A stretch of 64,000 nucleotides of DNA. Origin: a virus. Below the pieces are notes generated by a model. That model saw only the letters and a list, made by a program, of their open reading frames with translations, searched no databases and was not told where the DNA came from. Positions 1 through 64,000 of this stretch are shown piece by piece (position 1 is the first letter of the stretch; every line of letters begins with the position of its first letter). The stretch lies in the IMG/VR virus record IMGVR_UViG_3300036782_000052, positions 6,239 through 70,238 of that record; one strand, given 5' to 3'. Position numbers and translations under genes: made by a program.

Positions 1-8
1 AGCTGCGG

Positions 9-1007
9 GTGATCTCGGTCGAGTTCACCTTCGTTGAGCAGGGCGCGTCGATCTTCCCCTCGATCATCACCAACACCATCAACGCGGTGATCGGCGCGGT
101 GTCCGATGCGCTGCTGTCGTTCGGATCGCTGATTTCCGTTGGCGCGGTGGCGCTGGCGCTGGTTTCCGCCGCGCTGCCGACTATCGAGGCGGCCAGCGTC
201 ACCCAGTCGTTCGCCAGCACGTCCACCACCATTGCAACCGATCCAGCCGCCTTGCTCGGTATGGCGACGGCGCTGCCGCCGCCCAACGACAACACCTGGT
301 ATGGCCGTTACGCCACCGGCAACGCCACGACCCAGCTGCCGCCTGGCACCACCGTGGCGTCGCTGCAAGCCCAGCTGGCGACCCAGCGGGCGACCGTGGC
401 CGCCTGCGTCACCACTGCCGTCGCGGCCGCCAGCACGCTGTCGCCGACGACCGCACCAGCCCTGGTCACTGCCATCGCGGCGCTGGTCGAAGCGGTCCGC
501 GCGACGCAGACCGACCCGGGCGATCAGGTCCGCACCCTCACGACCCTGGTCACCTTTACCTACACCGACAGCTATGGCGGTGCCGGGCTTTCCGGCGCTG
601 TTGGCACGGTGCGCGACGCGGTTGCGGTCACTTGCCGGCGCTGCGCCCTGGCCAGCCTGGCGCTCGCGTGTGCCGCCTATCAGCCGTTCTCGTATCAGGA
701 TGCCGAAGCGCTGCGCGCCCAGGTCGCGGCGCTGTTCGATGTCGAGATCACCGCGGCCGGCGATGCCGGCGATGATGACGCCTATGTCGCGCTGAAAACC
801 CTGCGAGCCACTGTCATTCAGGACCTGACAGCACGAGCCGCCGCGCTGCCGCTGGTGATGACGGTCACGCTGCCCTCGAACCAGCCGAGCCTGGTGGTGG
901 CCTATCGGCTCTACCAGGACAGCGGCCGGGCCGACCAGATCGTCACCGAGACCGGCGTCATTCACCCGGCGTTCCTGCCGACCACCATGCAGGTGCTGGC
1001 CTCGTGA
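9..1007 (+). CDS. Mu-like DNA circulation/tail protein (probably 5'-truncated by the window)
   Basis: C-terminal VVAYRLYQDSGRADQIV...HPAFLP typical of the Mu gpN family; directly upstream of the baseplate hub. Confidence 0.8.
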   Translation: MISVEFTFVEQGASIFPSIITNTINAVIGAVSDALLSFGSLISVGAVALALVSAALPTIEAASVTQSFASTSTTIATDPAALLGMATALPPPNDNTWYGRYATGNATTQLPPGTTVASLQAQLATQRATVAACVTTAVAAASTLSPTTAPALVTAIAALVEAVRATQTDPGDQVRTLTTLVTFTYTDSYGGAGLSGAVGTVRDAVAVTCRRCALASLALACAAYQPFSYQDAEALRAQVAALFDVEITAAGDAGDDDAYVALKTLRATVIQDLTARAAALPLVMTVTLPSNQPSLVVAYRLYQDSGRADQIVTETGVIHPAFLPTTMQVLAS

Positions 1008-2374
1008 GCGACGTTTCTTCGGCCTTCTCGACGCCGACCAATGCTGCGGTGGAAGCCAACCAAGACCCGGCGCTCTCATCCGCCTTCTCGACGCCGACTG
1101 AGGCAGCGGTCAAAGCCAATACGCCGCCCCCGCCCGACGAGGTCACGATCACTGTCGGGACGCAGAAGATCGGTGGCTGGCAGGGCATCAGAGTCACGCG
1201 CAGCATCGAGGAGGTCCCGAGCCAATTCAGTCTGACGATGACGGAGGCGTATCCCGACGCCGCGACGAAGATCGCCGTGACACCGGGGCAGGCCTGCACG
1301 ATTTCCATCGGTTCGGATGTGGTGCTGACCGGCTATCTGGACCGTTACTCGATCAAGATAGGCCCGCATAGCCACAGCGTCGAGATGGTCGGTCGGGGCA
1401 TGTGCGAGGACCTGACCGATTGCTCGGCCGATCTGATTACGCCCGGCGGGCCGGTTGAGGGTGGTCAATGCACAGCGACCGGCATGCTGGATCTGGCGCA
1501 GAAGCTCTGCAAGGCGTTCGGCATCACGGCCGTCTTGATCCCCCAGGACACCACTGGACCAATCCATACCTTCCAGGTCGGCTTGGGTGCGACCCCGATG
1601 GATGTGCTGCATCAGGTCGCCAACTATCTCGGCTATCTGCTCTACGAGAACCCGGAGGGGCAGTTGGTCATCGATCGCGTCGGCACCAACAAGATGGCGA
1701 CGGGTTTCCGCCAGGGCGACAACATCGAGGAATTCGAGGTCACGTTCGGCGCCGACCAGCGGTTCACCGACTACTACATGACTTACAGCGCGTTCGATCA
1801 GACGTCAGAGGGCGATGACGCGAATATCTGGAACCGGCGGGCGGAGATCCATGACCCAACGCTAAGGGCGCTAGGCCGAAAGCGCCCGCATATCACCGTC
1901 AGCCTGCAGACCGACAACACGGCGGACTTCGCCCAACGTGCGGTGGGCTGGGATATGGCGCGGCGCATTGGCCGCTCGCAGGCGGTGTCGATCCGCTGCG
2001 ATAAATGGCGCGACCAGAAGGGTCAGCTTTGGACGCCGAACTGGCTGGCGACCTTCGATATGCCTGCCGCCAAACTGCACAATCAGTCCTGGGTCATCGG
2101 CACCGTGTCCTACATCAAGGACTATAGCGGCACCCACGCCGAGGTCATGCTGATGCCGCCCGGGGCGTTCTCGGTCGAACCGGGGCCGCTCAACATTTAC
2201 GACTGGGAAATCGGCGGCAGTGTGTCGAACCCGAACGCCGGACCGCCCAGCCCGGATGACTTCTCGACGCCGACCACAGCGGCACTCGCAGCCAACGCGC
2301 CGCCGCCCACAGCCCCGCCAATCACCGCGCCGGCGTCGCAGGTCGGACCGGGCGGGCTACAGGGTCATGTCTGA
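1004..2374 (+). CDS. Mu gp44/gpP-like baseplate hub
   Basis: GWQGIRVTRSIE...FSL, TGYLDRY, DLTDCSA, GDNI, WRD..GQLWTPN motifs; synteny. Confidence 0.85.
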   Translation: MSDVSSAFSTPTNAAVEANQDPALSSAFSTPTEAAVKANTPPPPDEVTITVGTQKIGGWQGIRVTRSIEEVPSQFSLTMTEAYPDAATKIAVTPGQACTISIGSDVVLTGYLDRYSIKIGPHSHSVEMVGRGMCEDLTDCSADLITPGGPVEGGQCTATGMLDLAQKLCKAFGITAVLIPQDTTGPIHTFQVGLGATPMDVLHQVANYLGYLLYENPEGQLVIDRVGTNKMATGFRQGDNIEEFEVTFGADQRFTDYYMTYSAFDQTSEGDDANIWNRRAEIHDPTLRALGRKRPHITVSLQTDNTADFAQRAVGWDMARRIGRSQAVSIRCDKWRDQKGQLWTPNWLATFDMPAAKLHNQSWVIGTVSYIKDYSGTHAEVMLMPPGAFSVEPGPLNIYDWEIGGSVSNPNAGPPSPDDFSTPTTAALAANAPPPTAPPITAPASQVGPGGLQGHV

Positions 2375-2882
2375 TCGCATCAGCCTGCTGGAACAGCGGG
2401 TCGACCAGCTCGAGCGTTTGCTGCGTCTGCAAGTGGCGCTGGCGCGCTCGACCGCCCCGGTGGTCGATACCGGCGTCATCCAGACCATCCAGGGCAAGAT
2501 CGATCCGGTGTCGATCCGCGACGGCATGCCGGTGCTGCTGAATTTCGGCTTCTCGTCCAGCCTGCCGATCGGCGGCGACCATGTCGCGGTGTTCCTCAAC
2601 GGCGACCGTTCCCAGCCCCTGGTCGTCGGCACCAATCACCAGAGGTATCGCTACAAGGGCCTGAACCCCGGCGAAACGGTGCTCTACGACATGTATGGCA
2701 ACACCATTCTGCTGAACGGGGCCGGGATCCAAATGACCGCGTCGGCGGCCGTGCAGGTCAATGCGCCCGCGCTGATCACCTCGGGCAATGTCGTGGTTGG
2801 CACCGGCGCCACTGGCTCTTTCGCCACCGCCACCGGCTCGATGATCACGGTGGCCGACGGCATCATTACCAACATGTCGTGA
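2367..2882 (+). CDS. Mu gp45/gpV-like baseplate spike
   Basis: FGFSSSLP.G...GDRSQ...HQRYR...LNPGETVLYD; start placed at ATG 2367. Confidence 0.85.
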   Translation: MSDRISLLEQRVDQLERLLRLQVALARSTAPVVDTGVIQTIQGKIDPVSIRDGMPVLLNFGFSSSLPIGGDHVAVFLNGDRSQPLVVGTNHQRYRYKGLNPGETVLYDMYGNTILLNGAGIQMTASAAVQVNAPALITSGNVVVGTGATGSFATATGSMITVADGIITNMS

Positions 2883-2894
2883 CGGAGACGGCTT

Positions 2895-3275
2895 ATGGAA
2901 AACCCGCAAGGCACCGGGGTGACGAACCCGGCCTATTTCTCGGAACTGACCGCGCAGATCAACGGCATCCAGGGCACCGGCGCGTGCGCCGCGATCCAGT
3001 CGCTGGTGACCAAGGCGATGGCCTCGATCCAGGCCGCGGTGACCGCGATCAAGGACCAACTCACGGCCCTGTTGCCGCAGATCGCCGTGCCGACCGATCT
3101 CGGCTCGGCCATTTCCTGGATCAAGTCAGTCCAGGCACCGTTTCTCAAGGCCTATGACGACGCGACGGCGCAACTGACCCAGATTTTGTCTTCGGTCTCC
3201 GCGCTGGTCACCGCGATCGAGAACGCGGCCGGGCGCCTGATCGGCTGCTCGATCAGCATCCCGACGATCAGCTAA
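2895..3275 (+). CDS. hypothetical helical protein in baseplate module
   Basis: GGAG RBS, 126-aa ORF between gp45 and gp46. Confidence 0.6.
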   Translation: MENPQGTGVTNPAYFSELTAQINGIQGTGACAAIQSLVTKAMASIQAAVTAIKDQLTALLPQIAVPTDLGSAISWIKSVQAPFLKAYDDATAQLTQILSSVSALVTAIENAAGRLIGCSISIPTIS

Positions 3276-3279
3276 ACCT

Positions 3280-3723
3280 TTGGGCGACATCGCTATCGTC
3301 TTCGACCCGGTCAGCTTCACCGGGGACTTCGCCATGTCCGGCGCCGGCCTGCTGCTTGGCAACGAGCTGCAGACCGCGGTGCTGATCTCGCTGTTCACCG
3401 ATGGCGTGGCCTCGCCCGACGACATCATGCCGCCCAGCCAGGTCAACGACCCGCGTGGCTGGTGGGCGGATACCTACACGAACGATCCGATCGGCTCGAA
3501 GCTCTGGCAGGCGTTCTGGCGCCAGACGACGCCTGGCACCGTGAACTGGCTCAACGACACGGCGAACAAGGCCGTGCAATGGATGCTGGACGATGGCGTG
3601 GCGTCCTCTGTCACGGTGAATGCCCAATTGTTGGGGCCTGGCCGGATCGGGTTCAGCGGCACCATCATCGAGCCCTCCGGTCGGCCGACGCCGTTCTCCT
3701 GGGTGTGGAAACAAGAGGGGTAG
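3280..3723 (+). CDS. Mu gp46-like baseplate protein
   Basis: LQTAVLISLFTD...RGWWAD...GSKLW...WMLDDGVA signature. Confidence 0.9.
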   Translation: MGDIAIVFDPVSFTGDFAMSGAGLLLGNELQTAVLISLFTDGVASPDDIMPPSQVNDPRGWWADTYTNDPIGSKLWQAFWRQTTPGTVNWLNDTANKAVQWMLDDGVASSVTVNAQLLGPGRIGFSGTIIEPSGRPTPFSWVWKQEG

Positions 3724-3727
3724 TCGA

Positions 3728-4870
3728 TTGCCGTTCCCCCGCCCCACCCTCACCGCGCTGCGCACGCAGGCGATGCAGGATATCACCGCGTCGGACCTGC
3801 CGAACGCCGACGGCTTCCTGCGCCGCTCGGCGCTCCGGGTGTTGGCGTGGGTGCAGGCCGGGCTGGCCTATCTGCACTATGGCTACCTCGACTGGATCTC
3901 CAAGCAGTCGGTGCCCTACACCGCGACCGGCGAGTTCTTGGAAGCCTGGGCGGCGCTGGCGCCGACCCCGGTCTACCGCCTGGCACCGTCGCCGGCGACC
4001 TGTCCGCAGGTCACCTTCACCGCCATCACCACCACCCCGCCGGTCGTCATCCCGCCCGGCACGCTGATGTATCGATCGGACCTGACGCAGTATCAGACCA
4101 CCGCCGCGGGGACCGCTGTCGGCGGTGTGGTGACGGTTGCCATCGCGGCTGTGGTGGCGGGCTCTGCCGGTAACGCCGACGCTGGCACCGCGCTCTCGCT
4201 GTCCACCGTCATCGCCGGTGTGACGACCTCGTCCGGTATCGCGGTGACCGCGATCGGCGGCGGCACCGACCTTGAACTGGATGCCTCGCTGACCAGCCGC
4301 ATGCTGGAGAGCTATGCCAACCCGCCCTCTGGCGGATCGAGCGCCGACTACGTCACCTGGGCGCTTGAGGTGCCGGGCGTAACGCGGGCCTGGACCCGCG
4401 CCAACGGCATGGGGCCCGGTTCGGTCGTCGTCTACTTCATGGAGGACGTGGCGGAAGCGGCGCACAACGGCTTTCCGCAAGGCACCAACGGCGTGGCGAC
4501 CGGCGAGGCCCGGGCGTCCGTGGCGACCGGGGATCAGCTGGCGGTGGCCAATTGGATCTATCCGCTGCAACCGGTGACGGCGCTGGTCTATGCGGCGGCG
4601 CCGATCGCCCAACCGGTGAACTTCACGCTGACCGGCCTCTCCAGCATCAGCGGCGCCCAGCAAGCGCTCGTCAAGAGCGCGATTGCCGCGACCTTGGTCG
4701 CGCTCGGCAGTCCGCTCGCTGCGGCGCCCGGCATCCAGCAGAGCCAGATCCAGTCGGCGATCGCCGCCATCGCCGGGCTGCCAAACTTCGCCGTCACTGC
4801 GCCGACGGTCTGGCCGATCACGCCCGCTGTCGGGTCGCTGCTGACACTGGGCGTCGTGACCTTCGCCTAA
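3728..4870 (+). CDS. baseplate J / Mu gp47 protein
   Basis: PFPRPTL start, PYTATGEFLEAWA, GGSSADYVTWALEVPGVTRAW; TTG start at 3728. Confidence 0.9.
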   Translation: MPFPRPTLTALRTQAMQDITASDLPNADGFLRRSALRVLAWVQAGLAYLHYGYLDWISKQSVPYTATGEFLEAWAALAPTPVYRLAPSPATCPQVTFTAITTTPPVVIPPGTLMYRSDLTQYQTTAAGTAVGGVVTVAIAAVVAGSAGNADAGTALSLSTVIAGVTTSSGIAVTAIGGGTDLELDASLTSRMLESYANPPSGGSSADYVTWALEVPGVTRAWTRANGMGPGSVVVYFMEDVAEAAHNGFPQGTNGVATGEARASVATGDQLAVANWIYPLQPVTALVYAAAPIAQPVNFTLTGLSSISGAQQALVKSAIAATLVALGSPLAAAPGIQQSQIQSAIAAIAGLPNFAVTAPTVWPITPAVGSLLTLGVVTFA

Positions 4871-4894
4871 GTTCTGATTAGGAAAATCGCAGAA

Positions 4895-5341
4895 ATGCCG
4901 AAAAACTCGTTTCTCGACAACGCCTATCTGGCGCTGGTCTTCAATGGCACGACAATCCCCGGCCTGGCGCAAAATCTTGTATCCGGGGCGCTGACCAACC
5001 TCCAAGTCGCGCTGCACACGGCGGATCCCACCACGACGGCGGGCAGTGGCACCCTCAACACGCAAAATGCCTCGGAGGCGGCCTATACCGGCTATGCGCG
5101 GGTCAGCGTGGCGCGCACCACGGGGGGCTGGGTGGTGACGGGCAGCTCCGTCTCGCCGGCCTCGAACATCAACTTCCCGGCCGGCACCGGTGGCGGCGGC
5201 ACCGCCACCTATATGAGCGTTGGCGTCGGCAGCTCAGGCGCCACCTCGATCCTTTACTCCGGCGCGATCAGCCCGACGATCGCGATGGGCAGCGGCGTTA
5301 CGCCGGTTATCGCGGCTGGAACCACGATCACCGAGAGCTGA
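4895..5341 (+). CDS. virion tail-associated structural protein
   Basis: VALHTADP...EAAYTGYARVSV...INFP pattern common in small phage tail proteins. Confidence 0.6.
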   Translation: MPKNSFLDNAYLALVFNGTTIPGLAQNLVSGALTNLQVALHTADPTTTAGSGTLNTQNASEAAYTGYARVSVARTTGGWVVTGSSVSPASNINFPAGTGGGGTATYMSVGVGSSGATSILYSGAISPTIAMGSGVTPVIAAGTTITES

Positions 5342-5350
5342 TTCATTCCG

Positions 5351-8200
5351 ATGACGACCTGGAGCACTACCAACAAGTCGTCGACGGTCACGCTGTCGAA
5401 TGCCAACCTCACCGCGACATCGAGCACCGCGGTTTCGCAATCGGCGCAAAGCAGCACCAGTAAAAACAGCGGCCTCGTCTACATTGAGTTCGTGCTTGGC
5501 ACGCTGACCAACGATCTCAGCGTCGGCATCTGCAACAGTTCGGAAGCGCTTAATCCTGCCGGTGGCCTCGGCTCGGATGCCAATGGCGCCGGCTTCTACG
5601 CCGTCTCGCCGACGCAAGCGCTGTACGTCGCCAGCTCTCTCCTGACGGCGGGCACCGTCGCCTCGACCGCCGGCGACGTCGTCGGGATGGCGATCAACTT
5701 CAACACCACGCCACCGACGGCGTGGATCTCCGATGCGGCGATGCGCTCACAAGGCGCGACGTATAACAACAGTGGAACCGCCGACCCGGCGACCAACACC
5801 GGCGGCATTCCGCTCACCGGCCTTGGCGGCGGCCCCTACTATGCCGTGTTCAACGATGACATCGGCGGCGCCAGCGTCACGGTCAATTTCGGCGCCAGCG
5901 CCTTCAACCAGACGGTGCCATCGGGCTACCACGCCTGGGACGCCGTCGGTTCCGTCGCGACCATTACCGGCAGCGCCACCGTCAGCCCGGTCGGCGCCAG
6001 CCAGGCCGCCGCCAGCGCGGCGATCACCGGCAGCGCCACCGTCACCGGCGTCGGTTCGACCCGGCTTATCGCCACCGCGACCATTACCGGCAGCGCCACC
6101 GTCACCGGCGTCACGGCCTCGACCGGGGGTTCAACCGGCACCGCGTCGATCGCGGGCCACGCCACCGTCACCGGCGTTACCGCGGTGCAGATTGCCGCCA
6201 CGGCCGCAATCACCGGCAAGGCGTTCGTCAACGTCGTTGTCGGTGCGTCCGGCCCGCAGCTGCTGCCGGCCGGACCTTTGTCAACTTCCGGCAGCCAGAT
6301 TGTCGACCAGCATGGCAACCCGGTGCGGATCGCCAGCATCGGCTGGTCGGGCTCGAACCAGCGCGGCGGGGTGCCCGAGGGACTGGATCAGGTCAACTAT
6401 CAGACGCTGCTCAACCAGGTCGTATCGATCGGCTACAACACCATCCGTCTGACGTTCTGCGATGCCAGCGTCATCAACAACGACATGCCGGCAGCGGGGC
6501 TGATCAACACCACGCTCAATCCAACGATGGCCGGGCTGACCTGCCTGCAGGTACACGACCTCATCATCGGCTACTGCGGTTCGATCGGGCTGCGGGTGAT
6601 CATCGACAGCCACAACAACGAAGGGGCGAACACCCTCAATTTTGGCGCCAATCAGCCGAACGGGCTCTGGTATGACCTGGGCGGCGGCTCCGACGGCACC
6701 GACCAGGGCGGCAATACCGGCACCGTCACCGACGCGGCGTTTCTGGCGATGTGGCAGTCCATCGCCACGCGCTATGGCTCCTATGCTGCCATTGTCGGCT
6801 ATGACTTGAGAAACGAACCGAATACCACCGGCCAGGACGGACCCGGTGTTGGCGGCGGCTGCACCTGGGGCGACGGCTCGAACCGCGACATCCGCGCCAT
6901 GTATCAGCGGGTCGGCAACGCCATCCAGGCGATTGACCCGCGCCCGCTGATCATCTGCGAGGGGCCGCAGAATTACGGGCAGACCTTCGCCACCGGCACG
7001 ACGAGCGACGGCTATAACTACGGCTCGGGCACGACGTATTTCGGCAACTCCGGCGATCTGACCTTGGTGCGGACCTTGCCGGTCACGCTGAGCCTGCCGA
7101 ACAAGGTCTACTACAGCGTCCACGAGTATCCGCCGGAGACCTCGGGCAATCCCGCCGATGCGGCCTCGAGCGCCAAGATCGCCAACATGAACGCGGTCTG
7201 GGGCTATCTGGTGATCGAAAACATCGCGCCCGTGTGGCTGGGCGAGATGGGCACTTACCTCAACGGCAACTCGACCCAGCTCGCGCAATCCACCGCCTGG
7301 TGCGCGATGATGGTTAGCTACCTGAACGGCACCGCCGCCGGCGGCCCGGCCTTCTCCGGCACGCAGCAGGGTATTGGCTGGGACTGGTGGGATCTGGCGG
7401 TCGATGAGAACGGTGACGGCGGCGTTGCGGTACCGGATTTCGGCATTCTGACGGCCTGGTCTGGCGGCGTCGCCCGGGCCAATCAGTATGCGGTCTACAG
7501 CCAGCTGTTTTACCTGGGTGTTCCGGCGGTTGCCGGCGTCGGCACCAGCGGCGGTGGCACAGTCTCGATCATCACCGGCAGCGGTGAGGCGGTCAGTGTG
7601 CAGCCCGGCCGCGCGCCGCTCTTTGCCGCCGCCGACTTCGCCCAGGCGATGGCCAACCTGATGCCGCGCGGGATCATCTGGCGCCGCGACCCAGGCAGCG
7701 TGCTGATGCAAACGCTGGGGGCGCTGGCGCCCACCTATGAGCGCAACACCGCCGCAGCGGCGGCCCTGCTGGTCGATGCGTTTCCCGACACCACGACCAA
7801 CCTCCTGCCGGAGTGGGAAGCCTCGCTCGGTCTGCCCGATCCGTGCAGCGCGGCCAATCCATCGGTCGCGCAGCGTGCCGCAGCGGTCGCCGCGAAGTTC
7901 GGCGCGCGTGGCGGTCAGAGCCCCGGCTTCTTCATCGCCTTGGCCGCCGCCCTGGGCTTCGTCGTCACCATCACCCAGTTCTGGCCGTTCTGCGCCGACG
8001 CGGCCTGTGATGGGCCGGACTACGATGCCGCCTGGGCCTCGGCCTGGCAGGTCAACGCGCCGCAGGTCACCTCGTCCTACTTCATCGCGGACCTATCGAG
8101 CGCCGACGATCCGCTGGAAACCTACGACGCCGCCGAGCTGGTCTGCCGGATGACGCAATACGCCCCGGCGCATACCACGCTGATCTTCGCGTTTTCCTGA
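5351..8200 (+). CDS. fusion: SPRY/ConA-like domain + Thr/Ala repeats + GH5 endoglucanase + YmfQ/DUF2313 (Mu gp48) baseplate domain
   Basis: GH5 motifs GYNTIRL, DSHN, LRNEP, YSVHEY, WLGEMG; C-terminal LMPRG..WRRD...LLPEWEASLGLPD...GGQS..FFI...PAHT. Confidence 0.85.
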   Translation: MTTWSTTNKSSTVTLSNANLTATSSTAVSQSAQSSTSKNSGLVYIEFVLGTLTNDLSVGICNSSEALNPAGGLGSDANGAGFYAVSPTQALYVASSLLTAGTVASTAGDVVGMAINFNTTPPTAWISDAAMRSQGATYNNSGTADPATNTGGIPLTGLGGGPYYAVFNDDIGGASVTVNFGASAFNQTVPSGYHAWDAVGSVATITGSATVSPVGASQAAASAAITGSATVTGVGSTRLIATATITGSATVTGVTASTGGSTGTASIAGHATVTGVTAVQIAATAAITGKAFVNVVVGASGPQLLPAGPLSTSGSQIVDQHGNPVRIASIGWSGSNQRGGVPEGLDQVNYQTLLNQVVSIGYNTIRLTFCDASVINNDMPAAGLINTTLNPTMAGLTCLQVHDLIIGYCGSIGLRVIIDSHNNEGANTLNFGANQPNGLWYDLGGGSDGTDQGGNTGTVTDAAFLAMWQSIATRYGSYAAIVGYDLRNEPNTTGQDGPGVGGGCTWGDGSNRDIRAMYQRVGNAIQAIDPRPLIICEGPQNYGQTFATGTTSDGYNYGSGTTYFGNSGDLTLVRTLPVTLSLPNKVYYSVHEYPPETSGNPADAASSAKIANMNAVWGYLVIENIAPVWLGEMGTYLNGNSTQLAQSTAWCAMMVSYLNGTAAGGPAFSGTQQGIGWDWWDLAVDENGDGGVAVPDFGILTAWSGGVARANQYAVYSQLFYLGVPAVAGVGTSGGGTVSIITGSGEAVSVQPGRAPLFAAADFAQAMANLMPRGIIWRRDPGSVLMQTLGALAPTYERNTAAAAALLVDAFPDTTTNLLPEWEASLGLPDPCSAANPSVAQRAAAVAAKFGARGGQSPGFFIALAAALGFVVTITQFWPFCADAACDGPDYDAAWASAWQVNAPQVTSSYFIADLSSADDPLETYDAAELVCRMTQYAPAHTTLIFAFS

Positions 8201-8214
8201 ATAGTTGAGGCCTC

Positions 8215-9261
8215 ATGCAGCGCATCTTCGATCCAACCGCCGCGGCGACACTGCCGGCGGTGCCGGCCCTCTCCGGCTCAGTCGGCTATTTCACCGGCGG
8301 GGTGCCCGGATCGGTGGCGGCCACGCGGGTGCGCGCCTGGTATCTGAACATGTTGCAGGAGGAACTTATGACCCTCCTGACGACGGCCGGGATCACCCCG
8401 GATACCACCGGATCGAATTTCACCCAGGTGCTGCAGGCGATCCAGACACTGGGCAAGATCAAGGCGACCGCCACGCTCAATCTCTATGTCGGCGGTTCCG
8501 GCGCCTCAGACACCCTCAACAATGGGCTGTCGTCCGGCGCGCCGTTCGCCACGCTGCAACACGCGGCCAATGTCGTCTTATACGCCTATGATCTGAACGG
8601 TTTTACGGCCAACATCAATGTCGCCAACGGCACCTATACCGCTGGTGTGACTGTCGATTGCTCCAAGCTGCGCGGATCAATCCATTTCATCGGCAATACG
8701 GGCTCGCCCTCGTCTTGCGCGGTGACCCTGCCGGGCGGGGGATCCTGCTTTAACGTAATAAATTCCGGGCCGCAGGTCTTCGTCAGCGGCTTTCAGGTGT
8801 CCGCCCCGAGCGGCAGCACCGGCGCCCCCTGGACATCGCCGGGCTTCGGCCTCTCCTCCTCCAACGGCGCGCAGCTCATCTTCGATCACGTCGCGTTTGG
8901 CGCCAGCAGCTATGCGCACATGGCCGCCAATGCGGGGGGCTACATCGGCGTGCCGGCGGCATCGACGCCCTACAGCATCTCGGGCGGCGCCGTCGGCCAC
9001 GCCATCGCTGGCGGCACCGCGGGCTACATCTCGATCCCGAGCGCGATCGTGACAGTCACCGGCACGCCAGCGTTTTCCACCGCTTTTGCTGAGGTCGATG
9101 CGGGCGCGCTCGTCTTTGCGCCTTCCGCCAGTTTCTCCGGCGCGGCCACCGGGCCGCGTTATCTGTGCAGCAATGGCGGGGCCATCGAAACCAATGGCGC
9201 CGGCGCGAGCTTCTTCCCCGGCTCCACGGCGGGCTCGTCGACCACCGGCTACTACTCATAG
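8215..9261 (+). CDS. tail fibre/spike protein
   Basis: N-terminal GYFTGG.P...ATRVRAWYLNMLQEEL baseplate anchor, then LYV..SG.SD..GL...PFATLQ.A beta-helix-like region. Confidence 0.8.
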   Translation: MQRIFDPTAAATLPAVPALSGSVGYFTGGVPGSVAATRVRAWYLNMLQEELMTLLTTAGITPDTTGSNFTQVLQAIQTLGKIKATATLNLYVGGSGASDTLNNGLSSGAPFATLQHAANVVLYAYDLNGFTANINVANGTYTAGVTVDCSKLRGSIHFIGNTGSPSSCAVTLPGGGSCFNVINSGPQVFVSGFQVSAPSGSTGAPWTSPGFGLSSSNGAQLIFDHVAFGASSYAHMAANAGGYIGVPAASTPYSISGGAVGHAIAGGTAGYISIPSAIVTVTGTPAFSTAFAEVDAGALVFAPSASFSGAATGPRYLCSNGGAIETNGAGASFFPGSTAGSSTTGYYS

Positions 9262-9272
9262 GAGAACGATCC

Positions 9273-9611
9273 ATGTCAGGAACCGAACCCACCCCGCCGG
9301 CGCCCGCCGAAGCGGCGGATCAGAAAGCCGCGCTGTTGGGCGCGTTGGAGGCGGCGAAGTCGAAGGCCTCGACCGGGCTGCTTGAGCATGTCAGCGCGGC
9401 CCTGACCGATGTCATCGATGCAGTGGCCGCGTTTTTCCACCACCCGCCGTCGGTCGTCATTCATCCAGTGATGATCGTAGAGTCCAAGCCGCCGTCGGTA
9501 GAGTCCGAGGCCACACCCGCGACCGCCAGCATCGTTGGCGCGGCGACCGTCGCTGTGGCTGGGGCGACCGAGGCCGCACCCGCGCCGACTGAGGGGCCGA
9601 TCGCCCGATGA
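9273..9611 (+). CDS. hypothetical protein
   Basis: AGGAG RBS, ATG 9273, ATGA overlap with next gene. Confidence 0.55.
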   Translation: MSGTEPTPPAPAEAADQKAALLGALEAAKSKASTGLLEHVSAALTDVIDAVAAFFHHPPSVVIHPVMIVESKPPSVESEATPATASIVGAATVAVAGATEAAPAPTEGPIAR

Positions 9612-10117
9612 ACTACAATCCCAACAACTGGTATTGGATCGTCGCCGGGTCCACGACCGAGGTCTGGGCCAGCGCGCGCACGCAGTATGTGCCGCTGACC
9701 GATGCCACCTATACGGCGTGGCTGGCGGCCGGCAATCTGCCGACGCGGATCCTCAATGCCGCCGAGCTGGTCGACGTGCTGACGGTGCAATGGCTGCCCT
9801 CGGTCATGGCGCAGGGCGTCACCATCACCTCCACCGCGACCCCGGCGCTCAACAGCACCTATGCCGTGGACCAGGCGTCGCTTGCCAACATCTCGGCGCT
9901 CGCCACCGGAATCGCCGCCGGCAAGGGCCTGCCGGGCGGCGGCTCGACCTTCAACTATCCCGATGCGACTGGCACCATGCAGGCCTTCACGTCGGCCAAC
10001 TTCCTGGCCTTCGCCGCGGCGATCGAAACCTACGACTATGCCTACACCCAGGCGCTGGCCGCGCTGGTCAGCGGCAGCACTGCGACGCTGCCCGCATCGG
10101 CACTGACGATCCCCTAA
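9608..10117 (+). CDS. tail fibre assembly-like protein (DUF4376-like C-terminus)
   Basis: NWYWIV..., YTAWLAAGNLPT, position after fibre gene. Confidence 0.6.
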   Translation: MNYNPNNWYWIVAGSTTEVWASARTQYVPLTDATYTAWLAAGNLPTRILNAAELVDVLTVQWLPSVMAQGVTITSTATPALNSTYAVDQASLANISALATGIAAGKGLPGGGSTFNYPDATGTMQAFTSANFLAFAAAIETYDYAYTQALAALVSGSTATLPASALTIP

Positions 10118-10118
10118 A

Positions 10119-10541
10119 GTGGTTTCATTCTCTCGCACCGTCACCGCCGGCCTCGAGGCGATGGCCTATCTGGTCCCGTTCGGACCGATTCCGCTCGCCT
10201 GGCCGATGGCCACCCCGGGCGCCAATCTCGACTATACCCTCGATGTCGGGCCCCTGCTCAACGACGCCGCGGACCAGATTGCCTCGGTGTCGTTCGCCAT
10301 CTCGCCGAGTGGATCGGGCGAGCTCAGCTGCTCGACTGTCACCTTCACCGATAGCCTCATCACCGTGCAGCTCGCCGGTGGCGTGCCGGGCCGGTCCTAT
10401 CTGACCAAGTTCGACGTCGTCACCGAGGGCGGGCGCACCTTCGAAGTTAACGTGTGGCTGGCGATCGACCCGACGCTCGCAGCGACACCGCTGCCGCTCG
10501 CGCCCGACCTTGGTTTTGGAACGCCGGTCACCGCCACATGA
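10119..10541 (+). CDS. phage fibre-adaptor-like protein
   Basis: PGANLDYTLD...LAGGVPGRSY...VTEGGRT pattern. Confidence 0.6.
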   Translation: MVSFSRTVTAGLEAMAYLVPFGPIPLAWPMATPGANLDYTLDVGPLLNDAADQIASVSFAISPSGSGELSCSTVTFTDSLITVQLAGGVPGRSYLTKFDVVTEGGRTFEVNVWLAIDPTLAATPLPLAPDLGFGTPVTAT

Positions 10542-10897
10542 ATTACCCTGTCCCAGCCTCGCCGGACGCCGGCCGCAACTGGTTCGCGCGCCTCGGCCTT
10601 TCGATCGATCGCGTCTTGAACGTGGTCCTGTTCGACGGCGACGACACCTGGACCGTCAGCCTGCATGCCGCGGTGGCCGATCAGGCGGGCGAGCGATGGG
10701 GCTGCATCGTCTGCTGGATTCTGGCGACCCTGGTGCAGCGCAACCACTGCGCGCTGACGCTTGACCCGACAACCGTCGAAACCGCCGGGGCGGCGGTGCG
10801 CGCCGGTCTGGTGATGATCCTGGTGATCGGCGCGATCTGGTTCACGCTGGACTATTTCGGCGATGACATCGGCCGGCTGCTCTCGCATCTGCTGTGA
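10538..10897 (+). CDS. hypothetical membrane protein
   Basis: IDRVLNV...GD..TVS, C..C, NHC motif; C-terminal hydrophobic segment. Confidence 0.55.
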   Translation: MNYPVPASPDAGRNWFARLGLSIDRVLNVVLFDGDDTWTVSLHAAVADQAGERWGCIVCWILATLVQRNHCALTLDPTTVETAGAAVRAGLVMILVIGAIWFTLDYFGDDIGRLLSHLL

Positions 10898-10913
10898 CGG
10901 AGACCCAAACCCC

Positions 10914-11222
10914 ATGGCAGACCTCTACGTCAAACAGGGCGCCACCCTGCAGCTCATCATCGCTGCGGCGAATGACGACGGCAGCCCGGTTGACCTGACC
11001 ACCATCACCACCACCAGCGAGGTCCGCGACCGCCAGGGTCGCCTGATCGATACCCTGGTGCTGACGCCGACCTCCGGCATCCCCGGTCAGTACACCGTCG
11101 CGCAGGCGACGACGAAATGGCCGCGTGGCGAACTCCTCTGCGACTTCAAGATGATCCGCAGCAGTATCGTGCTGAAAAGCCAGACGGTGACGATCGAGGT
11201 GCTGCCAGCGGTGACCTCGTGA
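10914..11222 (+). CDS. BppU-like baseplate/fibre adaptor
   Basis: VKQGAT...PVDLT...EVRD...SQTVTIEV..AVT. Confidence 0.55.
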   Translation: MADLYVKQGATLQLIIAAANDDGSPVDLTTITTTSEVRDRQGRLIDTLVLTPTSGIPGQYTVAQATTKWPRGELLCDFKMIRSSIVLKSQTVTIEVLPAVTS

Positions 11223-11749
11223 ACCTGACCATCAGCCAGGTTGGCGGTAATGTAACAATCGCGGCTCTGGCCGACGACAGCGGGCAGCTGGGGCTCACCA
11301 TCACCCAGGTTGGGCGTGATGTCTCGATCGCCGGTCTGACCGACGACAGCCAGATGGGGCTCACCATCACGCAGGTTGTTGAGGATGTATCGGCGCCGAC
11401 GATTGTTCTGACCACGCAGCTGGGGCTCACCATCACGCAGGTTGGTAACGTCGGTGGCGGTGCTGCTTCGGGCGAAGGCCTGCCCAGCCTCACGATCGCC
11501 GTGCCGGGCTCGATCAGCGGGCCAGCCGGCCCACCAGGCCCCCCCGGACCACCGGGCGCGACCTTCATCTTTGATCAGTCAACAGCGGCCGCGACCTGGA
11601 CGATCGCCCACAACCTCGGGGTCTTTCCGGCCGTGGTTGTCGCGGACAGCGCCGGGACGCTGATCGAGGGCGATATTGTCTATACAGACACCAATACCGT
11701 GACGCTGACGTTCTCTGCCGCCTTCAGCGGCACCGCGTATCTGATCTAG
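11219..11749 (+). CDS. short collagen-repeat virion protein
   Basis: LTITQV repeats, GPAGPPGPPGPPG, WTIAHNLG..P.V.V.D domain. Confidence 0.6.
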   Translation: MNLTISQVGGNVTIAALADDSGQLGLTITQVGRDVSIAGLTDDSQMGLTITQVVEDVSAPTIVLTTQLGLTITQVGNVGGGAASGEGLPSLTIAVPGSISGPAGPPGPPGPPGATFIFDQSTAAATWTIAHNLGVFPAVVVADSAGTLIEGDIVYTDTNTVTLTFSAAFSGTAYLI

Positions 11750-11761
11750 GAGCGCCTTCGG

Positions 11762-12841
11762 ATGGCTCGGTCGTTTCTCACCAACCTCAATCTCAACCAG
11801 AATCAAATCCAGAACGCCGCGGTGCAGCCGCTTGGCACCGCCCCGTCATCGCCAGTGCTGGGGCAGATTTACTACGACAGCGCGACGGCGAATTTCACCT
11901 TGGTCTGGAACGGCAGCGGCTGGGTCAACGGGCTCAGCCGGGCCAACCACACCGGCACGCAGGTCGCCAGCACGATCAGCAACCTCGCCTCGACCGTGCA
12001 GGCTTATTCGCTCTCGAGCTTCGCCGTGCCGACCGCCAACATTGCAATGGGCGGGTTCACCCTCACCGGCCTGGCGGCACCCACGGCATCAGGCCAGGCC
12101 GCGACCTGGGACTACGTGAATGCGCAGGTCCAAGGTGCGGCCGCGGGGATCTCCTCGAAAGATCCGGTCCAGGCGGTTGCCACCACAAACGTCTCCACCC
12201 TGTCGGGCACGACGACGATCGATGGCGTCGCCCTGGTCGCCGGCAACCGGGTGCTGCTGACGGCACAATCGACGGCGAGCCAGAACGGGCCTTGGGTGAT
12301 CGCCTCCGGGTCCTGGACCCGGCCGACGACCGAGGCGTCCAACGAACTAGACTTCGGCGCCATGTGGCTGTCGCTCGCCGGCACTGCCAACGCCGGCACC
12401 CAGTGGCGCCTGAGCTCGCCGACCTCGGGCACCATCACCGTCGGCACCACCAGCGTCACCATCGTGCAGTTCGGCGCCGGCAGCACCTATACCGCCGGCA
12501 ACGGCCTTTTGCTTACCGGTTCGGTGTTTTCCGCGGTCGCCAATTCGACGACCGGATCGGGCGGCCCGGGCGGCGGCCTGATCGTGAACTCAAGCGGCAT
12601 CGCGATCGATACCACCGTAGTGCCGCGCAAGTATTCGACCGCGATCGGCGATGGCAGCACCACCGCGATCGTGGTGACGCATGGTCTGGGCACCCAGGAC
12701 GTGCATCTGCAGTGCAAGCGCGCGACGACGCCCTACGATGTCGTCGAATGCGACATGGCGGCGACCAGCACGACCACCGCGACATTCACCTTCACCGTCG
12801 CACCCACGACCGGGCAATACCGCGTCACGGTCATCGGCTAA
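11762..12841 (+). CDS. tail fibre / decoration protein
   Basis: RANHTGTQ, IDGVALVAGNRVLL..Q...QNG.W, VTHGLGT.DV motifs. Confidence 0.7.
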   Translation: MARSFLTNLNLNQNQIQNAAVQPLGTAPSSPVLGQIYYDSATANFTLVWNGSGWVNGLSRANHTGTQVASTISNLASTVQAYSLSSFAVPTANIAMGGFTLTGLAAPTASGQAATWDYVNAQVQGAAAGISSKDPVQAVATTNVSTLSGTTTIDGVALVAGNRVLLTAQSTASQNGPWVIASGSWTRPTTEASNELDFGAMWLSLAGTANAGTQWRLSSPTSGTITVGTTSVTIVQFGAGSTYTAGNGLLLTGSVFSAVANSTTGSGGPGGGLIVNSSGIAIDTTVVPRKYSTAIGDGSTTAIVVTHGLGTQDVHLQCKRATTPYDVVECDMAATSTTTATFTFTVAPTTGQYRVTVIG

Positions 12842-12847
12842 TCCGCG

Positions 12848-15844
12848 ATGGTTGCCCGGCTTTCGAGCTTCTTCTCCGATGTGCTCGGCACGGCGCTGAA
12901 CGGTTTCAGCACGGCATCGAGTGCCGCGGTGACGGCGTCCGACAGCGTGCTAAGCGGGCTCGGCAAGCTCCAGGCGCAGGAAAACCTCAAGGCGCCGCTC
13001 GCCTCGCCGACCTTCACCGGCACGGTGACGGCGGGTGGGGCGCTGAACAGTCCGGGGCCGATCACATACTACTACAACGCCAACGGCACTATTCCGCCGG
13101 GTGGCGGCCAGGGTGTGATCGAATGGAACTACACGGCTGGCGCGGCTGAGTGTGATTATTGGAATTGCTACGGGTCAGCGATCACGTCGCATATCTTTTG
13201 GCAGCGCACCTCGGCGGGCGCCGCGACGCGGTTATTGGACATCGGTCCGACCGGCAATGTGACGGCATATGGCAGCGTCACAGCCCAGGCCACAGCGGGC
13301 AGTTGGAGCGGCTATAACTGGGGCAAAGAGCTTCTCATCACGACCACTGGGGGGGCAAATAATCCCGCCCTTGGCTTCACGGATTCTAACGGCGCAAACC
13401 TTTGGGGGATATCGGTCGGCGGCGGCCTGAATTTCGCGCAGATGCCTGCGCTAACGGACAGCACGACAGCCCCTACTTTTGTGCTGAACCTGTCCAGTTC
13501 CGGCTCGACGCTCTACAGCCCGCTGAACGTTACGGGGCTCACCGGCCTGGGCGGCCTCACGAGCACCCCGACCGAGTCATTGCAGGTCGATGGCAACATC
13601 AATACGGCCAATGGCGGCAACACAGGCGGCGCCGGGGGGTATGTCTCCTTCAGCGTTGCCGCTCTGCCGACATACTCACCGATGGCGGCTGTCAAAGGCA
13701 GCCTGATAAATAGCGTCGGCACTGAACTTCAGGGTTCGCTGTCGCTTCAGGTGCGGCCATTCAATGCATCTGCCGGTCAGGTGTTGACCGAAGTTCTGCG
13801 CCTGGACGGCACCTCTCTTCTGGCTGTTATGCCCAAGGGCGCCGCTATCTCGGGTGGAAGCAGCACCATAGACGGCGCGGTGATCGGCGGGACGACCCCG
13901 GCAAGTGGCACATTTACGGCCCTCGCGGCCGGCACCAACGCATCAGCGGGCTCCGCAGTGGTGAACGGCCCCGCCGGTTCGTACAGGACGCTGCACCTTC
14001 AGACGGCCGGCAGCGATCGGTGGGCTTTGTTTGCAGATAATTCATCTGAGAGCGGAGCCAATGCTGGATCAAACTTCAATCTGAACGCTTACTCTGACGC
14101 TGCCGCAGTTCTCTTTACACCCTTCATTATAAATCGCGCTTCTGGTCTGGTGACCATGAACAAGGGCGCGGTGATCTCGGGCGGCTCGTCCACGATCGAC
14201 GGTGCGGCGATCGGCGGCACCACCCCGGCGGCGGGCCACTTCACCACGCTCTCGGCCACCTCGACGATATCAGGCGCCGGCTTCACCGCCTGGGCGGCCT
14301 CGCCCCCGGCAATCGGCGGCACCACGCCGGCCGCGGGCACGTTCACCACGCTGCAGGCAACGACCCTCCAAAATACCCCGGTCAGCGGCGCGTCCGGCTC
14401 CTTCACCAACCTGTCTGCGTCGGGGACGGTGAGCGGCACCGGTATCACCAACCTATTTTCAGGGCCCCCGGGGATCGGCGGCGCCACGCCCAACACCGGC
14501 GCGTTCACAACACTATCGGCCACCGGGACCGTCAGCGTTGGCGGCAACACCCTGGCCGCCCCCACCGTCGCGATCAACGGCGCCGCCGGCTTCGTGCGCG
14601 GTGTCGAGTTCGAGACGGCCGGCGTTGAGCGTTGGCTGGTCGGCGCCGACAGCTCGGGCGAGAGCGGCTCGAACGCTGGTTCCAACTATGTTTTCCAGCG
14701 CTGGAGCGACGCCGGCAGCCTCCTGAGCACGCCGGTGCAGATCAACCGCGCCACGGGGCAGCTGAGCGCGGTCAATGGCGTGTCCGTCACCAACGGGCTC
14801 AGCAGCGACACGATCAGTGCATCGACCGGATACAACGGCCCGGTCGGGCAGACGACCCCGGCGGCGGGCACGTTCACCACGCTCGCCAACAGCGCCGGCT
14901 ACGTCAGCACCGCCGTGATCGGCCGCAACAAGCTGCACAATCCGCTGTTCAACATCCAGCAGCGCGGCGCCGGGGCCTTTACAGCGAACAGTGTCTATAC
15001 CGCGGATCGCTGGCTGCTCGGCCTGACCCTCGATACCGACAGCGTGACCGTGGTCGCGCTGACCGACACCGACCGAGGGAACACCGGGATCAATGACGAA
15101 GAAGCAACCTACGGGCTGTCCAACACCTTCACCGGCAATGCCGGCGCGTCGGCCTACAGCGTCATCAGCCAACGCATCGAAACCGTGCGGCGGCTTTCCA
15201 ACAAGACAGTAACGGTTTCGTTCTGGGCCAAGGCGGCATCCGGCACGCCCAAAGTCGGGGTGTCGATCGACCAGGTCTTCGGCACCGGCGGCTCGCCCTC
15301 GGCGACGGTGACTGGCAACGGCACCGCCGTCACTCTGTCAACGAGCTGGGCGCGCTATTCGGTCACGCTGGCGATTGCGTCCGCCTCTGGCAAGACCTTC
15401 GGCACCACCGCCGGCACCGACTTCACGCAGCTCAACATCTGGTATTCGTCTGGCACCACCGACGCGACGCGCGCCGGGTCGATCGGCGTGCAGTCTGCCA
15501 CGGTGTCGCTGTGGGGCGTGCAGCTCGAAATCGGCAGTGTCGCGACGCCGCTGGAAAAGCCAGACCCGGCGTATGATTTGGCAAACTGCCTGCGGTTCTT
15601 CCAAGGCAATCAGTGTGTTATAACAGGATATGGTGCGGCCGGCGCCGGTGCCGGGCAGTCGATGACCCTCCTCAGCTTCATGCGCGCGTCACCGACCATG
15701 ACGCTTGGCACGGCGGCCAATAGCAACGTCGGAACGGTCACCTTGACACCGTTGTTGAACCGCGCGGTCTGGGTGAGTGCCAGCGTCACCGCGACCGGGG
15801 CTTGGACCGTTAATCAGCAATATACCGCATCGGCAGATCTGTGA
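12848..15844 (+). CDS. long tail fibre / receptor-binding protein with C-terminal carbohydrate-binding-like domain
   Basis: KAPLASPTFTG, IGGTTPAAG.FTTL repeats, RNKLHNP.F.IQQRG...ADRW, GVQLEIGSVATPLE. Confidence 0.75.
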   Translation: MVARLSSFFSDVLGTALNGFSTASSAAVTASDSVLSGLGKLQAQENLKAPLASPTFTGTVTAGGALNSPGPITYYYNANGTIPPGGGQGVIEWNYTAGAAECDYWNCYGSAITSHIFWQRTSAGAATRLLDIGPTGNVTAYGSVTAQATAGSWSGYNWGKELLITTTGGANNPALGFTDSNGANLWGISVGGGLNFAQMPALTDSTTAPTFVLNLSSSGSTLYSPLNVTGLTGLGGLTSTPTESLQVDGNINTANGGNTGGAGGYVSFSVAALPTYSPMAAVKGSLINSVGTELQGSLSLQVRPFNASAGQVLTEVLRLDGTSLLAVMPKGAAISGGSSTIDGAVIGGTTPASGTFTALAAGTNASAGSAVVNGPAGSYRTLHLQTAGSDRWALFADNSSESGANAGSNFNLNAYSDAAAVLFTPFIINRASGLVTMNKGAVISGGSSTIDGAAIGGTTPAAGHFTTLSATSTISGAGFTAWAASPPAIGGTTPAAGTFTTLQATTLQNTPVSGASGSFTNLSASGTVSGTGITNLFSGPPGIGGATPNTGAFTTLSATGTVSVGGNTLAAPTVAINGAAGFVRGVEFETAGVERWLVGADSSGESGSNAGSNYVFQRWSDAGSLLSTPVQINRATGQLSAVNGVSVTNGLSSDTISASTGYNGPVGQTTPAAGTFTTLANSAGYVSTAVIGRNKLHNPLFNIQQRGAGAFTANSVYTADRWLLGLTLDTDSVTVVALTDTDRGNTGINDEEATYGLSNTFTGNAGASAYSVISQRIETVRRLSNKTVTVSFWAKAASGTPKVGVSIDQVFGTGGSPSATVTGNGTAVTLSTSWARYSVTLAIASASGKTFGTTAGTDFTQLNIWYSSGTTDATRAGSIGVQSATVSLWGVQLEIGSVATPLEKPDPAYDLANCLRFFQGNQCVITGYGAAGAGAGQSMTLLSFMRASPTMTLGTAANSNVGTVTLTPLLNRAVWVSASVTATGAWTVNQQYTASADL

Positions 15845-16434
15845 CCCATACTCAAGAACTTTTGGCGATTGTCCTCGGCGCGCTCTGGGGTGGCGTGTGG
15901 TGGCGCTTTCGCGGTGGGGCGCTAAGTGCCCTCACCGGCTTTGATCCCGGCACCAGCGGCATGCGGGCGATCGCCGCGGTGGCGATCGGCAGTCCCATGG
16001 TCGCCGGGGGCGAGCTGTTCCTATTGATCATCCCGCTGTGGTGGATCGCCTGGAGCCTGGCCGGCTGGGGTGCTTTTCAAAGCATGGGCCATGAAACGAC
16101 GGTTGAGATGAAGAACCCGGTCGCGGCGTTTCTTGAGCGCTGTGGTCTGGGCAAGACGATGATCGACATCATCGGCATGGCGATCGAGGGCATACTGACG
16201 CTGACCTTGCCCGGCCTCTTGCTGGGCTGGCTGATCCATCCCTGGATCGGCGCCGTCTTCATCCTCTGCGGCATCGGCTTCGCGCCACTCTACTTGCTGG
16301 CCGACCGAGGACCGTATCGGCCCGATTGGGGCCGGTTTGCCCGCGCCGGTTCGGAATGGGGCGAAGTTCTTGTCGGCGCCTGGGTCGGTGTCGTGCTAGC
16401 GCTCGCGATGATCGACGCCGCACTGAAAGGTTGA
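15841..16434 (+). CDS. multi-pass membrane protein (possible holin)
   Basis: several hydrophobic segments; immediately upstream of the endolysin. Confidence 0.5.
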   Translation: MTHTQELLAIVLGALWGGVWWRFRGGALSALTGFDPGTSGMRAIAAVAIGSPMVAGGELFLLIIPLWWIAWSLAGWGAFQSMGHETTVEMKNPVAAFLERCGLGKTMIDIIGMAIEGILTLTLPGLLLGWLIHPWIGAVFILCGIGFAPLYLLADRGPYRPDWGRFARAGSEWGEVLVGAWVGVVLALAMIDAALKG

Positions 16435-16437
16435 GTA

Positions 16438-16926
16438 ATGACCGAAGCTGTGAGCAAGCGTGACCTCGTGTTGGACCTGGCGGTTGCCTGGATCGGCGAC
16501 TACGAGGGCTTCGCGGGCGAGCCCTATCAGGACGCCGGCGGCGTATGGACAATCGGCTTCGGTTTCACCGTTCATCCCAATGGTGACAAAGTAAACGAAA
16601 CGACCCCGGCGATGGCCCGCGATGACGCGGTGATGTGGTTGCGTGGGCTGGTGATCGGCGTGCTGCGGCAGATCCGCGCGATGGTGCGGGTTCCGGCCAC
16701 GGATCACCAGCTCGCAGCGCTGACCTCGCTCGGCTACAACGTGGGCCTCGGCGCGCTGAGCAACTCGACCTTGCTGCGACACCTGAATGCCGGTGATGCC
16801 GCCGCGGCGGCGGATCAGTTCCATCTCTGGTGTCATGTCGGCGGCGAGGTTGTGCCCGGTCTGGTCAACCGGCGGGCGAGCGAGCGGACGCGTTTCCTGA
16901 CACCTGACGATACAATCGAGGTTTGA
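16438..16926 (+). CDS. GH24 lysozyme (endolysin)
   Basis: YEGF...YQDAGGVWTIGFG (E-D-T triad), YNVG, STLLR.LN, GLVNRRASE. Confidence 0.93.
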   Translation: MTEAVSKRDLVLDLAVAWIGDYEGFAGEPYQDAGGVWTIGFGFTVHPNGDKVNETTPAMARDDAVMWLRGLVIGVLRQIRAMVRVPATDHQLAALTSLGYNVGLGALSNSTLLRHLNAGDAAAAADQFHLWCHVGGEVVPGLVNRRASERTRFLTPDDTIEV

Positions 16927-16927
16927 C

Positions 16928-17497
16928 ATGCCACTCATCGGACTGGCGTTGTCGATGGCACCCACCATCGCATCGTGGATCTTTGGGCCGACCGCGGCCA
17001 AAGTAACCGCCGCCGTGACGACTGCTGCCGAGACGATCACCGGTACGGCCGACCCGGAGGCGCAGGCGGCGGCGCTGCAAGATCCGGCAAAGGCCACGGC
17101 GTTCCGCGTCGAGCTCGCCAAGATCGAGGCGCAGGCTCAGACCGAGCAGCGCGCTGCCGAGCTGGCAAGTTTCCAGGCGCAGCTTGGCGATATCGCCAAC
17201 GCGCGGGCCCAAACCATCGCCTTGGCCGCTGGAAAGTCAGCCATCGCCTGGGGTGCTCCCGTCGTTTCTGCGGTCGTGATGGTGACGTTTGGAATGATGC
17301 TAACATTGGTTCTCATGCGAGCGCTGCCGCCAGGATCGGAAAGTCTTGCAAACGTCATGCTAGGCGCATTAAGCACCATGGCATCATCGGTCGTGGGTTA
17401 TTGGGTCGGCTCGTCTTCGTCTTCGCATTCCAAGGACACGACTATCGCACGCCAGTCTGATCAACTTGCAACCTCTATCCCGGTGGCCGCCACATGA
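16928..17497 (+). CDS. holin-like membrane protein
   Basis: D.ANAR motif, two TM helices, VVGYWVGSS..S..KD. Confidence 0.65.
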   Translation: MPLIGLALSMAPTIASWIFGPTAAKVTAAVTTAAETITGTADPEAQAAALQDPAKATAFRVELAKIEAQAQTEQRAAELASFQAQLGDIANARAQTIALAAGKSAIAWGAPVVSAVVMVTFGMMLTLVLMRALPPGSESLANVMLGALSTMASSVVGYWVGSSSSSHSKDTTIARQSDQLATSIPVAAT

Positions 17498-20331
17498 GCA
17501 CGACAACCACAGCTACCGCGGCTTACAAGCAGCAGTTCCTGGCTTGGATGTCTAGCCTGCAAGGCAAGGGCGCCCTCTGCTTCCAGCAGATCATGGGTCA
17601 GTCGGCCGATATCACGTATTTACAGAACGTCTTTAACCTGACCGGCCATTGGCCGAACCTCTCGATCAATTTTTACAATAATGATTCCAGCGGCGGCGGC
17701 GGGCTGGCCTGCGGGACTGAAGGCGTCGCGCCGGCGATTACTTGGTGGAACGCTGGCGGCTTGGTGTTCTTGTCCGGGCTCAACATCCCGAACCCATCCG
17801 GTGGCGGCGCGCAGGGTGGCTATCTCAACACCGCCGACTTTTTCACGACCGATGCCAATGGCAACGTGATCGTCCGCCAGGGCAGCGCCACCACCAATGC
17901 CTGGCACGCGACGCTCGATGCGATCGCCGCCGGCATTCAGCAATTCGTCAGCGCCACCAACGGCATCATGCCGGTCCGTCTGCTGCACGAGCTCTCCGGG
18001 TCGTGGTGGTGGTGGGGACCGCCGGGCGGGTCCAACACCGGGCTGACCGGTCCGCAGTTCGTGGCGCTGTGGATCGACATGTGGAACTACCTCTGCATCA
18101 CCAAAGGCCTCGCCGATCACATCGCCTTCATCTGGGCGGTGAACGGGGAAGACAATGTGCCGGATCGTTATCCCGGTGCTCAGTATGTCGATTTCACCGG
18201 CTTCAGTTTCTACACCAACGACCCCGAGGGCGGCACGCAGGATGGTTGCTACAGCAACCTCGCGCATTTCAATAAACCGGTTGGCTGGGCGGAATGGGGC
18301 GGCTCAGCGAACGAAGCCGAGACCGACATCGTCACTGCGCTGAAAGCGATCCCGCAGTGCCTCTGGTTCGAACAATGGTCCTCGACCTGGAGCATCGACA
18401 AGATGTCCAACGTCGCGGCGGCGATGGACGATCCTTGGATCCTCACCAGAGACAAATTGACCCGTCCATCGCCAGGAGGGGCCACCGTGACGACACCCAC
18501 ACCCACAGTCGTGACCCCGACGCCCCCCGCAACGGTCACAGTCTCAGCGGTGCTGACGCCAACCTCCGGCGGTAGCCTGACCGATGGCGCCGGCAACACC
18601 TGGACGCTGAGCGCAGCCGGCGCCTCGATGCTCAACGGCAAGGCGACACCGGCTGGCGGGGGCACCGCGGCGCTGGTGGTCGAGAACGGCAAGGCCTACG
18701 GACAGGATAGCAAATCCGGCGCCTGGTGGATGTGGAGCGGCACCGGCTGGGGGCCATCGGTGCTGCCGAAAGCCGTGGTCGTGCCGCCACCGACGATCGC
18801 AACGCCCACCCCGGTGGTAACACCGACGCCGGTCGTAACGCCTGTACCGACGCCGCTCGTCGCGGCCCGGTGCGGTGATTTTTACAACATGCTTTGCGTC
18901 CAGGGCCACACCAGCGGCGGCTTCAACCCGCCTTACAATGATCCGGTGAACTTCCCGAAAGACGCGGCAAGTATTGGCGCGCGGCACTGGCGCGATGGCG
19001 CCAACATTCTGCCGGCACAATACAACGTCCTGACCGGCATGCTGGCAGCCGGGATCACCTTCGTCTGCGGGCCGCCGTACGGCACTATCAGTCCGGCCTC
19101 GGTAATCGCCTCGCTGCACGCCTACCAGGCGCTCGGCGCCGGCATGCTCTATGCGCTCGACGGCATCAACGAGCCGGAGCTGGCGACGATCAGCTACAAC
19201 GGCGTCACCGGCGGCCAGGGCAACAGCTGGCACGCGGTGGCGGACTTCACGGCGGATTTCTATGCCGCCGTGAAGGCCGATGCAGCGCTCGCCAACCTGC
19301 CGGTGTTCGGCGTCTCGCGCGTCGGCGCCGAGGCCGACGACTCAAGCCTGCAATTCCTCGTCGTGCCAAGCCCGAAACCGTCCGGCACTTACAAGCCGGC
19401 CGGCACGAAATTCGGCGACTACTTCAATCAGCACGTTTACCCGTTCGAAACACAGTATTTGCAGGGCGGTATTACCAGCTCGGCGGAAGTCATCGATCCG
19501 ACTGCGGGCGATCAATTCCTCACCGATCTGCACTGGAACGCCGTGGTGACTTTCCATGGCGAGTTTAGCGGTGAGACCGACGCCCAGGCGCAAGCCTACC
19601 CGCGCGTCATCACCGAGTTCGGCTACCGGATGAACACGCCGACGCCGAACGGTAACGATGTCGATGGGCCGACCGCCGGCAAGTGCCTGATGACCGGCCT
19701 GCTGCACGCCTGGAAGCTCGGCTATTTCCTGGTCAACATCTACGAGACCTATAACGCGGCGGCCTACGGCCTGTTCAGTGCGCCGGGACAGCCGAAGGTG
19801 CCGGCGGTGTATTTACAGAACCTCGCCGCCATTCTCGATGATCTGCTGCCGGCCAATCGAACCTTCACGCCTGGCAGCCTGAGCTACACGGTCACTGGCC
19901 CGGCGAACCTCAACTGCCTGCTGTTCGAGAACTGCAGCGGCGTGAAATTCCTGCTCCTCTGGCTTGATGCGACCAACTGGAATCAGGCGACCGGGCAGCC
20001 GATCGTCGTGCCGCCGGTCAGCGTCCCCGTTGCGTTCGGTGAGACCTTCTCCGCCGTCACGATCTATGATCCGACCAAAGGCGTCGCGGCACAGTCCATC
20101 ACCAGCAATGTTGCGGCAATCGTCGCCGCGGTCGCGGACTCGCCCATCGTCATTGCGCTCAGCAACAACACCTCCGCCGTGACGCCGACGCAGACGATCG
20201 CGCAGGTGCAGGACCAGGTGGCCGGGCTCATCAGCCAAGTCCAGGGCGTGATGGGCCAAGGCACGACGATGCTCACGCAGCTGCAGTCGGTCCTGACGTC
20301 GCTGGGTCAGCTGCCGGGCGCCTCGACGTGA
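17494..20331 (+). CDS. GH26-like glycanase + PT linker + small domain + second clan GH-A glycoside hydrolase
   Basis: RLLHELSGSWWWWG, YPGAQYVDFTG, AEWG (GH26); GINEP, NQHVY, ITEFGY (GH-A). Confidence 0.75.
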   Translation: MSTTTTATAAYKQQFLAWMSSLQGKGALCFQQIMGQSADITYLQNVFNLTGHWPNLSINFYNNDSSGGGGLACGTEGVAPAITWWNAGGLVFLSGLNIPNPSGGGAQGGYLNTADFFTTDANGNVIVRQGSATTNAWHATLDAIAAGIQQFVSATNGIMPVRLLHELSGSWWWWGPPGGSNTGLTGPQFVALWIDMWNYLCITKGLADHIAFIWAVNGEDNVPDRYPGAQYVDFTGFSFYTNDPEGGTQDGCYSNLAHFNKPVGWAEWGGSANEAETDIVTALKAIPQCLWFEQWSSTWSIDKMSNVAAAMDDPWILTRDKLTRPSPGGATVTTPTPTVVTPTPPATVTVSAVLTPTSGGSLTDGAGNTWTLSAAGASMLNGKATPAGGGTAALVVENGKAYGQDSKSGAWWMWSGTGWGPSVLPKAVVVPPPTIATPTPVVTPTPVVTPVPTPLVAARCGDFYNMLCVQGHTSGGFNPPYNDPVNFPKDAASIGARHWRDGANILPAQYNVLTGMLAAGITFVCGPPYGTISPASVIASLHAYQALGAGMLYALDGINEPELATISYNGVTGGQGNSWHAVADFTADFYAAVKADAALANLPVFGVSRVGAEADDSSLQFLVVPSPKPSGTYKPAGTKFGDYFNQHVYPFETQYLQGGITSSAEVIDPTAGDQFLTDLHWNAVVTFHGEFSGETDAQAQAYPRVITEFGYRMNTPTPNGNDVDGPTAGKCLMTGLLHAWKLGYFLVNIYETYNAAAYGLFSAPGQPKVPAVYLQNLAAILDDLLPANRTFTPGSLSYTVTGPANLNCLLFENCSGVKFLLLWLDATNWNQATGQPIVVPPVSVPVAFGETFSAVTIYDPTKGVAAQSITSNVAAIVAAVADSPIVIALSNNTSAVTPTQTIAQVQDQVAGLISQVQGVMGQGTTMLTQLQSVLTSLGQLPGAST

Positions 20332-20765
20332 GCGCCAGCACCACAGCCTACACCGTCAATGTCTATCACTACTTCGGTGGGCTGGCTGCGTCGCCGGACC
20401 CGCGCCTCGACCAAATCCTGACGCTGCTTCAAACCCTAATGACGAAAGTGGACAGCATGAGTGGAACCGTAGCCCAACTCGAGACTGAAATCGCCACGCT
20501 GACGACTTCGGTCAACAACGCGACCACGACCGAACAGTCGGCGGTGACTATGATTCAAGGGTTCTCGGCGCAGCTGACCGCCGCGCTGGCCGCTGATGCG
20601 AACAACCTTGGCGTACCGGCAGCGGACCTGACCAATATTACGGCGCTGGGCACGGCGATCAACAACGCCACAACCTCGCTTGCCGCAGCGATTGCCAACA
20701 ACCCACTGCCCGCCTCAACCACGACGCCTGCGACGCCCACGACCCCGGCGGCGCCCGCAGCCTAG
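20328..20765 (+). CDS. hypothetical coiled-coil protein
   Basis: heptad-like helix, last gene before the terminator. Confidence 0.55.
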   Translation: MSASTTAYTVNVYHYFGGLAASPDPRLDQILTLLQTLMTKVDSMSGTVAQLETEIATLTTSVNNATTTEQSAVTMIQGFSAQLTAALAADANNLGVPAADLTNITALGTAINNATTSLAAAIANNPLPASTTTPATPTTPAAPAA

Positions 20766-20856
20766 CCCGTCCCCGTGATCTGACGCCTCCCGACCCATCA
20801 CGGAAGACACGCGCGCCTCCCAGTGTTTCCTCGTGGAGAGCATGCGCGGAACCTTT

Positions 20857-20886
20857 AGACCCCGGAGCGATCCGGGGTCTTTTTTG
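20857..20886 (+). terminator. rho-independent terminator of the late/lysis operon
   Basis: AGACCCCGGA-GCGA-TCCGGGGTCT followed by a T-run. Confidence 0.85.
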
Positions 20887-20914
20887 TGCCCAGCGCCTAG
20901 CCGATGCGGGCGGA

Positions 20915-21193
20915 TCAGTCGAGCGAGCCAGGAACGCCATCGCGGCCCTGGCGGCCGGCTCCTCGGATCGACGTTTGCCCGAAGATGCGCTCGGCCCACG
21001 CGCGCTGCTGGGCCTCGTCTGGCGGTGGGATCTCGATCAATCCCTCGGCGAAACGCCCGCCCTCCACCATCACACCGGCGACCATGGCGACAATGGGCTG
21101 CCCCCTATCGTCCTCGCCGGTCCACATCCTGACCATGACGTCGCCCGCCATGAAGAAGTGCTTGGTTGGCTCGATTGTCAACTTCATGCTCAC
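20915..21193 (-). CDS. hypothetical protein
   Basis: GAGGAG RBS, compact ORF. Confidence 0.55.
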   Translation of the reverse strand: MSMKLTIEPTKHFFMAGDVMVRMWTGEDDRGQPIVAMVAGVMVEGGRFAEGLIEIPPPDEAQQRAWAERIFGQTSIRGAGRQGRDGVPGSLD

Positions 21194-21220
21194 GCTCCTC
21201 GACGCACCGTAACATCCAGG

Positions 21221-21847
21221 TCACGACGCCTTGGCATCGCGAGTGGCCCGCGCATCGGCGAGCACCTTCTGTTCCAGCGTGTCGCGCGGCACGATGGTGC
21301 TGCCCTGCTGGTGCCATTTGCCATCCGCGCACAATGGCGGCGGAAACAGCACCACGGCTTTCGTGCTACTCCAGCGGATGATGGCGCCAACGCCATATTT
21401 CTCCGCCATCCGCACCAGATACGCCCGCAGCTCGTGCGCGTGATGCGCGTCGGGATAGGCCGGATCGACCCACACTTGCAGCACCGTCACGATGCGATCG
21501 GGACCGCCAGCGTTGTTGCGCATATTGACGTGATCGTATTCGAGGTCGATGACGTAATGGCATCGATCCGGCCGCGGCATCCCCTTGGTCTCGGCATCCG
21601 CCAGCCAGCGGCAGGACCACGAGCGGCAGCTGTTCGGCCGGTGGTCGTAGACCGTGCAGCCCTTGCCGGCCCGCGAATATCGGCAGCGCACGCCAGCCGC
21701 TTTGCTGAGCTGCGGCACCGGCACGAGCTTGCAACACAATCGGCAGTCCGAACAAGTGCGGCCGGTGCCGACGTTGTCGAATGTCAAGTGTGCGTTGCCT
21801 TCGGCATCTTCGCGGAACGTCATGCGGTCGCCGGCGAACTCGATCAT
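21221..21847 (-). CDS. YkgJ-like Cys-cluster (CxxCxxCC) protein
   Basis: CSDCRLCC...C...CTVY..RP.SCR.W.C.W. Confidence 0.7.
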   Translation of the reverse strand: MIEFAGDRMTFREDAEGNAHLTFDNVGTGRTCSDCRLCCKLVPVPQLSKAAGVRCRYSRAGKGCTVYDHRPNSCRSWSCRWLADAETKGMPRPDRCHYVIDLEYDHVNMRNNAGGPDRIVTVLQVWVDPAYPDAHHAHELRAYLVRMAEKYGVGAIIRWSSTKAVVLFPPPLCADGKWHQQGSTIVPRDTLEQKVLADARATRDAKAS

Positions 21848-22096
21848 TTTGCCCTATTCGTTTCAGGAGAGGCGAACGACCCGGTTCCTGGAAATATTGT
21901 AACTGGCACAACAATCAGTTTGCAGCCGCGAAATCTTGTGCGCAAGATGGCACCGCGAAGGCTCGGGGAGCGCAATAAAGGCCATGTCTACGCCGGTTGT
22001 CCGTCGGCAATCCGCCGACGCGTGGGTCGTTCTGTTCTTGGTTTTTGCTCTAAGCCATGACAATCATGTTACGCTCGATCCGACCGAGGCGACGCC

Positions 22097-22372
22097 ATGA
22101 GCGCGACCGAGCAGGGTGCCTATCTGGTCTGGAGTTTCGAGCACGAAGGCTGGTGCGACGGGCAACGCGGCTACACCAGACGTTTGACCGAGGCCAGGCG
22201 GTTCACGCGGATCGGCGCGATGCGGATCTGCCATGCCGCCGTCACTGCCGCCGCTCGCCGTCTTGGCATGTTGCCAGACCTGCCGGTGCGCTGGGATGAT
22301 GTCGAGGAGATCGCGCGCATCTATAGCGGGCGGCGTCATTCAGAGTGCCGGGGAGACGAGCCATGGATCTAA
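22097..22372 (+). CDS. hypothetical phage protein
   Basis: YLVWSFEH.GW...GYT...A.RF pattern, GAGG RBS. Confidence 0.55.
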   Translation: MSATEQGAYLVWSFEHEGWCDGQRGYTRRLTEARRFTRIGAMRICHAAVTAAARRLGMLPDLPVRWDDVEEIARIYSGRRHSECRGDEPWI

Positions 22373-22379
22373 ACGTGTC

Positions 22380-22595
22380 ATGAGCGAACAGTACCTGGGC
22401 GACGGCTTGTTCGTGTCATTCGACGGCTATGCCCTGAAGCTGCGCGCGCCGCGCCAAGATGGCGACCACGTCGTGTTCATCGAGCCGGCGATGTTCCAGG
22501 AGCTGGTGCGTTTTGCCGATCACGTCTGGAAGGGCCGAACTTGGTCCCAACCGCTGAAGGAACAGGCGGGTGCGGATGAGCCGCATCGTCCTTGA
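22380..22595 (+). CDS. hypothetical phage protein
   Basis: YLGDGLFVSFDGY motif. Confidence 0.55.
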   Translation: MSEQYLGDGLFVSFDGYALKLRAPRQDGDHVVFIEPAMFQELVRFADHVWKGRTWSQPLKEQAGADEPHRP

Positions 22596-22811
22596 AACGG
22601 CTCTGATCGTGGTCGTGGCGTTAAACGTGCTCCTCTCCTGTTGGCAGTGCTGGCGGATACGGACGTGGGGCCGGGTGAACCGGGCCATGAATGCGTCGTT
22701 GTGGATTGCGCTGCGCACCGGTTCGCCGCTGACGCAGATCGAGCTGGCGCGGTTTATGATCCACCAGCGCCAGCTCTCACCCATCACTTTCGTGCGGGTC
22801 GTCGAGGAGGA

Positions 22812-23051
22812 ATGACCGACGACGAACAGGCTGAATGGGACTTGCTCAAGATGGCTAACGCGAAGGGCAAGTTCGCTGTCGGGATTGGCGCCGACAATCA
22901 ACGGCTAGGCCAGGCGCTTGAGCGCTTGCTGGTCAGGCGGTGGGTGACGCTCATCGACGTCTCGCCGATCAAATTCGATCCGGGCCGTTTGTATCGTATC
23001 TTCCTAGCGACTGACGAAGCGATGATCTGGTTTCGCCGGTCAAGAAGTTGA
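22812..23051 (+). CDS. hypothetical protein
   Basis: GAGGAGG RBS, ATG 22812. Confidence 0.5.
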   Translation: MTDDEQAEWDLLKMANAKGKFAVGIGADNQRLGQALERLLVRRWVTLIDVSPIKFDPGRLYRIFLATDEAMIWFRRSRS

Positions 23052-23177
23052 CCAATCAAGTGTGTGCAAATTTTGCACGAACTGAGGGACTACCACAGTT
23101 TCGTTTCCGACCATCTTTGATAGAACACGTTGTTTGTGTTCTCATAGGCTGTGAAAAATAGTCGGGAGATATAAAAG

Positions 23178-23900
23178 GTGCGTGCTCATGATCAGACTAT
23201 CGTCGCGCTCGCGGTCAATCAGACACCGTACGCCGAAATTGCCCGCATCGTTCAAATGAGCTATCCAGGCGTCCATGCAGCGGCGCGGCGGCTCGATGAC
23301 AAGATTGCCCAGACGCGAGAATTGATAGCGAACGGTCATTCCACCAAAGCGGCGGTCGAGCAGATCATGGGACAATTGAATGGAGCCGCTGCGCCGCCTG
23401 CGCCCGTTGCCTCTGTTACGAAGCCTGCCGCCAACCCAGCAACGAACCCGCGTCCGGCGCCGCCTCCTGTCGAAGCTGAGCCGCCGCCCCCAGCCGCCGC
23501 GTCGCCCGCATCGCCGCGCATTACTTTCGCGGCTCCTGCAGAGCCTCAACCACGGATTTACGAAACGCCACGGCTTTACGATGGCCGCCGACTGCGGCAG
23601 CCGCCGCCAAAGCCCCCATCAACGGATTGGGCCGCCCAAGGCTGGAAGCGCTTTGCCAAAGCGATTGTGGACGACGACACCGAGATCACCGTGCTGGCCA
23701 AGGCCTACGATGCGGCAGAGGACTGCTTCATTTGGCGGCGCTTTGAGCCGTGTGTTTGGGTGGGGCGAGGTCTCGATGGGGTGCGGGCGGTGAGCCCGAC
23801 AGTGGATAAGGATGACGCGGGCCTGCTTGATTTGGGCTGGCATCCGGTGGCGTGGCGGCTGATGGATCCGGTTGAGCCGCCGCCGGACAACTGGCGTTGA
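23178..23900 (+). CDS. hypothetical protein, N-terminal HTH-like, Pro-rich linker
   Basis: YAEIARIV HTH-like segment; AT-rich upstream intergenic region. Confidence 0.5.
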   Translation: MRAHDQTIVALAVNQTPYAEIARIVQMSYPGVHAAARRLDDKIAQTRELIANGHSTKAAVEQIMGQLNGAAAPPAPVASVTKPAANPATNPRPAPPPVEAEPPPPAAASPASPRITFAAPAEPQPRIYETPRLYDGRRLRQPPPKPPSTDWAAQGWKRFAKAIVDDDTEITVLAKAYDAAEDCFIWRRFEPCVWVGRGLDGVRAVSPTVDKDDAGLLDLGWHPVAWRLMDPVEPPPDNWR

Positions 23901-23966
23901 TCTGCGTGGGGCTGGTCGGCACCGGGCTGATTTTGCTGGCCTTGGCCGCACTGCTTTGGCGCAGTC

Positions 23967-24587
23967 TCACACGGTAAAAACCGCCTGGTCTTCGCCCTCA
24001 TGGGCGATGGTCACGCGGACGGCGGGCTGGACGCGAAAGCCGGGATAGTTGCTCGGAACGGCAGCGAAGACCAAGCTCGCCGTGCAGCACTCGGGCAGAC
24101 TGCCGATGTCGGAGCCGATCACCGCGGCGACCACCCGAGCCGCCAGGTGCAGCATGTCCTCGACGGTCACTTTCAGGTAGCCGGCGATCGGCTCCCTGGC
24201 GTCGCCGAGCGCACCCGTGAAGATGGCATGCTCGGTCGCCCATTCGAGTTCGAAGGACGGCGGATAGAAACTGATCGATTGGACCAGCCCATCACTGCAG
24301 CAAACGGTGGCGCGTTTGACGCCCCGGGCCAGGGCGAAAGCCCCCAGCAGCAACGTCGCACGGCGAAGCGCGATCTCGCTGTATGCCCACCGCGAGCCGG
24401 CCAGCCGCGTCTTCCTTCCGTGCAGGCTGTCGTCCAGCATCCACCAGATCGCCCGGATGCTGCTGCCCTCGGTCCGTAGCGTCGCTGAGATGGGCGAGGC
24501 CATCAGCAACGCCACCATGCGGCCGATCTCCTCGATCGGGATAAGGTGCCAGCCGGTATCGCTCGGCGGAGAGACTGGCTCAGTCAT
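23967..24587 (-). CDS. hypothetical protein
   Basis: long ORF with globular composition. Confidence 0.45.
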   Translation of the reverse strand: MTEPVSPPSDTGWHLIPIEEIGRMVALLMASPISATLRTEGSSIRAIWWMLDDSLHGRKTRLAGSRWAYSEIALRRATLLLGAFALARGVKRATVCCSDGLVQSISFYPPSFELEWATEHAIFTGALGDAREPIAGYLKVTVEDMLHLAARVVAAVIGSDIGSLPECCTASLVFAAVPSNYPGFRVQPAVRVTIAHEGEDQAVFTV

Positions 24588-24725
24588 GTGGGGCGACCCG
24601 ACCAAATATTTAGGAGAACAGCCCAAAGCCGAATAGCCAGCAGACGCCGATCGCGGCGCCACCAAAGAAGATCGCGCCAACAATTCGCCACGTCGTCTGT
24701 TTCATGCTCTCACCCATCGTCACGG

Positions 24726-25130
24726 TCATGCCGCGACCTCACCCACGGCGCCGATCGGCTGGCGCAGGTGGATTTTGAAGTCCGGCTCATCAACCCAGGT
24801 CTCGCAGTGCGCGCCGCGGACGAAGCCGACCGCCTGCGCCACCTGCCAAACCGCTTCCTCGGTCGGGATAACCTGGCCGATGACCGCGGCGGCCAGGTGA
24901 CGACAAGGCCCGCGAGGATGCCCGGTTTCGATCAGGAAGATGACGCGAAACTGGTAATAGCTCCATTTGACGATCGTCGATTGGTTGTTCAGGCGGTCGG
25001 CAAGCCACGCGCGGCCATGCTTGGTCAACATCCGCAGCGCGTTCTGCTGGATATCGATTGGGTGTTGGCAGGCGACCAGGCGAAGGTCATCGAGCGTGTC
25101 GCGGATGCAGTCGGGTAAGAAGTTGTCCAT
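24726..25130 (-). CDS. hypothetical protein
   Basis: GAGGGGGGAG RBS before ATG 25130. Confidence 0.5.
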   Translation of the reverse strand: MDNFLPDCIRDTLDDLRLVACQHPIDIQQNALRMLTKHGRAWLADRLNNQSTIVKWSYYQFRVIFLIETGHPRGPCRHLAAAVIGQVIPTEEAVWQVAQAVGFVRGAHCETWVDEPDFKIHLRQPIGAVGEVAA

Positions 25131-25147
25131 CAGCTCCCCCCTCTTCG

Positions 25148-26014
25148 TCAATCTGGCAACCATGCCGCCCGATTCGGTGGGCGGCAGAACTCAAGGTGAA
25201 CGACCTTGTTCTGCATGGTCATGGCGATCGCCGTGGCGGTTTCGTCGGGCTGCCGATTCGACCAAGCTAGCGAATCGAATCGAGTCGCCGCCGGAGTCCC
25301 ATCATCCCCATAGAGAACAAAAGCGAACTTGTGGTTAAATCCAGTCAGCACGCCCTCCTCGATCTTGCCGCCAGGAAGGTCGCGATAGATCACGCGGCGG
25401 CCGAGGTCGGCCGAGGTCGGATGGATCATTTGTGAAATTCCCCCAACATTACCAGAACGCACGGCTTCTTGGCGAGCCAATTCGGCGATCTGTTCGGCGG
25501 GTGTCCTTACCGGAGGTTGTGGGTTTAGGCGAGGCCCACTCCGGGCGGGCAATTCCAAACTGTCTATGAACCCCAAGTTCTGATTTTCTTTAGCTTTCTT
25601 CCCTTCCTTATGGGACGACAGTTTGGATGAAGAAGATTGCTCACGAGGAGGTTGCCGATCTGCCACGGTCTCCGGGAACAGCAGCACGTAGGCGTTGGCC
25701 GTCTGACCGAACAGATTGCGGCGTTGGATAACTTGGAGGAAACCGACCTCTTTGAAACTGTCGAGCCAGCGTTGCACCGTCCTGGGCTCGCAGTCGGCGC
25801 GTTTCGCGATACTTTCCATCGTCGGATACAAGGCGCCATCGATCCCCATGAAACTCACCAGGGAATCGGCCACTTGTCGGGCCTTGGCATTCGAGCGCGG
25901 CCAGTAGGCTCCGATCCGCTCTACCCAGCGGATTTGTTGCTCAATGCTGACGTCCTGCGACGGGGCCGGACCGCTTTGGCTCCCCTTGTGGTAGGGGCGG
26001 CGTTTTATACTCAT
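25148..26014 (-). CDS. winged-HTH replication-protein-like
   Basis: LYPTMESIAKRADCEPRTVQRWL..F...GFL...RR....QTANAY. Confidence 0.65.
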   Translation of the reverse strand: MSIKRRPYHKGSQSGPAPSQDVSIEQQIRWVERIGAYWPRSNAKARQVADSLVSFMGIDGALYPTMESIAKRADCEPRTVQRWLDSFKEVGFLQVIQRRNLFGQTANAYVLLFPETVADRQPPREQSSSSKLSSHKEGKKAKENQNLGFIDSLELPARSGPRLNPQPPVRTPAEQIAELARQEAVRSGNVGGISQMIHPTSADLGRRVIYRDLPGGKIEEGVLTGFNHKFAFVLYGDDGTPAATRFDSLAWSNRQPDETATAIAMTMQNKVVHLEFCRPPNRAAWLPD

Positions 26015-26314
26015 TTCCTCGGCTCCAAAAAGAGCCGGACGGATCCCTTGGGCACAAATTCGCTACATCAAGTTTTTTCCACTTGATCGAGCGGCTGATT
26101 CGGGGCACATGGGAGGGAGTTTCAGTCCTCTCATGTGCCGTCGGTGTGGTTCCCAAATACGTCCGTGGCTGGACGGGGGATCGCTCCGGCGGTTTCTACA
26201 TTCAAGCTCCTTTTGCGACGCCCGGCCGAATCCGGCGGGCGGCTCAACAACCTTGACAAGAAAACTGTTTGTTATAACCCGAGTCAAGCAATTGTATTCG
26301 GGGGCGAAGCTTCG

Positions 26315-27145
26315 GTGTCGGAAGCGATCAATCGCGTGCATGAGCAATGCGTGTGTGAAACCGAACTGGCACAGCGGCTGCGGGCGGCAAATCGGCTTGA
26401 GCGGAGGCCGATGTATGGCGAGATCGCCGATGAATACACCCGCCGATTTCCCGAACATCTGCCGAAGGACAGCGCGCGGAAAGTGCGGACGGCCGGGTTC
26501 GAGCGGCGTTTCCTAGCCCGGTTTCTGGCGCCGACGATGACCGTCGCCGAGATCGGCCCGGGGCGCTGTCATTTGGCCTTTTCGTTGGCGCCGCTGGTCG
26601 GGCATATCTATGGCATCGATGTCGCCAGCGGCTACGTCGACAAGGACAGGGCGCCAGCCAATTTCGACCTGATGTTGACCGATGGCATTCATCTGCCACC
26701 GCCCACCGCGAGTGTCGATCTGGTCATCAGCAATCAGCTCATGGAGCATTTGCATCCGGAGGACGCGATCGAGCAGCTGCACGAAATCCATCGCATCTTG
26801 AAACCCGGTGGCGGCTACGTCTGCGTTACCCCGAGTTGCATCAACGGCCCGCATGATTGCTCGGCCTATTTCGATGATCTCCCGTGCCCGATCCGTGGCA
26901 AAAACTATGCGGCGACTGGGCTGCATCTGAAGGAGTACACCACCCGCGAGATCGTCCAGGTGTTTCTCGATGTCGGATTTCGCGAGGTGCAAACCTGGAT
27001 TGGCGCGCGAGGCTACTATGTCTCGGTGCCGACGGCGCTCTTGAACCTGATCGAAGCTGGCGCGCAACTGGCCCCCGCCGAGCTGCGCAAACGCTCACCC
27101 CTGCTGGGGACGATCGTGGGCAACCGCCTCTATGCGGTGAAGTAG
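26315..27145 (+). CDS. class I SAM-dependent methyltransferase
   Basis: EIGPG, GIDV, DLVISNQLMEHLH, HRILKPGG; start uncertain (ORF open from 26135). Confidence 0.8.
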   Translation: MSEAINRVHEQCVCETELAQRLRAANRLERRPMYGEIADEYTRRFPEHLPKDSARKVRTAGFERRFLARFLAPTMTVAEIGPGRCHLAFSLAPLVGHIYGIDVASGYVDKDRAPANFDLMLTDGIHLPPPTASVDLVISNQLMEHLHPEDAIEQLHEIHRILKPGGGYVCVTPSCINGPHDCSAYFDDLPCPIRGKNYAATGLHLKEYTTREIVQVFLDVGFREVQTWIGARGYYVSVPTALLNLIEAGAQLAPAELRKRSPLLGTIVGNRLYAVK

Positions 27146-27432
27146 ACTGCCGTCCTCGCGGAGTTCGGCGAGCATGTTCTCGCGCGTGGCCGCGGCATCG
27201 GGGTGGCTCAGTTGCGCCAGGGTTTCGGCGCAGCCCGCGTAGAACGCCCAGCGCGCGATAGTCATGGCGCATCGTGGCATGCCCGCCATCCGCAGGGCCT
27301 GCTCCAGCGGCGCCCAAGACGAGGCGATCGTGCGAACAAATAGCATTTCCGTCCCCCTATTGAAAAAACAAACTAATTGTTCTCAAACTCGGCGCGGTAC
27401 TACCGAGCGTAAACCAGCCGGGATGGTTCGCC

Positions 27433-27906
27433 ATGAAAAACCGAGACAATGTCCGCTCGATCCGCGGGCTTGACGCAGAGACCTGGGAAATGGCCGGAAA
27501 CTGTGCCGGTCGCGCCGACGAGACGCTAGCCGCGTGGCTGAAACGTGCCATCGAGCAGCTGGCTGCGGGAGAGGCGTCCGGCCCACGGTTTGTACTACCG
27601 GGTAAACCGGAACCAAACGTGAAACAGGTCGGGATGGACATCCACGATGTTGGGGTGCTGTTGCAGTCGATGAGCGCTTTCGTTGTGGCCACCCAGACGC
27701 GACCCAAGAAGCTGGTGCTCAACAGAGCGCATCGCTTGTTTGATGCCTGCGTGCGATCGGGCCTCGGCATGCGCCCACCCGCCAGGTCTCCAGGCTTCGA
27801 TGTACTACGCGATGTACTACCTGAGCCGAAAAACGTACTACACGATGACATTTCAATAGCTTCCGAAGAGGGCGACGGCACCCGCGAGGAGGATGCCGTC
27901 GCCTAA
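27433..27906 (+). CDS. putative ribbon-helix-helix DNA-binding protein
   Basis: SIRGLD.ETW..A...A....TLAAWL.RAI. Confidence 0.5.
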   Translation: MKNRDNVRSIRGLDAETWEMAGNCAGRADETLAAWLKRAIEQLAAGEASGPRFVLPGKPEPNVKQVGMDIHDVGVLLQSMSAFVVATQTRPKKLVLNRAHRLFDACVRSGLGMRPPARSPGFDVLRDVLPEPKNVLHDDISIASEEGDGTREEDAVA

Positions 27907-27910
27907 GCTT

Positions 27911-28946
27911 CGTGACCGTCCTGCCGAGCCCGACCGCGCCCAGTCCGGCGCTGCCTTCACGAGCCGCACCTGGACCGCCACGCCATCCCTGGCCTTGCCG
28001 AGCCCTGGCGTTGCGCGCCGTGACCGCCACGCCTCGCCGAGCCAAATCCAGCCTAGCATCGACATGCCAGTCCTCGACCGCCGGGCCGGACCGGGCCACG
28101 CCGTGACCGGCCGCGCCCCGCCATGCCTCCACCGTCGCCAGTGGCGGCCTCGACCGCCAAGCCCGGCAGTGCCGTGCCAGCCCGCGCCATGCCCAGCCGC
28201 GCCTTGCGCTCGCCAATCCTCGACCGCCAGGCCCAGCCTCGCACTGGCTTGCCGTGACCGGCCGCGCCATGCCGGTCCTCGCCCCGCCAGTCCGAACCGC
28301 GACCGCCGCGCCAGGCCGTTGCCAAGGACGAGCCGGACCACGCCTAGCCGTGCCAAGCCAAACCTCGACCGCCCCGCGCCGCCTGCCCAAGCCTCGCCAA
28401 GCCTCGAAACTCCGCGCACAACGATGCCTCGACCGCCTGGCCTAGACCTGCCTCGGCAGGCCTCGCCATACGCCGCCCCGACCGCCTTTCCATGACCCAG
28501 CCCACCCATAAGCTCTCGCTTCCGGATGGACGATTTGCGCCCTATTGCAAGCCAAGCCCCGCCTCGCCTTACCGGGCAATCGCATGCCAGTCCTCGACCG
28601 CCATGCCTCGCCAATCCTCCCCAGGACTGGACGCGCCGGGCCTGCCTTGACCGCCAAGCCCCGCCCTGACATGCCCAGCGAACGCCGCGCCGGACCCCGC
28701 CAAGCCACCCCAAGCCGCGACCGCCAAGGCCACACGTCGCCGCGCCAGGCCGAGCCCTGCCTTTGCTCGACCCGCCATGGCATTCCGTGACCGCCAGGCC
28801 TCGCCCCGCCATCACCGGACAGGCCGCGCCCGGCCGCGCCTTGCCGTGCCGCGACCGCCATGCCGTGCCACGCCGAACCTCGCCGCGCCGGGGGCCGCCC
28901 GGCCTAGCCAGTTCCTCGACCGCCTTTCCATGACCCAGCCCACCCA
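27911..28946 (-). repeat. non-coding array of NN-GGY pentamer tracts separated by GGCGGTC (candidate guide-RNA array)
   Basis: + strand GACCGCC at 27973, 28022, 28076, 28152, 28222, 28301, 28367, 28431, 28480, 28596, 28649, 28719, 28789, 28853, 28918, with RCC recurring every 5 nt between them; starts at the stop codon of 28947..29423. Confidence 0.85.
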
Positions 28947-29423
28947 TCAAGCTCTCGCTTCCGGATGGACGATGTGTTCCAGGAACAGTGACACGTCTGC
29001 CTGGATCGTTTCGACTTGCCCACTCAAGCCAAGCACGGCGGCAACGGCTTGGGCTCGACGTAAGGCCGCAACAACAAGACGAAATTCCTGAACACACGCA
29101 TCCCGAGCGCGGTCGACATCGGTCCGCAGTGTTCCAGTCGAGACATAGCCAGCTTCTTTGGCGGGCTGGACAGGATCTCGAATGTAGGCTGGCGCTTTCA
29201 GTGTATATTTGGTCGTTATGACTTCAAGCCTGACGCTGGCGATGAGTGTGCGGGCTTGATCCAGCAGGCGTTCTTGCGCGGCCTTTCTGGTGTTCCACGT
29301 GAAGAACGAATGCAAAACCGAGTTGGGCGGTCTTGCCTCGTCGACGACCTCCTGTGGCGTGAGGCGGCCGCGGTTTCGGGCCGCGATCGCAGCAAGCGCG
29401 GCCTCGACATCTGGACGCGCCAT
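28947..29423 (-). CDS. small helical protein coupled to the RAMP-like gene
   Basis: LTPQEVVDEAR...LHSFFTW...AA....QAR.LI; TGATG overlap with the upstream gene. Confidence 0.75.
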   Translation of the reverse strand: MARPDVEAALAAIAARNRGRLTPQEVVDEARPPNSVLHSFFTWNTRKAAQERLLDQARTLIASVRLEVITTKYTLKAPAYIRDPVQPAKEAGYVSTGTLRTDVDRARDACVQEFRLVVAALRRAQAVAAVLGLSGQVETIQADVSLFLEHIVHPEARA

Positions 29424-30325
29424 CAGGCGTGGGCTCCCCGACCATTGCTCCGCCGCTTTTTGGTGGTGGCGGCCGTGGCGAATGCAACGGTGTCGGTGGG
29501 GTCGTCCGGCGCCGTGTCCGCGCCGGGGAATTCGATGGGACGGTCGCTCTTCTTGCCGCCGCGTCCCCGCCGCACGATCTCCGCAAGATACCAGTCCAGC
29601 AGTTCTTGCGTGTCCTGGTCATAACATTGGTATGTCTCCAATGCTGAGTCCTGAGCGACGCGACCCTCACTCTGGATGTCCAGATACTCAGGATCGTCCG
29701 GCTCGCAGATGCGCCAAAGTCCGTGCGAGCCGCTGCCTTTCTCTTGTCGCCAGTCCCCCACGCCCGAGGTGATGCCGCCGGCGGCAAAGAGATTGAAGAT
29801 GCTCGTTGCGTTCAACTTCGGCTGCACGAAGTTGACGCTCACCTTGCACGCCCAGCGCGGCAGGATGGCGCGGGTCCGGATATCAGGCGTTCGGGCAATA
29901 TCGGCGGAACGAACCACCGCCATCAGGAGTTGCGGCGTTCCGAAAACGTCGAAGTTCCCATGCGGGATCGACACCAGCCGGCCGATCGCCGATTTGGTTG
30001 CGCCGGGCAAATCCAACGCCGCCGTCTGCATCGCCCCCTTGAACGCCGCCGAGGGGATCTTGAGTCGCGTGGCGACCTTGGGGCCGAAGTTCTTGTAGAC
30101 GCTGTCGCGGTATTCCTGCGGCGGATCGTGTTTGAGGGTTGCCGCCTTCTCCGCGTCGTTCTTGCGCCCGCTGGGCAGCAGCAGCGTTCGCTTGGCCTTT
30201 TCCGCCATGCGGTTCTCAATCATTGGCGTTGTGCCAACGAGGTAGAAATCGACCGTGCCGACATAGATCGGCAGAATAGCGATTTCCTTTGAGACTTCTT
30301 TCTTTGAAGCGAGTGCCATTGTCAT
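29423..30325 (-). CDS. stand-alone Cas7/RAMP-like RNA-binding protein
   Basis: N-terminal LVGTTPMI, IPSAAFKGAM, C-terminal Gly-rich loop GVGDWRQEKGSGSHGLW, in RAMP order. Confidence 0.75.
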   Translation of the reverse strand: MTMALASKKEVSKEIAILPIYVGTVDFYLVGTTPMIENRMAEKAKRTLLLPSGRKNDAEKAATLKHDPPQEYRDSVYKNFGPKVATRLKIPSAAFKGAMQTAALDLPGATKSAIGRLVSIPHGNFDVFGTPQLLMAVVRSADIARTPDIRTRAILPRWACKVSVNFVQPKLNATSIFNLFAAGGITSGVGDWRQEKGSGSHGLWRICEPDDPEYLDIQSEGRVAQDSALETYQCYDQDTQELLDWYLAEIVRRGRGGKKSDRPIEFPGADTAPDDPTDTVAFATAATTKKRRSNGRGAHA

Positions 30326-30582
30326 CCCTTCCCGACACTTGTTGTCGCGCGTCGTTTTGTTGTCACCGGAGGCTCCGCGCGATCGGCCCCCTGCTTGACT
30401 TCCGCGGTCTGCCAGAATACCCGCGGCCCGAGCTTCTTGCCGGCGAGATCCTCGCCGTTCTCCAGCGACGGCATGTGGTCGGTGCGTTGGCCATCAAGGA
30501 TTTCGCTGAGCCTCTGCTTGACGAACTCGATGGTCACCGCATCCTCCACCGTAACCTCGAGCCGCAGTCTGATCTGTTTCAT
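30322..30582 (-). CDS. hypothetical protein
   Basis: GGGGGA RBS; ATGA overlap with the RAMP-like gene. Confidence 0.55.
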   Translation of the reverse strand: MKQIRLRLEVTVEDAVTIEFVKQRLSEILDGQRTDHMPSLENGEDLAGKKLGPRVFWQTAEVKQGADRAEPPVTTKRRATTSVGKG

Positions 30583-30616
30583 TTATCCCCCTTATGTCGG
30601 GCTCGCGGCCGAGGAC

Positions 30617-31741
30617 CTATATCAACGGACCCGCTTCCGGCTGGCCGTTCCGGGGCTTGGCGTTCTGCTCGGCCTTACCCCGCTTGGCGCTCTCATCGCG
30701 CGCCTTGATGACCTCTCCGGCCAGGTCCGGCCGTTCTTTCACCAGATAGTCGATGTCATCGCGGTGCTTCTTCTGATCCATGATCTTGAAGTGGTCGGCC
30801 ATTGACTTCGTGGCCTTGAACATCGCGATCAGCTTGCGGGCGCCATCGCGGTCCTTGTCGGGCGGAGCAGTTTGCGCTTTTTGCAAATTGCCCTTGTCGT
30901 CGACCGGGTTGCTCTCAGCGGCGGGTGGTAGGGCAGGGGTGTTGTCACCGGACGGCGGATCGGTGGAAACTGTTGCTTCTCGCCGTGACTCCGGCTTGCG
31001 CTTGCCGCGCGCCCAGGCCGCGAGGCGCTCGCCGGTGGCCTCATCGATTGGCTTGTTCATGTCGATCAGTGGCTCAATCTGATCGAGCTTCTTGAGCCAA
31101 GTGGGAACGCCTGGACGGGCTAAGTCGAACATGAAGCCGACCGTCATCGCGCCGATGACGTCCCGCTCGCCGCACACGGGCAGGAAGCCAATATCGACCG
31201 GCTTGATCTTCCCGGTCTTCGGATCCTTGATCAGATCGACTTTCTTCGCGGCCTGGCAGCACAACACGATGTGGGTATTCAACTGCCAAAGCCGCTGCAT
31301 CATGTGGTTGCGCTCGGCTTTGGGCTTGATCCAGGCCGCCATCTTGACGCGCTCGCGCTTCTCGTAGTCGCCGCCGGCCATGCGCTGTAGCTCCGCTTCA
31401 AACATGTCGAGCACGCCGCCCGGACCGACATGCTCATGCGAGAAACTATCGATCACGAGGACGGATGACTTGCGTCGTTGCGAGATGACCGCCGCCGCTT
31501 CGAAGCGGGCCGGATTGAATGGTTCGTGTAGCTCTAGATGGTTGAACTTGAACTCGTCCGCGTAATAGAGCGCCCGCCCATGTTCGGTGTCGCAGAAGTC
31601 GATCTCACCGCCGCATGCGAGCCCGGTCGCGAGCCGGAGTGCGCTTTTGGTCTTGCCTGACCCGCTTGGGCCGGAGAGCATGATCAGCAGGCCGACGTTG
31701 CCGCGCTTGGCCGGCGTGTAGATCAGCGGCTCGCTGCTCAC
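30617..31741 (-). CDS. AAA_24 / Sak4-like ATPase (single-strand annealing)
   Basis: Walker A GPSGSGKT, DTEHG, LVIDSFSHE. Confidence 0.85.
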   Translation of the reverse strand: MSSEPLIYTPAKRGNVGLLIMLSGPSGSGKTKSALRLATGLACGGEIDFCDTEHGRALYYADEFKFNHLELHEPFNPARFEAAAVISQRRKSSVLVIDSFSHEHVGPGGVLDMFEAELQRMAGGDYEKRERVKMAAWIKPKAERNHMMQRLWQLNTHIVLCCQAAKKVDLIKDPKTGKIKPVDIGFLPVCGERDVIGAMTVGFMFDLARPGVPTWLKKLDQIEPLIDMNKPIDEATGERLAAWARGKRKPESRREATVSTDPPSGDNTPALPPAAESNPVDDKGNLQKAQTAPPDKDRDGARKLIAMFKATKSMADHFKIMDQKKHRDDIDYLVKERPDLAGEVIKARDESAKRGKAEQNAKPRNGQPEAGPLI

Positions 31742-32028
31742 TTGCCGTATCCCGCGCCGAGCCGGATGATTTGAACGCCGCCGGCGACGGTACGGACGCG
31801 ATAGCCGCCCTTGCCGAACAGTCGCTTCGCCACGGTGCTGACAGTGGCGTAGTGGATGCGGGAGGGATCAGGGGGAAGCGGGATTGTGGCCGCGTCCCCT
31901 GGCTGCAGCGGCGATAGGGCCGCCTTCGCGAGCGCCCGCGCTTGCTCCCGCGAGGCGCGCTGTTCCTCGCGCAGCTGGCTCAGGCTCTCATGCGTCGGGC
32001 GCGCGGGCGCCGGCTTGGGCGCGGTCAT
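31738..32028 (-). CDS. hypothetical protein
   Basis: in operon, overlaps the ATPase start. Confidence 0.5.
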   Translation of the reverse strand: MTAPKPAPARPTHESLSQLREEQRASREQARALAKAALSPLQPGDAATIPLPPDPSRIHYATVSTVAKRLFGKGGYRVRTVAGGVQIIRLGAGYGK

Positions 32029-32146
32029 CGGAGGTGCGACCCCGTTAAGGTGGGAGGGCAGCTGGAGCGGACCCGGCCACCCTCCCTCGGCTCATTGCTG
32101 CGGGTCCGCCCCAGCAGTTGCGCCGAACTGTGTAGGCGTATCGACT

Positions 32147-33208
32147 TCATCCGCCGAAGTTGCCGGTGTCGATGTAGCCAACCGCGTTCGGGTGGTCGCG
32201 GCCGCGTAAGATGTCGCGGTTGCGCGGTGAGATCAGCGCTTGGGTCTCACGCTCACGCAGGATCCAGCCCGGCGGGTCGATCCATTGCGGGGTGAGCGGA
32301 TAGGACGGCCAGGTGTTGGTCTGGATACAGTGCTTCCAGGTATCGATGCCATAGCGCACGTCTTGGTCGCCAATCTCGCGGGTGATCGGCGACATCTGAA
32401 AGACCGCGATGCCATAAGGTGGATTCTGCTCGACGACGCAAAATTTCAGGGCGCCGGGTGGTTCGCCGCGGACCATTTCCAGGCCGCGAGCATAAAAGGC
32501 ATCCTGTAAGTAGGCACCTTTCTGAAACGCGATCTTCGCCCAGACGGCGTGGGTGGCGAAGCCGCCAGTGGTTTTGAGATCCCACGGGTCGGCCTCGGGC
32601 TCGTCGGGTAGCCAGTCGACGCGCGCGCGGCACCAGATGGCGGTCTCGGCCGAGGGCTTTGGCGCCCCCGCACGGGCACGCGCCGGTTGGCTGTCATTCA
32701 CCAAGTGGCCCGTGGGTTCGATGAACTCTTCCTTCCAGACCACGGTCTGTTCCGGTCGGCCTTTCGTAAACGCGCCGGTGCGGGCCCGAAAGCCTTCGAG
32801 CACGTCGATGAGGCTCATGGCCCTGTCATACCCTCGGACCAGCAGCGGGATCATCCCGTCGGCGTAGGCCTGCCGGCGCGCGTCCTTGGCCGCGTTGGTG
32901 CGCCAGTCCTTGAAGTCGAGCCGGCGGATGATGCTGCGGCCTTGCAGGAACGAGGCGTGCGCCGCGGTGCCGAAGTCGGCCACTTCATCATCAGTGTCGG
33001 TATCGAGGTCGGGCGGCAGCCCGAGGCGCGGATGCAGCGCCCAGCCATGCCGGGCGGATTGGTCAACCAGCCGCAGGATGATGGAGCGCGAGAGCGATGG
33101 CGTCGGGCAGGGGTCCGCGTGGTAGCGCGCGTCCGTCATGTCGTAGATCCCGGGCGCGACGATCGGCGAGTCGGGCAACGTCAGGACCACAGCGGTTCTC
33201 CATGACAA
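32147..33208 (-). CDS. PD-(D/E)XK exonuclease, RecE/DUF3799-like
   Basis: YHADP...SLS.S, FGTAAH, CRARVDWL, DLKTT, QDAFY. Confidence 0.85.
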   Translation of the reverse strand: MSWRTAVVLTLPDSPIVAPGIYDMTDARYHADPCPTPSLSRSIILRLVDQSARHGWALHPRLGLPPDLDTDTDDEVADFGTAAHASFLQGRSIIRRLDFKDWRTNAAKDARRQAYADGMIPLLVRGYDRAMSLIDVLEGFRARTGAFTKGRPEQTVVWKEEFIEPTGHLVNDSQPARARAGAPKPSAETAIWCRARVDWLPDEPEADPWDLKTTGGFATHAVWAKIAFQKGAYLQDAFYARGLEMVRGEPPGALKFCVVEQNPPYGIAVFQMSPITREIGDQDVRYGIDTWKHCIQTNTWPSYPLTPQWIDPPGWILRERETQALISPRNRDILRGRDHPNAVGYIDTGNFGG

Positions 33209-33437
33209 CGTCTCACATAAAACGAACTTCCTGTTCTATCTGTCAAGAATTGCGTTCGGGCGAACACATGACAATCGTCAATTTTGCTATCGCAGGACGT
33301 AATTCCGGCCGCTGCAACACGCTATTGGTGTCTAACGTCTCTGTGAACCAACATCAACGGCTTTCCAGAATGCAACGTTGGCGTTAGGTTGCGAACAATC
33401 CGGAAAGGGGTGGTCCTCGTGAAAGCCAACATCCCGC

Positions 33438-34154
33438 TTAGCTGCGAGGCTGTTCCTCTAGCGGACCTAGCCCCGGACCACGTCTTCCAGGGCGATTGGT
33501 GCCCTCATTCACGCTATCCATGTATATGTCGTCAGCGTCAGATCCGATTAGCAACGTCGGATGACGCCGCAGCACCGCGGACAGAAAGTCGCGATCTGGC
33601 TCGCGGATACGGCCTGCAAACAAGAAGTCGATCGATACACTGAAGCGATAGGCGAACTCGCTCAGTTTGCTCAGCGTCGGGCGCTCAAGCCCGGCCTCGA
33701 TCCGCAGCCAGTGCGTGACATCGAGCCCCATCGCCACCGCGACTTTCTCAATGTCTGGTTCCTTCATCTCGCGCACCCAGCGGATCCGGTCGGCCATCGA
33801 CGGGGATAGCGTGAGAGCCATAAGTTCCAGATCGCTCAGGTGATTTTCGTCGCGGCTCAGCGCGCCGTCCAGCAAGGTATCGATCGAGGTGCCGGTGAGG
33901 GCGCGAATTTGCATCAAGGGCACCACGCCGATCTCATTGCGCCCCGACTCCCACTGGCGATAGGTACTGTCGTCGATGACGAGCATGCGCGAGAACTCCC
34001 GCTGGGTGAGGTTGGGCTTACCAATGCTGAGCCCGTAGGCGCGACGCAATCGCGTCAGACGCCGTCCCAGAAGACGGTTCAGCGCCTTGTCCTGGCCGCG
34101 CTTTTTCCCGAGCCGGACCGCTATAGCGTCGGGTTCGTTCGCTAAGTCTGACAT
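33438..34154 (-). CDS. CI-like repressor with two XRE HTH domains
   Basis: LTQREFS.ML.I..STY.QWESG and a second HTH ending IEAG.ERP; divergent from the cro-like gene. Confidence 0.8.
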   Translation of the reverse strand: MSDLANEPDAIAVRLGKKRGQDKALNRLLGRRLTRLRRAYGLSIGKPNLTQREFSRMLVIDDSTYRQWESGRNEIGVVPLMQIRALTGTSIDTLLDGALSRDENHLSDLELMALTLSPSMADRIRWVREMKEPDIEKVAVAMGLDVTHWLRIEAGLERPTLSKLSEFAYRFSVSIDFLFAGRIREPDRDFLSAVLRRHPTLLIGSDADDIYMDSVNEGTNRPGRRGPGLGPLEEQPRS

Positions 34155-34237
34155 GTGGGGTTCCCCGCTCTCACATTACGCGAGGACGATCGCACAAATC
34201 GCTATTCACGGGAATAACGCAGTACGCGATCTAGCTC

Positions 34238-34267
34238 TTGCTTTGCCGAACGCCACGTTCGCATAAT
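34238..34267 (+). promoter_or_regulatory. PR-like promoter with palindromic operator CGAAC-N5-GTTCG in the spacer
   Basis: TTGCTT-18-CATAAT; ATG 6 nt downstream suggests a leaderless mRNA. Confidence 0.5.
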
Positions 34268-34273
34268 ACTCGA

Positions 34274-34555
34274 ATGCGTCGCCAGAACACATGGCTCGAT
34301 AGAATTCTCGCCGACCGCCATCTCGAGCGCTCCGACCTCGCGTCGGTGCTGGGGGTGACGACCACGGCGGTCAACTTCTGGGCCAACCGAGTCAGGATCA
34401 TGCGGCCGGAGTACGCCATGACGGCGGAACGGCTGCTCGGCATTCCCAAGGGCCTGCTGCGTCCCGACCTCTGGCCGCCCGAACCCACACCCCTCTCGGC
34501 CGGTGGCGGTCTCGTGTCGAAGCGTTCCCCGCCTCAACAGCACGCCACCGGATGA
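34274..34555 (+). CDS. Cro-like HTH regulator
   Basis: DLASVLGVTTTAVNFW...LRPDLW. Confidence 0.8.
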   Translation: MRRQNTWLDRILADRHLERSDLASVLGVTTTAVNFWANRVRIMRPEYAMTAERLLGIPKGLLRPDLWPPEPTPLSAGGGLVSKRSPPQQHATG

Positions 34556-34606
34556 GCGGACGCGGGGGGCGGTCCCCGCGTCCGAAACCCTTTGGAGATA
34601 GTATCC

Positions 34607-35248
34607 ATGCCGTCCCTCGCCGAAGCTCATTCGCACAACGTCCCGCCCGAACTGTTCCTGTCGCACTACCGGACCATGCGGGATACCAAACGAGCCAAGG
34701 ACGAGGCCGGCGCGGCGTTTCTGCGCGCCAGCAAGGCGGCGACCGCCGCCGGGATCAACCTCAAGGCGACCAAGCTGCTCGATAAGCTGACCGAGATGGA
34801 TGCCGACGAGGTTGACGTCCTGCTGCGCCAGGTCGCCAGCTATTCGAAGTGGACCGGCAAGCCGATCGGCACCCAGGCCAATCTGTTCGGCGATCCGGAC
34901 GTGCCGGAGGTCAAGACCTCGGCGGCCGTGGCGCAGAGCGAATGGTCGGCCGGCGAAGCCGGCTACAAGGCGGGCAAGGGCGGCGGGCTCCGCGAGGAGA
35001 ACCCGTTTCCAGAAGGTAGCCCGCTGCACGTAGGCTGGGACAAGGGTTTTCTGCGCGGCCTGAAAATCCTCGCCGCGAACCTGCGGCAGAAGGCAGATCT
35101 CAAGGCCGAGAAGGCGGAGGCGAAGGCAGGGGCGCAGGCGAAGCCAGACGACGACGAGCAGCTGGAGGAGCAGCCGCCCACGCCACGCCGCGGCCGCGGC
35201 AAGCGGGTCACTCACCAGCCGGACGAAGTTCCCAGCACCACCCATTGA
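34607..35248 (+). CDS. GapR/DUF2312-like N-terminus with Rmf-like NPF...W..G motif
   Basis: KAA..AGIN.K...L..L..MD helix pattern; GY.AG..G....NPF...W.KG. Confidence 0.5.
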   Translation: MPSLAEAHSHNVPPELFLSHYRTMRDTKRAKDEAGAAFLRASKAATAAGINLKATKLLDKLTEMDADEVDVLLRQVASYSKWTGKPIGTQANLFGDPDVPEVKTSAAVAQSEWSAGEAGYKAGKGGGLREENPFPEGSPLHVGWDKGFLRGLKILAANLRQKADLKAEKAEAKAGAQAKPDDDEQLEEQPPTPRRGRGKRVTHQPDEVPSTTH

Positions 35249-35269
35249 TCGCCCGCGGAATGCGGGCCG

Positions 35270-35716
35270 ATGTCGAACCGGGGGCAGCATAGCAAGCGCT
35301 TTGACTTAACGCCGTGGGAGCCGGAGGAGCACGCGCTGCAGATCGACTGCACCACGATGCTCAAGCGGATCCTGCTGCCGCAGGTCGCCTGGACGGCGAT
35401 CGATCACGCCCATTCCTTCAATCCGACGATCGGCCGCAACGGCAAGCCCATCGGCCTGATGGAAATGGTCAAGCGCAAGGCACGTGGTATTCGGGCCGGG
35501 CTTCAAGACTATTCGTTTTGGCATAGCGGCCTTGGCTTTGCGATCGAGCTGAAGAAGTCGGCCGCGGCGCCGCTGTCGAATGACCAGAAGATTTGGCTGC
35601 GCGAACTGCAGGCGGCGGAAGTCCCGGTCCGTATTTGCTGGACCATCGACCAGGTCTTTTGGTCGGTCGACGGCTGGGGATTGGTCCGGCCTGGCGTGCG
35701 ATTGGCGGCAGCATGA
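35270..35716 (+). CDS. VRR-NUC-like nuclease
   Basis: EHALQ...G.RAG..D...IELK....LS.DQ..W...L. Confidence 0.8.
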   Translation: MSNRGQHSKRFDLTPWEPEEHALQIDCTTMLKRILLPQVAWTAIDHAHSFNPTIGRNGKPIGLMEMVKRKARGIRAGLQDYSFWHSGLGFAIELKKSAAAPLSNDQKIWLRELQAAEVPVRICWTIDQVFWSVDGWGLVRPGVRLAAA

Positions 35717-36147
35717 CCGTCGATGCGCGCGATAGAGCGATCGCCAATTGCCTGCACGTCATGGCCGGGCAGGGGCAGGGTCTCTATTCGTTGGACCTGT
35801 ATCCCGACTGGATGCTGCCACAAGCCTACATCGCGGCCAGGGCGGGCGACCTGGAAGCCTGCCAGGTCCTCGGGTATTTCAAAGCGGTTTCCAAACAGAT
35901 CGACAGCGGTGAGCCGACCCTCTGCCTGACGTGCAATGTGAGGTTCGGTCGCGACTGCTTTCCGGGGGCGGTCTCGGTGCTCCAGCCGTTCATCCCGAAC
36001 CCTGAACACGGCGTCGCCCAGGCACTGTGCGTCGATTGCGCGGGCCGGCTCGACGTTCGCGAACGCATCCTGACCGCGCTGAAAAGCATGCTTGGGTGGG
36101 ACGCGTTGCGGCTGATCAACCAGCACCACGAGGGAGGGCGGGCGTGA
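35713..36147 (+). CDS. hypothetical Zn-binding protein
   Basis: CLTC and CVDC; coupled overlaps. Confidence 0.5.
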   Translation: MTVDARDRAIANCLHVMAGQGQGLYSLDLYPDWMLPQAYIAARAGDLEACQVLGYFKAVSKQIDSGEPTLCLTCNVRFGRDCFPGAVSVLQPFIPNPEHGVAQALCVDCAGRLDVRERILTALKSMLGWDALRLINQHHEGGRA

Positions 36148-37052
36148 GCACAAGAAAAGAGAAATTGCGCGAGGCACAGGAAGATTTGGAACTCGCCGAC
36201 GTTAGCGAGCCGATGCCAGTTCATCCGTTGGCGGCCGTATTCCCGATGATGACGGATGACGAACTTGCCGATCTTGCTGACGACATCAAGACGAATGGGC
36301 AAATCCATCCGATCATCGTCGATGGCAGCGGCCAGCTCATTGACGGGCGGAACCGTCTGCGAGCCTGCGAAATCGCCGGTGTTGAGCCACGTATTGCTCC
36401 GCTGAACGGACATGATCCGCAGGCCTTCATCGTGTCGGCGAACCTCGCGCGGCGGAACCTGTCGAAAGGCCAGCAGGCGATGGCGCTGGCGATGATCTAC
36501 CCAGAGCCGGAAAAGGGTGGCCGGGGGAAAGTCTCACATATTCATGAGAGTTTAGGGGTCAGTAAGGGAGCTGCTCAAAATCTACTGTCGCAAGCTCGTA
36601 AGATCCTCGGTCATTCTATCGACCTTGCAAAGCAGGTCATCGCCGGATCGACGCACTTCGACGAGGCGCTGAAATCGGTCATAGCCGCCGAACAGAAGAA
36701 TAAGTCGCGCGATGCACAGCTTAACGAGCTTCGGACCAAAGCGCCGGACGTTGCGGCGCTCGTCGCCGACGAACGCATAAGTCTCGAAGCCGGTCTTGCC
36801 GAACTCGGTCAGCGTCAGCGGGCGATCCGGAATATCATTGAGAGCGCGAAGTCGAGCGCGACCAAGTTCGTCGGGTTAGCTGCGCATGTAACCATTATCG
36901 AAGGCGCCCTCCGGCTAACCGATGAGGACCTCGCGATGATTGCCGTCGATCCAGACGACGCGGACCCTTTGAGTGAGCTTCCCGTCAAAGAGATAATCTC
37001 GGCGGCTGCGGCGATAGATGAATTAAGGCATCTAAAGACCTCAAACGACTGA
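36144..37052 (+). CDS. ParB N-terminal-domain protein
   Basis: HPLA..FPMM...LADDIK.NG...PI...IDGRNR.RAC...N..RRNL. Confidence 0.85.
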   Translation: MSTRKEKLREAQEDLELADVSEPMPVHPLAAVFPMMTDDELADLADDIKTNGQIHPIIVDGSGQLIDGRNRLRACEIAGVEPRIAPLNGHDPQAFIVSANLARRNLSKGQQAMALAMIYPEPEKGGRGKVSHIHESLGVSKGAAQNLLSQARKILGHSIDLAKQVIAGSTHFDEALKSVIAAEQKNKSRDAQLNELRTKAPDVAALVADERISLEAGLAELGQRQRAIRNIIESAKSSATKFVGLAAHVTIIEGALRLTDEDLAMIAVDPDDADPLSELPVKEIISAAAAIDELRHLKTSND

Positions 37053-37065
37053 GGAACACTTTATT

Positions 37066-37599
37066 ATGTCAAGTAGAGCAAAGAGAATACGAGAGTATAA
37101 CGAGCAACTCGTTAACGAGGTCAAGGCAACCCTTCCCCGCAATGAGGATGGGTCCCTCATCGAAGGAGGCCTTCGGGCGGCTTTGGCAAGGCGGCTACGC
37201 GAGAAGATCAACCTAGACACAGTTGCCGATCAGCGCGCAGCGGCTGTGATCGAAAGCCTAACGAAGCAACCCGGTGAAGATGACGACGACGATGCTGGCG
37301 GCCTGCAACTGAACTTATTCGGCGATCTCTATGGCTATAACCCACTGCGTCTCCTCAAAGATTCATCGGGCAATATCATCGAGGAAGAACGGGCGCCGGC
37401 ATCATTCTTCATGGCGGAGTTGGTGCGCAGTTCAGAACATATGCGGCGAGCGACACTCTGGAACAACCGCAAGGCTCGCAAGGTCGAATTCTTTTTGCAG
37501 TGGTGCGCGGCTGAGAGAGCGAAGGGGCGGCCGGAACGCGAATTGATATGGGGCAACTGCGCCAAGGAAACTGGCATTGTCCACGAGAAGAAAAAGTGA
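37066..37599 (+). CDS. hypothetical protein
   Basis: GAGG RBS, 177-aa ORF. Confidence 0.6.
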   Translation: MSSRAKRIREYNEQLVNEVKATLPRNEDGSLIEGGLRAALARRLREKINLDTVADQRAAAVIESLTKQPGEDDDDDAGGLQLNLFGDLYGYNPLRLLKDSSGNIIEEERAPASFFMAELVRSSEHMRRATLWNNRKARKVEFFLQWCAAERAKGRPERELIWGNCAKETGIVHEKKK

Positions 37600-37836
37600 G
37601 CGCTCGCCGCCAGCTCTATCCGCCGATCCCGCTCGTCCTCGTCTGCGCCTGCGGCTCGGACAAGATCATCGCCTGTCAACCGGGTACCGACCCTCGCCGT
37701 ACCGGAAAGGTCGTGCCCTTCGTTAAGCCGCCGCCTGATCCGATGGTGTGCTGGTGCGCTGCTTGCTGGCCGTGGTCGGTCCCTCGCCACGGCAAGCGCA
37801 AATCCAAAGTTCGCCACTAAAAACGGGAGACGAGCC

Positions 37837-38679
37837 ATGAGCCGTTCAGCGACCTGGATGCCGTTCTATGTGGGGGATTATCTCGCCGACACCGGGCGGC
37901 TGACCACGACCTGCCATGGCGCCTACATGCTGCTCATAATGGACTACTGGCGCAACGGCCCGCTGCCCGACGACGATCAGATCCTGGCCACGATCACCCG
38001 GCTGGGCGACTGCGCCTGGCGGAAGGTCAAGAAGGTGGTGCGGCCGTTCTTCCATGCGCATGATGGTCGGCTGCATCACCGGCGCATCGACGCCGAGCTG
38101 GCGAAGGTCACGAACATCAGCGGCAAACGTCGTGGCGCCGCGCAGGCACGCCACGATGCAAACGACGCGGTTTTGCATGCAAACGACCATGCAAACGAGG
38201 CGGTTTTGCATGCAAACGACCATGCAAACGAGGCGGTTTTGCATACCGATTTGCATGCTGACTCACGCGCGTCCGCGTTACCTTCACAATCACAGAAACA
38301 GAAACCAAGAAAAAGAACCCCCCCTAACCCCCCCGCCGAGGCGGGTGGGAACGTGGGTGTGGTTGAAGACGTTTATTTTCAAACGTTTATCGATAATTAC
38401 CCACGGCGAAAGGCCATCGACGCGGCCCACCGCGCCTGGCAGGCCCGGATCGCCGAGGGCATCGATCCGGAGGAAATCCTCGAAGGATTACAACGTTTTG
38501 AGTTCACCAGCCGGATCGATAAGATCCCCTATCCGGCGAACTGGCTGCGCGCCGGCCAATGGCGGGACGTGCCGGATTCCGCCGCTGAACCGGGCTTCGA
38601 TCCGGTCCTCAGGGCGGTCGGCCTGAAGCCCGCGGACTTCGTGAATTGCACCGACGAGGAACGGAGGTTGCTGCAATGA
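37837..38679 (+). CDS. YdaU/DUF1376 family replication initiator
   Basis: WMPFYVGDYLADT..L....HGAYMLL; C-terminal YPR...YPANWL...W. Confidence 0.85.
   Translation: MSRSATWMPFYVGDYLADTGRLTTTCHGAYMLLIMDYWRNGPLPDDDQILATITRLGDCAWRKVKKVVRPFFHAHDGRLHHRRIDAELAKVTNISGKRRGAAQARHDANDAVLHANDHANEAVLHANDHANEAVLHTDLHADSRASALPSQSQKQKPRKRTPPNPPAEAGGNVGVVEDVYFQTFIDNYPRRKAIDAAHRAWQARIAEGIDPEEILEGLQRFEFTSRIDKIPYPANWLRAGQWRDVPDSAAEPGFDPVLRAVGLKPADFVNCTDEERRLLQ
38156..38258 (+). repeat. iteron-like repeats inside the initiator gene (putative origin)
   Basis: 33-bp period at 38167/38200/38233; ATGCAAACGA five times; TTTGCATGCAAA palindromes. Confidence 0.7.
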
Positions 38680-39389
38680 CACGCGAAATTTGGGCCGCAA
38701 TCCTGGCGAAATGGGCCGCGCCGATGGACCCGGAGCGGGGCGCGAGGGCGCTCGGGGCGATGCTCCCAGGGCTGGCCGGATACCCGGACGCGGCGTTCAC
38801 CGAGGCGAGCGCCCGGGCGATCGCGCTGACCGGGCGGATCCTCAGCGACGGCTCCAGGGCGCCGCTGGCGCGCATCCCGACCTTCGGCGAGCTGCAGGAT
38901 GGGCTTGGCCGGTGGTGGCATGAACACGGCCCAAAGCGCCAGCTTCCGGCCATTGGTCAGGATCGCGTTGACATCCCCAAGCCGCGCGATGCGCCGACCG
39001 AGGCCGAATTGGAATACGTTGGCGGCATCGTTCACGCGCTGCGGTCCGATCTCGGGGTTCAGGCGATGGAGCGGGAAGCGATGACCATGCAGCCGCGTTT
39101 GGTGAAGCATTTGCCGCGTCCGATGACCGACGAACAGCTCATCGAGACCTACAAACGAGCCGGTCCTGCGGGTGCAAAACGTCTGCAAATGCTGCGCGAA
39201 AAGATGGCTCGCGAGAGCGCCGAAGCGATGCAGGCGCGCGTGAAAGCCGCCCAAATGGCCGTGTTCTATCCCGATCATGACCGCCACGATGAGGCGTATG
39301 CGGGCGCGCAAAACGTGCGAAAAACTGACGCCGAAAATGACCACGAATTTGGCGTCGAAAACGAGCGCGATTTTGGTGCGCAAATTTGA
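38676..39389 (+). CDS. hypothetical protein (helicase-loader position)
   Basis: GGAGG RBS, ATGA overlap with the initiator. Confidence 0.55.
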   Translation: MTREIWAAILAKWAAPMDPERGARALGAMLPGLAGYPDAAFTEASARAIALTGRILSDGSRAPLARIPTFGELQDGLGRWWHEHGPKRQLPAIGQDRVDIPKPRDAPTEAELEYVGGIVHALRSDLGVQAMEREAMTMQPRLVKHLPRPMTDEQLIETYKRAGPAGAKRLQMLREKMARESAEAMQARVKAAQMAVFYPDHDRHDEAYAGAQNVRKTDAENDHEFGVENERDFGAQI

Positions 39390-40375
39390 CGCCGAAAATG
39401 ACCACCATTCGGAAGCCTAAAATCGTCGTGGTTTCGACGGCAAAAATGGCGTCCGGAAAGGCCCCATCCGTCGGCGACTACATGGCCGGTCGGAATCATC
39501 AAGCCTACCGCATCCTCGGCGTGACCATGCTGCGTCAGGCCGGGTCCGCCGAACGCCGCTACCGCCTGTCCTGCATCTGCGAGCCGCGCCAGGACGTGCC
39601 GGCCGGCGCGGTGCTGCACCCGTGGCGCCTCGGCACAAAGCTGCCGCCCAAGATCAGCCGCGCGGCGATGCCGCCGATCGTCTCGCCGCTCTTGCTGCGC
39701 ATGGGCATCCGCGACCGTGAGATGCTCGAGCGTCTGCAATTCCGCACGCCGCTCTTGCTGGCGATGGCGCTGGAGCCGATCCGCACGGCGCGTGCCCAGG
39801 CTACCGCGCAGCAGCGCGATCGCGTGGCCCGGGTCGGCCGCGACCGTGGGGTGGTCAACCTGGCCGACTTCGGTGCGGCACTGCGCCTCGATGCCGTGCG
39901 CACCAGGGATGGCACCGTGCTGCGCGAAGCCGATGTGCTGGTACACGACGAGCCCGAGGAACCCGGCTCACGCCGGCGCATCCGCCGTGCCCGCCGGGCC
40001 GACCCGCTCGATACCCTGCTGAAGCATGGCAGCATCAACCGGCGCCAGCACACCGCCGCCATGGCGCTGCGCGGGGACTGTGAGGCGGCTACGCCCAAGC
40101 TGCCGTCCTGTGCCGCCCAGAGCGAGGTCCACGCGGTGCCATGGGCGCGCCTCGGCGTCACGCCGTCGCAGCTGACGGCCAGCGCCGCCGCCCGCGACGC
40201 CCTGGCCTGTCTGCGTGCCCAGCATCTCCCCGTGGTGATCTGGATCGTCGGGGGCGGCACCATCACCGGCTACGTCATCTACGCCCGTGTACACCGACAG
40301 ACCGCTACCGAGCGGCTGCGAGCGGGACTGAGTGAACTCGCCAACCACTACTATGGCCAGGAGGAAGCGGCATGA
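39386..40375 (+). CDS. DUF6456-like putative late transcription regulator
   Basis: DPL..L...G.I...Q..AA..LR.D and C-terminal LR.GL..LA.HY. Confidence 0.6.
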   Translation: MTPKMTTIRKPKIVVVSTAKMASGKAPSVGDYMAGRNHQAYRILGVTMLRQAGSAERRYRLSCICEPRQDVPAGAVLHPWRLGTKLPPKISRAAMPPIVSPLLLRMGIRDREMLERLQFRTPLLLAMALEPIRTARAQATAQQRDRVARVGRDRGVVNLADFGAALRLDAVRTRDGTVLREADVLVHDEPEEPGSRRRIRRARRADPLDTLLKHGSINRRQHTAAMALRGDCEAATPKLPSCAAQSEVHAVPWARLGVTPSQLTASAAARDALACLRAQHLPVVIWIVGGGTITGYVIYARVHRQTATERLRAGLSELANHYYGQEEAA

Positions 40376-40544
40376 CGGAACGGACGCGCCAACTGCGGGT
40401 GCCCCGCGCGACGGTGGTCGCGGCGATCCTCAGCGCACACGGCTTTCCGGTCAGTTCGCCCGACGATGGCGATCTCGATGACCTCGAAATGGAACGCTGG
40501 GAAGTCTGCCTGGAGATCGTCGACCGGCTGTGTGAGCCCGAGGC

Positions 40545-41168
40545 ATGAGAGCCCCGAAGCTGGCGCCCACCGCGACGGCCAAGCCGCCGCTCGTGCGCGA
40601 GGTGATCGACTTCCTCGACATCAACCGCCTGGTGCCGAACCCGCGCAATCCGCGCAAGCACTCGGACGATCAGATCAACCGGCTGATGGCGAGCCTGCGC
40701 ACCAACGGCCAAACCAGGCACGTGCTGGCCCGCAAGGCGAACCTGATGCTGATCGCCGGTCATGGCGTGCGCGAGGCCGCCATGCGCCTCGGCATGACGC
40801 AGCTCAGCGTCGTGCTGCTGGACGTCGACCAGAAGGAGGCCGACCGGATCATGCTGGCCGACAATCGGCTGGGCGATCTGTCGACCTCGGATCCCGACAA
40901 CGTCGCGGAGATCCTGCGCACCATCGACGCCACCGACTGGCTGGCGACCGGCTACACGCCGGAAGAGGGCGAGAAGCTGTTCAAGGGCATCTCCGGCGCC
41001 GACCTGGTGGTGACCGAGATCGAGAGCGATGACCGGGCCGACGCGTTCTGGATCAGCGTGCGCGGGCCCCTGGGCGAGCAGGCGCAGGCGCTGCAGCGCA
41101 TCAAGGCGCTGATGGCCGATATGCCGAAAGTAGAGGTGACGTTGGGCACGACCGATGACTTCTCGTGA
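40545..41168 (+). CDS. ParB/Srx-like N-terminal-domain protein
   Basis: L.PNPRNPRKH..QI..L..SL...G...IAGHG...A...LADNRL. Confidence 0.8.
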   Translation: MRAPKLAPTATAKPPLVREVIDFLDINRLVPNPRNPRKHSDDQINRLMASLRTNGQTRHVLARKANLMLIAGHGVREAAMRLGMTQLSVVLLDVDQKEADRIMLADNRLGDLSTSDPDNVAEILRTIDATDWLATGYTPEEGEKLFKGISGADLVVTEIESDDRADAFWISVRGPLGEQAQALQRIKALMADMPKVEVTLGTTDDFS

Positions 41169-41357
41169 GGTTTCGCTTTGCCTTGGTTGCATGCGATGGC
41201 ACGAGCCGCCGGTGCCGTGCGAGCACGACAGTTCGAAGCCGTGTCTCACGTGTGGTCGGGTGCGCGGCTATCGATGGAACGACGACAAGGGCAACCCGGC
41301 AGCGCCGGCCGTGATGTGCTGGTCCTGCTGGGATGGCGAAGCGCGGAGGCAAGTCGC

Positions 41358-41852
41358 ATGAAGGTTGAAGACCCGATCACCTCGCCGCCGACGATCCAAG
41401 GCCGCTTTGCCAGCGTCTGGGCGATCGACTATCCCCGCATACTGCGCAATCGCGGGGAGGACCCGTCCGGGATCAAGGCGGCCGTTGCGGGATGGCTGGT
41501 CGAAGCGCCGTGGGCACATCCGTTGTGGCACAGCTACTATGTCACCTTGATCCATCTGCGGCCGGTCGATGGGCTCGGCGATCCGATTATCCATCTGCCG
41601 GCCGCGACGCATGAGCTGACGGTCTTCGCCCTCGATCCGGTCGCGCCGCGGGACAATCTGGTGGAACGCGGCGCCGCCGCGCTGCTGTCTCCGGTCAACT
41701 TCGCCGCTCAGCTGATCTGCGATAGCGACGCGGCGGCGATGGCCGATGCGGCGGCGGCGATACAAAGGATCTGCGATGGGACGCTCAGTCCGGACACGGA
41801 TTTTCTTTCGCAGTGGATCGATCTGTTCGGCGACAACATGGTGAGAAGATGA
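41358..41852 (+). CDS. hypothetical phage protein
   Basis: GGAGG RBS, W...AP.AHP.W..Y. Confidence 0.6.
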   Translation: MKVEDPITSPPTIQGRFASVWAIDYPRILRNRGEDPSGIKAAVAGWLVEAPWAHPLWHSYYVTLIHLRPVDGLGDPIIHLPAATHELTVFALDPVAPRDNLVERGAAALLSPVNFAAQLICDSDAAAMADAAAAIQRICDGTLSPDTDFLSQWIDLFGDNMVRR

Positions 41853-42433
41853 CGTCTCTTGATCCGCAATTCATCGCCGGCATGCGCGCCGGCCTCGAGG
41901 CCGCAGCCAGGCGCTATGACGGGCAGCGTGCTTCGATTGAGCGAAGCCTGGCGGTCGAGAAGGACAAACGCGAGCAGGATCGCTACCGCGTCTGGGTGCA
42001 GGACAACCAGGCGCACGCCGCTGGTCTGCGGGGCATGGCCGAGCAGTTTGACGCCAATCCCAACGAGCTGCTGGCGGTCATGGGTAACGACAAGCCGCCG
42101 CCCGACCCGGACAAGGAGGACATGGCCCATCTGGCTAAGCTGCTGCTGCGCAAGGCGCGTGAGGATGACGAGGGTCTGCTGGCGCTCTTTTCGAACAATC
42201 TGAACACGATCATCGCCGCGCTTGATCGGGCCTCGGCTGCCGACCCCGAACCGAAGGCGCCGACGAAACTACGGCTTGCGACAAACGCGAGCCTGCACCT
42301 GCTGCACGATGAGTTGGTCACCATGTCGGCGGATGCGGTGATCGTCATCGGCGCCGTCCATGTCCAGGCCCACGAGCTTCTGGTGGTGGTTAGGGAAGCC
42401 CTGGCGTGGCGCGAGGACGCCACAGATCAGTGA
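41849..42433 (+). CDS. hypothetical protein
   Basis: ATGA overlap, phage-like codon use. Confidence 0.55.
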   Translation: MTSLDPQFIAGMRAGLEAAARRYDGQRASIERSLAVEKDKREQDRYRVWVQDNQAHAAGLRGMAEQFDANPNELLAVMGNDKPPPDPDKEDMAHLAKLLLRKAREDDEGLLALFSNNLNTIIAALDRASAADPEPKAPTKLRLATNASLHLLHDELVTMSADAVIVIGAVHVQAHELLVVVREALAWREDATDQ

Positions 42434-42677
42434 CCGAAGATCTCGAAGTCCCGGAAGGAACGATCAAAATTATCACCAAACGATCCGAGATGGTATTCGG
42501 ACCACCCAAAGGATTTCTGGCGTGGGACGAAATCCGGTTTCGCCGATGCGAAGCCTGCGGCGAGAATTGGGCGGACGATCCATCGCCGCTTTGCCTTGGC
42601 TGCATGTCACAGCAAGTTCGTTAGTCTTTTCAGATCGATCCGATAGAAACTTGCGCGTCTACCAGAGGAGAAACGTA

Positions 42678-42926
42678 ATGTCTGATGATACGACCACGAC
42701 AGCCGTCACTACGACGGACGCAGACCCGCCCGCGACGCCAACGCACGTTGTCGTAGCACCGGGCCATCGTATCCTGCATCACCACCGTCACGCTACCGGC
42801 CAGGTGGTAGCGTCGGTCTCTCACGCCGGTGAGACCGTCGCGGTGTCGCCGGGCGACGCCGATGCCCTGGTTGCCAGTGGCGCGGCGACGCCGGCCCCAT
42901 CGCAACCGGCTGACAGTCTCGACTAG
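42678..42926 (+). CDS. hypothetical protein
   Basis: GAGGAG RBS. Confidence 0.5.
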   Translation: MSDDTTTTAVTTTDADPPATPTHVVVAPGHRILHHHRHATGQVVASVSHAGETVAVSPGDADALVASGAATPAPSQPADSLD

Positions 42927-42969
42927 GATCAGCGGGGGCTTCGGCCCCCGCGCGTTCTCGGAGGATTTG

Positions 42970-43245
42970 ATGTCAGACCAACCGCCCGCAGCCATCAATA
43001 ATCGCGTTGAGACGGGGCTAAGTTTTGTCTCCCCAGTGCAGATGCCGACCCTCACGCTTGGCGGCAACATAGCCAGCGTAACGGATGACGGGACGGTTCG
43101 TATCGACTGGCCGAAGGTCGAAGAAGCCGCTCGCCCCCATGATCCGACCGCGTCAGCTTGGGTCGTCGACGGCGTGACCCGGAGCATCGCCAGGATGCTG
43201 ATCGCTGTGCGGGATCACACCTCCAAAACGTTCGACGAGCGGTAA
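42970..43245 (+). CDS. hypothetical protein
   Basis: GGAGG RBS. Confidence 0.5.
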   Translation: MSDQPPAAINNRVETGLSFVSPVQMPTLTLGGNIASVTDDGTVRIDWPKVEEAARPHDPTASAWVVDGVTRSIARMLIAVRDHTSKTFDER

Positions 43246-43554
43246 CCGATGGAACAACTCTTATCTCAGTGGCAAGCTATGGCGTGGATCGCTTGGCGGA
43301 CCAAAGAGGCGCTGCGCGCCTTCCAAGAGCCCGATGGATCGAAGAAGTGGCAGGACGCGCTCGCCGGCAAATATCCGCCGGGGCTTGGTCGTCCGAGGAT
43401 GATGACCCCGCAGCAGGCGCAAGCCGATCTCGAGCGTAGCGTTAAGGCCGGCGAGGTGCGTCCCATCGACCCGCCACGCGTCCTCCATTGAAGAAGTTAT
43501 CGACAGACTTATCCCCCGAATTGGGGATAGTTCGATGTCGGATTGCGGGATGAC

Positions 43555-44199
43555 ATGCCACGGCTGAAAACGCCCTGCGAGAAGATCAACGGCTGGGCGA
43601 TCCGCCAGAAGGATAGCGACCCGGGCGCGATCCGCGCGAAGGTGCAGATCCGCACGGCGGTGCTGGACGGCATCGGCGCCGATGAGGCCCGGGTGTTCGA
43701 TGCCTTCGCCGGCGAGGGCACGATGTATCGCGAGGTCTGGAAGAACGCCGCGTCCTATGTCGGCTGCGACCTGGAGAAGTTCGTCCGCGATGAGCGGGTG
43801 GCCTACGTCGCGGACAACCGCCGGGTCATGCGGTGCATCGACATCGGCGCCTTCAACGTCTTCGACTTCGATGCCTACGGCTCGCCGTGGGAACAGGTCT
43901 ACCTGATGATCAAGCGGCGCCAGGTCGCGCCTGGCGAGCGGATCGGCGTGGTACTGACCGAGGGCCAAGGCATGAAGATGGACATGGGGGGAATGTCGGC
44001 CGCGCTGTCTCTGGTGGCCGGGGTGCGCCAATACATGCCCGGCATGGGCGCGGCGCAACAGCAGATCGTCAATCGGGCGGTGTCGCGCACCGCGACGATG
44101 ATGAATACGACGATAGAAAAGCACTTTCAGGCGATATCAAAGCATTCGAGCACTATCCGCTATATCGGGATGGTGCTGCGCGGGGCGGAGCATGGCTAA
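43555..44199 (+). CDS. SAM-dependent methyltransferase-like protein
   Basis: VFDAFAGEG (motif I) and FDFDAYGSPW. Confidence 0.65.
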   Translation: MPRLKTPCEKINGWAIRQKDSDPGAIRAKVQIRTAVLDGIGADEARVFDAFAGEGTMYREVWKNAASYVGCDLEKFVRDERVAYVADNRRVMRCIDIGAFNVFDFDAYGSPWEQVYLMIKRRQVAPGERIGVVLTEGQGMKMDMGGMSAALSLVAGVRQYMPGMGAAQQQIVNRAVSRTATMMNTTIEKHFQAISKHSSTIRYIGMVLRGAEHG

Positions 44200-45056
44200 T
44201 GCGCATCCGCTGGGTGAGCGAACGGCGGCGCGCCGCGGTTGCAGACCACCGGGTAGAACGCGTTGTCGGTCGGCAGCCTCTCGCCGTTATGCGAGGCGGC
44301 CCACAGCATCGACGCGGTTCGCATGTCTTGGGCATGGATCAGGTTGCGAACGGTATCACTGGCGCAGAACTGCGTCTCGATCTCGGTCAAGGCGGTGTTG
44401 AAGTGGGCTTCCGCCTCCCGCCGCGACGCCTCGGCTTGCGCTATGCTGGTTTCCAGCGTGCTCACCCTGGCGTTCAGCCGGCCGCGGTCGGTGCGACTTT
44501 CAGCGTCGGCCGCAACCCCCGAAGTCGCCTGACTTTCCAATTGGCGCAAGCGACCCTCGGCGACGGCCTGGATTGCCTGGTCTGCCGCCCGAGCGGACTT
44601 GAGTTGTTCCATCGCCAGCACCTGCGGCGCGGTGGCGACGTTGATCTGCAGCCCGATCAGCAGCCAGCACCCGCTCAACACGCCGAGCACCACGGTGGTC
44701 ATGCCGATCAAGAGCATCCAGTTCGGTTTACCCTGCTCGGCGATGGTCTTATTGATCGGGGCCAGCGACTCCTCCAGCCGCTCGCGCATACCGACTATCT
44801 GTGCTTCGAACTCTTGGCGGGTGACCGCGCGGGCTTGCGCCTCGACAAAGCTAGTTCGGAAAGCTTCCTGGTTTTCGATGCGCCGGTGAACGGCATCAAG
44901 CTGAGCCGTGAGAGCCTGGCGGTCGGCCTCATAGCGATACTTGATGAGTTCGTCGTTGGCTACTTGCTTTTGCTCCAGGAAGTCGCCGAGGATTTCGACG
45001 GTCCAATTGGAGCGATCAGGTTCGGTCACGGGCCTGCCTTGCCGGGTCGTCGGCAT
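44196..45056 (-). CDS. coiled-coil single-pass membrane protein
   Basis: hydrophobic WMLLIG...WLLIG segment flanked by heptads. Confidence 0.55.
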   Translation of the reverse strand: MPTTRQGRPVTEPDRSNWTVEILGDFLEQKQVANDELIKYRYEADRQALTAQLDAVHRRIENQEAFRTSFVEAQARAVTRQEFEAQIVGMRERLEESLAPINKTIAEQGKPNWMLLIGMTTVVLGVLSGCWLLIGLQINVATAPQVLAMEQLKSARAADQAIQAVAEGRLRQLESQATSGVAADAESRTDRGRLNARVSTLETSIAQAEASRREAEAHFNTALTEIETQFCASDTVRNLIHAQDMRTASMLWAASHNGERLPTDNAFYPVVCNRGAPPFAHPADAH

Positions 45057-45354
45057 GAACCTTCTCTCGCTAGAGCGAACTTCTCCGGCATAATCCCGTC
45101 TCGGGAGTCGGTATTATGACACATCGTTTAGACGCCAACTAACCGACAGGTTTTTCGTAAGCCGAATTGGCCCTACGTCCGTAGACACTATCACGCGATC
45201 GCGAGGCGACACAATGAAATTGACCGATTGTCACATTCCCGATGCGCGAACGATACGGGGCCGGCAGGCATGAGTCCGGGCTGGCAGTGGGCGCTGGCGA
45301 CCGGCTTGCTGGTAGCGGTCGTGGCTTGGTTGTTATGGCTGGTGACGGCAGCTG

Positions 45355-45540
45355 TTAGATGATCTTCTCGAAGCGAGCGGCCCATTCCGCCAGCGGGCGC
45401 ACCCAACGGCGGCCATCGGTTTGCGACTGGTAGACGATCAGCCGCTCACCAGTCGCCTCGGCCGCGGCCAGACACAGCACACGATAGAAATGGCCGCTGT
45501 GATGCTCCCAGATTTCGCCGGCTTCGGGCTCAGCGTCCAT
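45355..45540 (-). CDS. DUF1653-like protein
   Basis: W.HH.G..Y.V...A...T.E..IVY......WVRPL.EW..RF. Confidence 0.75.
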   Translation of the reverse strand: MDAEPEAGEIWEHHSGHFYRVLCLAAAEATGERLIVYQSQTDGRRWVRPLAEWAARFEKII

Positions 45541-45543
45541 CGG

Positions 45544-45834
45544 TCACCGGCACGCATGGGACAAATGCAGGAACCCGGCGGTCCACAGATACAGCCCGCA
45601 GACGACGAAGCCGACCAGCGCGCCAAAACAGAGCACCAACAGCCCGCCGTTACGATGCGCCGAGTTCTCGGCCAGTTCGGCAAACTGCCAGTTGACGACG
45701 CCACGCAGGCGGAGGATCTCCTGCATCGCATCCGGCGCGGCTTGGCTGCGCTGCGCTGGATCGGGCGAGCTGAGCCGGTCCAGCAGACTGTTGGTGAGAG
45801 GAGTGACCGAGGTCGTTTCATTCTGGTTCGACAT
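45544..45834 (-). CDS. hypothetical membrane protein
   Basis: C-terminal TM segment, GGAAAGG RBS. Confidence 0.45.
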   Translation of the reverse strand: MSNQNETTSVTPLTNSLLDRLSSPDPAQRSQAAPDAMQEILRLRGVVNWQFAELAENSAHRNGGLLVLCFGALVGFVVCGLYLWTAGFLHLSHACR

Positions 45835-45895
45835 TCATGGCCTTTCCGCGTCTTGTTCGTTCAAGACGCACGCCATGTCGATATCTGCAAGTGTG

Positions 45896-45932
45896 AAAAG
45901 GGCGGGCGACCGGACTCCGCCAGTCGCCCGCC
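45896..45932 (-). terminator. rho-independent terminator for leftward early genes
   Basis: GGCGGGCGAC...GTCGCCCGCC stem then CTTTT on the - strand. Confidence 0.6.
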
Positions 45933-46245
45933 GGGCGTCCTACTGCCAGGATAAGCCTGGGTTCAGACCACTCAAATCACGTGTCGTCCCGGTGTCGAAG
46001 CATTTGACACATCGCTGTTCAAATAGCCAATGACATTTAGGCGGATCATGGCGCCACCGCGACTTCAGCGATCGGGCGACCGCATTCGATACAGCGCAAA
46101 AGCATGCTTCCCGTCGCCAGGTTATAGGCGACGGTCAAGCCAGCATCGAGATGGCATTTCGCATGTAGAAACATCTCGCGATGATCTTCGTGCGTGCAGC
46201 CCGGCGTCGAGCATTGCGCGCGGTCAAGCTGGGTTCTGGTCAGCA

Positions 46246-46752
46246 TCATGTTTTCCGCCCCGCGCGTTCGAGCAACGCCCAGGCGACGCAGCGCTCGGCA
46301 TCGGCGAGTTCCAGCAGCTTCTGGGCCATCTGCTCGACGCCGATCTGCTTGGCCAGTGCGACGGTGCCGTGGCCGAGGATCGTCACCGCGAGCCAAGGCG
46401 CCGGTGGTGGCGGCAGCGTCATGACCCCCGGTTCGTTGGCCACGTCGGCATACATCGCCGCCCAGGCTTTGGCGCTGTTCGGCGGCGGATCATCCGAGGG
46501 CGAAAGCGTCGCATCCCAGCACAGCACGCAATACGATATCGCGTAGCCCTGCTGGCGCATGGTCCACTTGAAGACCTCACCGGCATCACCCTGGCGTCGC
46601 GGCTCGTGCAGCTCGACGCTCCAGCCGGAGCTGAGACTACGGTCGCGGTTGATGCGCTCGATTAGCTGCTTGATGACGTCGTTGCTGACGTCATCGCGCA
46701 CGCTGACCACCGAATGGCCGGTGGTCAGCGTGATGAACGTGAATGCGCTCAT
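46246..46752 (-). CDS. hypothetical protein
   Basis: GGGAG RBS. Confidence 0.55.
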   Translation of the reverse strand: MSAFTFITLTTGHSVVSVRDDVSNDVIKQLIERINRDRSLSSGWSVELHEPRRQGDAGEVFKWTMRQQGYAISYCVLCWDATLSPSDDPPPNSAKAWAAMYADVANEPGVMTLPPPPAPWLAVTILGHGTVALAKQIGVEQMAQKLLELADAERCVAWALLERAGRKT

Positions 46753-46761
46753 TTGATCTCC

Positions 46762-47175
46762 CTAACGAGCCTGGATCATCGCCTTGGTCATGGCGACATC
46801 GGTGGGGTCATTGGCGTTGTGCCAAAAGATGCACGCCGCCTCATACATCGCCGTCCGCGCAGAGAGTGGCAGCCGCTCGATGTGCTCCGCCAGGTGCTGC
46901 GCGTCGATGCCCCACTTCGCGCCGAGGTTCGGGGTGTCGGCGACGTTCGCCCAGGCGTTAGAGACGGCGATCGGATGAATGAACTCGATCTGGGCGCCGT
47001 TGTTGGCGTCGAGGAAGGCCATCCATTCGTCCTTGGTGAAGGGCAGTTGCCTGAGTTCGTGGGCGATCAGGTCGAGGTATCGCGCGGCGATCCCGTTGAT
47101 CCGGAAGTTCTTCTCTTGGTCGTCGCATCCGACGAGCAGCTTTTCCAGCGCAGGCAGTTCGTCTACTTCGATCAT
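46762..47175 (-). CDS. hypothetical protein
   Basis: GAAGGA RBS, coupled to neighbours. Confidence 0.55.
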   Translation of the reverse strand: MIEVDELPALEKLLVGCDDQEKNFRINGIAARYLDLIAHELRQLPFTKDEWMAFLDANNGAQIEFIHPIAVSNAWANVADTPNLGAKWGIDAQHLAEHIERLPLSARTAMYEAACIFWHNANDPTDVAMTKAMIQAR

Positions 47176-47663
47176 TGTGTGTCCTTCCGTGATGTCGCCG
47201 CGTAACGCAGCATGTCCATGATCTGCTCGCGCATGTTGACCGATGCGCACCACAACACGCAGTCGCTGCCGAATGCGCTCACTTGCCAGTAGACCGCGTC
47301 ACCGTCGGGGCCGGCGCCCATCAGCATCAGCCACCAGCCAATCCGACGGCCGGTCGGCAAGACCTCGACGTAGTGGCGCAGCTGCATCAACGGCGGCCCT
47401 GGCGTGTACCCAGCCTCCTCGCGCAGCCCGCGGGTTTCGAGATCGAGCGCGATCGCCTGCTCAATCTCGTCTCGGGTCACTGGCTCACCCAGCACACCCC
47501 CGATGGCCTCGATCGCTTCGAGTGCATCGGCGGCGACGCTGTTGCCGGGGCGATGCCCGAGCAGCATCACCGAGCCGACTGCCATCGGCAGAATGCGCGG
47601 CGTGGCCCGCCGATAGCCGAGGCGGAACACGGCGCGCGCCAGGTCGGCGGCATACTCGCTCAT
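47172..47663 (-). CDS. hypothetical protein
   Basis: GGAGG RBS, coupled overlaps. Confidence 0.5.
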   Translation of the reverse strand: MSEYAADLARAVFRLGYRRATPRILPMAVGSVMLLGHRPGNSVAADALEAIEAIGGVLGEPVTRDEIEQAIALDLETRGLREEAGYTPGPPLMQLRHYVEVLPTGRRIGWWLMLMGAGPDGDAVYWQVSAFGSDCVLWCASVNMREQIMDMLRYAATSRKDTQ

Positions 47664-48223
47664 CAGTCGCCTCCCTTGCAGGTGATGGCGTCCTTCATAG
47701 CAGCCCCCGGCGTCGGATACCGGGCATAGAAGCGCTTGATCTCCGCGTCCCACGCCTCCGGTCCGGCCCATTCTCGCAAGCCGGAGCGATGCCAGTTCGC
47801 CACTGTACGGCTGAACTCCGGCGATACGGTGGTGAACCGCAGTGCGCGGACGACGCCGGCGCCGTCCAGGGTGTGGATGGTGAGCGCCAGCCGCACCTTT
47901 CGATTGTCCCAGAGCGCCTCCTCGTCCGGGATCTTGCGCAGGTCAGGATGGGCCAGCCCCGGCGCGTAGGGTCCATCGAACTCGCCGATCGGCGTGTTGA
48001 CCAGGAAGCAAAAGCCGCCCGTCATCTTCAGCACGCCGAACCGATACGTAGCCTCCTGGAGCTGCTTGGCCTCGCTGTCGCTCAGCGGATCAAACACGAG
48101 CAGCACAATAAAGCCGCTCTTCGTGAGAACGGTCTGCATGCCCTCATGCTTCACGCGCAGATTATCCCACAGCGGATGTTTCGTATGGAGCATCACGGTC
48201 ATTGGTTTGTCGCTGTCGCTCAT
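47663..48223 (-). CDS. hypothetical protein
   Basis: GGGAGAG RBS, ATG 48223. Confidence 0.55.
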   Translation of the reverse strand: MSDSDKPMTVMLHTKHPLWDNLRVKHEGMQTVLTKSGFIVLLVFDPLSDSEAKQLQEATYRFGVLKMTGGFCFLVNTPIGEFDGPYAPGLAHPDLRKIPDEEALWDNRKVRLALTIHTLDGAGVVRALRFTTVSPEFSRTVANWHRSGLREWAGPEAWDAEIKRFYARYPTPGAAMKDAITCKGGD

Positions 48224-48582
48224 GCTTTGCTCTCCCGTGGTGGTGTCGCCGCAGGGCAGAGTTTCGACATGGCACGCCGTAGCGCGGCTATCTGCTGGGC
48301 GGTCCAATGTTCCGGCCATTCGCCAGCCAAAAGAAACTGTGCCGCGTTATAGAGTGCCGCCTTTTCTGCTTCGGTGAGAATCGGTTCGTCGCTCATGCTT
48401 TGCTCTCCCGTGGTGGTGTCGCCGCAGGGCAGAGTTTCGACATGGCACGCCGTAGCGCGGCTATCTGCTGGGCGGTCCAATGTTCCGGCCATTCGCCAGC
48501 CAAAAGAAACTGTGCCGCGTTATAGAGTGCCGCCTTTTCTGCTTCGGTGAGAATCGGTTCGTCGCTCATGCTTTGCTCTCCC
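48215..48582. repeat. tandem duplication, 173-bp period (2 copies + 22 bp), carrying two identical 58-aa ORFs (48220..48396 and 48393..48569, - strand)
   Basis: GTCGCTCATGCTTTGCTCTCCC at 48215, 48388, 48561 with identical intervening sequence. Confidence 0.9.
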
Positions 48583-49027
48583 ACGCCTTCCGCGTGGCGG
48601 GCACGTCCAGCAGCGCGGCCTCCCAGGTCGGCGCGCGGCAGGTGTGGAACACCATCGTCTCGCGGCCGGCGTTGATCCGCTTCAGATAGCGGTGGTTGCC
48701 GTCGAGCAGCAGGAAGGACCCATCCTCCATGAACACGGCAATCCCCGGCTCCTCCATGCGAGCGCGCGGCATTCGTCTCAAGTGCGCCATGTTGATCCCC
48801 CTGGTTTCATCGATCATCCTGGCGTCTTCCGGGATAAGGGGTATTTCGATCGTCTCCCATTGCTCGGGGTGTTGCGCGTGCATCTCGATCAGCCGCGGGA
48901 TGCAGAACACGAGGTCTTCGTGGCCCTCGCGAGTGAATATGTAGAGTTGGCCTTCGCCGGGCGCGGTGAATGTCGAGCCGTCGCGCAGCCGCACGGTCAG
49001 CGGCTTGTTGCTGTCAGGTATGTTCAT
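48566..49027 (-). CDS. ParB/Srx-like small protein
   Basis: EPGI......LLDGNHR. Confidence 0.55.
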   Translation of the reverse strand: MNIPDSNKPLTVRLRDGSTFTAPGEGQLYIFTREGHEDLVFCIPRLIEMHAQHPEQWETIEIPLIPEDARMIDETRGINMAHLRRMPRARMEEPGIAVFMEDGSFLLLDGNHRYLKRINAGRETMVFHTCRAPTWEAALLDVPATRKAWESKA

Positions 49028-49217
49028 GGGCCTTCGCCCTCCTTGAAAACGTCGGTGTGGACGCTGATCTGCTCGCGCTCGATCTCGACCCAGGTGTGGC
49101 CGTCCTCCTGACGAATAGCTTTGGTACGGGCCGTGGTCTGGTTGGTCGCCTCAACCTCAATCGAGACGACCAGCTCAACACGGAGGACTTTCGTCCTCCG
49201 CACTGTGAACAGCGGCA

Positions 49218-50030
49218 TCAGCCGAACAGGCTGGTTTGCACGGCCGACAGATGCGCCGGCAGCGGGATCGGATTGACCCGGCCACGCTTCAAGGCCTCGA
49301 CCAGCCAGGCGTTCTCGGGCCTGGCCAACTCCTGTTCGGTCGCGGCCTTGCCATCCGGGCTCAACGGCAGCAGTTTGAAAGCCGGTCGCACGTTCTTTTC
49401 CCGGCTGGCGTGGGATCCCGTCGTGGGGCGTTCGATCGCCACCGTCCGCTCCCGCAGCCCATTACGGAACAGGTCCTCAACGCTCCGATAGTCCGGCAGG
49501 ATCGCTGGTTTGCCCTTGATGTCGGTGAGCAGACTCATGGCGCCCGCCGGCGAGGGCCAACGGGCCTTTGGATCCGCCGCGACCACCCACGCCGAGGCAT
49601 CCACGAAGCCGCCCCAGACGCAGCGGCAAGGCACATAGTCGAGCCAGAGCAGGAAGCTGCCGGGTCGAGCCCAGGACGGCACGGTCCCAGGGTCGGCACC
49701 GAACGCCCTGATGATGGCCTCCGGCGCACCCGGCGCCTCGCGATCGCCCGTGGGGTTCAGCAGCTTGTGCAGGCGGGTCGACAGCTCCCCGACGAGCTGG
49801 GCTTCGTCATTCAAGGCTTCGGACGATGACCACCGCCCGAAATAGATGTTCGTCTTCCGCGGCTGCGCCATGAAAGCATCCACCCGATCGAGCACCGCGC
49901 CGATCTGGCGAAGCAGATCCTCCTCGGTATCGGGAATTGCCGGCTTTTTCCGACGATCGGCTTTCCGCAAGAACCGGGGCGCGCGCGCCCGTGTCGGCTT
50001 GGCGGACTTTGCAACGTTACGCTTTGCCAT
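49218..50030 (-). CDS. hypothetical protein
   Basis: AGGAG RBS, VP.W..PG.F motif. Confidence 0.55.
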   Translation of the reverse strand: MAKRNVAKSAKPTRARAPRFLRKADRRKKPAIPDTEEDLLRQIGAVLDRVDAFMAQPRKTNIYFGRWSSSEALNDEAQLVGELSTRLHKLLNPTGDREAPGAPEAIIRAFGADPGTVPSWARPGSFLLWLDYVPCRCVWGGFVDASAWVVAADPKARWPSPAGAMSLLTDIKGKPAILPDYRSVEDLFRNGLRERTVAIERPTTGSHASREKNVRPAFKLLPLSPDGKAATEQELARPENAWLVEALKRGRVNPIPLPAHLSAVQTSLFG

Positions 50031-50128
50031 AGCTGGCTCTCCTGTTCCATCGGCTTAGTCGCCGAATGGCCTGCGTCTTGACTGGCGCAGAAGGAACCTG
50101 CATCGAGCGGATGCAGCTTCCTTCCTCG

Positions 50129-51076
50129 TCAGATCAGTTGCGATCGATTGTTCAGTTGGCGTGTCAGTTGATGGTAGTGTTCCGGCAGCTGGCGGAACGT
50201 TTGTTTGTCGATCGTGGCACCGCCTTTCTCGTCCGGCAGACGCTCCCAGCCGTTGTCGATCAACCACTGAAAGCGCCTGCCTGGGCTCAATGTCGCCGGG
50301 GCATTCGTCCAGTTCGGATGCGAGCGTATCTGGCCGGATTGCTTGTGCCAGAGCGGGATCTCGGCCCGTCGCGCCGCATTCATGGCATCGACCAGCCATT
50401 TTCGCTCCATGATACGGGCACCAGCACCACTCTCGCCGCCGGTGATCGCCCACGAAATGCCTTCCAGGTTGATCTGATCGGTCGGGCCGATGATGGGCTC
50501 AATGCTGACGAAGAACGTCCCAGTGCCGGCGCATCGCCCCTTGATCGTGCGCATGACGTTCAACCGCGGTGCGACGTCGTTGTTCTCGACCGAGACGCCG
50601 ATCCAGATATTCGCTGGGATGCCGCTCTTGCCATAGCGCGCAACGAGGATCTTACGCGCCCGGATCGGCCGCTTGGTCAGTATTTGGAAGATCGTTTCCG
50701 GCGCGGCCTCGAAGGCGTCGAGGGCCTGGTGAATAGCCTCCTCCGGCACGTCATCGTGCCAGAAGTCGGACATTGAATTGACGAAGCACAGGTAGGGCAG
50801 TCGCTTGCCGTCCGCCTCGACATGCGGCCGCATCCTGCGGATGTGGCTCAGCCGATCGAGGTGCAACACCACCCGGTCGAAGGGCGCGGCGAACTTTGCC
50901 TTGGTGATGGCGGCGCGGCTGGCCGGGGTATCCCCCGGCCCTCCACCCATCTTCGCGAACCGCGTCACCAGCGCTTCGGCATAGCAGTTGTTGCAGCCGG
51001 CGCTGACCTTGTGACAGCCGACCCACGCATTCAGCGTGCCACTACACCAACTGATACCGCTGTTCAGTACGACCAT
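50129..51076 (-). CDS. DUF5131 / phage Gp37-Gp68 radical-SAM-like protein
   Basis: GCHKVSAGCNNCYA, FVNSMSDFWH, QILTKR, GVSVEN, TGGESG..AR. Confidence 0.9.
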   Translation of the reverse strand: MVVLNSGISWCSGTLNAWVGCHKVSAGCNNCYAEALVTRFAKMGGGPGDTPASRAAITKAKFAAPFDRVVLHLDRLSHIRRMRPHVEADGKRLPYLCFVNSMSDFWHDDVPEEAIHQALDAFEAAPETIFQILTKRPIRARKILVARYGKSGIPANIWIGVSVENNDVAPRLNVMRTIKGRCAGTGTFFVSIEPIIGPTDQINLEGISWAITGGESGAGARIMERKWLVDAMNAARRAEIPLWHKQSGQIRSHPNWTNAPATLSPGRRFQWLIDNGWERLPDEKGGATIDKQTFRQLPEHYHQLTRQLNNRSQLI

Positions 51077-51305
51077 CGGTTACTCCTTGCATCGGGACTT
51101 TTTTAAGTTGTATCGCAAGTGCAGCCACGCCAAGCCGAGAAACACTGCGGCGGAAATGACTGGCCAGGCGAACAACATCAGGGGCGACGCTGTTATCATC
51201 ATCGGTGCAGCACTCCGACAGCGTGCAAATACAGGAGCAACGTCATGATGACGGCTCCGGCGCCAACCAATGCTCCCCCGATAGCCCACTCCTTGAAAGC
51301 ATGCT

Positions 51306-52019
51306 TCATCGTATCCTCCCGTTGCCACCCGCGCGGCCGGTCACGCCCTGGCTGATCGCCACACCCTCGGCCGCCGTGCGACCGGCGTTGTAGGCTCCCT
51401 TGTGCATGATCGACCGACCGCGTTTGTCGCCACCAAGCGTGATGCCCAGCGTCGCGAAGGCCTCATCGATCAGCGGCTTCTTCGCCAGCACCAGGTCGAA
51501 GCCTCGTGCCTTCTGGCTGAAGTCACGCTTCGACTTCAGGCCGCCCAGCCGCTCGCCCAGGCGCGCTGCCATGCCGTTGGCGAAGCTCGCTGTCATCTGG
51601 GATCGTCCGGCATGATCCAGCGTCGCCATTTCAGCGTTGAAAAACGAATACTGGCCTAGTTCGCGGTCGATTGCCCGCTGGAACAAGAGCGTCAGATATT
51701 CTGCGATCTCGGTGTCGATCTCGAGTCCCAGGAACGACAGAAACGCGCCATCGGTCCAGAGCTTGCAGTCGGTGAACTCGGCGATCGCCCTGGCTGACCA
51801 GCGAACTGGATGCGATTCCAGTTTGACGTCCAACCGCACGACCTCCTGGTCCTGCACCGTGGCTTCGGTCAGATCGATCTCGTAAAGCCCGAGCAGCCGA
51901 TCGACATGTGCCGCCGCGGCCTCGGCCTCGGCCTCGGTACAGCCATTGGCCGTGGTCTTTGCCATCAACGCGCGGATGCGCGCGATCAGCGCGGCCCGGG
52001 CCTTGTCTTCGTTCGACAT
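51306..52019 (-). CDS. DUF2786 domain protein
   Basis: RIRALMAKT..NGCTEAEA.AA....LL..Y. Confidence 0.8.
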   Translation of the reverse strand: MSNEDKARAALIARIRALMAKTTANGCTEAEAEAAAAHVDRLLGLYEIDLTEATVQDQEVVRLDVKLESHPVRWSARAIAEFTDCKLWTDGAFLSFLGLEIDTEIAEYLTLLFQRAIDRELGQYSFFNAEMATLDHAGRSQMTASFANGMAARLGERLGGLKSKRDFSQKARGFDLVLAKKPLIDEAFATLGITLGGDKRGRSIMHKGAYNAGRTAAEGVAISQGVTGRAGGNGRIR

Positions 52020-52070
52020 TGGATTGTTCTCCATGTAAATGGGGCGGCTTAATCGCCGCCCCATCATTCT

Positions 52071-53249
52071 TCACGCACGCTTCCTGATCTTGATCGGTGT
52101 GCGCCGGACCTCTGGCTTCACCGCCGGCTCGTCTGTCGGTGCATCATCATCGGGTGTCGGCTCCGGTGTCGGCTCTGGCTCTGGCTCGGGCTGCGGTTCC
52201 GGTGGCGTCTCAGGCTTGGGCGCGGCCGCCGCGGCCTTCCTCTCTTCGGCAATGACGAACTGGGCCTGGGTCTGGGCCACGATCTTCGCCACCCGTTCCT
52301 CGAACCCGCGTGCCTTGGCCTCATAATCGGCCTTGATGCGCGGGTTGGTGGCTTCTTCGGCCCATGCGTGGTTGCGCGTGGCATGCGCCCGCAACGCCGC
52401 CAGCGTCAGCTTCACCGCCGGCGCCATGATCGCCGCCGTCTCCCGCGAGACCGCGTTGGTCGCCAGTTGCATCGGTGCCACCACGAGCACCGCGCCCGGC
52501 CAGCCATCAAACCCGAACACCAGCGGTGCGTCCGTCGAACCGCTGTTGTAGGCGCGGATGATCATGCCGCCCTCAAGGACGTTCCCCTTGTCATCGGAGT
52601 ATTTGGGTCGCTTCTTCTTGTCGATGCCGGCCTCGAGGATCTTGGCGATATCGCCGCAATGCTTGAGGTGTCGCGAGTTGATGCCGACCGGCTCCCACTC
52701 TCGACCCTTCACCTCACCATCCTCATCGAGCGGCGCGAAGCTGTTCAGCTTGAACGCCCCGTCCATGTCCGGATAGGTGTATGGCATCACCTCGATCTTG
52801 AAGATTGCATCGTCCGCCTCATCGGATAAGAGAGCGAACCCGCTGCCCTTCGTGTGCGTCAGCTTCACCATCGGTGTGTCGCTCATCGAGGCGATCATCT
52901 GCACCCGCTTGCGCAAGCCGTCGCCGTCGATCGTGATGCCTTCCCGGAGGAACGCTGGGATCGGAGCCGGCACCTCGAATGAGGCGATGAAGGCCTTGTT
53001 TCGGCCGTCCATCGCCGCGACCCGCCCAACCTTCTCACGCCGCGAGAGGTGGACGCCGCCAATGTAGGGCCGTGTCTGTTCCGCCGTGCCGGTGGTCGCC
53101 TCGGCCGCCAGCAGCAAAGCGGAATGGATCCGGATTATCTCGACCGGCGGGGTGATCTTCTCGCTCGCACCGCCGACCTTCTCGGCCTTGGCCTCCTCGG
53201 CCTTCGGCTTACCGTCGCGGATGACGGCAATCGCTTTACCCGTAGACAT
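52071..53249 (-). CDS. beta-sliding-clamp-like protein
   Basis: TRPYIGGV.L...AAMDG, YPD, IN..HL, VVAPM resemble DnaN segments. Confidence 0.55.
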   Translation of the reverse strand: MSTGKAIAVIRDGKPKAEEAKAEKVGGASEKITPPVEIIRIHSALLLAAEATTGTAEQTRPYIGGVHLSRREKVGRVAAMDGRNKAFIASFEVPAPIPAFLREGITIDGDGLRKRVQMIASMSDTPMVKLTHTKGSGFALLSDEADDAIFKIEVMPYTYPDMDGAFKLNSFAPLDEDGEVKGREWEPVGINSRHLKHCGDIAKILEAGIDKKKRPKYSDDKGNVLEGGMIIRAYNSGSTDAPLVFGFDGWPGAVLVVAPMQLATNAVSRETAAIMAPAVKLTLAALRAHATRNHAWAEEATNPRIKADYEAKARGFEERVAKIVAQTQAQFVIAEERKAAAAAPKPETPPEPQPEPEPEPTPEPTPDDDAPTDEPAVKPEVRRTPIKIRKRA

Positions 53250-53355
53250 ACCTCGTTCTCCGTTTCCCACCGGCTTAATCGCCGGATGGTTCTGCGACCT
53301 GGCGCATAGGGAGAGAGCGTGAAAAGCATGCTTCTTTTCACGCTCTCCCCATGCG

Positions 53356-53679
53356 TCAGCGATCCGCGTTCAGGCGGATCTCGATCAGCGGCGATCCCCG
53401 GAGGGATTTCGATGCCATGAGGACCCGCTCGACGATCTCGGCCATTCGCTGCTGCTGGTCATTCATCAGCTTCAGCACGGTGGCGAAGGCCTCGCTGTGC
53501 TCGTCTATTCGCGTTCTCGGGCGGGTTGCATATTGCAGGAGCGCATCGTGCAGCCGCGCAAGCTCGGCCGGGGTCTCATCGCGAATGCGCGACAGCACCG
53601 CTTCCGCGACAATGCGAAGGCCGGTTGAGGATAGCGCCGCCAGGGCAGCGGTTACCTCGTCTAGTTCGGTGGAGCTCAT
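53356..53679 (-). CDS. hypothetical protein
   Basis: GAGGG RBS, ATGA overlap with the ligase. Confidence 0.5.
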   Translation of the reverse strand: MSSTELDEVTAALAALSSTGLRIVAEAVLSRIRDETPAELARLHDALLQYATRPRTRIDEHSEAFATVLKLMNDQQQRMAEIVERVLMASKSLRGSPLIEIRLNADR

Positions 53680-54581
53680 GTTCCCTCGCTTCTGAAGCCG
53701 GCGAACACCGGATGGCGTGGCGCGTCCTTCGTGCCGATGTCGAGGAAGCGGTAGCGTACCGTCAGGCCGGCGATCTGCCCACGCCGCTGCCACAGCGCCG
53801 CGCGAAGCGTATCGTCCATCCCCGAGCCAATGCCGAACTCGATCCCCTCGAACGGCTGGCCTGGCGCCCCTCTCACGATAAGTGCCCCGGTCGTGCCCTT
53901 GCCGACGAGCCCGGCCTTCGCACTCGACCGCTTGGTTCGTCCAAGCTCGTTCTTCGTAGCCGCGTTCGTGTTATGCATCTGCTCATCGAGTCGGACGACG
54001 ACCGCCTCGGCATCGGTGGTTCGCTTCACCTTCAGCAGCAGGTTTTCGTTCACGGTGGCGCGGCCCTGCTTGTAGCGACCCTCCGGGTGGCGCAGCATCA
54101 CGCCCTCGAAGCCCATGCCCAACGCCGCTTCCTCGTAGCGCAGCAGCTCGGCCATGTTCTCGACAAGCATGCTTTCGAGCCACATCACGTTGGGCACGTC
54201 CTTGGCGGCCTCGATGACCATCTGGGCCGCCTTCGCCCGCCGGCGGAACGGGATGGCGCCCGTGGCGTCCATCATGTCGAAGACCAGGAACGTAAACGCC
54301 GGCTTGCCATCGAACCGCATCAGGCCGCTCGCGGTCTGGTTGTAGACATCCTTCGCGTTCGGATCGCCGACGATCAGCTCACCATCGAGGTGGCTGAGTG
54401 CCGCGGCATGCGTGCGGAAGAACTGGTCGACATGGCGGTTGGGGAATGGCTTCAGCGACCGTGTCTTCGCGCCTTCCTCGAAGGCCAGGCAGCGGATACC
54501 ATCGAGTTTGGGCGTCGCGAAATACGGGAACTTCAGCAACGGTTCGCGAAAGTCCGTTGCCAGCATCGGTTTGAATGTCAT
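53676..54581 (-). CDS. ATP-dependent DNA ligase
   Basis: KLDGIR, LDGEL, FLVFD, FEGVML, LLKVK, GSG, PRHPVF. Confidence 0.93.
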   Translation of the reverse strand: MTFKPMLATDFREPLLKFPYFATPKLDGIRCLAFEEGAKTRSLKPFPNRHVDQFFRTHAAALSHLDGELIVGDPNAKDVYNQTASGLMRFDGKPAFTFLVFDMMDATGAIPFRRRAKAAQMVIEAAKDVPNVMWLESMLVENMAELLRYEEAALGMGFEGVMLRHPEGRYKQGRATVNENLLLKVKRTTDAEAVVVRLDEQMHNTNAATKNELGRTKRSSAKAGLVGKGTTGALIVRGAPGQPFEGIEFGIGSGMDDTLRAALWQRRGQIAGLTVRYRFLDIGTKDAPRHPVFAGFRSEGT

Positions 54582-54646
54582 GGTTCTCTCGTTTCAGTCG
54601 GCTTAATCGCCGGCATGGTTGGTGGGCGGCACGATGCCGCCCTCGC

Positions 54647-54931
54647 TCAGTCTACGCGGTAGTCTTGGGCCAGCGCCTCGAAGGTCGGATATTCCTGGTG
54701 CTCGATCCCTTCCAGGAGTTCGCCCCAGGTCTGCCCGCTCGCCTTCGGCAGCATCAGCAGGTTGGCGAAGTAAATGACCGGGCGGCCGTCCGCGAACAGC
54801 AGTGCGCACCCTTTCCGGTCGCCCCAGCCAAGCTGGCGATGGACCAGCGGCAGCAGTGGCCAGCGCGGCCATTCGCTCGGGGTCTGCATGAATGCGAGAT
54901 CCCGGGCGATCCTTTCGGCTGTCGCGCTCAT
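54647..54931 (-). CDS. hypothetical protein
   Basis: P..WP.WP.LPL motif. Confidence 0.55.
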   Translation of the reverse strand: MSATAERIARDLAFMQTPSEWPRWPLLPLVHRQLGWGDRKGCALLFADGRPVIYFANLLMLPKASGQTWGELLEGIEHQEYPTFEALAQDYRVD

Positions 54932-55125
54932 CGCTTTGCCATGACGTTGATGGCGAAGGTCAGCGCGGAAGCATGCTTTGTCGGGACAGAGACCGTGCCG
55001 CCGGTCGTGCCGACTAGATAGGTCTTGCCCGAGGACGAGGGAGGCGCGGCCTGGATGGCCTGCGCGCCGATGTCGATGGTGATGACGAGCTTGTCGCCCC
55101 TCACCTCATGAGTAACGTTGTGCAT
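54928..55125 (-). CDS. small hypothetical protein
   Basis: LVITID......PSSSGKT.LV.TT.G pattern. Confidence 0.65.
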   Translation of the reverse strand: MHNVTHEVRGDKLVITIDIGAQAIQAAPPSSSGKTYLVGTTGGTVSVPTKHASALTFAINVMAKR

Positions 55126-55249
55126 CGTGGTCTTTCGTGTGCCACCCGGCTTAATCGCCGGTGTGTTCTGGGTCTGGCCCATAGGTCGGCAGACGTGAGC
55201 GAAGCATGCTTACGTCTGCCTCCCATGCGTCAGTGGCTGCGACGACCCT

Positions 55250-55501
55250 TCAATCGCGAATTACGCGAATCAGGTAGCAAGGCTCCTGATAATCCCATCC
55301 TCCGCCGATCGGACGGTTGCGGCATACCCTCATCAGGCCCCTCGTCATCTCTGGTGGCAGCGCGCACGGTCCTAGCGGAATGCCGTTGCAGTGGTAGTTC
55401 ACCACTCGCTCAGCGGTTGACGGCGCGGCGATTGAAGCCGTCATTGGGGCCGCCGTCAGCGCAGCGAGTGCCACGCCAGCCAGCATCAGATGCTTCCTCA
55501 T
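55250..55501 (-). CDS. small exported-like protein
   Basis: signal-peptide-like N-terminus, 4 Cys. Confidence 0.45.
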   Translation of the reverse strand: MRKHLMLAGVALAALTAAPMTASIAAPSTAERVVNYHCNGIPLGPCALPPEMTRGLMRVCRNRPIGGGWDYQEPCYLIRVIRD

Positions 55502-55839
55502 CGCACGATCTCCCGCGCGAGATCTTCCGCGCCTATCAGGTAGTCTTCGAGATTGACCGTGTAATCGCTGATGACGTTCTCGCCACGGTCATTGCCATAG
55601 ACGAACTTGACCCACCCGCAGGTGTCGGCTGCGCCGTCGCGGTGAAAATGCAGGGCGTCATCGTCCGTGGCATGAAGGCACGCCATGACAGCGGCCTCAT
55701 CCTTCGAGTTGGTAATTGCAAAGTCCTCGCCGCCATCGTCCACCGACAGGCCGAAACCCGCCGCGATGGCGTCCTTGACGACTTGCTGCATGATCCGGCG
55801 CTCGACTTCGATCCGCTGGATTACGTCTCTGTCCGTCAT
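55498..55839 (-). CDS. hypothetical phage protein
   Basis: V.DG.E...GWV.FVYGN...VISDY. Confidence 0.6.
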   Translation of the reverse strand: MTDRDVIQRIEVERRIMQQVVKDAIAAGFGLSVDDGGEDFAITNSKDEAAVMACLHATDDDALHFHRDGAADTCGWVKFVYGNDRGENVISDYTVNLEDYLIGAEDLAREIVR

Positions 55840-56438
55840 CACACGATCCCCCCATTCCACGGCAGCCCAAACTTGCGGGCACAGATCCGCCCATATCCCA
55901 CGGCCAAAGAACGAATGTCGCTCAGCGGCAGATCGCAGAACGAACAATGTCCGGTCAGCTTACCATAGGCCGCGACCGCTTCGGTCGGGTTGGCATCGAG
56001 GGCATTCAGGCAGGCCACGATCGCCGTCTGCGTCTCCTGGTCAGGCGATAGCGATGGCTGAAACTTCCCGTCGAAACCGATGCGACCGTAGAATATCCGT
56101 TCATCATAGGATCGATCGGCCGAGGTCACGTTGATCATGCCCGGCGTCCGCGACTTCGGTCCCGCGATGGAGAGCCGAATGTCGAGGTCAGCCGCCCGCA
56201 GCGTCAGGTGCGGCCTCGCCACGAGCACCGCGGCATGCTCCATGAATGCCACGATCCCCTTCAGCATGATGGCCTTCGAGCGCGGCTCCGTGGCGCGGCC
56301 GGCGAGCCGTCCCACCCAGTCGAGCTGCTTGGGCGATAAGCCGCGCCGTTCGGCCTGGTCGAGAAGAGATTGCGCGAAAGCCCTGTCGCTCTCGCTTAGT
56401 TCTGCGAGATGACTTCGCAGTAGTGTCACGCTATCCAT
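55839..56438 (-). CDS. DUF6011-like protein
   Basis: C-terminal G.C..C..PL.D..S...GYG.ICA. Confidence 0.7.
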   Translation of the reverse strand: MDSVTLLRSHLAELSESDRAFAQSLLDQAERRGLSPKQLDWVGRLAGRATEPRSKAIMLKGIVAFMEHAAVLVARPHLTLRAADLDIRLSIAGPKSRTPGMINVTSADRSYDERIFYGRIGFDGKFQPSLSPDQETQTAIVACLNALDANPTEAVAAYGKLTGHCSFCDLPLSDIRSLAVGYGRICARKFGLPWNGGIV

Positions 56439-56776
56439 AACTGGTCTCCGGTGGACGACCGGCTTAATCGCCGATCGCATGTGCCCTGGCACACGGATCG
56501 AGGGGCGAACTTGTCGCCCCTCGTTCAGTAAGTCAGGTCAACCCTCTCGTTGCTTCTCTTGGCCCATACTCGCATCGGGGGCACGAACAGCAGCGCAAAG
56601 CATGCTTATCGCGGTCTCCTTCGAGCGATGTTCGTCCTCTCGCGTCATCCGTCGAGTATCTCAATAGGAGCTAGGCATGAGCTTTCCCAACGCACACGGG
56701 CATCTCGCCCTCGCGAGGCTAGAGTATCGGCCTCATCCGGTTTTCTCTACGTCCGGCAACGGGGTGGCAGATTCAC

Positions 56777-56849
56777 AATGTCAGCGAACAATCAGGCGTA
56801 GTCAATAAGCATGCTTTTTCTTGGCGACCATAGTCACGAAAGCATGCTT
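56777..56849 (-). promoter_or_regulatory. sigma70-like promoter with two upstream AAGCATGCTT palindromes
   Basis: TTGACT-17-GACATT on the - strand; palindromes at 56807 and 56840. Confidence 0.5.
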
Positions 56850-56890
56850 TTCTTTACGGGATGGGCGATTGCTCCCGCAGCTTGCCCCAG

Positions 56891-57094
56891 CTAATGCACG
56901 AACAGCTTGATAAGGATCGCCACAACCCCCGCGAGGGTGGCTGCTTGCGACCACTTCAGCACACGAAGATCGGACTTGATCTCTGCGAACTCATGTTCAT
57001 AGCCGGCCAGTTCTTCGGCCGCTTTGTCGGCCTTCTCTGGCTTTGCACCGGCATCGAGCAGAGCATCTCGAAGCGCGCCCAACTGTAGAGCCAT
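56891..57094 (-). CDS. small coiled-coil/TM protein (DUF1640-like)
   Basis: L.DAL..AGA...A.KAAEE.A...DL.VLKW plus TM. Confidence 0.6.
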   Translation of the reverse strand: MALQLGALRDALLDAGAKPEKADKAAEELAGYEHEFAEIKSDLRVLKWSQAATLAGVVAILIKLFVH

Positions 57095-57230
57095 TTATCG
57101 TGTTATCCTTCGACCGGAAGGCTTAATCGCCTACCGCATGTGGTCTATTCGAGCACATGAGAAGCCGACGAGAATAGGTCGGTTTCCAATGGGTTCGAGG
57201 ATCGATCGATCTTCGTTCGGCTCACGCCGT

Positions 57231-57393
57231 TGTGCTTCACTCACTGGTGTGTGTATCACTCACTTTTGTGTGCTTCACTCACTCTCTATTGAGTGCTTCA
57301 CTCACTGTTGTGTGCTTCACTCTCTCTCTATTGAGTGCTTCACTCTCTATTGTGTGTATCACTCCGTTATGTGTCATTTCACTCTCTATTGAG
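57231..57393. repeat. degenerate 19-23-bp tandem repeats (GTGCTTCACTC...TATTG)
   Basis: about eight units; 23-mer AGTGCTTCACTCTCTATTGTGTG shared with 59961. Confidence 0.8.
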
Positions 57394-57402
57394 CCATGAG
57401 TC

Positions 57403-57860
57403 CAGGGCCGGCAGGGCCGGCAGGGCCGGCAGGGCCGCTCCGAGGGGCAGGGGCAGGGCCGGCAGGGCCGCAGGGCCGCTCCGAGGGGCAGGGGCAGGGC
57501 CGCAGGGCCGCAGGGCCGGTCCGACGCGCAGGGGCAGGGCCGCAGGGCCGGCAGGGCCGGTCCGAGGGGCAGGGGCAGGGCCGCAGGGCCGCAGGGCCGG
57601 TCCGACGCGCAGGGGCAGGGCCGCAGGGCCGGCAGGGCCGCTCCGAGGGGCAGGGGCAGGGCCGGCAGGGCCGCAGGGCCGCTCCGAGGGGCAGGGGCAG
57701 GGCCGGCAGGGCCGCAGGGCCGCTCCGAGGGGCAGGGGCAGGGCCGCAGGGCCGCAGGGCCGGTCCGACGCGCAGGGGCAGGGCCGCAGGGCCGGCAGGG
57801 CCGGTCCGAGGGGCAGGGGCAGGGCCGCAGGGCCGCAGGGCCGGCAGGACCGATCCGACG
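57403..57860. repeat. G-rich 40-41-bp tandem repeat of GCAGGG(CC) blocks
   Basis: TCCGA anchors at 57439, 57480, 57520, 57561, 57601, 57642, 57683, 57724, 57764, 57805, 57854. Confidence 0.9.
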
Positions 57861-57894
57861 CAAAAGGGATATGGCTCATGGCCATAGAATCAGT

Positions 57895-57928
57895 TTGGGC
57901 TTGTCAGCTATAAAACTGACAAGCCCAA
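57895..57928. other. 13-bp perfect hairpin at the end of the island operon
   Basis: TTGGGCTTGTCAG-N8-CTGACAAGCCCAA. Confidence 0.65.
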
Positions 57929-57950
57929 TAAACCGATAGTTTGAGTTTAT

Positions 57951-58130
57951 CTAATCTCTGAGAATACCGGAGGAAATTTCTTGACCGAATATCTCATAGA
58001 AGCAGGATTGCAGGGCCAACATTTTCTCTCCCCCATGTTCTACCTCAAAACCGAACCGTTTAGCTAGGTCTTGTGCTGCATTAACAGTAACCTCAATGAC
58101 TGCCATATTCTTCACTTCATCATATGCCAT
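57951..58130 (-). CDS. small hypothetical protein
   Basis: AGGA RBS, follows 58135..58740. Confidence 0.5.
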   Translation of the reverse strand: MAYDEVKNMAVIEVTVNAAQDLAKRFGFEVEHGGEKMLALQSCFYEIFGQEISSGILRD

Positions 58131-58134
58131 GGTC

Positions 58135-58740
58135 TTATTTCCTGCCTTGTTTGTTATCAACCGGCTTCACTGCCGCCGATTTATAGCTATCCAATATCTG
58201 AGTGCAGATATTCTCAACCAAGGAATAAACCGGACCGCGCTTAGTCCGGTTGCCGTCAAACTCAATCCAGTTAACCCGCCGATTCCAGGTTACAGCCTGC
58301 ACTGCCATGGCAAAACTTGAGTCCTCCGAATCTGCCGCTGACTTGCTGATGACCATGTTCAAGTCGCGCATGGTCTTAGTTACCGCTTCAAAATCCGCAA
58401 CCGTTCCGTTTTCAATGGTGCCGATAACCTCCCCATATCCCGTGAAGCTAGTTGGCTTATCTGCCGAGTCCGTCACTGCCATGAGACAGATATCCCGCAT
58501 AGCTGAATCCGACGTGGGGATATCCGACAGATTGCCGCTACTGGACTCAAAACCGAATGTGCAAACAATCCGGCTGATTCCGCCAGTCTGTCCGACTTTG
58601 ATGGACATAATGAGGTCCACATCTTTAGGTCTCTCCGTAGGGACTGCCGCCCCCCGGCTAGCTTGACCGGCCGCAGACTTGGGTACCCATCCATTAGCAA
58701 TCCGGGTATCCCATGCCTTTTTAGCTGATTCAGTAGTCAT
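58135..58740 (-). CDS. hypothetical early protein
   Basis: GGAGG RBS and leader hairpin. Confidence 0.65.
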   Translation of the reverse strand: MTTESAKKAWDTRIANGWVPKSAAGQASRGAAVPTERPKDVDLIMSIKVGQTGGISRIVCTFGFESSSGNLSDIPTSDSAMRDICLMAVTDSADKPTSFTGYGEVIGTIENGTVADFEAVTKTMRDLNMVISKSAADSEDSSFAMAVQAVTWNRRVNWIEFDGNRTKRGPVYSLVENICTQILDSYKSAAVKPVDNKQGRK

Positions 58741-58866
58741 ATGATTAAACCTCCAAACAACATACCGGCTTAACTACCGATAAGATGTCTATCCTATGAT
58801 AGACACAAGCATGGGGCAAGTATCCCGATTAAGAGATACCGCCCCATGCTTGTGTTTATCTCACAG

Positions 58867-59493
58867 TCAACCGATGGAGAGCAATTTTGCCATATCCCCA
58901 AGGAGTCGCCGCATAAGGCTAACCTTATCCTCCGTGACCGGGGCAACCGAGACCGGGGCAACCGAGACCGGGGCAGGGGCAGGGGCAACCGTCCACTCCC
59001 CAGTCTTGTTCAGGAAGTCAGATAGCCGCTGCTCTGGTGTGGCAGTCTTCCGATAAGTCGCCATGCCCATAGCAGCCGCCTTGGCCCTCTTGGTCTCTGC
59101 CGCCTTGGCGCCTGCCGCCAAGAGCGCAGCATGCCGTTCCGGACTCCTGCCGGCAGGACAAGGCACTGATTGCCCGCTGCTGACAGGGGCAACCGAGACA
59201 GGGGCAGGGGCAGGGGCAACCGAGACAGTAGCAGCCGGACCATGCTTAGCAGTCAATTCCGCAATCCGGTCAGCAACCGTCTTGCCGCCATGGCGCTTAG
59301 TCCATACTGCCTTTTGTCCGCCAGTCATGCCGGATAGTTCCGACAATTCCTGTATTTCCATAAGAGTGTTAGCCTCTTTATTGGCTTGCCGTGTAGCAGC
59401 CGCCTTATTGGCTCTATCAATATGAGAAGCCTTCTTGGCAACATCATGGATAGTAACAGACTTGCCGATAACCTTATTTGACTTCTTAGACAT
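58867..59493 (-). CDS. basic, Ala/Pro-rich hypothetical early protein
   Basis: GGAG RBS and leader hairpin; KAxxT[RK] and APVSV repeats. Confidence 0.65.
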   Translation of the reverse strand: MSKKSNKVIGKSVTIHDVAKKASHIDRANKAAATRQANKEANTLMEIQELSELSGMTGGQKAVWTKRHGGKTVADRIAELTAKHGPAATVSVAPAPAPVSVAPVSSGQSVPCPAGRSPERHAALLAAGAKAAETKRAKAAAMGMATYRKTATPEQRLSDFLNKTGEWTVAPAPAPVSVAPVSVAPVTEDKVSLMRRLLGDMAKLLSIG

Positions 59494-59556
59494 AGTATAG
59501 ACTCCAAAATACCGGCTTAACTACCGATAGGTTAGGCCGTGGTTGGCCCGCAAAAA

Positions 59557-59600
59557 TATATAGTCGATCTATATCCGATAGTCCATAAAAATTTTTCCGA
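59557..59600 (-). promoter_or_regulatory. putative early promoter
   Basis: TGGACT-17-TATATA with AT-rich UP-like tract GAAAAATTTTTA on the - strand. Confidence 0.5.
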
Positions 59601-59929
59601 CTATTGTATGCAGCTTGGTTGTTACTGCATGCCTATTTGCATACTTCTATCATCATGGCTCTAGAAGGCTCTGGGAAGGCCGTACAGGGCCATAGCCTGC
59701 CGCCCTAGCCCAGATATCAACCGATGTCGCGCAAGCACCTGTAGCCTCATTCGCTTTTTTGAGACAATGAGATCCGACTATAGCATGCAGCACTCCGCCG
59801 CTTTTTGCATGAATACCGCTGCATGCCGTTTCCGCCGATGGTCGCAACCGCTATACAGACATCATGTGTATACAGACAATCCGTGTATACAGGCAATCCG
59901 TGTAGGCATGATGTAGATACATAGTCGTC

Positions 59930-60146
59930 ACTCTTTATTGAGTGATATCAATCACTTATGAGTGCTTCACTCTCTATTGTGTGAGATGGCTCTTTTGTGA
60001 GTTATGTCAATCACTTGTGAGTGTTATCCCTCTTTTGTGAGTTATATCAATCACTTGTGAGGGAGATGCCTCTTTTGTGTGTGATATCAATCACTTGTGA
60101 GGGATCTCCCTCTTTTGTGTGTGATATCAATCATTTGTGTGTGATC
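59930..60146. repeat. AT-rich 20-bp tandem repeats with 40-bp higher-order period
   Basis: alternating TCTTTTGTG.GT.AT.TCAA and TCACTTGTGAG units. Confidence 0.85.
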
Positions 60147-60147
60147 T

Positions 60148-60193
60148 GGGTCCTTCACATGTGATTTACGACGGAGGGCATTGCGCGCGCCCT
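60148..60193 (+). other. candidate lambda-like cos site (cosQ + cosN)
   Basis: GGGTCCT at 60148 and pseudo-palindrome AGGGC-N9-GCCCT centred about 30 nt downstream, at the switch from leftward to rightward genes ahead of the terminase. Confidence 0.5.
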
Positions 60194-60278
60194 GTTTATC
60201 GCTAGTGCCAGGATTTTTAACGCGTTTCCGTTTCCTCTTGAGTATGGCTATGTTTCCTGCAAGCGGGGGACAAACAAG

Positions 60279-60674
60279 ATGGTAGCCTACAGTTTCCGCA
60301 AGCAGTTCGTGAAGCCGATCATCGAGGGGACCAAGCGCCAGACCATCCGGGCCGTGCGACGGTCGCGGCATGTCCACCATGGCGAGCAGATGCAGCTCTA
60401 CACCGCGATGCGGACCAAGTACTGTCGCCTGATCGGGCGCGCCTACTGCCTCAGTGTCCAGTCGATCTACCTGGACTTCAAGACATCGAATGTGCGGATC
60501 GAGGGGAACACCGGCACGACCAACCTCTTCCCGGCCGGCCTGGACGACTTCGCCCGCGATGACGGCTTCAAGGACTGGGCGGCCCTGCGCGCCTTCTGGG
60601 TGGTTGACCATCCGGGCGTGACAGTCTTCGTGGGCGTCATCATCCGCTGGACCGAGTTCGCGCCCGCGATGTAG
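60279..60674 (+). CDS. ASCH/PUA domain protein
   Basis: F...I..GTKRQTIR...G..QLY..MR...FA.DDGF. Confidence 0.75.
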   Translation: MVAYSFRKQFVKPIIEGTKRQTIRAVRRSRHVHHGEQMQLYTAMRTKYCRLIGRAYCLSVQSIYLDFKTSNVRIEGNTGTTNLFPAGLDDFARDDGFKDWAALRAFWVVDHPGVTVFVGVIIRWTEFAPAM

Positions 60675-60715
60675 TCTCCCACGACCACGGCGCTAAGCCG
60701 TCGTCAAGGAGACCC

Positions 60716-61318
60716 ATGCCCCCGTTCTCGCTGCCCTACAAAGGCGATCGCTTCTCCTGGGCCGTCCGGTGTGTCGGCTGGAGCAATGCCGAGTGCGCCT
60801 GGCGCCTCAAGACCGACACCGGAACGCTGACCCAGATGTTCCGCGACAAGCGCTTCATGCCGGATGTGCTCGCGTTCTGGATCGAAAGCCTGGCCGCTAT
60901 CCACGCCAACAGCCCCGCGCCGACGTTCTTGTGGCAGGACCCCGAGGGGCGGCCTGATCGGGATGTCGGCCGAATTGCTCGCCGAGGCGGACTGCGAATC
61001 GATACAACGTCACGGCCGCCGATCCCGACTCATTTCAGCGAACCGCCGGGCCCACTCTCGCTGCCCTACAAAGGCAGCCGCATGGCCTGGGCGCTGGATA
61101 TAATCGGCTGGAATGATCCGGTCACCTGCGAGCGGATCAACGTCACGATCCCTTGGCTCAGGCAGGCGCACCGCGACCAAGAGCCGATCCCCGACGCCCT
61201 GGCGCTCTGGCTCGAAGGCCTGGCGGCGGTCCACATTGCGCTGCCCTATCCGATCGGGTGGCGGGCGTGGTCGACGCCGGTTGCAGCCCTCCCCGGCCCT
61301 TCGTCGTTGCGGGATTAG
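60716..61318 (+). CDS. hypothetical protein with two repeated HTH-like domains
   Basis: SLPYKG.R..WA...GW...PD.LA.W.E.LAA.H occurs twice. Confidence 0.6.
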   Translation: MPPFSLPYKGDRFSWAVRCVGWSNAECAWRLKTDTGTLTQMFRDKRFMPDVLAFWIESLAAIHANSPAPTFLWQDPEGRPDRDVGRIARRGGLRIDTTSRPPIPTHFSEPPGPLSLPYKGSRMAWALDIIGWNDPVTCERINVTIPWLRQAHRDQEPIPDALALWLEGLAAVHIALPYPIGWRAWSTPVAALPGPSSLRD

Positions 61319-61391
61319 TTCTTGACAGAGAGAAGGTTTAGTGTGCTGAAATCACTACGATCCCACATTTAGTGCCGCGATAGCCAAAACC

Positions 61392-62051
61392 ATGCTCGGA
61401 ATTTCGGTCAAGGCGGACGTGGCGCGCACCGTTCGCGGGCTGAACAACATCGCGAAAAGCCAGCTGCCGCAGGCGATCAAGCTGGCTTTGGATGACGTCG
61501 CGGAACAGGCCAAGATCGCCGAGCGCGCGAACATACAGAAGGTCTTCAAGCACCCGCGGCCGTTCACCGTCAACTCGCCAGCGGTCAAGAGGGCGACCAA
61601 GCAGAACCTGACGGCCATCGTCTACGTGCGCGACAAGACGGCCAAATACCTGGAACCCTACGAGTTTGGCGGTGTGCACGTGCTGCCCGGAACGGCGCTC
61701 TTGAACCCGAAAGACATTCGTCTGGATCAGTACGGCCAGCTGACCAAGGGAACGCCGGCCCGATTGAAAGCCAACCCCGAGGTCTTCGTTGCCACGATCA
61801 AGGGCATCACCGGGTTCTGGAAGCGTTACCGGGTGCGCGGCCGCGATGCGCAGGGCAAGCCAGCGAAGAACAAGCGGGGCGAAGCGATCTGGGTCAACAA
61901 GGTCAAGCTGCTGCTGCGCTTCGGTGACGCACTACCGGTCAAGGAGCATCTCGACTTTCGGGTTCGCGCTTTGGCCGTGGTCAAGGCGAACTTCGTGCAG
62001 GCCTTCAAGACAGCCGTTGCCAAGACGATCGCGACCGCCCGCATTCCCTGA
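61392..62051 (+). CDS. basic phage structural protein (gpZ/minor-tail-like)
   Basis: QLP.A...AL...A...F..P.PFT...ATK..L.A.V. Confidence 0.6.
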   Translation: MLGISVKADVARTVRGLNNIAKSQLPQAIKLALDDVAEQAKIAERANIQKVFKHPRPFTVNSPAVKRATKQNLTAIVYVRDKTAKYLEPYEFGGVHVLPGTALLNPKDIRLDQYGQLTKGTPARLKANPEVFVATIKGITGFWKRYRVRGRDAQGKPAKNKRGEAIWVNKVKLLLRFGDALPVKEHLDFRVRALAVVKANFVQAFKTAVAKTIATARIP

Positions 62052-62086
62052 CTTTCACACCTAGTGTCAAACCGGCCGAGGCCACC

Positions 62087-62665
62087 ATGGCGAATGAGGA
62101 CGGCACCCATCCGATCGGCACGGTCGCGGCTCTGCTCGACCTGACCGAGCGGCGCGTTAACCAGCTGACCAATGAGGGCGTAATCCCGAAGGTAGCGCAC
62201 GGCCGCTACAACCTGCCGATGGCGGTGCGGGCGTATATCAAATACCTCCGCGAACGCGCGGTGCAGGGCGATCCCAAAGGGGCCGACGAGGTTGGCGCAT
62301 CGCGGGCGGCCTTGCTCAAGGCCCGGGCGCGGATGGCGACCTTGGAAGCCGACCAGGCCGAGGGCTCGCTGCTCAAGCGCGCCGATGTCGAGCGGGTCTG
62401 GGTGGCCATCATTGCCGCGATGCGCAGCCGCATCCTGGCGATCCCATCCTCGGTCGCGCAGTCGATCGTGTTCCTCAATACCCCGGCGCAAGTCGCCGAT
62501 CTCCTGACAAACGCCGTATCGGAAGCGTTGGACGAAATTGCCACTACCCCCGTCTACACCGAGCTCGATCAGGTCCGCGCAAGCCTCGCTGACCGAAGCC
62601 ATCAGGACGGCGCTGAGGATCGCGAAGGCGCCGCCGATCCTGACGGTGTCGCAGTGGGCGGATGA
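62087..62665 (+). CDS. terminase small subunit (Nu1-like)
   Basis: VA.LL.LT.RRV.QL..EG.I......Y.L...V..YI.YLR wHTH plus coiled coil. Confidence 0.85.
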   Translation: MANEDGTHPIGTVAALLDLTERRVNQLTNEGVIPKVAHGRYNLPMAVRAYIKYLRERAVQGDPKGADEVGASRAALLKARARMATLEADQAEGSLLKRADVERVWVAIIAAMRSRILAIPSSVAQSIVFLNTPAQVADLLTNAVSEALDEIATTPVYTELDQVRASLADRSHQDGAEDREGAADPDGVAVGG

Positions 62666-64000
62666 AAACCGCGTCCTGAGCCCGGAGGCCTCGGCGGAAC
62701 CGGGCCGATGGAACACCAACCGACAGCCGTATCAACGCGAGATCATGAACGCCATGGGCGATCGGACGATCCCGCTCGTGGTGATGATGAGCAGCAGCCA
62801 GGTCGGCAAGACGGAAGGTCTGCTGAACCTCGTCGGCTATCACATGGACCAGGACCCAGCGCCAATGCTGGTGATCCAGCCGACGCTTGATATGGCCGAA
62901 ACGTGGTCGAAGGACCGGCTGTCGCCGATGCTGCGCGACAGTCGGGTGCTGCAGCGCAAGGTGGCCGACGCCCGAGCCCGCGACAGCGGCAACACCATTC
63001 TGCACAAGGAGTTTGACGGCGGGCAGATCAGCATGGCCGGGGCCAACAGCGCCGCCAGCCTGTCGATGCGGCCGATCCGCATCCTGCTCTGCGATGAGGT
63101 CGACCGCTATCCCGCGTCAGCCAGCGGTGAGGGTGACCCCGTGGCACTGGCGCAGAAGAGGACGACGACCTTCTGGAACCGCAAGACGGTGTTGACCTCG
63201 ACGCCGACGATCGCGGGGTTTTCCCGGATCGAACGCGCCTGGGAAGGCTCCGATCAGCGGCATTATCTGGTCCCCTGCCCGCACTGCGGCGCGTTCCAAA
63301 CTCTCGAATGGGGTAGTAAAACATCGGCTTACGGCATCAAGTGGAAGCAGGATGACAAGGGAAAGCACCTGCCCGAGACGGCCTTCTACGTCTGCCGGGA
63401 AAACGGCTGCATCATCGAGGAGCGGTCGAAGGGCGAGATGGTCCACGCCGGGCGGTGGGAGGCGAGCAAGCCGTTCGCGGGGATCGCCGGCTTCCATATC
63501 TGGGCCGCCTACAGCCTCCAGGTCAATTCGTCCTGGCCGCACCTCGTCGCGGAGTGGCTGGACGCCAAGGGCGACACGCTCACCCGCCAGACCTTCGTCA
63601 ACCTGGTTCTCGGTTTGCCCTACGAGGAACGCGACGACAAGGCGCTCTCCGAGCGCCGGCTGGCGAGCCAGGTGGAGGTTTACGAGGCCGAGGTGCCGGA
63701 TGGCGTGGCGGTGCTCACCGCCGGGGTCGACGTCCAGCATGACCGCATCGAGATCGAGGTGGTGGGCTGGGGCCGCAACGAGGAAAGCTGGTCGATCGTC
63801 CATGAGGTGATCGAGGGCGATCCGGACCTGAACCACACCTGGGCCGACGTCGACAGCTTCCTCAAACGGGTCTGGCATCGCGGCGATGGCCGGGGTTTCG
63901 CCGTGCAAGCGGCCTGTGTGGACTCCGGTGGGCACCACACGCAACGGGTTTACGAGTTCTGCAAGGCGCGGCTGGCGCGGCATATCTGGGCGATCAAGGG
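62538..64000 (+). CDS. terminase large subunit, lambda gpA family (runs off the window)
   Basis: LTVSQWAD, SSQVGKT, DEVDRY, STPT, CPHC, TAGVDVQ, VDSGG read from the DNA; TTG start at 62538 is inferred. Confidence 0.92.
   Translation, partial: MPLPPSTPSSIRSAQASLTEAIRTALRIAKAPPILTVSQWADENRVLSPEASAEPGRWNTNRQPYQREIMNAMGDRTIPLVVMMSSSQVGKTEGLLNLVGYHMDQDPAPMLVIQPTLDMAETWSKDRLSPMLRDSRVLQRKVADARARDSGNTILHKEFDGGQISMAGANSAASLSMRPIRILLCDEVDRYPASASGEGDPVALAQKRTTTFWNRKTVLTSTPTIAGFSRIERAWEGSDQRHYLVPCPHCGAFQTLEWGSKTSAYGIKWKQDDKGKHLPETAFYVCRENGCIIEERSKGEMVHAGRWEASKPFAGIAGFHIWAAYSLQVNSSWPHLVAEWLDAKGDTLTRQTFVNLVLGLPYEERDDKALSERRLASQVEVYEAEVPDGVAVLTAGVDVQHDRIEIEVVGWGRNEESWSIVHEVIEGDPDLNHTWADVDSFLKRVWHRGDGRGFAVQAACVDSGGHHTQRVYEFCKARLARHIWAIK

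Follow-up and report, generated by a model that had tools for sequence, protein, structure and literature searches.

A phage locus with a Vipr-like RAMP protein and a GGYNN repeat array probably encodes a VIPR system

The window analysed here is a 64,000-nt stretch of an IMG/VR virus record (IMGVR_UViG_3300036782_000052, positions 6,239 to 70,238). The phage nature of the 70-kb contig is indicated by genes for baseplate, tail fibre, small terminase, repressor and replication. In a run search, the sequence was found in two soil DNA runs only and in no RNA run, and the array described below is nearly identical in the second run, differing at its distal end (27902-28008).

The locus consists of a 300-aa ORF, a 158-aa ORF and a repetitive non-coding region (Table 1). 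The 158-aa ORF begins within the stop codon of the 300-aa ORF, at its final base, and this 1-nt overlap couples the two genes translationally. Both ORFs are full length and can be aligned along their whole families. Further upstream, the 86-aa ORF overlaps the 300-aa gene by 4 nt, which ties the latter to the AAA_24 ATPase and exonuclease VIII-like genes as a single transcription unit. No sigma-70-like promoter was found, and terminator-like sites occur at the level of shuffled sequence.

Table 1. Features of the candidate VIPR locus and its neighbours (positions in the window)
Feature	Position	Strand	Description
Candidate Vipr gene	29423..30325	-	300-aa ORF; phrog_4652, function unknown; no Pfam family
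Accessory (vap-like) gene	28947..29423	-	158-aa ORF; phrog_15946, function unknown; no Pfam family
Candidate vrRNA array	27911..28946	-	1036 nt, non-coding, directly 3' of the 158-aa gene
Leader element copy 1	28915..28972	-	two-copy sequence comparison; predicted hairpin 9+4 bp
Leader element copy 2	28480..28540	-	divides the array into two sub-arrays
86-aa ORF	30322..30582	-	upstream of vipr; its stop and the vipr start share 4 nt
AAA_24 ATPase gene	30617-31741		upstream neighbour of vipr
Exonuclease VIII-like gene	32147-33208		upstream neighbour of vipr

None of 71 window ORFs matches a Cas family in PADLOC, the ORFs being a non-exhaustive set of about 86 aa or longer, picked by codon bias. 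Rfam at gathering thresholds has no match over the whole 64 kb, CRISPR repeat families included, and a search of 27000-31000 at E<=5 yields no hammerhead or other family, two chance-level rows excepted. The initial annotation, made from the letters of the DNA, had described a 300-aa protein with motifs in RAMP order, coupled to a 158-aa gene and followed on the same strand by about 15 units of mostly 49-79 nt delimited by GGCGGTC, with no cas1/2/3/10 or CRISPR array in the window. This description agrees with our results throughout: the motifs LVGTTPMI, IPSAAFKGAM and GVGDWRQEKGSGSHG are all present in the 300-aa ORF, and 13 of the 14 intervals between the 15 GGCGGTC words lie in the given range.

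The array is composed of 47% G and 74% G+C. In comparison with 1000 dinucleotide-preserving shuffles, the word GGYNNGGY is 7.6-fold enriched (74 occurrences, 9.7 +/- 3.1 in shuffles, maximum 19), and GGCGGTC is found 15 times against a shuffle mean of 0.56 (maximum 3). The GGCGGTC words are spaced by 65, 64, 70, 70, 53, 116, 49, 64, 66, 79, 70, 76, 54 and 49 nt, and the autocorrelation of GGC peaks at lags 5, 10 and 15 (0.41, 0.35 and 0.32). A 414-aa ORF does run across the array, but a period-3 signal is absent: the value is 0.31, while the 300-aa and 158-aa genes score 8.5 and 3.9. The array is therefore not coding.

The array holds 15-16 units, and our parse gives 16 units of 4-22 GGYNN pentamers, many of them degenerate (103/165 with canonical GGY). 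The cleanest units have 9/10, 8/9 and 7/9 canonical pentamers, and clean units lie, for example, at 28855-28796 and 28127-28083. Units open with GTC-RN and close with a 4-nt GGCG, so that the 9-nt junction GGCG/GTCRN (the slash marking the boundary) moves the pentamer register by -1. This junction is the sole separator; the units have no invariant structured 3' tail, and the predicted folds of three units are not consistently more stable than their shuffles (z 0.03, -1.7 and -2.45). Six of the 14 delimiter intervals are at 4 mod 5.

A putative leader element is present in two copies. Copy 1 takes in the 3' end of the 158-aa gene (9 codons plus the stop) and finishes within the first GGCGGTC; its predicted fold has -29.8 kcal/mol (z -1.9). 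Copy 2 differs from it by an internal 1-nt deletion and a few edge substitutions. Logan contigs break at both copies, as an exact repeat would predict.

The 300-aa protein is a single-domain Cas7-type RAMP. Its AF2 model (pLDDT 81, pTM 0.74) matches Csm3/Cas7 by Foldseek and VIA-align. The parts that can be assigned are a beta1 motif (G31-x-x-P34), a thumb hairpin with strands 132-139 and 147-155 carrying R152, and a G-loop (G188-V-G-D191-W192-R193). A conserved, helical C-terminal extension follows at about 211-255, and the final ~45 residues are disordered.

RAMP proteins of this kind are known from the VIPR (Viral Interference Programmable Repeat) systems, as described in a bioRxiv preprint (10.64898/2026.04.26.720920), with further preprints on their cryo-EM structure (10.64898/2026.04.26.720927) and on satellite competition (10.64898/2026.10.15.759431). 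The discovery preprint characterizes VIPR arrays by at least 4 tandem YNNGG/GGYNN units, typically 9-16, in which GGY is conserved and NN hypervariable, and lists 667 systems. It describes the loci as minimal, with vipr and one accessory gene, and as mostly viral or proviral (10.64898/2026.04.26.720920). Further marks of a VIPR system are vrRNAs that are expressed, processed and co-purified with Vipr, and guides that fit targets in competing mobile elements under the 1-nt-skip rule with an NN match of at least 80%. Type II of the seven types that it distinguishes is known from Escherichia phage SUSP1 and a Pseudomonas fulva prophage (10.64898/2026.04.26.720920).

We located the SUSP1 vipr gene at KT454805.2 28474-29061(-), with YNNGG repeats on its flanks. 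Residues H17, K33, R138, C173, D177, W178 and R179 of its product agree with the numbering of the cryo-EM paper (10.64898/2026.04.26.720927); T175 of that paper is V in the KT454805.2 record. BLASTP aligns the 300-aa protein to SUSP1 Vipr over the thumb and G-loop (E 2e-5). An alignment of the window Vipr family (36 sequences) matches the single SUSP1 sequence in hhalign with 95% probability (E 3.3e-8) and the SUSP1 Vipr family (29 sequences) with 97.3% (E 2.1e-11, 164 columns). The latter match places query residues 24-207 on SUSP1 3-188, nearly the full length of SUSP1 Vipr, with a 5-residue insertion in the G-loop of the window family. The aligned pairs, window residue first, are R152/R138, D191/D177, W192/W178, R193/R179, R46/K33 and N38/H17. 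Five of these six GGY-binding and skip-base residues are conserved in kind and one is substituted (H17 by N38). R152, D191 and R193 are invariant in the window family, and N38 is nearly invariant in the clade. We take the 300-aa protein to be a Vipr.

One search gave 1148 relatives of this protein at E<=1e-3. Relatives are encoded in 487 IMG/VR stretches. We analysed 82 loci, 74 of which have at least 1200 nt downstream, and sought an array within 2 kb. A same-strand array is found in 69/74 loci and an opposite-strand array in 0/74; 0.7% of background windows reach the array threshold. A homologue of the 158-aa protein directly follows the vipr homologue in 80/82 loci, the other two being cut short. 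The longest sense reading frame spans less than half of the array in 39/74 related arrays.

Among cultured phages, gene 19 of Gordonia phage ODay and gp49 of Mycobacterium phage Donkeykong are distant relatives, about 30% identical to the window protein, and lie beside GGYNN arrays, in genomic contexts that differ from that of the window. In ODay, a 214-nt gap accompanies gene 19. The 'gp48' annotation of Donkeykong overlies an array.

A delimiter-anchored logo of 90 units from 8 loci shows conserved GGY and nearly random NN positions (0.0-0.15 bits). The information at G1 is 1.0-1.7 bits in the first seven pentamers counted from the delimiter and 0.74-0.92 bits beyond them. The delimiter spacing is 4 mod 5 for 54/69 intervals in seven close relatives and for 253/399 intervals in all arrays with a recurrent delimiter. 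Arrays turn over fast between close relatives: two loci of a related subclade share 97.9% identity in vipr and 98.9% in vap, but only 57.5% over the initial 600 nt of the array.

The initial annotation had proposed a structure search against Cas7/Csm3 and a survey for homologues with adjacent arrays, and had noted a likeness to VIPR-type systems. The fold matches and the array co-occurrence both came out in favour, and the likeness is borne out by the printed description of VIPR (10.64898/2026.04.26.720920) together with the family-level hhalign match. Its reading of the units as RAMP-coated guides is supported. We conclude that the locus is very probably a phage-encoded VIPR system, with a 300-aa Vipr and a multi-guide vrRNA array of about 1 kb. 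The kind of system is already known, being described in the 2026 preprints.

The 158-aa protein shows no similarity to its SUSP1 counterpart, vap1, to which BLASTP gives no alignment and hhalign with the family alignment a probability of 0.1%. Its AF2 model (pLDDT 89) is predicted to have three N-terminal helices, a small beta sheet and a C-terminal helical hairpin. Foldseek against the PDB gives nothing at E<=0.001, and the ESM Atlas matches are only viral hypothetical clusters and a winged-helix Rep3 at TM 0.27. Pfam assigns no family, with scattered weak matches only (6/38 members to a Myb-like domain, E>=0.018), and neither Pfam nor PADLOC indicates a nuclease or helicase signature. The complex prediction of Vipr with the 158-aa protein has a score of 0.00, which is a verdict neither for nor against binding.

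We searched for targets under a 1-nt-skip rule with 13 window guides of 8 or more units. Matches to the 70-kb contig are at the level of shuffled guides, with no self-target, as are those to 598 kb of related loci (83 loci). The systems of the discovery preprint are likewise described as without self-targeting; targets were sought there by nhmmer with NNx profiles, requiring an NN match of 80% or more and zero gaps (10.64898/2026.04.26.720920). With 110 clean guides from 35 related loci, the contig gave 5 real and 8 shuffled matches at a score of 0.8 or more, and all loci with arrays masked gave 21 real and 25 shuffled. Exact IUPAC scans, which have little power because no mismatch is allowed, returned 0, 0, 2 and 5 matches in IMG/VR and 0 and 0 in metagenome contigs. 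Extension of the seven IMG/VR matches is at chance level, the best covering 18/18 bases over nine units and then 3/10.

The mechanism that we propose is carried over from the SUSP1 system. The array would share a transcript with vipr and the accessory gene, or be transcribed directly after them, within the recombination/early operon of the phage. Each GGYNN pentamer would be bound by one Vipr protomer, with the GGY bases flipped out and held by thumb R152 and by D191, W192 and R193 of the G-loop, leaving NN exposed. A filament on 8-15 pentamers would then read dsDNA as NNxNNx..., skipping one base per step, giving each filament a specificity of 16-30 bases over 24-45 bp. Once bound, the filament may keep a competing phage, prophage or satellite from being transcribed. 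Judging from the anatomy of the units, the 4-nt junction unit (GGCG/GTCRN) would break the protein register and mark the filament ends, replacing the structured 3' tail of SUSP1. The steps from transcription and processing to RNP assembly and DNA binding are inferred, as are the skip rule in this clade, its targets and what the 158-aa protein does; the system would presumably act without a nuclease.

A more specific version of this proposal, which we offer tentatively and which may well be wrong, is that guide boundaries are a pure register shift. A 4-nt GGY-N unit would halt one Vipr filament and start the next, so that a transcript of 1-2.5 kb would yield 15-38 guides, by cutting or by simple partition, and would need neither a structured tail nor a ribozyme nor a nuclease of its own. 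The 158-aa partner and the Vipr C-terminal extension would be the parts specific to this clade and would read the punctuation.

The array of the window is more degenerate than those of its relatives, and some or all of its guides may have decayed. The locus could accordingly be a decaying remnant, with proteins perhaps intact and an array of indels and broken GGY that no longer provides working guides. The low share of intervals in register (6/14, against 54/69 in close relatives), the 103/165 canonical GGY and the lack of a target in our searches are in keeping with this reading, which we nevertheless consider unlikely. Neither ORF is truncated, each can be aligned over its whole family, some units are clean, and functional vrRNAs are described as often internally degenerate (10.64898/2026.04.26.720920). 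Furthermore, the nearly identical array in the second soil run suggests that the array is maintained in a population.

That the locus is a VIPR relative working unlike SUSP1 appears quite improbable. It might follow another skip rule, target RNA, act destructively through the 158-aa protein or the C-terminal extension, or coat the whole ~1-kb transcript as one filament. The Vipr is about 100 residues longer, with its conserved extension and G-loop insertion, the accessory protein is from another family, the units are tail-less and abutting, and the 1-nt-skip rule gave no target; the seven types of the discovery preprint have accessory genes that differ and in some cases are nucleases (10.64898/2026.04.26.720920). 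Against this, the GGY-holding residues and the thumb are conserved, the GGY/NN logo is canonical, the 158-aa protein has no nuclease or helicase signature, and the target searches were low-powered.

The probability that the repeats are not guides at all is very small. They would instead form a G-rich structural element of DNA or RNA (a G-quadruplex, R-loop, recombination or packaging signal) beside a nucleic-acid-binding protein of the phage recombination module, or else a low-complexity coding ORF. Two-tetrad quadruplexes could in principle arise from GGNNN repeats, the locus lies directly after the exonuclease VIII-like gene and the AAA_24 ATPase gene, and the 414-aa ORF crosses the region. 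Against these readings stand the missing period-3 signal, the short sense frames of related arrays (39/74), near-random NN beside fixed GGY, arrays on the strand of the RAMP gene and never on the opposite one (0/74), homology to an experimentally studied Vipr, and the other genomic contexts in ODay and Donkeykong.

VIPR is a newly described form of RNA-guided DNA reading, with two bases read and one skipped, and has been proposed to be older than CRISPR. Read as a VIPR system, the locus adds a well-populated Vipr clade, in which the Vipr is longer, the accessory protein is a different one and the long multi-guide arrays carry -1 register punctuation. It offers a natural system in which to see how tail-less guides are delimited. 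ODay and Donkeykong are culturable entry points to this clade, and the phage annotation is corrected at Donkeykong 'gp48'. If the register-shift punctuation is true, it would be a new way to make guide RNAs, in arrays an order of magnitude above those of SUSP1.

Compared with type III CRISPR-Cas, the window protein has 9-15% sequence identity to the Cas7/Csm3 backbone subunits, and no Cas10, Cas5, Cas6, small subunit or repeat-spacer array was found at the window. The repeat period is 5 nt, not the 60-79 nt of CRISPR. VIPR proceeds in steps of 5 nt, sequestering three bases and reading two, whereas Cas7/Csm3 proceeds in steps of 6 nt with one flipped, and the expected target is dsDNA for the window system but RNA for type III Cas7/Csm3.

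The closer comparison is with SUSP1. Both systems are phage-encoded, with vipr, accessory gene and vrRNA array in order on one strand, a single-domain RAMP with the thumb Arg and the G-loop GVGDWR, GGY/NN pentamers (8-15 per unit in the window, 9-16 in SUSP1), no cas gene or CRISPR array found and no self-target. They differ in Vipr length (300 aa with C-terminal extension and G-loop insertion, compared with 195), in the unrelated accessory proteins and in the arrays, SUSP1 having one upstream vrRNA and three in a downstream array in place of 15-16 abutting units. SUSP1 vrRNAs carry a structured tail of ~35 nt (a pseudoknot), whereas the window has the 9-nt junction with its -1 register. The missing tail argues against type II, but not against VIPR, because array architectures are described as varying between types (10.64898/2026.04.26.720920). 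The legend of fig. S18 of the discovery preprint names 'staggered' vrRNA arrays, in which successive vrRNAs overlap by 1 nt, the end of one being the start of the next (10.64898/2026.04.26.720920). Compared by this legend alone, the abutting units with their -1 register shift fit the description, and our guess is that the window architecture is likely identical. A genomic language model has also singled out 99 VIPR-like clusters, described as intergenic, with a 5-nt entropy period and beside Vipr-like folds (10.64898/2026.10.21.760802), and the window shares with these the period-5 array and the adjoining Vipr-like fold.

The 300-residue protein matches no Pfam family, and in PHROGs it falls only in a family of unknown function. 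Its relatives amount to 1,148 proteins at an E value of ≤1e-3 in a word-indexed search and 1,494 cluster representatives in an exhaustive search, every named one in both searches being a "hypothetical protein." The reference for comparison is Escherichia phage SUSP1 (KT454805.2), where a 195-residue ORF (28474-29061, minus strand) and a 146-residue ORF are bordered by unannotated gaps packed with YNNGG repeats, each with a terminal hairpin tail. Residues H17, K33, R138, C173, D177, W178, and R179 of the 195-residue ORF agree with the numbering of a cryo-EM preprint (10.64898/2026.04.26.720927), which describes GGY as held by H17, R138, D177, W178, and R179 and the skipped base as contacted by K33; T175 of that paper is a valine in KT454805.2. 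The profile of the window family matches the single SUSP1 Vipr sequence (95%, E 3.3e-8) and an alignment of 29 SUSP1-family proteins (97.3%, E 2.1e-11, 164 columns), the latter match spanning residues 24 to 207 of the window protein and 3 to 188 of SUSP1 Vipr. R152, D191, W192, and R193 of the window protein are conserved counterparts of R138, D177, W178, and R179; K33 is replaced by R46 and H17 by N38. The window protein furthermore differs from SUSP1 Vipr in a 5-residue insertion in the G-loop and in a conserved helical extension (about residues 211 to 255), beyond which the chain continues as a disordered basic tail. The VIPR-type systems named in the initial annotation are in print, as 2026 preprints, and the profile match ties the window protein to them.

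One of these preprints (10.64898/2026.04.26.720920) describes VIPR as a phage-encoded RAMP (Vipr) with an accessory gene (vap) and guide RNAs named vrRNAs, which consist of 9 to 16 YNNGG repeats and then a conserved tail. According to that preprint, double-stranded DNA is read by the NN dinucleotides, one base being skipped at each repeat, and transcription is repressed. In the window, both genes and the candidate array lie on the minus strand, and the RAMP-order motifs and gene coupling described in the initial annotation are present as listed in the table.

Features of the candidate VIPR locus, in window coordinates
Feature	Position	Strand	Remark
300-aa ORF (vipr-like)	29423..30325	-	Carries the RAMP-order motifs
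158-aa ORF (accessory)	28947..29423	-	Start shares one base with the stop codon of the 300-aa ORF
Candidate vrRNA array	27911-28946	-	47% G
Leader element (~55 nt), copy 1	28915-28972	-	Sequence comparison of the two copies
Leader element (~55 nt), copy 2	28480-28540	-	Sequence comparison of the two copies
HTH repressor-like gene	33438-34154		vipr block lies downstream of it

The array contains 74 GGYNNGGY motifs, against 9.7 ± 3.1 expected (maximum 19), and 15 GGCGGTC delimiter words, against 0.56 expected (maximum 3), both in 1,000 dinucleotide-preserving shuffles. GGC recurs with a period of 5 (autocorrelation 0.41, 0.35, and 0.32 at lags 5, 10, and 15). The approximately 15 units of mostly 49 to 79 nt proposed from the sequence hold up with one exception, a delimiter spacing of 116 nt. 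A 414-residue ORF can be drawn across the array, but the period-3 power is only 0.31, compared with 8.5 for the 300-residue and 3.9 for the 158-residue gene, and the ORF was therefore rejected as coding and regarded as an artefact of base composition. Dynamic programming parsed the array into 16 runs of 4 to 22 pentamers, the 22-pentamer run being two units, since it has an in-frame delimiter inside. The runs open with GTC-RN and close with the 4-nt unit GGCG, which results in a -1 shift of the pentamer register at every junction (GGCG|GTCRN). Canonical GGY is found in 103 of the 165 parsed pentamers; the array is visibly more degenerate than those of its relatives, so that some guides may be dead.

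The leader element, comprising the last 9 codons of the 158-residue gene, a predicted 9+4-bp hairpin, and the first delimiter, is duplicated, and its second copy divides the array into two sub-arrays. This suggests either that the array grew through segmental duplication or that it contains an internal signal for a start or for processing.

The family alignment picked up relatives in 487 IMG/VR stretches; 80 loci were kept from these, and 2 from genome contigs were added. For 74 of these 82 loci, at least 1,200 nt is available downstream of the vipr homologue. An array, called as a same-strand window with at least 10 GGYNNGGY per 300 nt within 2 kb, is found in 69 of the 74, in line with the co-occurrence named as a check in the initial annotation, and an opposite-strand array window in none; 0.7% of 9,650 background windows reach 10. 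The five misses have counts of 6, 4, and 3 (L012, L013, and L014) and of 9 each (L032 and L040). In a logo of 90 units anchored on GGCGGTC, from the window and seven close relatives, the GGY/NN pattern persists for nine pentamers upstream of the delimiter, with G1 at 1.0 to 1.7 bits in the seven nearest pentamers and 0.74 to 0.92 in the two furthest, G2 at 0.4 to 0.8, Y3 at 0.3 to 1.1, and NN at 0.0 to 0.15. The close relatives have a delimiter spacing of 4 modulo 5 for 54 of 69 intervals, whereas the window reaches this for only 6 of 14; when every array that has a recurrent delimiter is counted, the figure is 253 of 399 intervals. In other subclades the delimiter is GGCAGGC, GGCAGTC, GGCTGGC, GGCGGTT, or a similar word, each fitting GGY-N-G. 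The closest GGCGGTC-type relative (L005, 5339-7878, an IMG/VR contig; identical in L007) carries the largest and cleanest array seen, 2.5 kb with 38 delimiters and 4 modulo 5 spacing in 32 of 37 intervals. Between L019 and L020, two loci of a 49% G+C subclade, identity reaches 97.9% for vipr and 98.9% for the accessory gene but only 57.5% for the first 600 nt of the array, indicating that arrays turn over much faster than genes.

Among cultured phages, 32 records contain distant relatives, with about 30% identity. In Gordonia phage ODay (L085, MW534375.1), Vipr-like gene 19 is followed by a 214-nt unannotated gap (3612-3826) with GGYNN runs at 3632-3774; this locus has an unusual place between the tail assembly chaperone and tape measure genes. 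In Mycobacterium phage Donkeykong (L086, NC_051648.1), GGYNN pentamers at 2505-2850, directly upstream of Vipr-like gp49, are overlain by the annotated hypothetical protein gp48 (2486-2872), which is probably a vrRNA array miscalled as a gene.

A homologue of the 158-residue protein follows vipr in 80 of the 82 loci, and the other two end 0 and 362 nt past the vipr gene. Fold and family searches gave no recognizable fold or family for this protein, and no relation to SUSP1 vap1 was detected. On the upstream side, the start of the 300-residue ORF has a 4-nt overlap with a minus-strand 86-residue ORF, preceded by genes for an AAA_24 ATPase and an exonuclease VIII/DUF3799 protein; order and overlaps indicate a single leftward block. 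No promoter-like site was found at the locus. Judging from gene order only, this position in the recombination/early block points to expression at an early stage of infection or induction.

By homology, a single protomer would cover each pentamer, the thumb Arg and the G-loop Asp-Trp-Arg sequestering GGY and leaving NN free. A filament across 8 to 15 pentamers would then recognize double-stranded DNA as NNx repeats and, once bound, block transcription of a competitor. The 4-nt junction unit is the sole conserved punctuation of the array and may end one filament and start the next. No guide target was found by any search, which is weak evidence, since the scans of large collections permitted no mismatch.

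The source record is a single contig of 70,238 nt (the window being bases 6239-70238), classed as viral by one tool and carrying baseplate, tail-fibre, small terminase, ParB-like, ligase, and replication genes. The stretch is present in two soil metagenome DNA runs. In the second, the array is identical over 28480-28946, whereas its distal end (27902-28008) differs by 13 substitutions and 6 gap positions; the final unit or units are therefore variable in the population. Elsewhere in the window, a class I methyltransferase ORF (26135-27145, plus strand) matches the PADLOC model mad2 (E 7.6e-19), and a 315-residue ORF (50129-51076, minus strand) matches the candidate defence models PDC-M41B and PDC-M30B (E 4.5e-53). 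A 41/81-nt tandem repeat (57410-57844, plus strand; 10.6 copies, 93% matches), rich in CAGGGCCG and GGGGCA, was rejected as a GGYNN array. Iteron-like 19- to 42-nt repeats lie on either side of it (57231-57393 and 59939-60165), and between them is a low-G+C island (about 57900-59520) that carries ORFs of 201 and 208 residues, both on the minus strand; the arrangement may represent either an origin or an inserted element.

The initial observation holds, its interpretation has support, and the window locus is a VIPR system. Since VIPR is described in the 2026 preprints, which also include one on 99 period-5 VIPR-like clusters (10.64898/2026.10.21.760802) and one on satellite competition (10.64898/2026.10.15.759431), the system is not new as a kind. 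Seven VIPR types are described, with staggered, ribozyme-interspersed, and single array architectures; the fig. S18 legend mentions staggered arrays with 1-nt overlaps (10.64898/2026.04.26.720920), which, compared by this legend alone, are probably the same thing as the window's junctions. Compared with the studied type II VIPR, the large clade of the window has a longer Vipr and a different accessory protein, and its arrays are long, lack tails, and have a -1 register shift as punctuation.
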